The notes beneath the pieces are model-generated. The model saw only the letters and a list, made by a program, of their open reading frames with translations. It did not search any database and was not told the DNA's origin. 64,000 nucleotides of DNA from NCBI GenBank assembly GCA_038087875.1, contig CM075977.1, forward strand, positions 85,622,001 through 85,686,000. The letters are read 5' to 3'. Positions 1 to 64,000 of this stretch are shown here, piece after piece. The DNA comes from Malacoraja senta (Eukaryota). How positions within the stretch are numbered: the stretch's first letter is position 1; the number at the start of each line of letters is the position of its first letter. The position numbers and the translations under genes are program-made.

Positions 1-370
1 AGCTCCAACGCCGCCGAAGGTTCACCAGGCCCGACGCGAGGTTCGATCGCCCGGGTCGGGGGAGCTGAGATCCCCTCGATGCGGGAGCTGATTGCCTCGA
101 CGCGGAGGGCCCGAACGTCGCCGGCTACGGGAGTCAAGATCGTCCCGTCAATGGGGGCTCGAGGAAGAACTAAGGGAAGGACTTGAACTTTATTTCGCCT
201 TCCATCACAGTGAGGAATGTGTAGGAGCCACTGTGGTGGATGTTCATGTTAAAATGTGTTTTTGAAGTGATCTGTTACTTTTAATTGTATGACTGACCTG
301 GCCAATGAAATTCCTCATATGTTGCAAAACATACTTGGTGAATAAAGTGTGATTCTGATTCTGATTCTGA
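1..370 (+). mobile_element. GC-rich non-coding retroelement, 3' part, with Rex1-type tail
   Basis: Hairpin TCCATCACAGTG...CACTGTGGTGGA (201-240), then AATAAA and a (TGATTC)n tail. Homologous to the copies at 10.6, 33.7 and 47.4 kb. Confidence 0.7.
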
Positions 371-1744
371 TACATGGCTTATATTTGGATAATACTTTTA
401 ACTACTGCTTTCTTGGCGTAATGATGCATTGGTTGAATTTAATTACCTAAAAGTGTAATATTGTGTGACCAAAAATACATATTTTAGGAGTTATACGCAA
501 TGGGTTATCAGGACTGAGGGAAGAATTTTTTGTCACACTTTGGAAATGGGGCTTGCTGATGGTGAGTACACTGCACCCATGTTATTGTCCATTGCAAGTC
601 TATCATCTTCACCCAAATTATAGAACATGAGTAAAATGCAAAACGATTTATAATCATGCTTACTGCATTTAAATTGAATCAACTGGCAACTATATGATTG
701 CAAATGTGAAAAAAAACTACAAACATGATTTACTTCATTGTGAAAAAACCCCAGCACAGAATGTAAAAAGCAGCAAAATATCAATACTTGATATAGTATT
801 TTGGCTATAAGATTTTAATATATGCAATGCAGAGATCTGTATACATATAATCATTTAACAAGATCAGTTGAGGAGAGACACAGTTGTTTGCTCTGTTTAT
901 ATAGATACAAATGCTCGGCTAAGGTTGCTGCACGTTTTGGCTGATTTTCCAATGTGAATTTGTGCAAAAGCTCTCAGAAAGTCATTGGGAAAGTGCAAGT
1001 GTCACAAATTACTGGCACCATTCAGCCTTCGCTGACAATTATATCCAGCCTGCCATTTTAAACAGTTCAAGTTGAGGAGCTGTAAATTATAGTTTAATAC
1101 TTTATTTGTTATCCCCTTCTCCATTGAATAAATATTTGCTTATCTTCCTACTAATTTCTCGATTGCAGTCAAATTTATGACCAATGAAATTAAAATTTTC
1201 TTCTTGAGGCAATTACCTACATGCCCATTAAAACAATTGTCTTTCATCTACAAAGTCTGTGGCAATTGATCTTTCAAGTTAAGATGTCACATATTAGAAA
1301 TACTAATTCTTAATAATTATTTTCTTAACCACTTTTTTATGTAATAAACCCAGAATACTAATAGGGAAAGGAAACATTTCTTTAATTAAATATTTGACAA
1401 ATCATAAAATCACCATGTCCATTAAGCACATCTTACAGTCACTATTGCATTAGTTCTGGGCATACATTGATATCTTAGGATAATGAATTGCAATGCAGTG
1501 AAGTGCATTCTCTTCTGAAAGTGTATATTTTACTGCTTTATAATTGTTCATAGTACTTGTTTATTATTATTTGTATCTTGCTCTATTATGTCATTCTATT
1601 CAATGTAGGGCCCTGGAATAGCTTTTCATGCAGCATACCATGCGGTGGTTAAATAAGGTGATTTACTACCACAAAACAGTTCATCTAATAAACACTGTAG
1701 TTCAGAAGCATACTTATTATCTGAAATTTGTGACCAACATTTAA

Positions 1745-1815
1745 CCTGTTCAGTGCCACCCCCCGAATATACTTGGTCATGGCCAATAGTGAAAAACAAC
1801 TTGGCAGTGAACAGG
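1745..1815. mobile_element. 71-bp piggyBac-like MITE
   Basis: TTAA at 1741-1744 and 1816-1819 flank 14-bp TIRs CCTGTTCAGTGCCA / TGGCAGTGAACAGG (13/14 match). Confidence 0.6.
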
Positions 1816-2784
1816 TTAAGGTTTATTTATACAGTACCATTGAAAAGAGATTGACTTAGGATTCCATTGTGAAATAATGTTTCTTTTAACATTGATTAAA
1901 ATTAAAATAAGTAGCAAGTGTTGACATTTTAACTAGCTTATTTATGCTGATGTGTTGTAAATAAGTTGTGATGAGATAGTATTTTTATGGGATATTGCAT
2001 TAGCAGCAGTGTAAGAGTTGACGATGGGTTTTATACCTCAAAAGTAAATATTGTATTAGTTTAATTCAGGCTTGAATAACAAACCACAGATCTGAGAATA
2101 TATAATGGAATTGGGACATAGTCTCTTGGTGAAAGATGACTTTAATGATTTTGTTCCTTTTACATGTTAAAACATTAATAATGGGACAACTGGCCATGGA
2201 GACTACTTTTAATAACCCTATTTTTAGCAGTGGTTTATTCTACCTACTTTAATAGAGAGTTAACACGTGTTGCTAATCTGTTGAGATGAGTTCACATTTA
2301 CACATTTGCTTACTTCATGCAGCAAAAAAGAGAAAATATAAGTGCTAGGGCATAGACTGAGGGTGATTTTCCACACTGCAGTAATGTCAACATCTTCTCA
2401 GGTTGTGGCTAGCACCAAAAGAAGACAACTTTTAAAGCATATCCTTAGATAACATTAAGAAGGATGCAAAACCTCGTCAGTTTGTGAAATGCTGGCCAAG
2501 ACGCCTTTGGCACTGTAGGTCTATTGGACAATGTGCCATGCAAGCACAACACCATCGTTTTTGCACTAATTATTTACACCACATAATGTCAATAAAACAC
2601 ACACACAGACACACTCAATAACAGTGAAGTCCTCAGTTGTGCTCCAAAGCTGAAAGTTAGTTCCTGAACCTGTGCCACCTGCGTAAGAACAAATATATAC
2701 AGGCTACATCTCTGAAACTCACAATATACAGGTTTAAATGTCTAGAGTTTTGAGATTCTGTGGAAACAAATTCAATCCATTGCG

Positions 2785-3525
2785 TTTAATGTGTAAATCT
2801 TACATAATAAGCATTTTTTGATGGACAATATGTAAAGTGCTATTGTTTCTTTTTATAAAATTAATTAAAAAAAATAAAACAACAACGAAAACCTTATTTA
2901 TATAAAAGAACTCAAACTGTACATTTTAAAGAATAAACCATAACTATACAATATAAGGTTATGTGCTTGAGCACTACTCAAAATACCAATTTCTAACAAA
3001 ATACTGGCAACAGTGGCGCCTCATCCAAGCTGTAATATACAAGAATACAAAAATAACCACTATACATTGCTATACAACTATACAACTACTATACATTAAG
3101 TGAGACTTCTTTCTCCTACGTGTTGTCATTATTTCACAATTTATATATCGTTGGTTAATACTGCTAAGCCTTCAACTTAAAAAAAAATGTTGAATGTACT
3201 TTCAGTGCGTGGAGTACAGCTTCCTGGTATCTTAATCCATGCTGTGTGTGAAAAAAGGTCATCCATAAATGCAACAGGACTGGACAACGTTCTGGGCGGT
3301 CGGATGAGGCAGGCGTACAGTGCATTGTAACTTTCCTCATCCTAAAACAATTACATTTAAACAAACAATAGCTTTGTCCTGCAAAGCGTGCAGTCAAAAC
3401 GCATTTATTTTAAGAAAACGAAGTCGAGATGCCACCCTCCATCATTTCCATGGAGCATCCGCATGATCAGTTTGGCCAAACGTTAGCTGCTGATGGGGGA
3501 GTTAAGATGGAAGGCGCTTATTTTG
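2785..3525 (-). promoter_or_regulatory. Probable 3' UTR with candidate poly(A) signals
   Basis: U-rich minus strand after the stop codon. Minus-strand AATAAA at 3404-3409 and ATTAAA at 2785-2790. The true 3' end cannot be determined from sequence. Confidence 0.4.
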
Positions 3526-3612
3526 TTAAGCTGTTGTCCCACACAATCTAGAGGCGGTAGAGAGATCTTTGCTATCTACTTCGGATCTTCCTGAGACCAC
3601 AAATGGCCAGGT
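3526..3612 (-). CDS. msc: Musculin/TCF21-family bHLH factor, exon 2 ([28 protein letters not shown])
   Basis: Read by hand on the minus strand: acceptor tttgtttcaaatttcag|ACC TGG CCA TTT GTG GTC TCA GGA AGA ... TGT GGG ACA ACA GCT TAA. This matches the conserved MSC C-terminus TWPFVVSGR...RLCGTTA. It is too short to appear in the ORF track. Spliced product is 174 aa. Confidence 0.9.
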
Positions 3613-5793
3613 CTGAAATTTGAAACAAAGTAGTTAGAGTAATAATCTTTTAATGTGATGATGAGAAATTTCCACGAATTGGTTCTATGAAATAGGAAAT
3701 CTAGATTTCTTCTTAAGATCTTACCTCAAATTTTGAACTGAATTTCATTAACTCAGATAATGTAACATCCACCAAACACAGATTGTTACTCGATAAATCT
3801 ATATGAGATGGCATTTTCAATTTCTGTTTAATTTATTGTCACGTGTACCAAGGTGCAGCATTATCTATTTTTAATATAAGGTGGGAATTAGTGACTGAAT
3901 AGCAAAGAACAGCCTTGTGATCTATTTTAATAAAGTGGCGGATTGGAGAGTGATGGTTTGGACCAACACTGAAGAAAGCCCATTGCAATATTCATCATAA
4001 CTAGCATTTTTTCCTGAATCCTAAAACAATTACATTTAAACAAGCAATCAGTCAAAATTCAAATGCAGATGAACAATCAGTTTGTGTATGTTTGTATACA
4101 TTAGTTTGTCCTGAAGGGGAAATGGACCATATAGGTTTAACGAATATCGGGCTTATATTATCTTTATTTTGAACATTAACATGAACTTGCTAGGTAATTA
4201 GCTGGGTTTGTTGTTGACCATTCTGAAGGAATTTAAATACAAAAAAACCACCGATCTTTTAATGGGCCTAGATTCAATGTAAGATTCAGACAAAGCATTC
4301 CAGAAATGCAGTCCACTTACTACTGTAGGGTAAAGCACTCTGCAAAATTATAATAGGTATTCAGAAGCAACAGATCTGAAGAATTCTGCATATAAAGCTC
4401 CATTTATCCTATTTTTCCAGAGAATATCTTAAAACTGTTTGAGTTGACCAGTTGTCGTGTAGCTCCGTAAACAACCTTAGATCAGTCACTGGCCGGAGAC
4501 AAACGGAGCTAGCACCGCGTAGTTCCATACACAGATTATAATGCCACTTCCATTGATTTATCCGGCATGTTGACATTTTTGAAGTTAGTAGCACGTTTGC
4601 GTTTGCAGAAATAAAAGGAAGGTTAAATAGACCTTATTTGAAATATGTTTCTGAATCTTCAGTGCAAATGAAATAGTTCCTTTTGTTCAGAGTCAGGTTA
4701 AAAGTTGCATTAACAGTAACTATAGAAATTTATCTTAATATTAATACTGTAACATATATTTACTTATTTGATTAATTGTGACTTATGTTTGCCATTTCGG
4801 ATTTGATAGCAAGTAGGATCTACCGATCCAGGGAGAGACGTCTTCGGTTTGTTTTAAATGATCATTGATTTCACCTTATTCACAAATTCCTTAAAGAATG
4901 AAGACTGCTCTTTTTTTCAGATTTCGCCATAGAAGGAATTATTATTTAATTTGTGACAATGAACAATACTTCCAAGAGTAACTGAGCATTTAAATATGAA
5001 CCGGCCTGGCTTTGTGGTTCGCGAATTTTATCGGAAAGTATTTATGTGAGGGAGCTCAAATTTCTTTCTTAACTTACTGCAATAGCTTTTAATTTCCCAT
5101 AACCACCCTTCTCCCAAAACCTTGTCTGTGTGAAGTCTTTGCAAAACGCGTTCGAGAATTTTATTTAACGGGTATTTGTACTTTACGGGGTTTTTTTTAA
5201 ACGACGTGCAAATGTTGAAGATGCACCTGTGTGTATTCTAAGTTTGCCATCAGTTGGAATAATAGTCAGAGGTGCCACACATTTCACGGTACCACACAAT
5301 TTTAAAGCGCAAAAGGCGAGATCGTATTTATTAATTAATTAAGAGAATTGCATTCGTTTGCTGTATCATAGTGTGTATAATTTCATGTACGAAATCTCCA
5401 CTGGAGCGCAACAAGAATTTAGTGAAGATAGACAACAACAAAAAAGCTGGAGTAACTCAGCAGGTCAGAGAGCATCTCTGGATAAAAGTAATAGGTGATA
5501 TCCAGAGATGCTGTTTGACCTGCTGACTTACTCTAGCTTTTCTAATCTATCATCGATTTAAACTAGTATCTGCAGTCCCTTCCTACACTAAGAATTTTGT
5601 GATACTGATTTAACATGTTCCCTTAGTAAACATTTTAAACTATTACGTTATAGCAGAATTTTTAGGGGGGTAAAGAACATATGAATGCAGTATAATACTC
5701 CATTCTCAATGCCAATTACACCTTGTGCCTAGATCCCCTGGTAGATTTTGTTTTTCTCATGTTATCGAGTTGTGAACTATCAGCAGATCTTAC
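3613..5793 (-). other. Single GT-AG intron of the bHLH gene (2181 bp)
   Basis: Canonical donor and acceptor join PVNL|TWPF in frame, the intron position known for MSC and TCF21. Confidence 0.9.
5426..5589. mobile_element. Palindromic Penelope-like short element in the bHLH gene intron
   Basis: Inverted arms 5427-5484 and 5499-5551. TSD AAGAATTT(A/T)GTGA at 5413-5425 and 5590-5602. Confidence 0.7.
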
Positions 5794-6231
5794 CAGATTT
5801 ACCGGATGAACGTATCCATTTTCGTATTTATCATTTGCTAAGATTTGCCTTAAATGTGCGATGTAGCTAGCTGCCAGTCTGAGGGTGTCAAGCTTGGACA
5901 GTTTGGTGTCCGAGGGCACCCAGGGCAGGCTGATCTTTAACCTGGAGAAGGCTTTGCTCAGGACGCGCATCCTGGCTCTCTCCCGGGCGTTGGCGGCGTT
6001 TCTCTGTGATTGCTTGCCCTCTTTGCCCAGCCTGGCCAGTTGCTTTCTCCTCACAGACCCTCGCGTCTTCCTCTTGGAGCCGCAGTCAGAGCTCGACTCG
6101 TCAGTGTCTTCAGCAGAGAGATAGAATTCCGCCTCCTTCGAATCGTGTTTCAACCCGTTACACTTAAGATGAAGCCCCTGTAATTCCATTTCCTGAAACT
6201 CCTCGGTGTCACTGGGAGATCCAGTAGACAT
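5794..6231 (-). CDS. msc: Musculin/TCF21-family bHLH transcription factor, exon 1 (aa 1-146)
   Basis: MSTGS start and bHLH domain [51 protein letters not shown]...[14 protein letters not shown] donor (CTG|gtaag) follows codon 146, in phase 0. The ORF-track extension beyond this point is intron read-through. MSC is preferred over TCF21 because of KQSQRN, SLPWVP, YVHPVNL and the exon 2 sequence. Confidence 0.88.
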
Positions 6232-6520
6232 GATACCTCTGGAAAATTGAAATGAACCTCAAGTGAAAAGGTCTTCCTGTACAAATTCGTTAAATACCAG
6301 GGAAAAAAAACATACTCAAAAAGACTTCCTTTGTCGAGAAAAGAAACCCCACCTCCCCTACTATCACTTTTAAAGAGGAAGTATTTGGTCTATGTGGGTC
6401 TAACCATTCGGGGATGGGAGTGACAAACACTGACAACCGTGTCCACACGTCAGTGGGGGCGCCAAGGAGAGTCACTCCTTCCATTCCTATTGTGGACACG
6501 TTGACACGTTTCTGTGCCTT
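6232..6520 (-). promoter_or_regulatory. 5' UTR and proximal promoter of the bHLH gene
   Basis: TATA-like TATTTAA on the minus strand near 6290-6296, G-rich box GGGGAGGTGGGG near 6347-6358, and CRE-like TGACGTG near 6446-6452. Position and motifs only. Confidence 0.4.
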
Positions 6521-9194
6521 TACATTCACTTCCAGAGCCCGATCATTTGATCAGCATTCTGAGGTTTTATCGGGCGCTCAGTGGTATATCCCATGTAAAC
6601 TGGGATTTGTGTTGGAAGCCTTCAATCAATCGCTGTTAAAACAAACACTAATTAAACAGCTCATTCTGTTCGCGAAGAGGTGAAGGACTACTGCTGTCGT
6701 TCTTTTTAATATCTGACCTCCCGAAATACATAGGGTTTTGAATAACGTGCAATAAATACAGCTACCACAACTAATAAATGAAATGACTGATGCACTTTAG
6801 CTTTAAGGTAAAACATAGACAAAATATATATGTATAAAATTAGACCCTCTTCAATTCTCAAGTCTTCAATTCTTCAATTTTCAACTGTAAAATTATATAT
6901 ATGATATCAATTTGCTCCTATAAGGTACCATGATATTATCGGATGTACACTTCCCTGGGTTTTATTTCCGAAAAGATTATTTTTTAGTTAATTATTCTGT
7001 TTGCGTAAATTAGAGTAAAAGATTACGAATTTGAAATTAGATTAAACCAAATTCACCAATGTTTAAACCCTGATTTTATTTGCAATTCATTTAAGCCCTC
7101 ACTGTTTACTCGCTTGGCCAAAATCCTATTTTGGGTTGCTGTTCACCTTACAGAATTTCTTATGCTCTTTTATTGCCGTCTTATGGCCCTAGAATGCCCA
7201 AGGCTAGACTGAGAATTAGTCAAATTCGTTTGATGGCAGTCAGTGAAACCAGATAAATTAAGATTTTTTATAACGGATTCGAGGCTCCCCTTCAATGCTG
7301 CATGTATTCCTTGTAGGAATGCTTTCTTGCAGGAAGCATTTGCACCCATTGCAATACACATACAAAAACACAAATATAAGGGTGAAAAGAGATTTTCTAT
7401 ATTTACATGGTCTTGTACTGAGTTTTGCAAAATATTTTATTTAAAGAAATAAATAGCTCATCTCTGAAAATTGGAACCCCCCCCCCCCCAAATGTTTGTG
7501 CAGGTGCGTTTTGAAACGAGCACCTCCTAAAGATTGTGTAGGAAGGAACTACAGATGCTCCTGAAGATTAATGGTAGAATTGATTGATTTTGTAAACATT
7601 GCAGAGATCCTATCGACAGCAGAACGAACCGAGGCCTTATTTTTCGTATCTGGGTGTTTCTTCTGCGATCAGGATCGTGGAAACTTTACAGGAAAGAAAT
7701 TGACCCCAGCCACATCTCTGTGGCGTAACGGGACCAAGAAGTGTCATCGCATCGACCTGTCAGAAGTGGCAGCACTCGTGACCTCGATAAATCACAGTCT
7801 ACAAATGGGAAGTGCTGTCGTCTTGAAGCAAAAGACACCCGAAGATCCCAACTTCGAAGTTTCCAGTTCCTATCCATTATTCAAGTACTCAAAAATGAAT
7901 GACCTTCCAAAAACTGACCAGTTCTATTACAACAGAAAGATTGGATGCTTTGGGTGGGTGGAGTACATTTACATCTTCTAATTATCTCTTTACAAATAAC
8001 CAAATAAACACATTATACTGGTTTTAAACTCACGGAGGTAAGAGGAGGATACATCGTGCACATTTATGTGACTAATCATTCACCAATGTATGGTGAATAG
8101 GGTACCCGTGCAAGAACATGCTGCATACATTCTGATTCTGGCAGAGGCTCAGTGGGGACGATTGTGCTTAAATGTCAGGAACTCAGTCTGGACGTGTGCA
8201 GTGCAAATCACTAAACTTCGGTTCTTTTCAAGACAGACCCCAACGCATAACTATTTATGTCCCATGTAATTAATGGCAACGTAGACAATACTAAATGTTG
8301 GGCTAAATTTCACCGGGAAAGTATGGGGATTAAAATATCAAAATTTACAAAGACCGCAATGCGAGAATTCGCAGTTGATCAAGGATATCGAACCTGCTTG
8401 AATGGCTTAATATGGAAAAATGCTCGATGCTGCATCTCCCCCACGTTTTTCAGATCCGGTTACATCCACCGAGACAAAGTCTTATGAAAGCAGAAAATCG
8501 ATCGGCTCGGGGTTTCTCGTGAGGTCAGACTTGCTTTCTCAAGGCCGGGGGTATTATTAAATGCTCCACAGGCGAACTGATAAACAAACTGAAGGTCCTT
8601 AATTATACCCCTGCCGCTTAACCTGCGCCGCGTGGACTGCAATATTGCTTTAAAAACCGATCTAAGAAGCACGAGACCATTTCAAATTACAAATTAAATA
8701 ATAAGAACTGTTAAATGAACAATTCATTCTGTTGTATTCCACGAAAACGACTTTAATCAATTGAACAATGCACCAAGCACATGGCGTTTGTTATTGTAAA
8801 GGGTGGCCATATGTGATATATTTCAGTATATGATTTCGGTGCAAGTGACATTTGCTATTCCACACTGCATTCGTTTATTGATGGTATAATTAAGAGGATT
8901 AACGTGGCCGATTTGGAACTGTAAAGTGTTGGTGTTTAATGTGAGAACATTGAGATCTATTTGCATTTTTACGAAAACTCGGCAATTAACCATGCCCGGT
9001 ATAAATGTGTAACAAATAAAATATATTTCGTTTCAAATGTGCTTTGGTACTCTAAAACTGCAGCGCTGTGAATTTATATGTGTTGAAATAGAGAGGTGTT
9101 TCATAGAGATAAGCAAGCGTCATTAAGACATATAAATAAATTGTCAAGCAAGCTTAATTTTGAGATACACGAGCTGTATTTGCTGACTTACAAA

Positions 9195-9370
9195 CCAAAA
9201 AGCGCAAAGTGCAAGAGTCAGCGGTCATAGACGACGTTTTGGATGGGACGCTTCTTCAGACTACAGAAGAAGTAGGGGAGACACTTCGTCGGATTTCCTG
9301 ACCTGAAACATTGCCTATCCATGTCCTCCGGAGATGCTGCCTGACCTGCTGAGATTCCAGCACTTTGTAT
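9195..9370. mobile_element. Degenerate palindromic Penelope-like short element
   Basis: Contains GACGTTTTGG...CTTCTTCAGAC and CCTGAAACATTGCC...GATGCTGCCTGACCTGCTGAG, the motifs of the family seen at 55.3 and 63.8 kb. Confidence 0.55.
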
Positions 9371-9669
9371 ATTTTAAGCTTAATTTAGAATTTCTATGAA
9401 ATATTTTAACGTTTAAACCATGCACTGACAACAAAACTGTGCTATCCGTGTCTTAATTGGAATTTGACGTTTAATTCCATAGCAAACAAAGTCAAATATA
9501 GTCTGATGAAGGGCAGGAAGAAAGATTTTCTTCTGCTCTCAGTTATCCAGAGAAAAAGGCGGGGTGAATTTTTTTTAAAGCAGATGCTGGAAATTTGAAA
9601 TGAAAACAGAAAATGCAGGAGATGTACACAGGTCAGACAGCATCTGTGGGAAGAGAACCTGAATTGACT

Positions 9670-10035
9670 TTTCCTTTTAAAAAAAAATTATAAATATTTT
9701 TATTGGAAGCATGTATACAAATAATAGTAAGTGACAATTTAATTACAGATTTCTTACATAGCTTCAGTTTTTAATTTTTTTTTAAAAAGAATAAAGATAA
9801 AGAGAGAAAAAGATGAGAGAAACTATAATCTGATGGAGAGAAAAAGGAGACGCAAAAGGAAACTATCAAATAACAAGATTGTGGAGATAGACCCAGGAAA
9901 TGTTGAGTATAACTATTCATCCAATCCCAAACTCAGGTTTCAACCCTGATTTTGTGTTAAAATAATTCACTTTTTCAAGAATTCAATAAATGGAGACCAT
10001 ATTCTAACAAATAATTTTAATTTGTCAATTAAGAC
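9670..10035 (-). mobile_element. 5'-truncated L1 (end of ORF2, 3' UTR and tail)
   Basis: Minus strand reads ...FVRIWSPFIEFLKK*. The 3' UTR and T-rich end resemble the L1s at 12.8 and 13.9 kb. Confidence 0.7.
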
Positions 10036-10594
10036 TTTTCGTTTTGAAGACAGTTCGTTAGAACACTCCAGAATTCTGACACAAGCAATTTTTTACCTTA
10101 ATTAAATATTTGTTGTGTTAAGACATATATTTAAAAAATATCTATTAGCGTGAAAGTAAGGTGTCCCTGCTCCAAGCACCAATACCATCAAAATCAGATC
10201 CAAACCAGGTTGGACCAGCAAATATTGCAGGAGTTTTCAATTGTTGGACAGCCAATTAAATATCCATGCATGGTGCAATTGTTTAGCCGTTAATGGGATA
10301 AAAACATTCCTTACTATTTATAACATACAGTCACAAATCACAGAACAGTGTTATATTCAAGGCGAAGATTTCTGTCCATCAGGAAAACACTTCTTTTGAT
10401 GCATTGTATCAGTTGTCGGTCAGTATAGGTGTAACTAGGAGTAAACTGAGGAGGAGTAAACCTGATCTAAGAAGCGCCTGGCTGCAAACAAGCGGTGCAT
10501 ATCTTGCATTAGATTATAATGGAAGCTTCCCATTTGGTTTCCCAAGTGATAAGTATCCTGGTTGGGAACATCCGCAATCCTTCGGCGTTCATTC

Positions 10595-10858
10595 TTTGAT
10601 TCCGGCGGGGTCACAACATCAGAAGCCTGGATCGCCTCAGCGCAGAGGAAGAACAAAGCGGGAAGAGACAGAGACTTTAAGACTTTTGCCTCCATCACAG
10701 TGAGGAGGTGCCTGGTGAACTCACTGTGGTGGATGTTAATTTGTGTTTATTGTGTGTTTTGTTATTTATTATTATATGTATGACTGCAGGCAATGAAATT
10801 TCATTCAGACCGAAAGGTCTGAATGACAAATAAAGGAATCTCTAATCTCTCTAATCTC
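10595..10858 (+). mobile_element. GC-rich non-coding retroelement, 3' part
   Basis: 14-bp stem 10691-10733, perfect hairpin TCATTCAGACC-GAAA-GGTCTGAATGA at 10801-10826, then AATAAA and a (CTCTAAT)n tail. Confidence 0.7.
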
Positions 10859-10876
10859 ATTCGCTTGGCACCCAAC

Positions 10877-11410
10877 TGAATTGAATTGAATATTGAATTG
10901 AATTGAATCAATTTTATTAGACAAGTTTGTATGCATACAAGGAATTTACCTTGGTGCTTTGCTCGCAAGGATAACAACACGATATACAGTAGACATTTAA
11001 AAATAAAACATTATAATTTAAACTTGTGAAGAATAAAATAAAATGTGAGAGCAAAAGGAGTCTACAGAATTTTGGCTGTTGAGTAGAGCTACTGCTCGTG
11101 GAAAAAAAAAGGTGTTTTTATGTCTGGCTGTGGCAGCTTTGACAGTCCGGAGTTGCCTCCCAGCCGGAAGTGATTCAAAGAGTTTGTGGCCAGGATGAGA
11201 GGGGTCAGAGATTATCTTACCCGCTCGCTTCCTGGCCCTTGCAGTGTACAGTTCGTCATTGGGGGGAAGGTTGCAGCCAACAGCTGATTGCACGATGCAC
11301 TGCAGACTCTGGATGTCATGCTTGGCGGCTGAGCCAAACTGGACTATGATGGAGAAGGTGAGGGCAGACTCTATGATGGCAGTATAAAACTGGACCATCA
11401 TTGCCTGAGG
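10877..11410 (-). mobile_element. Rex1/Babar-like LINE, 3' fragment
   Basis: MMVQFYTAIIESALTFSI...IISDPSHPGHKLFESLPAGRQLRT...NTFFFPRAVALLN is a typical Rex1 C-terminus. Ends in AATAAA and (ATTCA)n. Confidence 0.8.
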
Positions 11411-11441
11411 ATAAGGGAGTGAAGGAAGGTCAGGGAATAAT

Positions 11442-11537
11442 GGAGTCTGAAGAAGGGTACCCATCCCAAACTTCCCCTGTCCATATTCTCCAGGGCTGCT
11501 GCTTGACCCGCTGAGTTTTTCCAGCACTTTTTGTTTC
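11442..11537 (+). mobile_element. Degenerate Penelope-like short element (hammerhead-motif end)
   Basis: GTCTGAAGAAGGGTACCC...CTGCTTGACCCGCTGAGTTTTTCCAGCACTTTTTG. Confidence 0.55.
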
Positions 11538-12769
11538 ATTTTTAATGGAATATAATAGCCTGGCAATGAAAAGCTTTCCATGTTAAATTATTACTCATGT
11601 TGCTCGTTTTTAACCTTGAAGGTTTTAACTTCAAGTGCTTAATTGGTTAAACATTACAACTTAAACTTTACTGCTAACGACCCCTGCATTTAGCAGGGTT
11701 CCTCTCAATGTGATCCACTGTTACATTAAAAAAAAAATTGCCATGCACAGTAACATTTCAGAAAGAACGGAAGATAACCAAAATATTTATTGGGGATGCT
11801 TAAATAGTAACGTCAGAACTGAAATACACTTTGCACTTATTAGAACTCAAAGCCCCCAGCTAATCACCTGAAAAAATACTTTAATAAGTTAAAATAAGCC
11901 GACAACACTCGGCAAGTCGGTCAGCGTCTGTGGAGAGGGTAAATGTTTTGGTTTCTGAAGGAAGTTTCTGACAAGCCCGCTGCTTATTTCATAAACGCAG
12001 AATGCCTCCAGCCTTTTCCATTACCATTCCGATTTGCATCATTTGCATTTTTTTCTCATGTTCGTTCATGTTTTGTTTTCTCTCCCTTCAGTTCTTAATG
12101 ACCATAACCTTTTTTTTTAACGCCGAAAGTTGTTTTGAACAATGCGAGACACAGGAAAGTGCAGGTGCAGATGCTGGAACCTTGACCGAAACACAAAACC
12201 CCACTTCAGATGCTGCCTGACTCGCTGAGTTCCTCCAGTACTTTGTGCTTTATAGAATGCGATGGGGTTAACACTTTGTTGCATCGGAAAAAAACCCAGA
12301 TGCTGAAACCTTTTACGCCTGATAATACCAAAGAGGGAGATAATTGAAAGTCACCAGTTCCCAGAAAGAGGTATTGCCAGCTGGATGGGCAAATTAGAGT
12401 TCAGGGTGAAGGGTGATATTGGAACTTGTAAGTTTAAACAGGGAAAGCAGCAAACCTAATTGGTATTGTTGTAAATAAAGAAGGCCAGCAGACTCTCATA
12501 TAGAGCACTTGCGGGTGAAACTTAAAAACGGGTGGGCAGATGATAGCTTCATAGTAAAAAAAAAGCAGGGGAGTGCTGTGAAATTCGCACATGGGCGGTA
12601 TCAAAATGCAGTGACTGTTTCTGTCGAGTTTCACATCTCTGAAGGGATAAACTAGGAATATAAAACCTGGACATACATAGGTTCATTAAGTTATTGCTGC
12701 AATTCGGAATGCCACTTATAGAGACTGTAGCCAGGTTTGGAACAGGGGAATCTAAGAACAGCAGATTTC

Positions 12770-13860
12770 TTTTTTTTTAATTTTAATTTTTTTAATTTTA
12801 TTTATTAGAAGCATATGTACAAGAGTAGAACAAACGGCATATAAAATTATACAGTTAATGTACAGCTTCAATTTTAACTTTTAAGTTTTAAAATAAAGGA
12901 AAAGAAAAGAGAAAGAACAAGAGAGAGAAAAAGGTGCAAAGATAGGACCCCTAGACTACCAAAGTGGTGTAGCCAAAGAGTGGGTAAGAGAAAGAAAGAA
13001 AGGAAAAAAAAAAAAAAAGAACAAAAAGAACAAAGAGAGAAAAGTGGTGAAATACCTGCCTCTTGTCCCTCCCCACCCACCTCACCCAACCCATAGTTGG
13101 ATTTAAATCCAAAGTTGTGTTGCGCCATACTATCCTTGTAAGAATTCGGTGAAGGGTGTCCATGTCTTGGAAAAATGATCTGGTTTTTCTGCCAAGACAA
13201 GTCTAATATTTTCAAGATGTAGTGTCTCGGACATGTTTGTAATCCACATCTTAACAGTAGGGACTGATGTGTGTTTCCAAAATTTAAGTATTCATTTTTT
13301 CGCCGTTATCAGGCCATAATTAAGGAAACATCTTTGAAATAGTGTCAGCTTAGAACATGCTTCTGAGGTACCTAGAGTGATCATTTCAGTGTCGGGGTCC
13401 AATTTTATTTTAAGTGTTTTGGAAAAAATTTCAAAAATTCCTCTCCAGAAATTATGTAACTTTATACAGGAGGCAAAAGAATGAGTTATGGTTGCTTCCT
13501 GAAGGAGACCTTTATCACAAATAGGGGAAACATTTGGGAAGATCTTATTCAGTTTAGACTTTGAATAATAGAGTCTGTGCAGTATTTTAAATTGTATTAG
13601 CGAATGCCTAACGTTAAGAGAACAATTATGTATATATAGAAGGCTTTCCTCCGATCTGTCTTTTAAAATTGTTAGGCCGAGTTTATCTTCCCAAACTCTT
13701 CTAATTATTTCTGACGATGGGGTTTGTATATTTAAAAGGGTATTATAAAGGTATGATATTAACTTATTTGAATCCGAGTTTCTATTCATACATTCGTCTA
13801 GTGTGTCTGGAACCATATATTGATAATCTTGAGTATATGATTTCAGATAGTCTCGTATTT
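12770..13860 (-). mobile_element. L1 host copy, 3' part (ORF2 C-terminus, 3' UTR, poly-A)
   Basis: ORF 13292-13816 has the L1 motifs IQFKILHRLY and C..C...EATITHSFASC. T-rich tail at ~12770. Continues at 20229 after the nested insertion. Confidence 0.9.
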
Positions 13861-14211
13861 TTTTATTTTTTTTTGAAAATATTTTTTATTGGAGAATAGT
13901 ACACAACCTATTAACATCATTACAGTCTTAACTTTTTGAATTGATAATATTGTCAATTATTATTACATTGTCTCCAATACCTTTTGCCTTTTTTTTTATT
14001 TTTTTTAACTAGATAGAACTAAAAAGATAGATGAAGTAAAGAAAGAAAAGAGAGAGAAGAAAAGAGATAAAAAGAGGAAAAAAAAAAAAAAAACAGAAAA
14101 GAGAAAGATAGTTAAAGAAGAATGGAAAAATGTATTAAAATAAAAAACTTAATTCGAGATATATTCGTACATTTCAGAGTATAGCATTTCATCCATTCTT
14201 TAGCCCGAGTG

Positions 14212-17200
14212 TTAGTCAGGTTCCTGTGCTGAACCATTCTGACCCTTTAAATAATCAATAAAGGGAGACCATGTTCCAACGAATAATTCCTGTTTGTCCA
14301 ACAGGGAAAATCTGATTCTTTCCACGTTTAAGGTCTCCGTCATTTCTATAATCCACAGTTTGATTGTGGGGGTTATAGGGCCTTTCCAAAATTTTAGAAT
14401 TCATTTTTTTCCTGTTATTATACTATAATCAATAAAGTTTCTTTGTGTTGTTGTAAATGTTTGATTTAATTCTAATGTTCCGAGTATTATTAATTTTGGA
14501 TCCGGGTCCAATTGTGTGCTGGTCACTTTAGATATTATACTAAAAATATTTACCCAGAATTTTTATTAATTTTTATACAGTTTGCAAACATATGAGATAA
14601 GGTAGCTTCTAAATGTTGACATTTATCACATATAGGTGAGATATGTTGAAAGATTTTATGTAATTTTGTTTTTGAATAATGTAACCTATGTATTACTTTA
14701 AATTGTATTAAAGAATGTCTGGCATTTAATGAACATTGATGTATGTGTTGTAAACTTTCTTCCCAAGTATCTTTCGTTATTATTTGATTTAATTCTTTTT
14801 CCCATGTTTGTCTGTGTAAGTCCGTCGATGGAATGTCACTGTCTAATAAAATATTATATATATAAGATATTAATTTTTCTGTATTAGGATGTTTATTCCA
14901 ACATTCGTCAAGAATTTCTGAATTTCTAATTCGAAAATTTTGAGTATTCGATTTTACATAATCTCTGAGTTGAAGATCTGAAATAATCATTTCCTCGGAG
15001 TCCATAAGTCTGTTGCAACTCCTGAAATGTCAGAAAAGTGCCTTCCTTGTAAAGTTGTCCCATATTTTTAGTTCCATAATTCTTCCATTGTGTAAAACCC
15101 TGTCCAACCATGAGGGCTTAAACAATTGGAAGAAAAAGTGATAAATTATCTAATTTTAATGTCTTTTTTAATTGTTTCCAAATTCGTATAGCACTAAAAA
15201 TTATAGGGTTTTCCCTATAAATTTTTTTGTTTAATTTAGACGTAGCAAATAATATCGAGCCGATATCAAAAGGTAAACAATCTTCCTTTTCCATTTTTAA
15301 CCAATCTGGTTGTTGATCTATTTCTTCCAACCAGAAATTCATATTTTTAATATTAACTGCCCAAAAATAAAACAGAAAGTTGGGTAAAACCAAGCCTCCA
15401 TTTATTTTTGGTTTACACAAATGTCTTTTGTTTATCCTATGATTCTTATAATCCCAGAAAAAATCATTAACAATGGAATCCAATTTAAAAAAAAAGTTTT
15501 TTGACAAATATATCGGAATTGTCTGAAAAGGGTATAATATTTGCGGTAAAAAAATCATTTTTATGGCATTAATTTTGCCAACCATTGAGATAGGAAGTGT
15601 TTTCCAATATTGAATATTCTTATGTAGTTTGTTCAGTAATGGGGGAAAATTTGCTTTAAATAATGATGTATATATCTTAGTTCCGTAAATACCTAGGTAT
15701 TTAAATTTTTCATTTACTATTTTAAATGGAAATTGTTGTATTATCTGTTTGTTGTGTTCCCTTATTGGCATAATTTCACTTTTATTCCAATTTATTCTGT
15801 ATCCTGAGAGTGAACCAAATTGGGTTATTAGCTTTAATAAGTTTGGAATACTAATTTCTGGTTTTGTAATGTAAATTAGTACATCATTTGCATATAGAGA
15901 AATTTTATTCACTGTGTCCTTTGTGTTATACCCATGTATTTCCGGATGACCCCTAACTCTTTCTGCGAGTGGCTCAATAGCAAGCGCAAATAATAATGGT
16001 GATAACGGGCATCCTTGTCTACAACCTCTAGATAGACTGAATTTTGATGACAACCTTTGGTTTGTTAATATTCTAGCCGTAGGGTTTGTATATAACAGTT
16101 TTATCCATGTGCAGAATTTCTCCCCTAGCTGCATATTTTCCACCACCGAAAATAAATAAGACCATTCAACCTGATCAAATGCTTTTTCAGCGTCAAGTGA
16201 GATTATTGCTAGATCTTCATTAATAATTCTCTTAGAATAAATAATATTAAATAATCTTCTTAGATTATAATATGAGTACCGTTTCTGAATAAAGCCTGTT
16301 TGGTCAGGGTGTATTAATTTATTCATCACTGTACTTAATCTATGCGCTAGTATTTTAGTTCATATTTTCTGATCTGTATTTAAAAGTGCAATTGCTCTAT
16401 ATGATCCCGGATCTTTCGGATCTTTATCAACTTTAGGAATAAGTGTTATTATAGATTCATTTAAAGTATCTGGAAGTTTCTGTTGAGTATAGATATGCTC
16501 ATATAGCCTTTGTAAACGTGGGCAGAGCAAGTCATAATTTTTTTTATAGAATTCAGAGCCTAAAGCATCTGGTCCTACTGCTTTACCATATTTTAAAGAG
16601 CCAATAGACTCCTCAATATCCTTTATCGTAATCTCCCTTTCTAATAATTCTCTATCGTTTGAATCTAAACCTTTTAAATTACATTTTAGTAAAAAATCTG
16701 CTATTCCTTCTGGTTGTACTACCGTTTTAGTTGAATAAAGATTATGATAGTATTGGAGAAATCTTGGGCATTTTTAATAATTCTCCTGTCTCTGTTCTAA
16801 TTTTATGAATTATTTTTTCCCCTTCCATTTTTCGTAACTGACGTGCTAATAGTTTTTGTGGTTTGTCTCCAAACTCAAAATGTAATTGTTTGTTTTTTTG
16901 ATAAAGTTTTATTACTTGTTCTGAATACATTTTTTTAAATTTATATTTCAATACAGCAATTTTATTATGTTTTAAAATAGATGGCATTCTCGCATTTTCT
17001 ATATCTAGTTGCTTGATTTCACTTTCCAATGTTTGTTGTTTAATCCTGTTCTCTTTATTATAAAATACTTGAGCAGAAATTAATGCACCTCGAACAAACG
17101 CTTTAAACGTTTCCCACATAAGAGAAGTAGGTGTGTCAGGGTTGTCATTTACCTCAAAAAATATTTGAATCTGTTTAGTAAGATATTCCTGGCATGATCT

Positions 17201-18003
17201 TTCGTTCAAAATTTGTGGGTTAAATCTCCAATATGTTTGTTTCTCGGACATTCCATTTAATTTAATTTAATCATGAATGTTACAGGTGCGTGATCTGAGA
17301 TTATAATATTATGGTATTTTGAGTTATAAGTAAATGGGATAAACGTGGAGTCAACTAAAAAATAATCTATTCTTGAGTATGTTTTATGTACTGGTGAGTA
17401 AAATGAATATTCCCGTCCAGTTGGATTTTCAATTCTCCAGACATCCTTAGTATTAGTGGTATTAATAAATGAATTTAAAAATACACTTGATTGAGATTTT
17501 ACTTTTTTTTGCCTTGATGATCTATCTAAGTATGAATCTAATGTACAATTGAAGTCTCCTCCAATTATTAATTTATATTGTGTAAATTCAGGAATTTTAT
17601 TAAATGTTTTATTAAAAAACATAGGGTTATCAAAATTAGGCCCATATGCATTATGAAGAATCACTTTTTCTCCATTTAACTCTCCAACTAATATAATATA
17701 TCTACCATCAATATCCGCTATTGTTGATGAATTCGTAAAAGGTATTCCTTTACGAATTAATATTGCAACTCCTCTGGACTTATGGGAAAAAGAGGAATGA
17801 TATGATTCAGCGCTCCACTTAGCTTTAAGTCTATGTTGAGATTCCTTTTTAAGGTGTGTTTCTTGAAGGAATATTATATCTGTTTTGATTGAATTTAGAT
17901 GTGCCAAAACTTTACCTCTCTTAATTGGTTCATTGATTCCCTTGACATTCCAACTACAAAATGTTATTCCCTGACCCCCTCTTGTCATATTAACATCTTG
18001 CAT
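14212..18003 (-). pseudogene. L1 ORF2p (endonuclease, RT, C-terminal Cys motif), frameshifted
   Basis: Endonuclease motifs SWNVKG, LQETH, GGDFN, SRIDYF, SDHAP. RT motifs LDAEKAFD and RQGCPLSPLLF, but YAND in place of YADD. Split over at least five ORF-track pieces. Confidence 0.9.
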
Positions 18004-18358
18004 ATTGTTTCTAAGGTGGTCTATAACCGAGCAGAAGGTGCAACACATAAAACCTGACCCTGCTACCGAACCTCGAATAGATGAATTTAAAATCATATAC
18101 ATCGCTCTTCCGAACACATCTCCTTGAATTAGTCTTGTTGTTCCATTCAAACATTAAGTTATAAAAATATTTAAAGTGAAAAAAGTGATAGAATTGGTTA
18201 GTATAGGGTGAAAGAAAAAAAACTACATCTACAATTAGTGTAGTTAGTGATAGCCACACTAACGTGGCTAGAATTCTAAAGACTTCCGTAGCCTTTGTAA
18301 AAAAAAAAATTCCCAGCTCCGTGCCCGAAAAAAAAAGAGATTATTTCTGATAATCAAA

Positions 18359-18493
18359 NNNNNNNNNNNNNNNNNNNNNNNNNNNNNNNNNNNNNNNNNN
18401 NNNNNNNNNNNNNNNNNNNNNNNNNNNNNNNNNNNNNNNNNNNNNNNNNNNNNNNNNNNNNNNNNNNNNNNNNNNNNNNNNNNNNNNNNNNNN
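18359..18493. other. Assembly gap (135 N) inside the L1 inter-ORF region
   Basis: Run of n characters. Confidence 1.
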
Positions 18494-19016
18494 GCACGTA
18501 TCCCTGCAGAAAAGTCCGAAAACAGCATAAATTCACAACGTTATTATTTTCTACATATCATATTAATATCTTCGCTAAATCTATAAATTTAATTTTAAAT
18601 TGAAAAATAAAGAGAAAATCCGTCAAACCTTATTATGACGTAGGCTGAATTACCTCTTGCATATCTTCCTATAGAATATAAGTATGTAACTCATTTCTAC
18701 GTTAACCAGAGACTGTTAGTTATTAATCATTGTTATCAATCATACCCAGTATTAAATTTTTATGAGTAATATAAATGTTAATAATTTTAGTAGTAATATA
18801 GATATTTAATAAGTATTAGTAGTTACATATATAGTTAGATATGAATATACTAAATAGTAATAGTGATTAATAACAAAAAATACCCACGGTTTTCTCCAAT
18901 GTCCACAGTCCATTTCAGTTTTCGAATGTCCTTAAAGCTCTTAAAAGAACTTTAAAGGTCCTTTTAGATCTGGCGGTCCCGTTAATCCTTGACTCCTGAG
19001 GAGTAATGTAAATTCT

Positions 19017-20012
19017 TCAGTCTGTGGTCACGTTCCCGATTTCTTTGGCATATTCCAGTGCTTTTTCGTGGTCTGTAAAAAATTGCTCCTTGTTCTTGTA
19101 GGTGACTCTTAGTCTTGCGGGGTAAAGCAAGCCGTATCTCACATCAGGTACATTCTTCAGTATTCTTTTTGTCTCAGTGAACAGCGCTCTTTTCTTGAAG
19201 ACCTCTGCCGGATAATCTCGGTAAATACTGAACCTCACACCTTCAAAATAGAGCTGTCCGCTTCGGACGATTTTCTTCATTATCTCGTCAAATTCATGAT
19301 CAAGTTGCACCTTTACTATAATTTGTCTTGGATGGGCATCATCTTGTGTACGACGCCGCTGCGCTCTATGTGCTCGACCGAGTGAAGGTTTTTGATCCAA
19401 TTTTAAGGCTTTTTGTAGTAGGTCTGCCACAAAATCCCGAGGGCCCATTTCCCTCTCACTTCCTTCTTTCACCCCTACAATTCTTAGATTCTTACGTCTT
19501 TGACGCCCCTCCAAATCGGTACACTTATCACTTAATTTGATCACCATACCGGAGAGGCGTTGGTTTTCAATAAGGAGTCGATTTACAGTTTCCTCACTTG
19601 TCGCCGCCCATTTCTCAAGTTCGGTTATCGCTGTTCTATGTTGATCAAGTGCTTGATGAATGGGGACCACCTCCATATTAACGTTCGATTCCACCGAAAC
19701 GAACCTGGCTTCCAGCACTTCCATCTGTTCCTTGGCCTCATCGTCCCTCGACCTCTTCCAGACTTCCAGTATTTCTTGAATGGTAGAAAGCATTTCTGCT
19801 TTAAAATCTACCTTAAAAGAGTTAAGTTCCTCTTTAAAATTCAATTTTCCTTCAAAGGTTTTCAACTGTAGATGAATCTGTTTAATTTCAGCAGCGAGAA
19901 AAGTTTTAAGATCTTCAATTTCAGACTTTTTCTGCTTTGATTTCTTCGTTGGGTCTTCCTGGGCTGTCATTGTAACTGAGGCCGAGGCCTCAGTTAGGCC
20001 TACCTCTTCCAT
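19017..20012 (-). CDS. L1 ORF1p (coiled coil, RRM and CTD)
   Basis: 331 aa with DLEGRQRRKNLRIVGVKEG, RAHR...PRQIIVK, IYRDYP and YGLLYPARLRVT motifs. Confidence 0.88.
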   Translation of the reverse strand: MEEVGLTEASASVTMTAQEDPTKKSKQKKSEIEDLKTFLAAEIKQIHLQLKTFEGKLNFKEELNSFKVDFKAEMLSTIQEILEVWKRSRDDEAKEQMEVLEARFVSVESNVNMEVVPIHQALDQHRTAITELEKWAATSEETVNRLLIENQRLSGMVIKLSDKCTDLEGRQRRKNLRIVGVKEGSEREMGPRDFVADLLQKALKLDQKPSLGRAHRAQRRRTQDDAHPRQIIVKVQLDHEFDEIMKKIVRSGQLYFEGVRFSIYRDYPAEVFKKRALFTETKRILKNVPDVRYGLLYPARLRVTYKNKEQFFTDHEKALEYAKEIGNVTTD

Positions 20013-20228
20013 CGGTGGTTTCCCTTTAACGGGTTTTTTTGTCCCACGGGGGGGGGGGTATGTTGTATCGACATACCGTCAAAGTCACGCGCCTGATGAC
20101 GTCACGCGGCAGGCAGCCGTTCAGATCGCGATCGCTGCAGGTAAGACCCGATTTTCTCCCGTTTTCAGATTCTTCGGCACGGAGCTAGTTGGCACTGGAC
20201 TCAAGCCTCCATAGCGCCACCGGAAGTC

Positions 20229-22248
20229 CAGATAGTCTCGTATTTGAAGATATCTAAAGTATTGGCTACCTTTCAGATGATATTTCGACTGTAATTCTTG
20301 AAATGAGAGAAGAGTTCCCATCTCGTAAAGATCTCCCAGTTTTTTAATTCCTAATCTTTCCCAGTGTGTGACCGTCTTGTCCAAGATAGACGGCTTGAAC
20401 GAGGGGTGGTTGGCAATTGGTGAGAGAAGAGATAAATTTCTCAGTTTAAGGGTTGACTTCACTTGTTTCCAGATTCGTAGGGTACTATGGATAATCGGAT
20501 TTTTCTCATATAGTGTTTTCTTCAAATTTATTGGAGAGAGAAGAATCGCGCCTATATTAAAAGGCGAACAATCTTCTCTCTCCATTATTAGCCATTTTAC
20601 CTGTGGCATGTGTTGTCCATCCAATAGATTACGTTTTTGATATTCGTTGCCCAGTAATAGTACAAAAAATTGGGGAGAGCCAATCCGCCAATTTCTTTGG
20701 GTTTACATAGATGTCGTTTATGGATTCTCTGTGTTTTATAATCCCAAATAAAGTTTGTGATCAGAGAATCGAGTTAAAAAAAAAAATTTTAGGGAGATAA
20801 ATCGGTATTGATTGAAATAAGTACAAGATTTGTGGAAGGAAGATCATCTTTATGGCATTTATTCTGCCTATGAGAGACATCGGAAGCATTTTCCAAAATT
20901 GAATAAGGGCATTTAGTTTGGTGATTAATGGAGGGAGGTTTGCTTGAAATAGAGAAGTGTATTTTCTAGTTACGTGACTCCAAGATATTTAAATTTTTCC
21001 GTAGCAATTCTAAAAGGGAATTTTAGAAGGTGTCGGATCTTGAGGCTTTATTGACATAATTTCACTTTTGTTCCAGTTTATTCTATATCCTGAAAAGGAA
21101 CCGAATTCCTCTATAAGATTTAATATGTTTGGAATGCTAACTTGGGAATTGGTGATATATAGTAGTATGTCATCTGCATATAATGATATTTTATTATTAG
21201 AATATTTAGTATTATAGCTGTGAATATTTGGATGGACTTATACTTTCTGCTAAAGGTTCAATCGCAAGGGCAAATAACAGGGGTGATAATGCACACACCC
21301 TTGTCTATGGCCCCTGGATAGCTGAAATGTAGGTGAGAGTATTTGATTAGTCAGTATTCTGGCAGTCGGCTTGTCATATAGTAACTTTATCCATGAAATA
21401 AAATTTTCTTCTAACTGGAATTTTTGCAATACTGTAAAAAGATAATTCCATTCTACTTGGTCAAATGCTTTTTCTGCATCTAAAGAAATTATTGATGTCT
21501 TCCTTTGTTGTTCTATGTGAGTACATTATATTAAACAGACGTCTCAAATTGTTAAACGAGTGTCTCTTGGGTATAAACCCAGTTTGATCAGAATGTATTA
21601 ATTTATTAACGTATTTACTTAGTCTTCTTGCCAGGGTTTTAGCTAATATTTTCTGATCTGTATTTAACAGGGCAATTGCTCTGTATGATCCCGGCTCTTC
21701 CAGATCTTTATCTTTTTTGGGTATCAGTGTAATAGTTGATTCGGCTAAGGTTTGTGGTAGCATCTGTTCTTTAAATGCGTGTATATAAAGGTTATGTAAA
21801 CGCGGGGAGATTACATCATAATTTTTTTAATAAAATTCATTACTAAACCCATCTGGGCCTGGGGTTTTGCCATTCTTCAATGAATTAATAGTCTCTTCGA
21901 TTTCTTTAATTGTAATCTGTGCTCCTAATTCTTCACGTTTCGCCACGTTAATAACGGAAGATTACAGTTATCAAGGAAGTTTTTAATTTTTATCGTTTCT
22001 GCTGATGTTTTGGATGTATATAAATTTTGATAGAATTAGACAAATCTTTCGTTAATATCTTTTCGAAGTGTGAATAGTTCACCTTTTTCTGATCTAATTT
22101 TTTGAAAAGTATGATCCTTTTTCACTTTTCTCAACTGACGTGCTAGAAGTTTATGCGGTTTGTCGCCGAATTCAAAATGTTCCTGTTTAGTAATTTGAAA
22201 TAGCCTGATAACTCTTGCGGAGAGAATTCGGTTTAGCTTGAATTTTAA
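20229..22248 (-). mobile_element. L1 host copy, 5' part (5'-truncated, RT region, frameshifted)
   Basis: PGPDGF, SYRAIALLNTDQKILAK and YADD-region sequence, colinear with the L1 at 57-63 kb. Joins 13860 across the TSD. Confidence 0.9.
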
Positions 22249-22269
22249 CCAATGCTAACCAATCAGTGG

Positions 22270-22470
22270 AAGGACTGTACGTGATTATAATTGAGACATC
22301 CACAGTGTACAGATACATGATAAAGGGAATGTTTAGTGCATTATAAAACCCAGTAAAATCCAATTAAAGAAAGTCCAAGGGTCTCTAATGAGGTAGATAG
22401 TAGCTCAGAACCACTCTCTAGTTGTTGATAGGATGGTTCAGTAGCCTGATAACAGCTGGGAAGCTGTCCT
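22270..22470 (-). mobile_element. Short degenerate Rex1-like 3' fragment
   Basis: Minus strand resembles the SFFPAVIRLLN end followed by a 3' UTR. Confidence 0.45.
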
Positions 22471-22591
22471 ATACTGACCTAAATAAGACCTGTACTGGTT
22501 TAGATGGAAAGCTGCAGATGGAACATAGACTCGGACACAGTAAATTCAGTACTTTCATCAAAAGATACAAGAGTTATGCTCATGCAGGGAA

Positions 22592-23155
22592 TAGTCAAAT
22601 CAAGAGTGTTTTATTTTCATATGTACCGAATAGAAACAATCAAATTCTTACTTGCAGCAGCACAGCAGGTTTGAAAAACACAGAACTCAATAGATTATAT
22701 AATAAACAACCATAAAATAAGTTTAATAAATAAAAAAATACAATTTGTGCAAACAATAAAACAAAGCCCAAAGTCCCTGGTGCAATCAAAGTGGTTCTTA
22801 TTTCAACACTTTTCTTGGAGTTTGTTGCATTCAATCGGCTAATGGTTGTTGGGAAGAAGCTGTTCCTGAACCTAGATATTGCAGTTTTCCGGCTCCTGCA
22901 CCTTCTTTCTGATGGCTGGAGTGAAATAAGAGCATGGACAGTGTGGTGCCAGTTTTTGATGATGCTGGCTACCTTTTTCAGGCAACGCCTCCTGTAGATC
23001 CTTTCAATGGTGTGGAGGTCAGTACTTGAGCAGTGTTCACCACATTTTATGATCTCCTTCCCTCCTGTGCATTCGAGTTGCTGAACCAGGCCGTGATGCA
23101 ACCTGTAGAAATTCAAGAGAGAATAGACATGATCTGTCTGTGAACATGGTGAAAA
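22592..23155 (-). mobile_element. Rex1/Babar-like LINE, 3' fragment
   Basis: IYRRRCLKKVASIIK..HH..HALISLQPSERRCRS...RFRNSFFPTTISRLN, followed by a 3' UTR with AATAAA. Confidence 0.75.
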
Positions 23156-26100
23156 CACTTAACCACCGGTTCTCCAGAAATGCTGCCTGACCCACTGAGT
23201 TACTCCAGCACTTTGCACCTTTTTTAAAAATTGAAAACAACTCGCAGGGCTTTCAAAGGAGAACTGGAGAGGTAATAATATCCAACACATTGGCATAAGG
23301 ATGCTGGGCCAAATTTCCGTAACAATTTTGATTCTTGGATTTTCTGAAAGTTGAGAAAGACAATCCTTAAAGTTAGAATGTGTTGAAATATTAGAATCTG
23401 ACACAAATATAATTTGAAGCAGAATTTATAAATTTACTTTAAAGGGCAATAGATGCTTGAAGATAACCAAAAATTAATAGACGTGAATGCCAAAGATTGC
23501 CGGATTTGGTCAGATAGATCACATGGAGAGATCATTGTGATTTCAGGGTAGAGAATATGACAAAATGAAAGGCTGGGTTGAAGGAGGCACTTTTCAAGGA
23601 AGGGTATTTTGATCATGGGTCTGCCACAACAAAAATAAGTAGCTTCCAAGTCCTGAGACATCAGGGACTACTGAGCAGACTTGATGAATTTGTTTTTACA
23701 GGCTGTGCTATTTCACAGCAACAGAAAAAAATAATCAGGTCAGCCTGTGACGTCGACTGTAGATTCACTGGAAGAAGGGTCGGTAATCAGGGCTCAGGGC
23801 TGAAGGTAGACCATTGTCCGAGCTAATGTTGCTAGTGGTGATGGAGATATGGGGTGGTCAAAATTCAAGACTGATTGATAAGTGGTGGGCGATGTAAGCA
23901 CCTTGAAGGGAGGAGAAGGTAATGGGTAAAGGAAGCTCTCCGAGTTGGTACCAGGCTGTGACTTGCTCATGGAGCTGCACAGCAGATAGTTTGAGTTTTC
24001 CCCACAACAGGCTCAACCTCAGAGTGATGTAACGTTATTAAATCTTGCTTGGGAATTCTGACTCATAAATAACCTCATCGACACAAGCAAAATTAGTGAT
24101 CAGACATGCCATGTCAGAATTTCAGGGAGATGTATGATATAATAATCACAATCCACTTTTGTTAGCAACAGAATTTCACAGATAGGGCACTCAAAAGCAC
24201 AGCATTCTTGCAACTAAAATACTAGTCCTGCATCTCAGATATGTTGTGAGAATTTATTTGTTGGAGTGAGAGAAGGAAAGATAGTAACAAGTAAACTAGG
24301 AGTAATTTGGATATATGTGGATCAATCTTCATTGATCTAAAATTACTTAATGTTACTTGGACCTTATAGGCCTTGTAGGAAAGTATCCTTCACAAATAAA
24401 GATAATTAGACACCAGTTCCGTCATACAGTCATTAAGCTAAAGTAGAATAAGTAATAACAGATAATGCTTGAACTATTTACTTTATACTGTTAAAAGAAA
24501 ATCACAAATATTACGTTAACACTAAGTTTTGGAGCTGTTCCCATGAATTGGAAATTTAACAATGTGTTACAATATGTTGTCATCAACGGTTTCGTTATTA
24601 GAACTCGTGCATATGAGCTGGAAGGTTTGTGTGTTCAAAATCTGGGCAGGTATTTCAACGTCGTACTGGTTAAACAATACTGTGATGACTCGGTCATTAA
24701 AATATGTCCCTATCTTCATTTAGATGTAAAGGATCTCATGGATGGAATGAATACTATGGGGACTGTTTTATAATCCCCGTGTCAGTATTTTTCTCTCAAT
24801 CAACCTCACTGAGAAGTCATGGTATTTTGTCATTCTTTCTCTGGGATCTTGCTGTGAAATATTTCATGGTATATTTCCTAAAACTTAAATGAAAACATCT
24901 AACTGGCTGTGAAGTACTTTTGAACAATCTGAGGTTAGAAAAAGAGCAACATGTACAAGTCTTTCATTGTATAAAAAGGTGAATTAATTAGAACTAGAAA
25001 ATTATAGGCAGGTAATTTTAACACAAATTATAGCAATGTTTTACATGAAGAGAAGCTTAACCTAGTCTCTGATAAAGGAAGCCTGACAACTCAACCTGAG
25101 TCAGGCCCATTGTTTTTTGATGAAGGAAGTCAGGTAGACATGATATACGAGGAGCTCAAGTTGGCAAAAGTTCTTTACATCTGTGCCTGACTGATGAGTA
25201 AGCACAGATGAGCTGGGCAGGCCATGTCCACAAAAGCTCCTAACACTCCCTTAACCCATCCTTAAAATCTTTCAACATAGAACCAGAGCTTGGGGAGTAT
25301 CTTGCTTATGATCTTCCCACCAGGTAAAGTCTTTGACCCATTGGAGCTGGTTAATGAACAGAGGAACCATGCAGAAGCAGGACAGAAGCCCAAGCAATGT
25401 ACATTTTGCAACCATGCAAGCAGCATCCCTTGCTCAAAGTCTCACGGATATCCTGCCACTGACCTATGACACAGGCAAGGATTTTATCTTTTGTACATCC
25501 GTCAATGTCAATTTGTGCTCTCAACTCAGCCTAACCCTCAGTAGTAAAGCCCTAAGCTGTGGCCCGAACCTGCTTAGCGAAATGTACCAACTAATGCCAA
25601 CTATTCAACTGTAGCATAATGATTGTGCGACAGGACTGGTGTCTAATTATCTTTATTTGTGAAAACTACTTTCCTCCAAGGCCTATAAAGCCCAAGTAAC
25701 ATTAAGTTATTTTGAATCAATGAAGATTGATCCATATATATCCAAATTACTTCGAGTTTAACTTTGAACTTAGAGGTCATGCAGTGATGAATATTTAAAA
25801 AAAAACCATGTTACAGAGTCCTTGTGTATGGTTATGCCTTTGTGGATTGGTGGGCAGATATTTGGCAGAATGATTTGGATAGAATGTAATGATAAACAAG
25901 TTATGTTACATCCTTTTGTTTCTACCAACTTTATAAGTGATCAGAATGAAGTTATTGGGGAAACAGTCCCGCTACTGGTCAATGAAACAAGAATACATCT
26001 AGATGTTTGGACCTTGGGTAAAGGAGTGTGCAGATGGAATGAGATGTTCAGTGGGGATATATGTATTGAAGATATGTTTCAATGCAAGCAAGTGCAACCA

Positions 26101-26339
26101 AGAACCATTTTGTTTGTTCCACATTATGTGGCATTGTATGCTTAAAAGGTTTAAGTAGGAGAAAATGTTTTGAATCAACGAGTGCTCCTGATTAATGTTC
26201 AAACCTGGCGCAAAAGTGAAATCAGTGCCACGATTCATATCTCAGACAATAAAATAACTTCAATTGGAAATAAGATGCTTACCTTAGCCCGGGACTACAC
26301 ACACCACCATATATATGCCATCCTCTGAGTTAAAATGTT

Positions 26340-26752
26340 GCCTAAAAATCTCTCCCCTCTCACCTTAAATCTATGCCTGCTATTTCCAGATTCCCCAACT
26401 CTGGGAAAAAGACTGTATGCATTCTAATGCCCTCATGGTTTTATGCATTTCCATTAGATCAGCCCTCAGTCATCTACTCCACAAGATATAAAGTCCTTGC
26501 CTGCCAAACCTCTCCCTGAAACTCATTTCTGTTAAACCCAGCAACATTCTCAGAAATAATTTCTGCATTACTTCCAGCAGAATGGCATCTTTCCTACAGC
26601 AGGGTGACCAAAACTGAACACAAAACGCCAAGTGTGGCCTCATTAGCATCCCATACAATTGCAACATAATCTCCCGACTTCTATACTCAGTGCCCTGACT
26701 GATGAAGACTAGTATGCCAAAAGCCTTCTTCACCATGCTATCCACCTGCCTC
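26340..26752 (-). mobile_element. CR1 LINE fragment
   Basis: VKKAFGILVFISQGTEYRSREIMLQLY..LMRPHL.FCVQFWSP. Confidence 0.85.
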
Positions 26753-27039
26753 AAAAAAAAATGTGAATTATACCATGTTACAGCTCTAAGACAGAGACAT
26801 ATTCAATTGGCAAATGCTGAATTGCTTCACATTGGGCTCGGTAACTGTATGCCTTTGTGAATGGAAATGTGCAACTTCCGCTCTCATCTGGCTGTGTTTT
26901 CATGTTAGTGGTGCCAGAGTTTCTACTCTTCCTAAGCACTGTTCCTGGATAACAATAATTCAGGTGCCCAGTCCTGGGCCCAGCCAATAGACCTAATCAC
27001 AACAAAGCTTCACCAGTGCCTCTGCATTCTTAGAAATGT

Positions 27040-27617
27040 AAAGATATTCAGATGTCACCGAATATTCAAACATCTCCAGACGCGCTGTAGAAAATATCTT
27101 GGTTGTTGCATATACTCTGATAACCAATTCCGACACGCAGTAATGTGAGAGGCTACAGACAGAGGTGGACTTAGCCTGGTCCATCATGGGCACAGCCCTC
27201 TTCACCATTGAAAGCATCTACACGAAGCACTATCTCAAGCGGCTTCCATCATAAAGGATCCCCATCATCCGGGTTAGACGGCCTCTACCGTTGGACAGGA
27301 GGTATAGAAGTCTGACGTTGCACATCACCAGGTTCAGGACAGCCGCTTTCATATAACTATCAGGTTTTATAAACCAACCTCACAAACCTAATTCTGCTTT
27401 GGTAATAGAACACCTCTTCCACGACTATGGACTTGTTTTATAATTGTGCATTTTTGCACTATACTTTGCACAGACCTTTTGTAAAATTGATGGGCAATTT
27501 ATGTATAATTTGTTTTTTGTGCATCATCTATCTACCTATGATGCTGCTGCAAGCAACATTTTTGTTGTATCTGTACCTCAACATGCTTGTGCACATGACA
27601 ATAAACTCGACTTGAAC
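27040..27617 (+). mobile_element. Rex1-like LINE, 3' fragment
   Basis: Degenerate SIIKDPHHPG and RRYRSL...TTRFR motifs. Ends GCACATGACAATAAACTCGACTTGAAC. Confidence 0.7.
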
Positions 27618-27712
27618 TTCACAAGACCATTTTGAATACATAGTTTTACACCATCCAGGTCGTACTGTGCCTGTCGCATTTTTTGGGGGCAATTATAAGA
27701 TTCAGCACAGCT

Positions 27713-28056
27713 TAGTTTAGTTTAGTTTAGAGTTACAGCGCGGAAACAGGCTCTTCGGCCCGCTGAGTCCACACCGACCAGTGATCCCCGCACACTAACA
27801 CAATCCTATATACACTAGGGACAATTTACAATTTTACCAAGCCAATTAACATGCAAACCTGTATATCTTTGGAAAACGGAATTCCCGGAGAAAACAGAAC
27901 TCCCGGAGAAAACAAAACTTCCGGAGAAAACCCACGCAGGTCACGGGGAGAACGTACAAACACTGTACAGACAGCACCCGTAATCACTCAGGATTGAACC
28001 CGAGTCCCTGGCGCTGTAAGGTAGCAACTTTACCGCTGCACCACCGTACCACCCAC
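27713..28056 (-). mobile_element. tRNA-derived V-SINE (HE1-like), full length
   Basis: A/B-box head, V-domain, CR1-type tail with (CTAAA)n. TSD TCAGCACAGCT at 27702-27712 and 28057-28067. Confidence 0.9.
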
Positions 28057-29619
28057 TCAGCACAGCTACTGGAAATCATCCCAGAGTTTCCAATGGATGC
28101 ATGTTGACATGACTTTCAAGATGTGTGTCATTTTCAAATAATGCAACATATTAAATAATTTAATTTCAATGCCAAATTTGCAGTATAATTAGAGTTTCAC
28201 TTACCAAAAGAGTAAATAAACTTTGTAGATTTAAACCTAATAGCCTTATTCAAGTCCATTAATATTCCTGCAGTACAGTTTGTTTATAGGCTTGGGCATT
28301 AAACAAATGATATAATAATATTTTTATTCGTCATAATGTTGCCCAGTTTGTTTGAAGGCAATCTGCATATCCATCCCAAAGTTTCGTTGTTTTTCAGCAT
28401 GTAGCCAATTTAACAAGTGCAAGGTAATGAGATGGAATTTATGTAATCTTTCAACACAGGGGATTGAGGCACAGGCTCAAGTTTCCATTATCTCCATTAC
28501 AAGGCAATGGTAAATGACATTTATTGATCAAAGAAAAGCTGAAGAGCTCAAGCTCTCCCCAGTGCTCCATCCAACACGACTGATCCAAACTTTTCAATTT
28601 ATTTAACTGAAGCTTGAATTACAGCTGCAATAGATTTATTAGCACAAACAACTTAGTGCAACTTTCTTTGTTTTCTTTAAATGGTTCAGTGATACAGTAT
28701 GTAGCCATTTAAAAAAGATGACATGCATTAAAAAATTATCTTATGTGTGTCTTTTTATATTATGATTCTTTGTAACTGCATAACATAAACATTGTTGATT
28801 ATCCATGGTAGATATATTAAAATTATTTTCACAATTTACCAAGATATCAGTCACCATCTCTGAACAAACAGTAAGACTGAAGGTTCACATGTAATCTTCA
28901 GCTGTAGGGGCGGGGGTTTGATGTGGAGAATTATTCATCTTGATTCTGATACATGGACTAGTCAACTGTTCAAGGGCGGGCTAGATCCCCCAGGAGTGCA
29001 GAGGATTCCTTGGAATTCTGATGTGAAAATGGGGCACTGGCATAACAGTACTATGGCACCACAAAAGTGCTTGAGAAATCTCTGAGTTTGCCAGGTGGCC
29101 AGCCCATCGCTGTAACTGTTGAATTACAGAGTATAATTATCAAGGGCAAAGTCCAATTAAGTCTCATCTATGTAGCTGAGCAACAGAATAAACAAAGAAA
29201 TCAAAGTGAAAAGGTATGGGACACATTCAGTCACCATTACATATCAGAAGTAATATAGCAGCTTTATGGAACATAATAAGAACACTCATTTTAGTTTGCA
29301 CAATTGCATAGATCTAATTTGTCTTTCTCTTTGCCATTTTTGAATCTCCACGCACAACTGATGCTGTAGAGCTTTCTGTAATGGCAATGAATAAAACGCT
29401 TTCTCGATATGTTCTGGAATTTCCACGACCTCCTTACTAAAGCCTTAATAAAGCCTTCTAGATTTGCCGCAACGTAAGCTCCAGTCTTTTTTCTCTTAAA
29501 AATATATTTGGAAAAAAATACACACTCTCACAATTGAATCTATTTTTAAATCACATCTACAACAATAACAATAAACTATATGAATGGTCCGTTCTGTGAA
29601 TAATAGCCCAATATGATTC

Positions 29620-30050
29620 AGAGGAACCTTATCAAAAGCACGGTGAAAAAGCTGGGTTTTGAGGCACATTTTAAAAGAGAGTGAGAAAGAGAGGCAGGGA
29701 GTTTCAAGGGAATTCCAGAGCCAAGAACACAATAACTAAAGTGATTAATATGAAGGATGATTGAAAAGCTGAATCTGGAGCAGTGCAAAAACTGCAAGGT
29801 TGAAGCGATGACTAAAACAGATAGATTTGAAGCTATAAAAGAATTTAAAAGCTATGATGAGAATTTTTAAGTAAAGATATTTCTTAAGCAGTGGCCAATG
29901 TAAGTCAGCAAATGCAGGATTGAACAGTTAAAAATAGCAGACAGTATTTGATTGGACACCAGGAACAGAGCTTTGGATAATATGAGGTATAGAGTTTTAA
30001 ATGTGGAAGATGTTAGCAAATTTATGTCAAGAAGTAACAAAGTAACAGAC
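29620..30050 (-). mobile_element. Old L2-like LINE, 3' fragment
   Basis: LWNSL...SLSFKMCLKTQLFHRAF resembles the L2 ORF2 C-terminus. Confidence 0.55.
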
Positions 30051-32319
30051 TTTTCAAAACCACAAATGCTACCTCAGGGTGCTGATTCACCACCTCCACA
30101 ACCACAATCATGAAGAACAACACTCCACTACCTCTGCTACCCACCAGCAATGTCCAATCTTCATCCATTCATCTTCTGATCAGAGACAATTCCCATTCAC
30201 CTTCCCTCTTTCCCCCGAGATTGATCAGACTTACCCATTCCTCATGGCCTCCTCTGCACAGGCACAGTGGGAGGAGGAAAAGCCTTTCCTTTTGAATGGT
30301 CAATTCAGTAGAGTTCAATGCCTTGGTTCCAAGTGGTACTGCACTGAATTTAGAAGCAACAGACTTGAAGCAGAACTGCTGTACATACACCGCACAGTGA
30401 TGAACATATTGTACCTCTGCATTTGCCACTTAATTTCTATTCCCTAGAAAGAATAAAAATTCTGGTCATTTTATGAATGGTAGCCATAATCATTTCTTGT
30501 GTTTTGCGCCACTGATGTTGGTTTACAGTATGTAACTGTGCTGAATGTTAATTTCTAACTACTGATATTGTGTTCACTGATTTGAAACAATTTTACATTG
30601 GTGGCTCTGTGAATTTCTTCCCTCCTTTTACGTTTTCTCTCTACCATGCACATTATTTCTGATTGAAGACAAAGAACCAGAAATATCTGCTTTCTTCTGA
30701 GCTCGCTACTAATAATCGCAGAAAACCACTAATAAGGTTTCCGAAGTACACATTTCCCCCACTCTCTACTGAAAGGATTTACCTTCATACTTCCTTATTA
30801 CTTGCAAGGAGTCACTCTTACAGTAGAGTCTATACCAACTCTGAGCCAGTTCCAACCCTGCATTAATTTCCCATTGAACTTCTCGCACTTCTTTTGTCCA
30901 TCTACAAGGACATAATCACTGCACTGAGGATCACAAGGTTATTTCTGCTTTTACCACTTCATAAGACCATCATTAGGATGACCAAGGATCTGCAGATGCT
31001 GGAAACATAGTGCCGGAATAACTCAGCAGGTTAGGCAGCTTCTGTCCTGACTGGTTGAACCAATACAAGTACATTCACCAAGTATCCAATGTCACAAGGA
31101 CACTGCATTAGATCTGCTTTATTGGATGGAACAACGTGTGTTGATGAGCTAAGGCCAATGTGCTGGCTCAGCTGAATAAATATAGAAAATTATTAAGGGT
31201 ATATCCCTCACAACAACGCCAAGAATTAAACGTTGGGATCATGTTTCAATGCAATAAGCTTATGGCTGAAAATAATAGATGGACTTTCAGTTTGACCCTG
31301 TGGGAAAGATAACATTCATGGCCTATTCACATCAAAGATATATCCTACTACAAAATAAGAATACATAATCAATATGATTAGAATAACTCATCATTTTGGT
31401 AACAACTTCCCAATGTTCTTTAAGAAGTTTTCAGGATTCAAGATAATACCAGTAAATATTTGCTTCTTAATCTACTACATACATTTTGCTTAACATTTGT
31501 TTTTAAAAGTTATTCTTTGTTGATTTCCAGTGTGAATAATATTTTAATAGTAAAACCAGAAATGCAATCAATTATAATATTGTACAAGAGTGAAATTTCA
31601 AAAGTAGGTATTTTAAGGACCTTATACCGTAAAAGGAACTTTACAAAATCACACATCCCTCAAGCAAGGTTTCTCACTGGAAATTCCAGATATGGAACAA
31701 TTATTTTGAGGGGCATGCATTCAAAATTGTCATTGCACAACCTGCATTGAAGATCCTAACAAGAGTGTAAATCCAAAAGTTGCTTCACAGACCATCAATT
31801 GCAAAACAGTATTTTTGTCTTTTTTTCAATTTAATAGATTTTTAATGTAGAATAAACACATGGGGTTGAAATAGATCACTTTAAGTTGTTGTTATTTTCT
31901 GCAGTTGGAAGTATAGGTCCACTTCTGATTTTCCGACACCCTTGGTTCCAGAGCCTTGCTGGAATACCCATTTTGCTGGACCAACAGAGGTCATGGCCTT
32001 GGGGGAGCTGAGATACCGGCCTGCAAAGTTGGCCTCGGAAGTCGGCTACAGGAACTGCCAGCTCTGGCCATTTTCAAGGGGACGCAATAAAGTAATTTTG
32101 TCCTTATTAAAGGAGGCGCTGGACCACCAGTTGCCAGAAAATTGCTGTTAAACCTGTATTTCAACATAATTCTTTATACAAAAGTAGACTTTTCCAATAT
32201 ATTATGCTCAAAAGCACATGGCATCTTATTACTTACCTGCTATTCTATTTAAATCATATGGCATTTTACTTACAGGTGGCCATAGTGTGAATAAATATAT
32301 GCTATATACTGAAAATGGC

Positions 32320-32702
32320 AAAGAACACAAAGTACTGGAGTAACTCAGCAGGTCAGGCAGCTTTTATGGAGGACATGATTAGGCAATGCTATAAGTCAGG
32401 ACAATTCAGGAAGAGAGCTCGGAACACGTTGAGGTGTGGGTGTAGGGCAACAAATGTAAGGCCTTTGCTGAGGACAGACCATTCTGTGTTAGAGATGGGG
32501 GGAGGTCGGGAGGGGGGGAGTGTGAGATGGGGCTGTGAAAACGTGACAAGGGTTGGGCCTTGGGTTGGTTAGACCCAGACTCTGAGGAGGTACTATGGAG
32601 GGAGGATGGGAGCTCAGAAGGGATTTCCTGCAGAGATGCTGCCTGACCCACGGAATTACTCCTCAACTATGCAAGTTTCCTGCACCTGCAGCTTCTTGCG
32701 TC
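32320..32702. mobile_element. Palindromic Penelope-like short element
   Basis: Left arm ACACAAAGTACTGGAGTAACTCAGCAGGTCAGGCAGC and inverted right arm GATGCTGCCTGACCCAC...CTGCAGCTTCTTGCGTCT around a G-rich centre. Confidence 0.55.
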
Positions 32703-33160
32703 TGAAGTGGCAGTCGGATCTCTTCTCCGGCGATCCCCGGCAAGGGATCCCAGGCTCCGGATGGTAAGTCCACACCCCTCCCATGGCTAAAAGCTCTGCA
32801 GACCACAGCCCCATGATGCCAAAGTCACCAGGCCAGCGATGGAAGCACTCCTTTCTGGCGACCCCCCGGCAAGGGTTCGCCCGCTCCACGATGGAAAAGT
32901 CCACGCTGCGCCCACTGCTGTAGCTCTGGGCCCGACTCCGGGAAAGGCTGCTCCAATCCACGCTGTTAGGCCGTGAGGGAGGCGACATGGAAAAAGTCGC
33001 CTCTCCGTCGAGGAGGCGACTGAAAGTGGTTTCCCCCTTTCCCCCCTCCCCCCACCACCACCCTCCACCCCCCACAAGACACACCAAGAGACACCCAAAC
33101 TAACATTTAGACACACCAAAAATGTCGGAATAACGAACACGCTGCTGGCAGGGCCCCACC
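32703..33160 (-). mobile_element. GC-rich non-coding retroelement, 5' and middle part
   Basis: Homologous to 47431-48172, sharing CCTAACAKCGTGGAKTGG, GGACTTACCATC and GATCCCTTGCCGGGGATCG blocks. Confidence 0.7.
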
Positions 33161-33429
33161 GACCCAATTTTGATTTGTTAAGAATGTATGTTCGGGCGTC
33201 TTTCCAAGACAGATTCCAGTACATATTGTACAAAGTAAGGGTTTTGGTTATGATTCAAAGTTCTTCTACCCCCTTATTAGATTTTGGTCAGGAAAATGTT
33301 ACACTTTTGGATCCCAGTCCATGTGAAGTTCACCAGTGGAAAAAGATAGAGATGCTGATTCCATGAGGATATCCAGTATAAAAATACAAAACCATAACAA
33401 CATGCATGATGCACATGCATTGAGATAGC

Positions 33430-35165
33430 CAAGAGCTAATTAGAGATAGTCAGCATGGTTTTGTGCATGGGTGATTGTGTCTCACGACTCTATAAGTTCT
33501 TTGAAGATGTGACCAAAAACGTTGATGAGGACAGAACCATGGACGGTGTATATATGGATTTCTATACGGATTTCACCGCGGCATTTGATAAGGTTCCATG
33601 TGGTAGGCTGCTCTGCAAGGTTCGATCGCATGGAATCCAAGGAGAGATAGTTGAATGGATAAAAAATTGGCAGCATGGAAGGAATGCGGTTGTAGCCCCC
33701 GGAGATTCGGAGGCTACAACCGCGGGTCTGGCGGACGGCAACACCGGAAGCCCGTGGGTCCCTGGTGGGAGACCGCTTTTCGGGGCTTCCGCAGCTGCGA
33801 CTTCTCCCGCCCGAGTTGCGGGGTTGAAGAGCACCTGGAGCGGGGCTTTACATCATCCCCCCGCGCGGCTTGGAATGGCCGCGGGGCTTTGCGAGCGCAC
33901 GCCGGGGCTCTAACACCAAGACCCGGTGCGCGACCTTGCATCGCCCGGCGTGGCTTTAATGGCCGCGGGATAATCACCATCGCCCGCCGGGGGCTTTGAC
34001 TTTGACTCTGACTCTGACATCGGGGGGGGAGTGCAGTTGAGAGATACGTTTTTTTGCCTTCCATCACAGCGCTGTGATGGATGTATGTGTAAATTGTGTT
34101 GTGTCTCGGGTCTTCTTCCTTTTGTAATGTATGGCTGCAGAAACGACATTTCGTTTGGACCTCAACGGGGTCCAAATGACAAATAAATTGTATTGTATTG
34201 TATTGTATTGTAAGAAGAGGGTGATGGTGCAAGGTTGTTTTTTGGACTGGAAGCCTGTGACTAGTGGTGTGCCTCAGGGTTCAGTGCTGGGCCCATTGCT
34301 GTTTGTCATCTATATCAATGATTTGGATGAGAATGTACAAGGCATGATTTGCAAGTATGCAGATGACACTAAAGTAGGTGATATTGTAGCAAGGTGTTGC
34401 ATTTTGGGAATTGTAGCCAGGGCAGGACCTACACAGTGAATGGCAGCATTCCATGGAGTGTTGTAGAGCAGAGGGATGTAGGAGTGCAGGTACATAGTTC
34501 CTTGAAAGTGGCATCACAATTGGATATGGTGGTCAAGAAGGCTTTTGGTGAATTGCTCTTCATCGGTCAGAGAATCAAGTATAGAAGTTGGGAGGTCATG
34601 TTGCAGTTGTACAAGACATTGGTGAGGCTACATATAGAGTATTGTGTTTAGCATTGGTCACCCTGTTATAGGAAAGATATTGTTAAGCTGCAAATGGTGC
34701 AGAGATGTTGCCAGGACTCAAGGGCCTGAGGTACAGAGAGAGTGTTGAGCAGGCTAGGACTTTATTCCTTGGAGTGCAGGAGGATGAGGGGTTATCTTGT
34801 AGAGGTGTATAAGATCATGAGTGGAATAGATAGGGTAAATGTACAGAGTCTTTTACCCAAAGTAGGGGAATCAAGAACCAGAGGGCATAGGTTTAAGATG
34901 AGGGGGAAAAGATTTAATAGGAAACTGAGGAGCAGCTTTTTTACACAAAGAGTGGTAGGTATATGGAATGAGCTGCCAGAGGAGAGAGTTGAGACAGGTA
35001 CTATCACAATATTTGAACAATATTTGGAAAGGTACATGGATAGGATAGATTTAAAAGGATATGGGCCAAACACAGGCAGGTGGGACAAGTGAAGATTGGG
35101 CATGTTGGTCAGCATGGGCAAGTTGGGCCAAATGACCTGTTACTACACTGTATGACTCTATGACT
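33430..35165 (+). mobile_element. CR1 LINE 3' half, interrupted by a GC-rich element
   Basis: [35 protein letters not shown] and FFTQRVVGIWNELP motifs. Tail (TATGACTC)n. Confidence 0.9.
33685..34210 (+). mobile_element. GC-rich non-coding retroelement inserted in the CR1
   Basis: Splits the colinear CR1 RT. Perfect palindrome TCCATCACAGCGCTGTGATGGA at 34060-34081, terminal hairpin 34151-34179, AATAAA and a (TTGTA)n tail. Confidence 0.8.
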
Positions 35166-35231
35166 GTAACATGCTTAGATAATGTGGGTCCAACCAACAC
35201 ATATAATAACATGTGACAACTTGATAACTTT

Positions 35232-36180
35232 GTAAATGAGCTTGAACAATTATTATGTCATTTTCTCCAAGGTTATTGAATTTTGACTGTGTGCAAAGCC
35301 AATGAATATTTTGACCAGATAATTGTCATTTTCTGGCATGGGAAGATCAAGTTCTATATACGTATATGATGATTACCCAAGTGACAGCTTAATTTCAATC
35401 TTTGACAAAAACCATCAGAATAGCTGCTCTCAATGATATTAAAAAAAAGGAAATGCAAATATATAAATATCATTTTCAAAGCCATTGTTTCACATTGGGC
35501 TCTAGTTTAATGTGAAGATAAACAAGTGTTGGATTACCCCCTGTCATATATTCCTTGTCTAAATTCCATGCTTGTTTTGTACTACGTAATGTGCATTCAT
35601 GCCCAGTTTGACATCAGCACAAGTTGTGAAGTATAACTAGCCCATTTTGAAACTCAGACTATTTTGAAATCTAGGAATCTGACATAGGGAGCTGAAATTC
35701 TCTTCTAATGGATGACTTAAATAGCTTAATGTCACAAAGCTTTTTTCTAATGAATCAATTTTCTATAATTAGAAGTGGTTTTTGACAACTTTGTAACCCA
35801 AGTGGAAAATCCTATTGAGGCTTCCTTGATGGTAGGATAGTCAAGGAGAAGGTTGTACTACAGCATTCAGCACTCAGGGTCCATGAGCTGAAAAAAATAT
35901 GGAATATAGAAAATATGGAAACTGCATTATTTATCATCAACATTCAAATTAACAAATGAAGTATTTGTCAAATATTTCCACAATGTTATTTTCCATGCAG
36001 ATAATTACCCTTTGACTTAGTAGAGCCGTACTTCCAAAGTTGTACTCTATCCCTTTACCTTGACAAAGTATTCTTATGCCAGGAGTAAATTCTGGCCAAA
36101 ATATTAATTAGCTTTCCCCACAGTCAAAATTCAACAACCTTGGAGGAAATGACTTATAATAATTGTTCAAGCTCATTTAC
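35232..36180. repeat. Segment bounded by ~90-bp inverted repeats (old MITE-like element)
   Basis: 35232-35319 is the reverse complement of 36091-36180 with few mismatches and a 2-nt indel. Confidence 0.75.
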
Positions 36181-39092
36181 TTTGTGAAACTTGGTTATGT
36201 TGCTCAGGTATCAACAACTTTCAGCACACATTCCCCAGTGGAATTGTAGAGCAAACGGCCTAAATACCTCACGGCGCCAGAAGAAAGTTCCCATGTAATA
36301 GATACCTCTCGGTGTTAAAACTCAGGTTCTCTTCACTTTGTCAGTCAACTGTTTGGATCTTGATACCATTTTTTTTTCTATTGATGTAGAATAAATGGAT
36401 TCATATGTATGAAAAATTAAATTTGTTCTCTTTTAGACTGAGTTTGATGGCTGGCAATTTTAAGTTGCAGCAGTGCATTGAAGCTCTGGTGGTCTGTGAT
36501 AACTGGAACCACACAAACAGCTACAAGTGAAATAATTACTTGAGTTCAACAAACTGCAAGCAGTGGGAAATGACATGTTACACAAGGTCTCGTGTTTCAA
36601 TCTTTCGCAATCTCAAATGGGAAATGATATGTTATACTGCGGAAAAGATAGCGCAAGATAAAAATGACTTTGTAATTTAGATGCGTGCAACTTTCAGTTG
36701 CATTTCTAGATGATAAGTGTATAAATAGTTGCCCTGAAACAAAGGCGAGCTGTATTGTGTTTACTATGACCTAATTGTTTGAGAGTTAAATTAACTGCAC
36801 TCATATAGTCTTAGCCCTTTGCAAGATAAGTAAATGTTGTTTTTTGTGAATTATTTTAGGTGGTTATTCAGGAATACAGGATGTATTATAGGATCTCAAT
36901 GGTTTTAATGATCATAAAGAAGTCTGAATGATGCCGCAAAATTGAATAATTATGAGAAACAAGTTGACTTTGCGTGATATTACTGCAGGAGAAAAAAATA
37001 AACCATATACAGGTTTTAAAGGTTTTCCTAACTTTTAATAAGCACGGTCACTCCGCATCCCTCTAGTCCATTGTGATTATTGATCAGACTGAGTTCTTCA
37101 ACAGTCCCTATAAATCTATCCTGATACTTTTGCTATGTAGTTTTCACAACCATCTTAATAAGAAATATTTGGTACATGTCCTGAACTATGCCCTACCTCT
37201 GCTAGCACCAGATCCATTTGTACTATTTGAAGATTTATTAGCAAAGGTGAAAACATATCTGAGGAACCTAGTACTTGTTTTTCTTCATTTGTGGCATCCA
37301 GGTGTCTTTTAATCACAAAGAAAAACAAAGGATTGCTTTTAAGAGATCTCTAAACATTGGAAAATGCTGAATTTAGAATTGATCCAAATGAAAAGATTAG
37401 CCACACTAAATTAGAAAAGTGAATTCCCAGGGAAATTTGACCAGGTTTCTAATCATGTTATAATTAATACAGGAACTAAAAACTGTTTTCTGCTTTGTTT
37501 CATCATTTCCTCTATATTGTTTCTGAACATTGGACAGAAAAAAAAAATCTCGGATTAATACAGTGGTTTTCATGATTAGAGACACTAAGAATGCAAACAC
37601 TAGATTGGTTGTGGCACTAGGGAAAGCTTAACATTTAGTTAAGGAATGATAAATTCAAGAGTTTTGACTTCTGACACAATTAATGATCTACCTGCCAATT
37701 GCTCTCAAGATTACAACAGTATACTGAAGCATTTATGTTACCTTGAAATTTCTCCCAAATGTGCTTCAGTATTACTACATTCAAAGGTTTTCGGGAACCA
37801 TTGGAACGTGTCAGCATTTTAACCCCAATTTTTACTTTAAACGTTTTTTTGCTGTAAAGGTTTTCCTCAATTTTGTTGAATTTGGTTATTTGTTGCAATT
37901 TTATTCATTCTGCTAATATAGTTTAATCATAAATAGGATTGCATGCGCCTTTGAATGATATGATTAAAAAAAACTTTAAATCATTTCAACAAATTATAGA
38001 GCATCTTTTGATGGTTAATTTATGCACAGCAGTCAGTTTTTTAGTAAACTAAAATTAATAACTTAGAAAAGGAATCTATGATTCTTGGCACGTCAAACAA
38101 GAATGATTTTAAGAGCCTCTCTGAGGTTTAAGTGATGGGAACGCACAATGGTGATTAATTTGAGGTGGAGAATAGCCACCTTTGTAGGCAAAATCAGCTT
38201 CAGTATGACATCTTTGGAGCACATCATGGAAACGCAGTCCATATTAAATCCAAATTTAACTTAAAATGCTGTAAACTCTTGGGCTCATTTCAATGATTTG
38301 ACGTGAATTGTGCTGGAAATTAAAAATAAACAAATTGGCAGAATGGACCAGGAAATTTTCATGCAGGTTTCATATCTGCGATAATTGCACGGATTGATCA
38401 ATCAGAAAATCTATCAGCTTGATTCATTTACTTGTTAGGGAATTTTATACTTAGTCTGGCAAGTCACAACAATATTTTGTGAATTGGATACAGATGTCAA
38501 ACGTTCCTGTGGGCTGTCCCATCCATTATGAATAGCAAATCTTACCACACCTTTGACATAACATATCTGGCCCTGATATCTCCCGTGAGCAAATATACAC
38601 ATGGGATGTGCAAGTACACAAAATAAATAATTGTATCTATTTTCAGTCTGAATCGTTTTGGTATTCATTCCAATATGCTTTAATTCAACTACACAGAGCC
38701 CATATGGACTCAATAAGCAGAATACCCTCCTCTTCTACTCTAACCGTCTGTGATTCTAATAGCAGCCATCGAAATAAGGTTTTGTTATAGGAACTAATAT
38801 TTATTTTTCCACTATCATCAAAGCACACGAAAATTATTTGTTGACAGTCCTGTTGCATATAAAGCAATTCTATCTTTTGAAACTCAATTAATTTGTGTCA
38901 GGGAATGGAACTCTTTCTGACTTTGGATTAGGATTGTGCCAATATCATGATTAACATTTCATGTTTCAATTACAGCATTTGTTAAATGCAGAGTACAGCT
39001 TCATCAAGCTACCCTGGAGATCTGCATGGTGGAATAATTGGTCTAAGCTATGAACACTGAACAGGTTAAATGTGAATTAGCAGGTCAATTAA

Positions 39093-39374
39093 CTTTAGAC
39101 TCTAGCCTTCCGCCCACCGAGTCAGTGCCAACCAGCGATCACCCCATGTACCAGCACTATCCAACACACTAGGAGCAATTTCCAATTTACAGAAGCCAAT
39201 TAACCTACAAACCTGTACGTCTTTGGAATGTGGGAGGAAACCGTAGGACCCGGAGAAAACCCATGCAGTCACAGGGCGAACATATAAATTTCGTACAGAC
39301 AATACGTGTAGTCAGGATTGAACCTGGGCCTCTGGCGCTGTAAGGCAGCAACTCTACCGCTGCAACATTGTGCC
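39093..39374 (-). mobile_element. V-SINE (HE1-like)
   Basis: Colinear with the 27.7 and 53.6 kb copies. Confidence 0.85.
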
Positions 39375-39649
39375 AATCTAAAATTAAAAATGTACATGAA
39401 AGCAGTCCTCCTCTACCACAAATTTTGCAGTTGAGTATCCCGCATTTGGGGGAATCACAGGTGTCAGCACACCTGAAATGCAATGGGATAGCCTTGCCTT
39501 GGGAGAGCGGCCAGCTTGACCACCGATTACCCCCTGCCAGATTAGTATGTTTGGGAAGCAACATTGTGGCCTGTTTTGTTTTCCGTTCAACTTAATGTAA
39601 CTCCCTACTGGATTACAGTGGTTTCCATTAGGTGCCTCTTTTACATATG

Positions 39650-40030
39650 TAACTCCTTTTTTTCAAGAAGGAATGGAGATCATTAAACAGGAAACCTAGG
39701 CTTGTTAGTTTAATATCTGTTGTTGACATGATTCTGGATTCTGCCACCATTGAAAAAAAATAGCTGGTCATTTAGGGGAACAAAATGTGATGAAACTAAG
39801 TCAAACATGTTTTACGAAAGGGAAAACATATTTGTTACAATTCCTGCTGTCATTTGAGTGCCTAACAAACAGAATCAAAGGAGGGGAACCTGCAGATGTG
39901 ATGCATTTGGATTTCCAAAAGGCATTTAATGAGATGCCACATTATAGGCTGCTGCTTAATTTAAGAGCCCATAATATTTGAGAAAGAATGGACTGAAAAC
40001 TGGCTGTCACGTAGAAAACAGAGAGTTGGA
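39650..40030 (+). mobile_element. Degenerate CR1 RT fragment
   Basis: GEPADVMHLDFQKAFNEMPH.RLL. Confidence 0.7.
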
Positions 40031-40281
40031 TGATAGACACAAAAACCTGGAGGAAACTCAGAGGGACAGGCAACATCTGGGGTGGGAGATTGCAACCTTC
40101 ACGTGGCCCGCCCTGTTTCAACTAATGCAATCAACCTGGTGTGCACAATCAAATAGGATCAAATAGAACAAGTTGTCCTACAACTTTCGACTCTGCACGC
40201 CATACGCAAGAAGAAGAAGAAGGTAGCATCTCCGGAGAGAAGGAATGGATGACGTTTCGGGTCGTGACCCTTCTTCAGACC
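40031..40281 (-). mobile_element. Penelope-like short element with an intact hammerhead core, interrupted by a 143-bp (AAG)n-tailed insert
   Basis: Minus strand 40281-40247 reads GGT-CTGAAGA-AGGGTC-AC-GACCC-GAAA-CG-TC-ATCC. The insert 40079-40221 is flanked by GGCAACATCT / GGTAGCATCT. Confidence 0.75.
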
Positions 40282-40284
40282 AAA

Positions 40285-40560
40285 TACCTGAATACCAAAG
40301 CAGCTACTGTACATTATAGAGAGCTGACTGAGAGCAAATGATCATGTGGTGGTCAGTAAAAGATATTCAAATGCGCTCTCAGAACATCGCTGAAGAGTTT
40401 CAACATTGATGCACACCAGTGGGAACACCAAGGATTGGATAGTCCTGTATGGTGTACTCCCATAAAAAGTGGTGATTGTTCATACGAGCATGTTAGGATA
40501 CATGATGCAAAGAGGAAAAGTGAATCTCAAAAATCAAGAACCACTGATGTTGCAACATCC
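40285..40560 (+). mobile_element. RTE-clade LINE 3' fragment (degenerate)
   Basis: IPKQLLY...EL...CGGQ.K.FK..LRTSLKSFNID...WE....D...W resembles the RTE C-terminal region. Confidence 0.65.
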
Positions 40561-41151
40561 CTACCAGAATTATACCTGTTTATGTACAAGTATAATAAAG
40601 ACTTCCTCCTACACTCCGGCTCCAAGATAATAATCCATAACTTCTCCGAGAAAGGTATGCCAAACTTAAAATATATGAGCACATTCATGAATAAAATGGT
40701 AGGGAGGCTGCAGTGGAAAAAGAGGCCATTTAGTCTGTCAAATCTGCCCCAACTCTATTTCAGGGCAATTCAACTAATCCCTCTTCCAATTCCAGCCCCA
40801 ATGAACACAGAAGTAGCAAAGTAGAACCTTTTACTTCAAGCACTGATTTTATTGCTGATTGTAAGAATCTTCAGTTTTGCAGAAAATTGCCTGAAATGAA
40901 ATGTACCGTACAATGTTTTAATGCTCGATTCATGATAAATCAGCGACTTACTGTGAGTTGCACCAATGGTGAAATTTTCCTTCCAAATCGTCTGTGACTA
41001 ATACACTCGCAGATGGATGAGCCCAGAGGTGCAGGATTTTCATCCACATGCTAAAACTACTTCCAAACAGTAAAGGGCAGGATGTGGGTAGAGTTTGGGG
41101 ATGAGACATGTTGCAGCAGGGTCTGTTGCTGAAGCCTCTAATTTGATATGA

Positions 41152-41441
41152 GGGGCGGCACAGCAGCACAGCAGTAGAGTTGCTGCCTTGTAGCACCTGA
41201 CACCGCGGTTTGATCCTGACCAAAGATACTTGTCTGTACAGTTTGTGCGTTCTCCCTGTGAACACATGAGTTTTCTCTGGGTGCTCCGGTTTCCTCTGAC
41301 ATTCCAAAGATGTACAGGTTTGGCTTCTGTAAATTGTCCCTAGTGTGTAGGATAGAACTAGTGTATGGGCAATTGCTAGTCGGCGTGGACTCAGTGGGCC
41401 CAAGGGCTTGTTTCCTCTCTGTATCTCTAAATTAAAATAAA
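41152..41441 (+). mobile_element. V-SINE (HE1-like)
   Basis: GGGGCGGCAC head, B-box-like GGTTTGATCC, V-core GGGTGCTCCGGTTTCCTC, CR1-type tail. Confidence 0.88.
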
Positions 41442-42252
41442 CGAAGGGTCTCAACCCAAAACGTCACTCTTCAGAAATGCTGCCTGTCCTGTTGAGTTAC
41501 TCCAGCATTTTGTGTCTATAAACTAAACTTTGTCCCATTATAAAACTGAAGGTGCCAGTGACAGCACAGACTCAATGGTCCAAACTGACTCGTGTAACAG
41601 AGGACATTCCATGCAATGATGCTAAATAAGTGAAATTGAAAGAAAATTATAATACAGATTCTGCCAGTTACCCATTCTTAAAATGTGTCAATTCTTAAAA
41701 GCAAGGCGCTCAAATGTGTGCAATTAGATTCAGTGATAAACTCAACATCGGCAACCTTGCATGCCATGCAGAACAAAATGTGTAAAAGTTATACATTTTG
41801 ATTTAAAAGCTAGATTTTCACATTATGTGCCTCAGTGTCTCTGATCTAGTCCTTGGTGCCATGTCCTGCCTGGGTCCCAGGTGTCAGGTCTAACATCAGA
41901 TGGACCCCAACATCAAGGCCTGGCATTAGCTGCCACCAGGAACATGACCTTCTCAGCCTGAAAAGGTCCCAAACCTTGTCTGTCCATTCTCTCCATATTT
42001 TATTCACGGACCCACTGAGTTCCTCCAGCACTTTGTGTTATGAACATGACCTTCTCAGAGGGATGTGAAGTGCTAGCCATGGTCTACAGCCGTGACCTCC
42101 ACGGCACACTGGTCCAAGCACATCTAAATTCTTAATAAACTACATAGTAACATCACCAGCTTCTGCTTTCAAGATGGGACTGGCATGGAGATTTCTGACC
42201 ATATTCTCACAATTTAGACTTTACTTTAGACTTTAGAGATATAGCGCGGACA

Positions 42253-42872
42253 TGTAATTATGCTCCTACAGCTTACCCCCTTAGTCTAGTTCAGTAAAAC
42301 ACTGAGTCAAGCATTGGATCAACTAACTCTTTATTCTCACTCACAAACAATTCCCTATACGATACCTAACCAACACCGTGGGCCCAACCTTGTCTCTACT
42401 CGTCCAAGCCCTTCAGCCTTGTGTGAATAAACACCTCCAGACAGTTAACGCAGTCCCAAGTGCACCTCCAGAAGATTGACTCCAATCCATGTGGTGTCCC
42501 CTCTTTTATACTGTATCGGACCTGTGGTGCGAAAATACATGGGGGGGAGGGGCAACCCCTACAAGCCAATCACAAATAAAGATCATATAATACATGTATT
42601 GACAGTTCCCTAACCCAATCACAAAGTACCCCATTACATTGTTTCCACAGAAGGTTCTAGTTGGAAGACAGTTCACCAAAGTAAAGAAACATTTCCCCAG
42701 GTAGTATAAACAATTTGAACAAGGCTCCATACTTTGACCAATCACAAGATAACAGCACAAACACTGCAACATAATTAACAATACTTTACAACACCCCATT
42801 CTATAACCAATCCTAATCATGCATTTGCAACCCTGCTCAGCTCTTTCTGCAAAACCCTCATACATTTTAACA
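42253..42872 (-). mobile_element. Solo-LTR-like element (620 bp)
   Basis: TG...CA termini. The minus strand has four ATTGG boxes, then TATAAAA (~42504-42510), then AATAAA (~42330-42335), the U3-R-U5 order. No adjacent PBS or PPT seen. Confidence 0.6.
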
Positions 42873-43042
42873 ATAGAGAGGACATCTGGACATCACCCTG
42901 TGCTTGACTTACTCCCAGGCTCCAAACTCCTTGGAGCCATGAGACTCATGGCTCTGCAGCTTTTCACAGAAGAGGACAAGCAGGCTTTGCAAATGCAGAG
43001 ATCCTCCAATTTGGTGACATATTTATTTGGCCAATATTATCA

Positions 43043-43324
43043 GAAACAGGCCACCAGCTCACCGAGTCCGCACCAACCAACGATCACCCCATACACTGAC
43101 ACTATCCTACACACTAGGAAAAAATTACAATATTTTTACCAAAGCCAATTAACCTACAAACTTGTGCATCTTTGAAATGTGGGAGGAAACCGGAGCACCA
43201 GAGATAACCCACGCGGTCATAGGGAGAATGTACAAACTCCGTGCAGACAGCACCCGTAGTCAGGATCGAACCTGGGTCTCTGGGGCTGTAAGGCAACAAT
43301 ACCACTGTGTCACTGTGCAGCCCC
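43043..43324 (-). mobile_element. V-SINE (HE1-like); its tail may be displaced to 42213-42250
   Basis: Colinear with the other copies but lacks the terminal tail. A matching tail piece lies on the far side of the LTR-like insert. Confidence 0.8.
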
Positions 43325-45145
43325 TCTACTGCTGCACCATTGTGTTTAAGTAAAGTAAAGCTCCAGGAAATTGACATCCCATGGGAACGTCGCAAGGGGG
43401 AATAGCCCTGGCCTCCTGTCATGGGAAGTTCTATGTCATCAGCCAGCTGGCAACTTGTGTACACAGGTCTGGCCTATGATGTCTGCAAGCCATCAAGGCT
43501 TTCTTTACCTGAAGAACTTTGAGGTAAGTGAGGACTTTACCATGTTGTGAGGTTGCTTCAGCATTACTTTAAGAGACCCTGCTTGAGCAGATGCAACTTT
43601 GGTGTTGTGAAGCTGCCTCAGGCATGTCCCCTGTAATTAATATATTTAACTGTGCACCCACCTCCCACTCTACCACCCACTTCCCAAACTCGCAGCCGTA
43701 AACCTGACTCTCCTTACCTTTCATATGCTACTCTGAATGGATCGTGCAGTACCCTACAATCTGCTGACTGCTTTTGATCCCTCACTATCAGAATAAAACA
43801 CACTATCCTTGTTACTAACCCCCCCCCCCCTGAGTAACTCTCATCCACACCAATCCTGAAGGACTCTGACCTTAACTCCATCTGCCCCGTTACTGATTCT
43901 CCCCCAAATTTTGACCACCATGGCACCAAATAAATGCTGGAATTAAACATTGCCTAGACCCTAACCCCACCCTACCACCAAACATTGCTCCAAACGTACT
44001 GTCGACCATTTGACTACAACCCATCTGTAGACTAGTTGGTGCCAACCTCCTGAGTACCAGACCATCTTCCGATCACAACCCCTCAGGCTTTCCTCTCCTC
44101 CTACGTGCGTGGCTGTCCTTGGTTTCATAACTATCTGCTTTATTTTACACTATCCTCAATAGTGGAACGTGATGGAAGGGCTAGTCTCCTTAGGGCCTGT
44201 AGTGATGCCCATATTAACGGATTAATCTCAATGTCCTAGCTGGGCCTGCTTCAATTGATGAATGTGTGTTCATCGCTCATTATTGATAAAATATGTGGCA
44301 CATTTCCTAAACAGTTTTTGTCAACGTTTTCCGTACAAGTGATATATTTTGATTCTAATGCCGTGTTAATTATTCACTGAAATCAATATCTTAGAATTTG
44401 TTTGGAGTTTAACGTCCATTCTTGATGATACAACAAAGTGAATTCCACCAAAAATTATAACTATCGCACAAATTTCACTGTACCAATTGGCGCATGTGAC
44501 AATAAATGGGAACCTGAACTTGAACTTGAACTTGAACATAGCATCGAGCAAATTGACAGAGACTTCGAGTTTTGCTTCAAGAGGCTTTATTGCATGATAT
44601 CATGGAGAGATGGCGGTGATTAACTGCCCACCAGTTTTCTGTCTTTGCAGCAGAATTAGCCGACAGTTATACAGTGCAGTAAAAAATAAAAAATTCTGTT
44701 AGACACAATTATACGAAAATATACTTCGTCCTTGGCTGTATGTTTTCCTGTTATTACTATCTACTACATGGGTATTAATTATTTCATTGGTCATAATATA
44801 CTTTTTGTTTATGTTAATCTTATTCAACAATGGATGGTTAGTACGTCAAACATAATAAAAGGGCATCTTGACATTACTCTATCTCATCTTTCAAGCAGAC
44901 CGCGCCACTGCCCTCTCCCAGAGACAATCATAAGCCCCCCATTGTCTGCAATGTTTCTGCGCTACTAGTGGCAGGGGGCACAGGTGGTCTACCCAACTAT
45001 TGCTGTTGTGTTTGGTTTACCAATGCTACACATTCCCACACAAAAAAAATAGGTATGAGGTCAATTCTAGGAGATAACGCATCTGAAATTTGTTTTGCCA
45101 GATTCCTATGATCTTCTCTGCAGCTGGTCAACAAGAGATGCCAAT

Positions 45146-46031
45146 AAGCGAGTTCGGTATTCTGAAAAATGCAAGGAATCATGGGATTTGTCAAAGGTCA
45201 CTCGCGATAAACACCCTCGGCAACCGTGACGCCGCATGCACACAGACCCGGGCCCGATCCGCAGCCAGGATCGAACCCGTGTCCCCGGCGCCACAAGCAC
45301 TGCCGAACCTCCACTGGACCCCATCCCCATCCCCCCCTGAGCGCCTCATCCCCGTCCGAGGGAGGCCGGAAATGCTCGGGGCGACCCCGGACTGACGGGA
45401 CACCGGCCCAGAGCAGCGGTGGCCCAGGCTCACAGTCAGCATGGAGAAGAAGCGCCAACTCCAGCCCAATTCCGCCTGTCCCGCCCGTCCCGCCTGATCA
45501 ACCAACAGCCCCGGATATGATGGGACACCCGCCTGGAGCAGCGGCGACCCAGGCCCACAGCCAGCGTGGAGGAGAAGCGCCAACTCCAGCCCAACTACGC
45601 CCGTTCCGCTGGGGTAACCGACAGCCCTGGACCTACAGAACACTGGCTCGGAGCAGTGGAGCTAGCGCATTTTCTCCGCGCCGGCTGCAAGCCTGGGCCG
45701 CCACCGCTCCGGGCCAGTGCCCAGCCAGTCCAGGGCCGCCGGTCAACCTGGCGGGACAGGCAGAGCCGAGCCAGAGTCAGCAACCCCCCCCTCCCCCCCC
45801 CCCCCCCCACCAGTCCAGGACCACCCGGACATCTCTGGCTGCCCCGGACAGCGACAGGACACCCAGGAGGGGACAGGGATGGCCCAGCAGCAACTCAACA
45901 GCGTCTGTAGCGCTGGAGTCCGGGCAGGGCGAAACGCAGGTCTGCACACATACAGCAGCACAGCCGCTAAGAATGTTTATCGCAAGTGACCCATGACCTG
46001 GGCATGCGCAATCGGAATACGGAACTCGCTT
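45146..46031. mobile_element. GC-rich non-autonomous DNA transposon (886 bp), possibly ISL2EU/PIF-Harbinger group
   Basis: Bipartite TIRs AAGCGAGTTC(G/C)GTATTC(T/C)GA ... GGTCACT(C/T)GCGATAAACA at both ends. Flanked by AT on each side, giving an inferred CAATTG target. Confidence 0.7.
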
Positions 46032-46116
46032 ATTGCCACATCCGCACACCCTATCGTTACCTCATTTAATTCCCATCATAATTAAGCAAATTGAGATTTT
46101 AATTTTTCTTCTACAC

Positions 46117-46345
46117 ATAGCCATAGAGTCATAGAGTGATACAGTGTGGAAACAGGCCCTTCGGCCCAACTTGCCCACACTGGCCAACATGTCTTTTCCC
46201 CTTCACCTTAAATCTATGTTCTCTGGTCTTCGATCAACCTATGGCAAGAGACTCTGTGCATCTACCTGATCTATTCCTCTCATGATTTCATACACCTCAA
46301 TAAGATCATGATTTTATACACCTCATCCTCCTGTGCTCTAAGGAG
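46117..46345 (-). mobile_element. CR1 3' end fragment
   Basis: Tail (CATAGAGT)n and GGAAACAGGCCCTTCGGCCC, matching the other CR1 ends. Confidence 0.8.
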
Positions 46346-47430
46346 CATCCAACAGCATACAGATCTGAAATAATCATGATCATGATAAAAGCCAGATCTG
46401 AAATAAGGCCCAATACTTTCTATCTATCTCATGACCTTCACATTAACCTAACACATTAACATAGAACATCCTTTGTTGTAGCTTTATCATCATTCTTGAG
46501 TCACAAATAATCAGAGATCATTCTCCCACGATTATATTTTAGAATAGAATAACTGAAACCACCTTAGTGTCAAGACAGGGCCAGGGAAAAATGAATTTAG
46601 ACTCTGGGATAAATTGAAGATGTAGTCACGGAGCTGAATAGATTGGTTGCAGAGAATTTATCCAAATCTGATCCAAAAACGCAACACCTGACAGATCTGT
46701 CTAACCTTAGGTATTAAAGGCTTGAGAGATGGCAAAACTCTCACGGTGGTTTTAATCTGCATTAATGCAACAAGGAAAGTGTGTAAGTAAGTGACTAATA
46801 CTCACTTGGTAAATGAGTAGAAATGATTTTAAAAAAAGATTAAAACTGCCCTTGGAAATCAAACACAAAATTTTGGTTCCTGCAACAAAGATTTTATGTT
46901 CATATGTCTGGAAGATATTGGTTATGGGAAACCACAGAATAGCAGAATCATCAAAGGGTGATTTACTGATCTTTAAATTCAGTGCATGTCAATTACTTTC
47001 CATGAACACTGCTATGAATCTCTCACTTGTCTCTGTCCCCTGTGTTTCTTCTCTCCTGCATGCCCTTATATCACAGTTCAAGAGATTCTGTACGGGCATA
47101 TTATTAATGCAATTTTGCTGTTCCTAACATGCTGAATGATATTCTGAGTTTAATTTTACACGTAATAACTGTTAATATTCTTACAGCATGTTATATGTAA
47201 TTAAAGAATATCAATTATCAGTTGGCCAATTCGATATTGAGCCTAGGAGGCTGCGTGGCCCATATGATCGGTGTGGTGTTCGTCAGATTGGTGTAACACT
47301 CTGGACTCTTGACACTTGATGGTGAATTAAAGTGGGAAATACCCATACAGAGTGTGAGGAAGCGGTCACCTTGCTAACGTTCCAGCAGCAGTAATCGGTG
47401 TGCCTGAGCCTAAGAACTCCATTATCCATT

Positions 47431-48172
47431 GGGTGGCGCCAACAAGTGGCTGCCTCGCCAACAGTCTGTCTGTCCTTTCTTCTGTTTTTGTTATTTTAAA
47501 TATGTGTTAAAGAGTATGTTTTAGTGTTCCTTGATTTGTTTTATGTGGGGGGTTAGGGGGGTGTGGCTGGGAGAAACTTTTTTCAATCTCTTACCTTGAC
47601 GGAATGCGATTTTATTTCGTATCGTATCTCTGTCCCCACTGCGTCCTAACATCGTGGAGTGGTGCGGCCTTTCCTGGAGACCAACTCAGCGTTTCAACCA
47701 CGGGCGCGGCATGGACTTACCATCGTGGAGCTTGCGATCCCTTTGCCGGGGATCGACTGTGGAGAGCTCCAACCGCGTGCCTGTGGACTTTAACATCATG
47801 GAGCCCGCGGTCCCTGGTTAGAGACCGATTCGGGAGCTCCAATCTGTGGAGAGTTTCAACTGTCCTGACCAGGGAGTTTCGATCACCCCGACACGAGGGC
47901 TTCGGATCGCCGGCTGCGGGAGCTTTGATGCCCCCGACTGCGGATGGTTCGAAAGCCCCGACCGCGGGAGAATAAAGAGGGAGAAGATTGGACTTTATTA
48001 CTTCCCATCACAGTGAGGAATGTGGGGAGCCGCTGTGGTGGATGTTTATGTTAACTTTTATTTTATGTGTCTTGTTGTTTTTCACTTAGTATGGATGTTT
48101 GGTAACTCAAATTTCACTGTACCTTAATTGGTACATGTGACAATAAACTGACCTTGAAACCTTGAAACCTTG
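47431..48172 (+). mobile_element. Apparently full-length GC-rich non-coding retroelement (~740 bp)
   Basis: Starts GGGTGGCGCC. GC-rich body with degenerate ~24-bp repeats, stem 48005-48041, terminal hairpin 48114-48140, AATAAA and a (CCTTGAAA)n tail. Confidence 0.75.
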
Positions 48173-48209
48173 ATGCCTACGTCTGCTGAGATGAGGTCTT
48201 GGGTATATC

Positions 48210-48330
48210 GGGTCTGAAGAAAGATACCAACCCAAAATGTCATCTGTCCATTCCCTCCACTGACCCACTGAGCGCCTCCAGCATTTAGCTTTTTGCTCAA
48301 TATGTTCACATCTGCAGTTTCTTGTGTCTC
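48210..48330 (+). mobile_element. Degenerate Penelope-like short element
   Basis: GGGTCTGAAGAAAG...CCCAAAATGTCATC...CATCTGCAGTTTCTTGTGTCTC. Confidence 0.6.
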
Positions 48331-48870
48331 TGAAAGTAAGTATTAGATGTACACAGCGCATATAGTGAGCTCCCTCTTTGGCAAAGCAAAGCATAGTCAT
48401 TCATGGGCAACATAACACAATTAATCCAAGGCCTTGCATATTATTTGAAAGTAAGAGAATATCACATTACCAACTATGAGTATTTGTAATTTGTATTTTC
48501 TGCACCTTTTACAGATGTGGACCTCTTCCCCACCGCATTAAAAAAAAAAGCCCAATCATGGTGGCCTATCCACCATATTCAAGTGGTGTGACAGCACTTT
48601 GGAATTTCATATCTTGTGCCTAATCTAATTTATGTTACAACATCATACATAGAAATATGATTAACCTGTAAAATGTACATTCATTGTTTCTGCTCAATTG
48701 TCCACTTACTTTTGAATAAATCTGTACTGTATGTCCGATGTTAATGAGGAACTGTCTCGTGATATTAATCTTTGTATGGTTTTAACCGATGACACAAATG
48801 ATCAAACACATACAAAAGAGCAAGGAGCAGTACACCGTGGCAGCCATCGTCAGCACCAGCAGCAGCAAGT

Positions 48871-49264
48871 AGTCTTATTGAAACATATATGATTATTAAG
48901 GGATTGGGCACACTAGAGGCAGGAAACATGTTCCCGATGTTGGGGGAGTCCAGAACCAGGGGTCACAGTTTATGGATAAGGGTAGGCCATATAGAACGGA
49001 GATGAGGAAAAACTTTCACCCAGAGAGTTGTGAATCTGTGGAATTTTCTGCCTCAGAAGGCAGTGGAGGCCAATTCTCTGGATGCTTTCAAGAGAGAGTT
49101 AGATGGAGCTCTTAAAGATGGCGGAGTCAAGGGATATGGGGAGAAGGCAGGAATGGGGTACTGATTGTGGATGATCAGCTATGATCACAGTGAATGGCGG
49201 TGCTGGCTCGAAGGGCCGAATGGCCTACTCCTGCACCTATAGTCTATTGTCTATTGTCTATTGT
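48871..49264 (+). mobile_element. CR1 3' end
   Basis: ESRTRGHSL and TQRVVNLWN-type sequence, GGGCCGAATGGCCTACTCCTGC, (CTATTGT)n tail. Confidence 0.88.
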
Positions 49265-50460
49265 AAAACAAAAACGCTAGTCATTTCCAAAATGGACGGC
49301 TGGCATTCGTGGGACCATATAATTTGACTAGGCTGCTGGAACGCCTTATTCAAAATTGACCAACCATTACACAACTGCACAGAGAACAGGGCTTGGCATT
49401 TGGGAGTAGTCTGGTTCCAAAGGAAAGTATTCAAATACCCACAAACATAACAGTGATGGCACCGTACAATAGTGTTAACTCGCAGATCCTCGGGCTATAC
49501 TGGCTGAAGGAGAAAGTTTTAATTAACTGAAATGACATAAAATTGTACAAGCACTCAAATGAAATGAAAGAGCAGTGTGGTAGGATTAAATACAATCCAG
49601 ACCTGTAAGTAATCAGAGAATCCTTTAAATAGTATTGGTGGAGAGTGGAGGGTAGGATCGAGTGGAGATGGGGCTTGCTCCAGCTGCTAAACACCAGGTT
49701 CTCAGCTAAAATCTGACACAATGGAGATGGATTTTGCACCACCAAGATATTTCTTCTTTTTAACTCCTCTCTGCAGAGAGATGGTAATGACCTACAAGCG
49801 AGATGGTGATCCTTTGACTTTCCAGCTGTTGTTAAGTCATGTTCTTGGAAAATGTGGGAACATCTAATCTTAAAGAAGAGCAAAAGAAGGAGAGGACAGT
49901 CAGTTCTTGCAATGGGCAATGTACAATTTGTATTCTTTTGTACCGTGCCTATTAAATCGTCTTGTTTCGGCAAGAACCACAGATAACAAACTCAGAAAGG
50001 GAACATTTTGTTAACATTTATATGACTTGCTTAAAACCACAGAATATCAGTTCAACGTAGGATTATCAACACATTGGAGGCAATTCTGGAGGTTGATCCA
50101 TGCGATTTTAACAAAATAATGCCCATTCACTGCCAATGTGATGTCTACTTACAAGATGTTAATCATGTACGATCCGCTTATATGACTTCCACAAACATTT
50201 AAAACTCTACATTGGGTTTAACATGTTGTGTGAAGACAACATTTCTCAATGAAAGCATTTATCCTCTGCATAAACTGAACAGGACACTTGAAGTGCTAAC
50301 CTAAATATGTATGCGTCAAACATTGTGAGAGTTCTAGCCTCCACCAGACACTCAGGCAGCTTCCAAACTTCCACCCAAGGTCACATTGAAAAATTGTCAT
50401 CAAATTCCCCTTGATTAGTTTGGGGAGAAAACACATGAATGGGATTGAGTGGGAAAGATA

Positions 50461-51487
50461 GAGTGCCCTCCATAATGTTTTGGACAAAGACCCATCATTT
50501 ATTTGTTTGCCTCTGTACTCCACAATTTGAGATTTGTAATTTTAAAAAAATCACATGTGGTTAAAGTGCACACTGTCAGACTTTTATTAAAGGCCATTTT
50601 TATATATATTTTGGTTTCACCATGTAGAAATTACAGCTGTGTTTATACACGGTTCCCCAATTTCAGGGCACCATAATGTTTGGGACACATGGCTTCACAG
50701 GCATTTGTAATTTCTCAGGTATGTTTAATTGCCTCTTTAATGCAGGTATAAGAGAGCTCACAGCACCTAGTCTTTCCTCCAGTCTTTCCATCACCTTTGG
50801 AAACTTTGAGGACCAACATGAGGACCAAAGTTGTGCCAATGAAAGTCAAAGAAGCCATCATGAGAATGAGAAACAAGAATAAAACTGTTAGAGACATCAG
50901 CCTGTTCCAATCAACTGTTTGGAACATCATTAAAAAGAAAGAGAGCACTGGTGAGCTTACTAATCGCAAAGGGACTGGCAGGCCAAGGAAGACCTCCACA
51001 GCTGATGACAGGAGAATTCTCTCTAGAATAAAGAAAAATCCCCAAACACCTGTCGACAGATCAGAAACACACTTCAGGAGTAAGGTGTGGATTTGTCAAT
51101 GACCACTGTCCGCAGAAGACTTCATGAACAGAAATACAGAGGCTACACTACAAGATGCAAACCACTGGTTAGCTGCAAAAATAGGATAGCCAGGTTACAG
51201 ATTACCAAGAAGTAATTAAAAGAGCAAAGTGATGGGAAGAGCAAAGTATGGAGGAGAGAAGGAAATGCCCAAGATCCAAAGCATACCACCTCATCTGTGA
51301 AACACGGTGGTCGGGGTGTTATGGTCTGGGCATGGATGGCTGCTGAAGGAACTGGCTCACTTATCTTCATTGATGATACACCTGCTGGTGGTAGTAGCAT
51401 AGTAAATTCTGAAGTGTATAGACACATCCTATGTGCTCAAGTTCAAACATTGGCTGGCGGTTAATTCTACAGCAAGACAATGATCCT
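50461..51487 (+). mobile_element. Tc1-family DNA transposon remnant (left IR/DR end, decayed transposase)
   Basis: TA then (C>G)AGTGCCCTCC. Direct repeat CCATAATGTTT(T/G)GGACA at 50470 and 50671. Transposase motifs GRPRKT, VKHGG.GVMVW and QQDND. Right end missing. Confidence 0.85.
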
Positions 51488-51979
51488 TGGACATATATAA
51501 CAAGCTTCCTCTGTCACTTGGTACTTCCCAGGGTTCTACCATTTATCCATTAATCTCCAAAATTGGCTTAGCTTACATTTTTCTGGATTAAATTCCATTT
51601 GCCTTGGATATTCTCATCAAACCGACTTATCAATGTCATTCTGCAGTCAATGACTGCCCTCTTCACTAGCAACAATATCACCATATTTTATTTAATCTAC
51701 CTTGTCAATCCATTACTGAATATTGGATTTATAAAATCACCTCTTACTCCAACGTACCAAAGAGTTAAGGTTAATCTTATTTAATTTATTTTCAAAGCAA
51801 TTGACATCTTGTAAATGAATTATTGGAATAGAACTTTCACTGAAGGATGAAGCTAAAATAATAAGAAGATAAAATAGATGAATTAGAAAAACTAAAATAA
51901 GTTAAATCCCCAGCTCTGCTGTATTATATACAAGGAAGCTAAAGGTATGAGAATGGTACTAGATTATCTCACACAGGTA

Positions 51980-53184
51980 CAGTGCATTCAGAAAGTATTC
52001 AGACCCCTTCACTTTTTCCACATTTTGTTACGGTACAGCCTTATTTTAAAATTGATTACATTATTTTTTTAAATCGTCAATCTACATACAATACCCCAGA
52101 ATGAAGAAGTGAAAACAGGTGTTCAGAAATTTTTGCAAAGCAAGTAAAAATAAATAACTGAAATATCACATTTACATAACTATTCAGACCCTTTACTATG
52201 ACACTCAAAATTAAGATTAGGTTCATCCTGTTTCCATTGATTATCCTTGAGATGTTTCTACAACCTGATTGGAGCCCACCAGTGGTAAATTAAATTGATT
52301 GGACATGATTTGGAAAGGCACACACCTGTCTATATAAGGTCCCACGGTTGACACTGCATGTCAGAGCAAAAACCACCGTAGACCTCCGAGGCAGGATTGT
52401 GTCGAGACACAGATCTGGGGAAGGGTATAAAACAATTTCTGCAGCATTGCAGGTCCCGTAGAGCACAGTGGCCTCTGTCATTCTTAAATGGAAGAACTTT
52501 GGAACCATCATAGAGCTGGCCGCCCGGCCAGACTGAGCAATCGGGGGAGTAGGGCCTTGGTCAGGGAGGTGACCAAGAACCTGATGGTCACTCTGACAGA
52601 GCTCCAGAGTTTCCCTGTGGAGATTGGAGAACCTTCTGGAAGGACAACTATATCTGCGGCACTCCACCAAGCAGGCCTTTATGGTAGAGTGGCCGGACGG
52701 AAGCCACTCCTCAGTAAAATGCACATGACAGCCCGCTTGGAGTTTGACAAAAGGGTCATTTTCTCTGCTGCTCTGTTCTGATGAAACCAAGATTGAACTC
52801 TTTGGCCTGAATGCCAAGCGTCACGTCTGGAGGTAACCATGCACCGCTCTTCACCTGCCCAATACCATACCTACAGTGAAGCATGGTGGTGGCAGCATCA
52901 TGCTGTGGGGATTTTTTTCAGTGTCAGGAAATGGGAGACTAGTCAGGATCTAGAGAAAGATGAACAGAGCAAAGTACAGAGAGATCCTTGATGAAAACCT
53001 ACTCCACAGTGTTCTGGAGCTCAGACTGGGTTGGAGGTCCACCATCCAACAGGACAACGGCCCTAAGCACACAGCCTGTAGATTTATGATTTTTTTTTAA
53101 AGAATTTAATCCATTTTAGAATACGGCTGTAATATAACAAAATGTGGAAAAGTGAAGGGGTCTGAATACTTCCTGAATACACTG
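51980..53184 (+). mobile_element. Tc1-family DNA transposon, internally deleted, both TIRs present
   Basis: TA|CAGTGCATTCAGAAAGTATTCAGACCCC ... GGGGTCTGAATACTTCCTGAATACACTG|TA. Motifs [30 protein letters not shown] and QQDN.PKH. Confidence 0.93.
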
Positions 53185-53278
53185 TATGTGAGGATAGGAG
53201 CAGGAGCTAAAAGATCTAAAATCTATATTAAAGCAACTTACAAAAGAAGATCTATAAGTTTAATATATTATTGGATGG

Positions 53279-53301
53279 ATTAGATAGATAGATAGATAGA
53301 T
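53279..53301 (+). repeat. (TAGA)n microsatellite
   Basis: TAGATAGATAGATAGATAGA, probably a retroelement tail. Confidence 0.8.
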
Positions 53302-53568
53302 TCCTTTTTTGTCATAGATTGGAGATTGTCATAGATAGATAGATTCTTGAAACCTGAGAGAATTCTTTGACCTCGGAGCAGAAAGCATGCACAACAACAA
53401 ACAATGTAGTAGATATCATGCACACGCATTTACAAATATAAATTAGACTTCCCATTCATTTCTGGGCTGTAATATTCATTGATTTCCTACCTGAGTGTAA
53501 GAAAGTACGGCAACCCAGCCTAACTCCAAACACGTCTGAAGAGTTTCTCTCAATCTCTCTGGCAAATA

Positions 53569-53899
53569 GGATGGCACAATGGTGCAGTGGTAGAGTTGCT
53601 GCCTTACTGACACATGCACAAGAACAGACCCGATTAAATCCTAGCTACCGGTTCTGTCTGTACACAGTTTGTACGTTTTCCCCATGACCACATAAGTTTA
53701 CTCCGGGGACTCTGGTTTCCTCCCACACTCCAAAGACGTACAGGTTTGTAGGTTAATTGGCTTGTTATTATAGTAAATTGTCCCTAGTGTGTGTAGGATA
53801 ATGTAGGTGTGCGGGGATCGTTGATCGGCATGGACTTGGTGGGCCGAAGGGCCTGTTTCCGTACTGTATCTCTAAACTAAACTAAACTAAAACTAAAAA
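53569..53899 (+). mobile_element. V-SINE (HE1-like), full length
   Basis: tRNA-like head, V-core, tail GGGCCGAAGGGCCTGTTTCC...(CTAAA)n. Confidence 0.9.
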
Positions 53900-54861
53900 T
53901 CTCTTAGATGTAGAAGGACATGTGAGTGGCCCTCACATGCACTGATGATGCAAGCATCAAAAGAGAATCCCCAAAACAGTCCATTCAACAACAGAGACAT
54001 ACACAAGAACAGAAGAACACAGGAGAAGCCACCTGGACCTTAATCCCTACCCTGAGTTCAATATTTTCATGGCTGATCAGACCAGGCCTCAACTTCACTT
54101 CTTTGACAGTTCATGATGGCCCTCAATCCCCTACCTTCTCTTTAAATAATTGCATTGATCCAGCCTCTACAACCCTCCAGAAAATCATCAGCCACCACAA
54201 GAAGTAATTCCTATGCAAAACAGTTTTAAGGGGCTTCATCCTGTAATTATGTCTCCTTGTTCAAAACTCTCCCACTAATGGAAACATTTTTACATCCACT
54301 CTGTCATCTGCTTCAGGATCCTACTTGTTAAATAATATCACCCCTCATTCTTCCAATTTCTAAAGAATACAGATCCTTTTATGCCTTTTATTAATAAGGA
54401 ATCTGGGGGAAAATGTACCAGGCTTAAGCCATCCAAATGTTTATTTTTAATTGATTGGGATCTTGGAAACGGAACAGTATTAAATTCCATCACAAAATGT
54501 AGGAAGATTTAGGAAATCAAACATTCATCCAATATCAAAAATGGCAACATACTGCTTCCTTTAAAATTATGGAATGTGTCAAATATGTTTTTGTATGTAC
54601 AGTGCAACTACACTTGCAGACTTGAAAACTATACAAGGAATTACAGTACAGTTAATTCTATAAACAAAAAGAAGGCGAATGGGCTCACTTAATAGTAACA
54701 CCAGCAAGAGAGCAAGTATGTTTTAATGCCAACAAAACCATATTGGATGCCTTCTGCTTCAATGCTAAGTAGTGATGAAGCATGAGTATACTGTGGGAGA
54801 GCTGAGTGTTGCTGGGTGATAGACAAAGAATGGCCACCCTGCCATCAATTCATTAAAGAAT

Positions 54862-55272
54862 TATAGAAACATTTAAAATTCTTAAGGGATTGGACAGGCT
54901 AGATGCAGGAAAAATGTTCCCGATGTTGGGGGAGTCCAGAACCAGGGGTCACAGTTTAAGAATAAGGGGTAGGCCATTTAGGACAGACCTGAGAAAAAAC
55001 ATTTTCATCTAGAGAGTTGTGAATCTGTGGAAGTCTCTACCACAGAAGGCAGTGGAGGCCAATTCACTGGATGTTTTCAAGAGAGAGTTAGATATAGCTC
55101 TTCGGGAGCTATCAACGGACTAGCGGAATAACGCAATCAAGGGATATGGGGAGAAAGCAGGAACGGGATACTGATTTTGGATGATCAGCCATGATCATAT
55201 TGAATGGCGGTGCTGGCTTGAAGGGCCGAATGGCCTACTCCTGCACCTATTTTCTATGTTTCTATGTTTCTA
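54862..55272 (+). mobile_element. CR1 3' end
   Basis: Same subfamily as 48871-49264, with a (TTTCTATG)n tail. Confidence 0.88.
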
Positions 55273-55280
55273 TTCAGGTT

Positions 55281-55412
55281 GTGTAGGAAAGAACTGCAGA
55301 TGCTGATTTAAATCGAAGATAGACACAAAATGCTGGAGAAACTCAGCGGGACTTGCAGCATCTCTGGAGAGAAGGAATGGGTGATGTTTCGGATCGAGAC
55401 TTCTTCAGACCC
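55281..55412 (-). mobile_element. Penelope-like short element (132 bp) ending in a hammerhead motif
   Basis: Perfect 14-bp TSD TTTCTATTCAGGTT at 55267-55280 and 55413-55426. Minus strand begins GGGT-CTGAAGA...GAAA-CA-TC-ACCC. Confidence 0.8.
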
Positions 55413-55586
55413 TTTCTATTCAGGTTCATTTGCTCATTGGCTGCACATACCTTTGATTGGACATCTGACATGATAGATGTTTTGGAGAACCTTTTTGGTT
55501 AAATAAGTAAGGAGACTTGTTACAACTATCCAATGACATTTCTTTGAAAACAGACCAAAATTGAAGCAAAATACCTTAATGTTATT

Positions 55587-55783
55587 GTTTAGTTTAGTTA
55601 AGAGATACAGCGCAGAAGCAGGTACTTCGGCCCACCAAGTCTGCACCGACTAGCGATTCCAACACATTAACACTATCCTATACACACTCGGGACAATTTA
55701 CATTTATACCAAGCCAATTAACCTACAAACCTGTACAACTTTGGAGGTGGGAGGAAGCGGAAGAAAACCCTGGGGGAGAATGT
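55587..55783 (-). mobile_element. V-SINE, 3' half
   Basis: Tail and V-domain remnant. Confidence 0.8.
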
Positions 55784-55784
55784 A

Positions 55785-56687
55785 TGACACAAAAGTGGGT
55801 GGTAATGTAGATAGTGAAGATGGTTGTCGAAAATTACAGCAGGATCTTGATCAATTGGGCAGATGGGCTGAGGAATGTTTGGTGGAATTTAATACAGATA
55901 CCTATGAGGTGTTGCATTTTGGGAAGTAACATGGTCAGGACCTACACAGTGAATGGTAGGGCTCTATGAAGTGATATAGAGCAAAGGGATCTAGGAGTAC
56001 AGGGATATGGTTTGTTGAAAGTGGTACCATAGATTGCTAAGGTGGTCAAAAGGGCTTTTGACACATTGGCTTCATCATTCAGAGTATTGAGTATAGACGT
56101 TGGGAGGTCATGTTGCAGTTATATAAGATATTGGTGAGGCCACATTTAGAGTATTGTGTTCAGTTCTGCACACCACATAATAGGAAAGATGATGTTAAGC
56201 TTGAAAGGGTGCAGAGAGGATTTACAAGGACGTTGCCAGAATTCGAGGATCTGAACTATAGGGAGAGGATGAGTCGGATAGAACTTTATTCCTTGGAGTG
56301 CAGGAGGATGAGGGGTGATCTTATAGAGGTCTCCAAAATCATGAAAGGAATAGATCAGGTAGACGCACAGAGTCTCTTGCCCAGAGTAAGGGAATCGAGA
56401 ACGAGAGGACATAGGTTTAAGGTGAGGGGGGAAAGATTTAATAGGAACCGGAGGGGTAACTTTTTCGCACAAAGGGTGGTGGGTGTATGGAACTTGCTGC
56501 CGGAGGTGGTAGTTGAGGCAGATACGATTGAAACGTTTGAGAAACCATTAGACAGGTACATGGATAGGACAGGTTTAGAGGGATATGTGCCATATGCAGG
56601 CAGGTGGGACTAGTGTTGCTGGGACATGTTTGTCGGTATGGGCAAGTTTGGCTGAAGGGCCTGTTTCCACACTGGATCACTCTATGG
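55785..56687 (+). mobile_element. CR1 LINE 3' part
   Basis: MLQLYKILVRPHLEYCVQF...RRMRGDLIEV...FFAQRVVGVWNLLP, followed by a CR1 tail. Confidence 0.92.
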
Positions 56688-57074
56688 ATGGTCTCTCCAT
56701 GATTTTCTTGTATTTGTCGTATCGGATGAAACAGCAAAGGAAGTAGATCGACCATAAAGAGAACCTGCCCATCTTCTCTCTTGGGAGAGGCACTATAATT
56801 AGTTAAATCTGAGATCCTGTGGCTGCTAATTGCTTCTGTTTAGGGAAAGTTAATCACCTATTAAAGCTAACATTGAAACAAATTCCCTCTTTGCCTTGGG
56901 AAGTTATCAGAATGAGTGTCAATTTTACTTTTTTAACTTTTATTTTTCAAAATCTGCCATTGATTGTTAGTCTGCCTCTCACGTAATTTAGTATACCAAT
57001 CTTGCAATGTAGCTCCTCAACGACCTGCCACCCGCATCCCACCATGACCTGCAGACTGACCCAGACAACATCTT

Positions 57075-57202
57075 GTGTAGGATTGAACTGCAGATGCTTG
57101 TTTAAACCAAAGATAGACACTAAATGCTGGAGTAACTAGCGGGACAGGCAGCATCTCCGGAGAGAAGGAATGGGTGACATTTCGGGTCGAGACCCTTCTT
57201 CA
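57075..57202 (-). mobile_element. Left arm of a palindromic Penelope-like element; right arm at 63128-63196
   Basis: The two arms are inverted copies. Outer flanks CCAGACAACATC (57061-57072) and CCAGAGAACCTC (63197-63208) match 10/12, consistent with an old TSD. Confidence 0.7.
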
Positions 57203-57348
57203 TAAGTTCATAAGTGATAGGAGCAGAAATAGGCCATTCAGCCCTTCAAGTCTTCTCCACCATTCAATCTAAGCTGATCTATCTCTCCCTCCTAACCCCA
57301 TTCTCCTGCCTTCTCCCCATAACCTCTGACACCCGTATTAATCAAGAA
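57203..57348 (-). mobile_element. CR1 3' tail fragment fused to the L1 3' end
   Basis: Reverse complement of the CR1 terminal region (GGGGAGAAGGCAGGAGAATGGGG...GAATGGCCTATTTCTGCTCCTATC). Confidence 0.8.
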
Positions 57349-60300
57349 GTCTTTGAATCGGTTTAATTCCAGAGTTGTGTTGCGCCATACTATACTTGTA
57401 ATGAATCAATGAAAGGAGACCATATCTTTAAAAATTGCTCTGATTTTCCTGCTAAGACGAGTCTCATATCTTCAAGATGTAGCGTCTCAAACATGCTTGT
57501 AATCCACATTTTGTGAGTTGGGGTATAAGCATTTTTCCAAGATTTAAGTATGTTTTTTTGCCATTATCAGGCCATAATTGAGGAAACATCTTTGAAATAT
57601 TGATAGCTCAGCGCAGACTCCTGTTATTCCAAAAATAATCAATTCTGTATGGGGGTCCAGTTTTGTTTTTTAATAATTTTGAGAAGATTTCAAAGATTCC
57701 TTTCCAAAATTTATGAAGTTTTATACAAGAGGCAAAGGAGTGTGTTATAGTTGCTTCTTGAGGTAGACATTTGTCGCAGATAGGAGATACATTTGGAAAA
57801 ATGTTGTTCACTTTAGTATTTAGGTAATATAGTCTGTGTAGTATTTTAAATTGGATTAGAATATGTCTTACATTAATCGAACAATTATGTACACATAGAA
57901 GATATTTTTCCCATCTGTCTTTGGAAATTTGTAAGCTTAATTCCTGTTCCCACTCTCTTCTAATTACATCTGACGATGGAATTTCTATATTTAAAAGGAT
58001 ATTGTACAAGTATGATATTAAATTATTTGACTGCGTTTCTATTCATACCTTCATCTAATATATCTGGCAACAGAGTTTGGTATTCGTGGGTATATGTTTT
58101 CAAATAATCTCTAATTTGAAGATATCTAAAATATTGATTACCTTTCAAATTGTATTTTGACTAATTTCTGGAATGATAAGAGGTTTCCCATTTCGTACAA
58201 ATCTCCAACCTTATTAATTCCTAGTCTTTCCCAATGAATAAATGTTTTATCTATAATAGATGGTTTGAACGACGGGTTATTAGCTATTGGGGAGAGAAGA
58301 GATAGATTTCTTATAAATTTTACTTGTCTCCAAATTTGTAAAGTACTATGAATAATTGGGTTTTTCTTGTATATTGTGTTCTTCAACTTTATTGGGGAGA
58401 GAAGGATCGCGCCTATATTAAAAGGCAGGCAATCCTCTCTCTCCATTACTAACCAATCTACCTGTTGATATGAATTATCCAGCCAGTGAATTACATTTTT
58501 AATATTCGCTGCCCAATAATAGTATAAGAAATTGGGGAGCGCCAATCCACCAATTTCTTTGGGTTTACATAGATGTCGTTTATGAATTCTATGTCATTTA
58601 TAATCCTAAATAAAATTTGTAATCTGGGCATCAAGTTTTTTTTTTAATTTTAGGTAAATATATCAGTATTGATTGAAATAAATAGAGAATTTGTGGGAGG
58701 AAAATCATTTTTATGGCATTTATTCTGCCTATTAGAGACATCGGAAGTGTTTTCCAGAATAGAATCAGAGCGTTTAATTTAGTAACTAAAGGCAGGAAGT
58801 TTGCATTGAATAAATAATTATATTTTCTGGTTACTTGGATACCCAGGTATTTAATTTTTTCTGTAGCAGTTCTAAAAGGAAATTTTAAAAGGTGTGTCGA
58901 CTCTTGGGGTTTTATCGCCATGATTTCACTTTTATTTCAGTTCATTCTATATCCTGAGAAAGAACCGAATTCCTCTATTAGATTTAATATATTTGGTATA
59001 CTAACTTGAGAGTTTGTAATGTATAATAATACGTCATCTGCATATAATGATATTTTATTATTAGAATGTTTAGTATTATAACCGTGAATATTCAGATGCA
59101 TTCTTATACTTTCCGCTAAGGGCTCTATCGCAAGGGCAAATAGCAGGGGTGATAATGCGCAACCCTGTCTATTGCCCCTGGATAAGTACAATTTCGGATA
59201 AAGTATGTGGTCGGTCAATATTCTAGCAGCCGGCCTGTCAAATAGTAATTTTATCCATGAAATAAAATTCGCTCCCATCTGAAATTTTTTGCAGTACTGT
59301 GAAGAGGTATTCCCATTCTACTTGGTCGAATGCTTTTTCTGCATCTAATGAAATAATTGATAAGTCTTCTTCTTCAATTTTGTGTAAATACATTATATTA
59401 AAAAGACGTCTCAAATTAGTAAATGAATTTCTCTTAGGTATAAACCCCGTTTGATCCGCATGTATTAATTTACTAACGTATTTACTTAATCTTCTTGCCA
59501 GAGTTTTCGCTAAAATTTTCTGATCTGTATTTACTAATGCAATTGCTCTGTATGAACCGGGGTCTTCTAGATCTTTATCTTTTTGGGGTATGAGTGTGAT
59601 AGTTGATTCCGCTAGTGTTTCTGGTAGTGTCTGTTCTTTAAATGCATATGTATAAAGCTTGTGTAAGCGTGGTGAAATTACCTCGTGAAATCTTTTATAA
59701 AATTCATTACTGAACCCATCTGGTCCCGGTGTTTTACCATTCTTCAGTGAGTTTATTGTCTCTTCTATTTCTTTGATTGAAACCTGTGCTCCTAATTCCT
59801 CTTGTTCCAACGGATTAAGTGTTGGGAGATTACAGTTGTCCAGAAAGTTTATAATTTTATTGCTGTCTGTTGATGTTTTGGATGTATATAAATTTTGATA
59901 AAATTGAGCAAATCTTTTGTTAATGTCTTTAGGCAGCATTAGCAATTCACCTTTATTTGATTTGATTTTTAGAATAGTGTGATCCTTTTCCACTTTTTTC
60001 AGCTGACGTGCCAAAAGTTTGTGTGGCTTATCGCCAAATTCGAAATTTTCCTGTTTTGTAATTTGAAATAATCTAATGACTCTTGCAGATAAAATTCGGT
60101 TTAGTTTAAATTTCAATATTGCTATCTTGTTGTGTTTATCTATAGTTGGATCTTTCGCGTTTTCTAAATCAACTCGTCTAATTTGTTCTTCTAGTTGCAA
60201 TTGTTCCGTCCTATTATTTTTATTTTGAAAAGCTTGGTATGAAATAATAGAACCTCTGATAAACGCCTTAAAGGATTCCCATAATAGGGAGGGTGAAATA

Positions 60301-63129
60301 TCTGGGGTATCATTAGGCTCAAAGAAAAGTTCCATCTGTTGTTTTAAGTATATACAACTGTCCGGGTTGTTTAAAATTTGGGGATTGAACCTCCAAAACA
60401 ATTTTTTATTGAACATTCCTTCTAGTTTTAGGAAGAAGGTCAATGGAGAATGATTAGAGATGACACTATTATGATATTTAGGATTAGTTGTAAAGATAAT
60501 TAATTTTGTGTCCACTAGGAAGTAGTCGATACATGTATAGGTTTTATGAATAAAACCTCCTGTTCTGATGAATAAAAGGAGTATTCCCTTCCGGCCGGGT
60601 TTGCAATCCTCCATACATCTGTTATATTTGTGTTTTTTATGTATGTATTTAAAAGTTCACTGGATTTTGATTTTATATTAAGTCTCTTTTGTTGGGCAGA
60701 TTTATCTAGATATTGATCCAGAATGCAATTGAAATCTCCCCCAATTATCACATTTTGGTAATTGTACTCAGAAATTATATTCAGGATGTTATTAAAAAAT
60801 TGCAGATTATCAAAATTAGGAGCATAAATATTTACCATGGTGAGTGGAGTAGAATGTATCTCTCCAGTAATTATGACATCCCTCTTTGTCTGCGATGGTA
60901 TTCTTATGTTTAAATGGTATGCCTTTACGAATTATAATTGCGGTACCCCTAGATTTAGTGAGATAGGAGGAGTGATATGTTTGACCGATCCAATTTGCCT
61001 TCAGCCTGGTCTGAGCTTGAACTTTCAAATGTGTTTACTGTAGAAATATGATATCAGCATTGAGTGATTTTAATTGGGCAAGAATCCTACCCCTTTTAAT
61101 TGGCTCGTTAGTGCCCCTTATGTTCCAGCTACAAAACGTAATTCCTCCAATTTTCTTTTGCGCGTCGTCTTGCATTATAAATTACATTGGTACCTTTATT
61201 TCAGATGTTGCAACACAATACCTCAAGCTCTGGGTGTTGGGTGGATGCTCACAGCTGCTAAACTGTTGGTATATCCCTTGAAAATGTGCCCTTAAAGAAA
61301 AAATCAAAAGAAGTGCTAAATAACATAAACATTGTGAAAAAACAGTATTTAAAAAAAAATACTGCGAGAAAAAAACACCAAATGGTGGGAGAAAAATTCT
61401 TGAAACCTTCCGTAGATGTAAAGTTGCATTAAGCTCCGTTCCCTTAAACAAGTATTGTAAAAAAGAAAGAACAGTTCAAAACCGGGTAATATAGAGAAAA
61501 CCATCGAACATGTAGTTCTACTGATACCTTAAACTGGACAAGTATTTACTATTTACTATTTAATTACCGTATTTAACTTAGCAGACAAAGCCCAGTATAT
61601 TTAAGTAAGAAACTGCAGGTTGGAAGGGGTTAACCAAAATTGCAATCTTGGCTGCTTGCCAACTGTTTCACTCCCTTCCAGCCTGATTCCTTGTTAGTTT
61701 ATCTTGAGCGTAACTGGGAATTTGTCTTCCCGAATCGATTACACATATTTTAGTATATTAGTATATTAATCCAACAGATTTAACTAGCGATCATAAATCT
61801 ACAGCATGTTCATTATGGACTTTTAAAAAAAAAGAATAATTATTCGGTTATGATAGTACATTTTAGATTAGAATACATGAGTTAGTCCAGTATTTTTGTG
61901 TTAGTATATAATTATTTATATCTTTTTATTAGTGAATTATTACATTCCGCTCCATTTAATTTAATTTTCTATGCTGCGTAGTTCCATTTTATTAAATCTT
62001 TCGTTCAAAAATAGTTTGTCCTTGAGTTTGCATTCCAAAGCTGATAAGGTGTCTAGACTTAAGCACATGTAAATTCGTCGGCCATCTTATCGGCAACATT
62101 TGTGCTTATATTTATTTAAAAAGTCATATTTTTTCAGTTTTCCCTCCACAGATATATATAAAAGGTAAACCTCCGGATAACCGTGACATTTTACTTATCC
62201 TTTAAAATCCTTTGTTAGCTCTTGTGCATATTTAAATGTTTCCACTGGATCAGTAAAGAAATGCTCCAAATCATTATATGTGATCCTCATTTTTGCAGGA
62301 TAAATTATCCCATATCTTAGGTTCGGAAATTCCTTTAAGGATCAGTCTTGTCTTTGTACAAAGGGCACATTTCTTAGCCACTTCTGCTGGATAGTCTCTA
62401 AAGAATCGTACGATTTCACCTTCAAACATCAGATTTTTTGCGAATGGATTTTTTTTCATAATGTCTTCAAGAGCTGCTATGTCGTGAAGTTTCACTATAA
62501 TCTGTCTTGGTGGGGCTCCTGGCCTTGAATGTGCTCTCTGAACTCGGTGTGCAACATCTACTTTTGTTTTTTCAGACAGCTTTAATACTTGTTTAAGTAA
62601 GTTGGCAGTGAAATCCCGAGGGTCCATTCCAGTCTCCTTTCCTTCTCTCCAACTATCCTTAAATTCTGCCAATTGTCTCAATAACTTGCTGATTTCCGAG
62701 CTCCATACTTGCAGACAGTGTGGAAATCTCCTTGTGTAGCATAACAGCAAAGTCTTTTGACACAGCTTCTCTTAAAGATTGTTCCTGTTCTTTTACTTTT
62801 GCTTCCATTTCAGCAATAAATCTATGTCCTTCAATTTCTTCTTCTTCAGATCCTTTTGGAGTTGTTTGAGGTGCCCTCCCCAAGTCTTTAGCGAGCAGTT
62901 TGGTCAGTCTTGTCGTGGGTCGTCTAGGTAAATTCCGTTTTGACATTAAAGTGGCGGTTTTCCCCGTTGGTTTACGGCGATTTCTGATGACGCCACTTAC
63001 GCGACATCAAGCATCCCCGGTGAGTTTTCCAATCAGTCCCGTTTCTTTAAAGGCTTCTTAGCGCTTTTTAGCACATTTTTCGGGAGCGGAGCTGAATGCT
63101 GCGCCTCTCACTGCTGCAGGGCGCCACCG
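57349..63129 (-). mobile_element. Near-full-length L1 lacking most of its 3' UTR and its poly-A
   Basis: 5' end CGGTGGCGC. ORF1 ~62946-62195 is frameshifted. ORF2 61175-57390 (MQDDAQKKIGGITFCSWN...YADD...WSPF) is frameshifted. Confidence 0.93.
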
Positions 63130-63765
63130 TCACCCATTCCTTCTCTCCAGAATGCTGCCTGTCCTGCTGAGTTACACTAGCATTTTGTGTCTATCTCCAG
63201 AGAACCTCCCCTGGTCTCACTCCACCTGAGGGTAGTTACTCACTAGTCCAGGTCTGGTGAAATATCTTGGTAGATCCTGGGTTGCTGCCATTGGAGGTCA
63301 ATCACTGTTGCACAGGCCAGGAAAGTCAAAGCTCCCAGCGGCACAGCAATGGACCAGCTCCTCAGCAAACAGGTCGACAGAATTTCACCGGCAAGCAAAT
63401 GGTGGGAAGGCCACCAGCTTGATGATCTGAGATCTCTCATCCAAATGGAAAAGAAGCTAAATGCCCACCGCTGTATCTGCAAATACCATTTGTCTGGTTA
63501 GAAGTCCAGGCCAATGGAGTGGCACTGCGGAAACATAAATCTCTTCCTTTAAAAGACTTATAATCCGAACAATCATTATTTCCTTCAAGAAATTTAATCA
63601 GCAAATAATGCGCAAAAGCTGCAATATTTTTGGAATTCATGGGGACATTGAGAGGTAACTGTAATTTTGACTGGACCCACAAAGGAGCAGCAATAATCAT
63701 CCTTCAGTCTGTAACAGTTCATGGGATCCCTTCACCACAAGTCGTCCTCATTTATTATAAATCAT

Positions 63766-63858
63766 CTGAAGAAGGGTCTCGACCCAAAACGTTGCCTATT
63801 TCCTTCCCTCCATAGATGCTGCCTCACCCGCTGAGTTTCTCCAGCATTTTTGTCTACC
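63766..63858 (+). mobile_element. Penelope-like short element (93 bp) beginning at the hammerhead core
   Basis: Perfect 13-bp TSD TATTATAAATCAT at 63753-63765 and 63859-63871. Starts CTGAAGAAGGGTCTCGACCCAAAACGTT. Confidence 0.8.
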
Positions 63859-64000
63859 TATTATAAATCATTGTTAAGTAGCAGAAAAAAGAATTTCACA
63901 CAATAAACATAATTCCACATAGTGCCATTTTAGTTGTCAAAGCACACTGACATTAAAGTATCCATTGTTCATTATTAAGTTTAGAAATACAGCATGGAAA

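Follow-up and report, generated by a model that had tools for sequence, protein, structure and literature searches.

A repeat family of the skate Malacoraja senta that probably consists of SVA-like retroposons with Rex1-type 3' ends

Introduction

A GC-rich sequence at positions 47431-48173 of a stretch of skate DNA raises the question of what kind of repeat it represents, and of whose enzymes could have copied it. The stretch, called the window here, comprises 64,000 nucleotides from Malacoraja senta (assembly GCA_038087875.1, contig CM075977.1, positions 85,622,001 to 85,686,000 of the forward strand). A reading of the sequence alone had proposed several subfamilies of non-autonomous elements, each paired to a Rex1/Babar LINE through a structured 3' end. 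The known elements closest in build are the SVA elements of hominoids (also LAVA and PVA), non-coding composites of about a kilobase that have no Pol III head and carry a GC-rich VNTR and a borrowed 3' part with AATAAA. SVA rides on L1 by way of its poly(A) tail, which is a relaxed form of recognition; it needs the LINE enzymes and is often truncated at the 5' end.

LINEs of the stringent type mobilise elements that share their 3' stem-loop, and the short tandem repeats at the 3' ends of such pairs are likely to have a role in template slippage (PMC3747384). The principle of a non-autonomous element that carries the structured 3' end of a stringent-type LINE is already well known (PMC3747384). 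A table published in 2013 lists a single SINE for Rex1, SINE2-5_NV from a sea anemone, which has a tRNA head; for sharks and rays it gives the pair HE1/HER1 (PMC3747384). The 3' UTR of Rex1 itself is conserved and leads into variable oligonucleotide repeats (PMC6274825), and the reverse transcriptase region of Rex1 is defined by the primers RTX1-F1 and RTX1-R3, which lie ~550 bp apart (PMC4635592). In a recent survey, the highest Rex1 coverage was found in rays (Batomorphi; PMC13343379).

Results

Copies in the window and their breakpoints

BLASTN and nhmmer searches with each copy against the window joined six sequences, c1 to c6, into one repeat family with 72-86% identity over their common parts. 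All copies named by the sequence-only reading, and the tail at ~44470-44537, were recovered at or near the sites proposed there, and a possible seventh piece (c7) was found beyond the six linked copies and tails. The full-length copy is c5 (47431-48173, forward strand, match extent 47426-48176), which is 742 nt long and is linked by self-BLAST and nhmmer to all the others; contig depth indicates that its flanks are single copy and the element itself is highly repeated. Copy c3 (32703-33160, reverse strand, match extent 33170-32690) consists of head and body only, with an nhmmer E of 4e-31 against c5, and its 3' part is missing where a different repeat abuts. The 5' side of c1 (1-371, forward strand, match extent to 375) is cut by the start of the window; its body and its internal stem (202-239) are like those of the other copies, and its tail is of a different, AAATTCC type followed by (TGATTC)n.

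Copy c4 (33685-34212, forward strand, match extent 33680-34215) is 5'-truncated and starts inside the GC-rich core. Folding and reading placed in it a stem without a loop at 34061-34080, a hairpin at 34151-34179 and a terminal (ATTGT)n. It sits in the reverse transcriptase ORF of a different LINE, and an RVT_1 match falls on the ORF just 3' of the insert. That ORF (33455-33684 and 34213-34439, forward strand) is split exactly by c4, its frame resuming directly after the microsatellite.

The remaining pieces become ever shorter towards the 3' end. Copy c2 (10582-10858, forward strand, match extent to ~10862), detected by BLASTN, nhmmer and folding, is 5'-truncated and retains a stem at 10692-10732, a hairpin at 10801-10826 and a (TCTCTAATC)n microsatellite. 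Only the tail is left in c6 (44466-44537, forward strand), which has a hairpin of the c5 type, a (GAACTT)n microsatellite and a covariance-model match with E 0.026. The weak candidate c7 (3832-3889, reverse strand, ending in …CCTTGGTACACGTGACAATAAA), taken from a pattern scan and reading, may be a decayed tail fragment. Such a series is the pattern expected from LINE-type copying with 5' truncation. Target-site duplications were sought at c4 and c5, and none was clear, being absent or ambiguous. Copy c2 lies tail to tail with a LINE fragment of the opposite strand (LINE1, described below) at 10858-10877, where the two microsatellites are 18 bp apart.

Organisation of the full-length copy

Copy c5 begins with a 5' head (TGGGTGGCGCC..., 47431-47475), common to c3, whose start could be placed to ~15 nt. 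A T-rich stretch (47476-47545) follows and leads into a G tract (47546-47573) that is possibly prone to form a G-quadruplex; both were read directly, and a homologous G tract is present in the alignment with c3. The GC-rich and CpG-rich core (47640-47965) is built of degenerate tandem units of ~23 nt (GGGAGNTTYGATNNCCCCGAC; direct-repeat family D1) and has a GC content of 0.61 and a CpG observed/expected ratio of 0.96. A purine-rich linker connects it to an internal stem-loop, CCATCACAG...CTGTGGTGG (48005-48041), supported by pattern statistics, in which a TGA at 48014-48016 follows the 5' arm. From 48039 to 48147 extends a module resembling the 3' UTR of Rex1 (local alignment to the 3' UTR of a second LINE fragment, LINE2, z = 4.2 against shuffles). 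Within it, an AT-rich spacer separates the internal stem-loop from a terminal hairpin, TCACTGTACC / GGTACATGTGA (48114-48140; dG -13.2 kcal/mol, z -3.6, pair table). The signal AATAAA (48142-48147) stands directly 3' of this hairpin, and a (ACCTTGAA)n microsatellite detected by TRF (48151-48173) ends the copy.

Across the family, the bodies have a GC content of 0.61-0.67 and a CpG observed/expected ratio of 0.64-1.17, against 0.39 and 0.48 for the window. These raised values, together with the degenerate direct repeats of ~23 nt, agree with the earlier description of the bodies as CpG-rich and internally repetitive. When c5 was compared with the bulk of the family contigs over 47500-47900 (run X1), 23 T>C and 15 A>G differences were counted, against 10 C>T and 12 G>A. 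Copy c5 thus mostly has T or A where the family has C or G, which fits CpG decay of an old copy.

Ends and abundance

Logan contigs of four runs were matched to 47131-48472 at 80% likeness. Summed contig depth, which is not a copy number and is to be read as an order of magnitude only, was 5 in the single-copy flanks in the run identical to the window and ~20 in that of a second organism. In the same two runs it climbed to 24,419 and 130,962 at the c5 head; the core had 785-8,974 and 6,089-44,662, and the values for the tail were 136,371 and 715,790. The jump from 5 to 24,419 takes place within ~45 nt, between the bins 47356-47400 and 47446-47490. The element has a sharp 5' edge: thousands of contigs cease to match between 47431 and 47447, and the loose-end consensus there, ...CTGGGTGGCGCCAGCAA, is the head itself. 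In alignment, c3 and c5 start at the same place and share the head and early body in different flanks. The 5' end of the element, about which the sequence-only reading had only asked, is by these two lines of evidence defined.

Depth across the family is biased towards the 3' end; the head is nevertheless deeper than the mid-body, which is not what simple 5' truncation of a LINE gives. These values suggest that a genome has heads in the thousands and tails in the tens of thousands, and the four runs suggest such copy numbers, from thousands up to tens of thousands, for the family in several species. At the other end, 164 and 310 contigs have loose ends that disagree with one another directly after AATAAA (48147), so that the variable microsatellite is a family-wide feature. 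One contig of the second organism joins the hairpin of this very copy to its unique right flank, which makes the c5 insertion older than the split of the two species. Directly 3' of c5, at 48212-48330 (forward strand), lies an unrelated, very abundant repeat with summed depths of 8,129 and 63,101, which contains ...CTGAGCGCCTCCAGCAT...TCTGCAGTT.

The composite could be an accident, in that an unrelated GC-rich repeat or minisatellite happened to lie beside separate insertions of Rex1 tails. Insertions that consist of a tail only do exist (c6 and c7), and many contigs match from 48110 onward only, which means that the hairpin module is also present by itself or attached to different sequences. 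The junction of purine-rich linker, CCATCACAG stem and AT-rich UTR recurs, however, in four copies with different flanks, and the homology between c1 and c5 runs continuously across it. An accidental origin is accordingly the least probable of the readings considered, and hardly credible.

The 3' ends and their relation to Rex1-type LINEs

Two coding LINE fragments in the window have 3' ends like those of the family. LINE1 (10877-11410, reverse strand) is a 5'-truncated Rex1-like fragment that encodes a C-terminal domain and continues into a short AT-rich UTR, a tail of the c1 type and (ATTCA)n. Its domain has 27 protein homologues, with E down to 3e-35, most of which are reverse-transcriptase proteins of ray-finned fish. 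LINE2 (22609-23074, reverse strand; tblastn E 9e-13) is a second, older Rex1-like coding fragment with a tail of the c5 type. Over the last ~105 nt, c1 aligned to the 3' UTR of LINE1 with z = 5.0, confirming a resemblance noticed before, and the alignment of c5 to that of LINE2 (z = 4.2) covers a stretch of the same length; both were scored against shuffles, and both alignments begin directly downstream of the internal stem's 3' arm. Neither cross-comparison (c1 with LINE2, c5 with LINE1) was significant. Two tail types, therefore, each have their own LINE twin within the same 64 kb. A partner for the tail type of c2 and c4 was not found in the skate DNA of the window. The proposal of several tail subfamilies, each with a Rex1-type LINE, thus stands for c1/LINE1 and c5/LINE2, and the c2/c4 type is left without a partner here.

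Further LINE ends were obtained from coding relatives at 37 metagenome loci, collected by alignment of the protein homologues; seven distinct loci reach the 3' end. Five of the seven end in AAATTCC, a hairpin, TTGGCCAATAAA and (GATTCT)n, which is the plan and the repeat unit of c1, and the other two end in ...TTTC, a hairpin, ATGACAATAAA and a repeat, the plan of c2, c4 and c5. Their tails extend 147-286 nt past the stop codon, with a UTR GC content of 0.24-0.37. In the UTRs of these seven relatives neither the CCATCACAG stem nor the GC-rich body was found. In P0022, a database protein of a Rex1-like element, the reading frame runs past the stop codon, which has apparently changed from TGA to TGG, and on through the 3' UTR and microsatellite (...EFWFWFWFW).

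The relatives are 50-59% identical to the window fragments and carry the peptides FSSAFNT and QQRxFFLR 182 residues apart. These are the peptides of the published Rex1 primers, and the spacing fits the ~550-bp amplicon. The forward primer has 4-6 mismatches at a fixed place in the loci, against 8 in random sequence, and the reverse primer gave no match to these loci at the DNA level. The reverse transcriptase region lies outside both window fragments, and the comparison with the primers refers to the relatives. The published hallmark of the Rex1 3' end, a conserved UTR end with tandem repeats, is present in the element. Taken together, a Rex1 identity of the coding relatives is supported, though not proven.

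These LINE ends bear on the simplest alternative, namely that the copies are ordinary 5'-truncated Rex1-type LINEs whose head and GC-rich body are nothing but a long 3' UTR, as might be thought from the LINE-derived look of the entire 3' ~170 nt. The sequence-only reading had itself named this as the outcome that would overturn it. In LINE1, LINE2 and the seven coding relatives, however, the stop codon is followed by a short AT-rich UTR of 110-290 nt without a GC-rich body. The c5 head adjoins a single-copy 5' flank (depth 5), at whose border thousands of contigs cease to match, c3 and c5 start at the same point despite their different flanks, and the head is commoner than the mid-body. We reject a long LINE 3' UTR on the depth profile and the UTRs of the coding relatives, and give this alternative a very small probability. 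That the elements form a discrete family is supported.

Tail types were not as uniform as first described. The 3' architecture had been called constant, and this does not hold for c1, whose tail is of a different and weaker type, with AAATTCC ahead of a 6-bp stem whose loop is GCAA. The pattern ATTTC...TGACAA(W)(W)AA of the other type was observed four times, against 0.07 expected from shuffles. AATAAA is followed by a microsatellite in every complete tail, as had been stated; the repeat unit differs by tail type and not at random, (GATTCT)n accompanying the AAATTCC type both in the window and in coding relatives from other DNA. LINE tails of a second kind occur in the window at 53790-53897, 49130-49264 and 55140-55273 (forward strand) and at 27712-27840 (reverse strand). 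They have a GGCC-GAAG/GAAT-GGCC hairpin and behind it (CTAAA)n, (CTATTGT)n or (CTATGTTT)n, without AATAAA, and look to be of CR1/L2 type.

The terminal hairpin

The three terminal stems quoted in the sequence-only reading, those of c2, c4 and c5, are exact and fold well: they have 10-11 bp, dG values of -17.9, -17.3 and -13.2 kcal/mol, and z scores of -5.6, -4.3 and -3.6 against shuffles. With the register set by the stems, four of the eleven pairs are changed on both sides, and all three copies stay fully paired. The suggestion that the hairpin sequence changes completely while pairing is kept was therefore right as to the pairing and overstated as to the sequence, since 6-8 of the 11 arm positions are common between types. 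Rough chance odds for the covariation between c2 and c5 are ~6e-5. The decayed c6 keeps 9 of 10 pairs and LINE2 keeps 8 of 10; the hairpins of LINE1 and LINE2 are weak, both fragments being old. As judged from the aligned stems, the hairpin covariation, with compensatory two-sided change at the four pairs, is real and has three independent stem types as its basis.

A covariance model of this hairpin matched, beyond its training set, only c6 and one weak relative (L019). Tails of the AAATTCC type have a 6-bp stem, usually with a four-base loop, and the stem sequence differs between c1 and the relatives; the tail of relative L005 folds with z -8.1. RNAalifold gave -0.1 kcal/mol and three compensatory pairs for seven tails of this type, from a MAFFT alignment that is not structure-aware.

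The internal stem and the start of the borrowed part

The internal stem behaves differently. Its pattern, CCATCACAG...CTGTG(G/A)TGG, was found at four sites, with 0.00 expected from 100 shuffles; there are five strand matches at the four sites because the copy at 34061 is a perfect palindrome. The stem has 9-13 bp, its sequence is constant and shows no covariation, and the loop ranges from 0 to 23 nt. That the loop may be present or deleted was correctly seen, the deletion being that of c4 (34061-34080). An exact-pattern scan of the metagenome contigs for the internal stem gave no match.

In c1, c2 and c5 the 5' arm reads CCA TCA CAG TGA. The ORF of the relative L011/L012, whose protein is 99% identical to one of the database matches, ends in ...CCT GCA TCA CAC TGA (...GCATCACAC TGA in L011), and CCATCACACTGA is found in many copies of the family by loose-end consensus. 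The ORF of LINE1 ends in TCT TCA CAA GTT TAA, and MAFFT aligns the ORF ends of LINE1 and L011 with the 5' arm of the internal stem. The likeness of this arm to a Rex1 ORF terminus with its TGA suggests that the constant stem is probably part of the borrowed LINE end and not of the body. A step in depth at ~47990 fits a borrowed module that starts at the internal stem. From these alignments, we consider it about as likely as not that the module starts with the final codons and the stop of a Rex1 ORF.

The internal stem (202-239, 10692-10732) also holds CACAGTG and CACTGTG, the heptamers of V(D)J recombination signals and of Transib ends. This match is most likely a coincidence within the palindrome.

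Coding capacity and transcription

The longest ORF of the family, 123 codons in c5, had no relatives in a word-based protein search and is not kept in other copies; against c3 it aligns over 57 residues only, with 46% identity. In tblastn, the 27 Rex1-like proteins matched LINE1, LINE2 and reverse transcriptase pieces of other LINEs in the window, and none matched the bodies of c1 to c5. The family therefore lacks a conserved ORF, as had been supposed. An autonomous Rex1/Babar LINE is rejected as a candidate, c1 to c5 having no ORF for an AP endonuclease and reverse transcriptase.

ARAGORN reported no tRNA genes in the window, in keeping with the earlier observation that a tRNA head is lacking. 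A search of the whole window with Rfam at the gathering score returned a U1 match only, and at E up to 10 the region 47380-48200 gave nothing relevant: no HDV, CPEB3, hammerhead or other ribozyme, and no 5S or 7SL. A small-RNA head and a ribozyme head are thus both unsupported, and by eye no convincing P1 pairing was seen at the first base of the element. A SINE with a Pol III head was rejected on the lack of a tRNA, 5S or 7SL head and on nine runs of at least four T in the sense strand of c5. Such runs would stop Pol III early, which is an indirect argument for Pol II. With the lack of a Pol III head and the presence of AATAAA, they are indirect signs of Pol II transcription, and we consider transcription from an internal Pol II promoter to be evenly balanced between true and false.

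The family could also depend on Rex1 enzymes without having a promoter of its own, if host or read-through transcripts supplied the RNA and RNA processing determined where it begins. Two runs of putative RNA assemblies contain the family and not the flanks of c5, and in 18-34% of their contigs the family lies inside, or continues into, longer unlike sequence, so that they do not demonstrate transcription of the element on its own; no promoter motif was identified. The head, on the other hand, has no match to a ribozyme family at E up to 10, and the conserved head with its CpG-rich core would fit an internal promoter, by analogy with LINE 5' UTRs and SVA. On balance, we hold a promoterless element to be unlikely, with roughly one chance in four.

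Discussion

Our results indicate that the family probably consists of non-autonomous, SVA-like composite retroposons, ~0.74 kb in full length, that are copied in trans by Rex1-type LINEs. Each element would combine a family-specific 5' part (head, T-rich stretch, G tract and GC-rich VNTR-like core) with a borrowed Rex1-type 3' end that makes up the last ~110-170 bases (AT-rich UTR, terminal hairpin, AATAAA and microsatellite). A Rex1-type reverse transcriptase made elsewhere would recognise the RNA of the element at this 3' end and copy it into the genome by target-primed reverse transcription, and the microsatellite would serve in priming or slippage. Frequent 5' truncation would give the short and tail-only copies, and the 3' ends of different Rex1 lineages would have come to lie on different subfamilies. 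Both the mobilisation in trans and the role of the hairpin are inferred here from sequence comparisons.

The likeness to SVA extends to the G/C-rich simple region, the GC-rich VNTR-like core, the borrowed 3' part, AATAAA and the 5' truncation. In contrast to SVA, the skate family ends in a structured Rex1-type 3' UTR with a microsatellite, which is the stringent type, and not in poly(A); there is no sequence relation between the two, and the host is a cartilaginous fish. With the pairs UnaSINE1/UnaL2 of eel and HE1 SINE/HER1 LINE of sharks and rays (PMC3747384), the family shares a 3' end in common with the partner LINE and a terminal stem-loop in which pairing matters more than sequence, followed by short tandem repeats. 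Those SINEs are short and have a tRNA-derived Pol III head, whereas the skate elements are long and have no tRNA, 5S or 7SL head. As in other stringent-type pairs, the 3' end is homologous to that of a LINE of the same genome, in c1 to LINE1 and in c5 to LINE2. The Rex1/Babar LINEs themselves have the same conserved UTR end and variable oligonucleotide repeats, and Rex1-like coding fragments carry tails homologous to the ones described here; unlike these LINEs, the family has no reverse transcriptase or endonuclease ORF, and its 5' 570 nt resemble neither Rex1-like proteins nor their UTRs. What is unusual is the form: a long element without a Pol III head, with a G tract, a GC-rich VNTR-like core and several swapped Rex1 tails. 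A description of this family was not found in the literature searched.

If this interpretation is true, vertebrates have in this family a long, head-less retroposon that exploits Rex1, a stringent-type LINE, and not L1. SVA-like composites would then be able to arise in animals other than mammals and without recognition of poly(A). With several tail types attached to a common body, the family would amount to a natural experiment on which helper a parasite uses, and the covarying hairpin may mark what the Rex1 enzyme recognises in the RNA. Elements of this kind may also inflate the 'Rex1' content of ray genomes and make conclusions on horizontal transfer less certain where these are drawn from 3' ends.

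A bolder version of the proposal is tentative, and we would sooner bet against it. Skates and rays might have evolved a true counterpart of SVA, a composite that bears a promoter, is transcribed by Pol II and has taken the whole Rex1 3' end from the stop codon on; the stop-codon stem-loop would then be a conserved cis-signal of batoid Rex1 copied by the parasite, and the family would explain a good part of the high 'Rex1' coverage of Batomorphi (PMC13343379).

The window contains other features besides this family. A LINE remnant at 15118-18150 (reverse strand) has an Exo_endo_phos ORF (17257-18150) and an RVT_1 ORF (15118-16329) and is not Rex1-like by tblastn. Within a very C-rich region (45200-46000), in which both strands carry long ORFs and Pfam gave no match, a unit of 125 bp is repeated 1.8 times at 45385-45609 (forward strand). 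An ORF at 5716-6231 (reverse strand) encodes a helix-loop-helix DNA-binding domain (E 5e-17) and is probably an exon of a host gene. The U1 spliceosomal RNA match, at 39385-39548 (reverse strand), is full length (96.9 bits, model positions 1-166) and represents a gene or a pseudogene.
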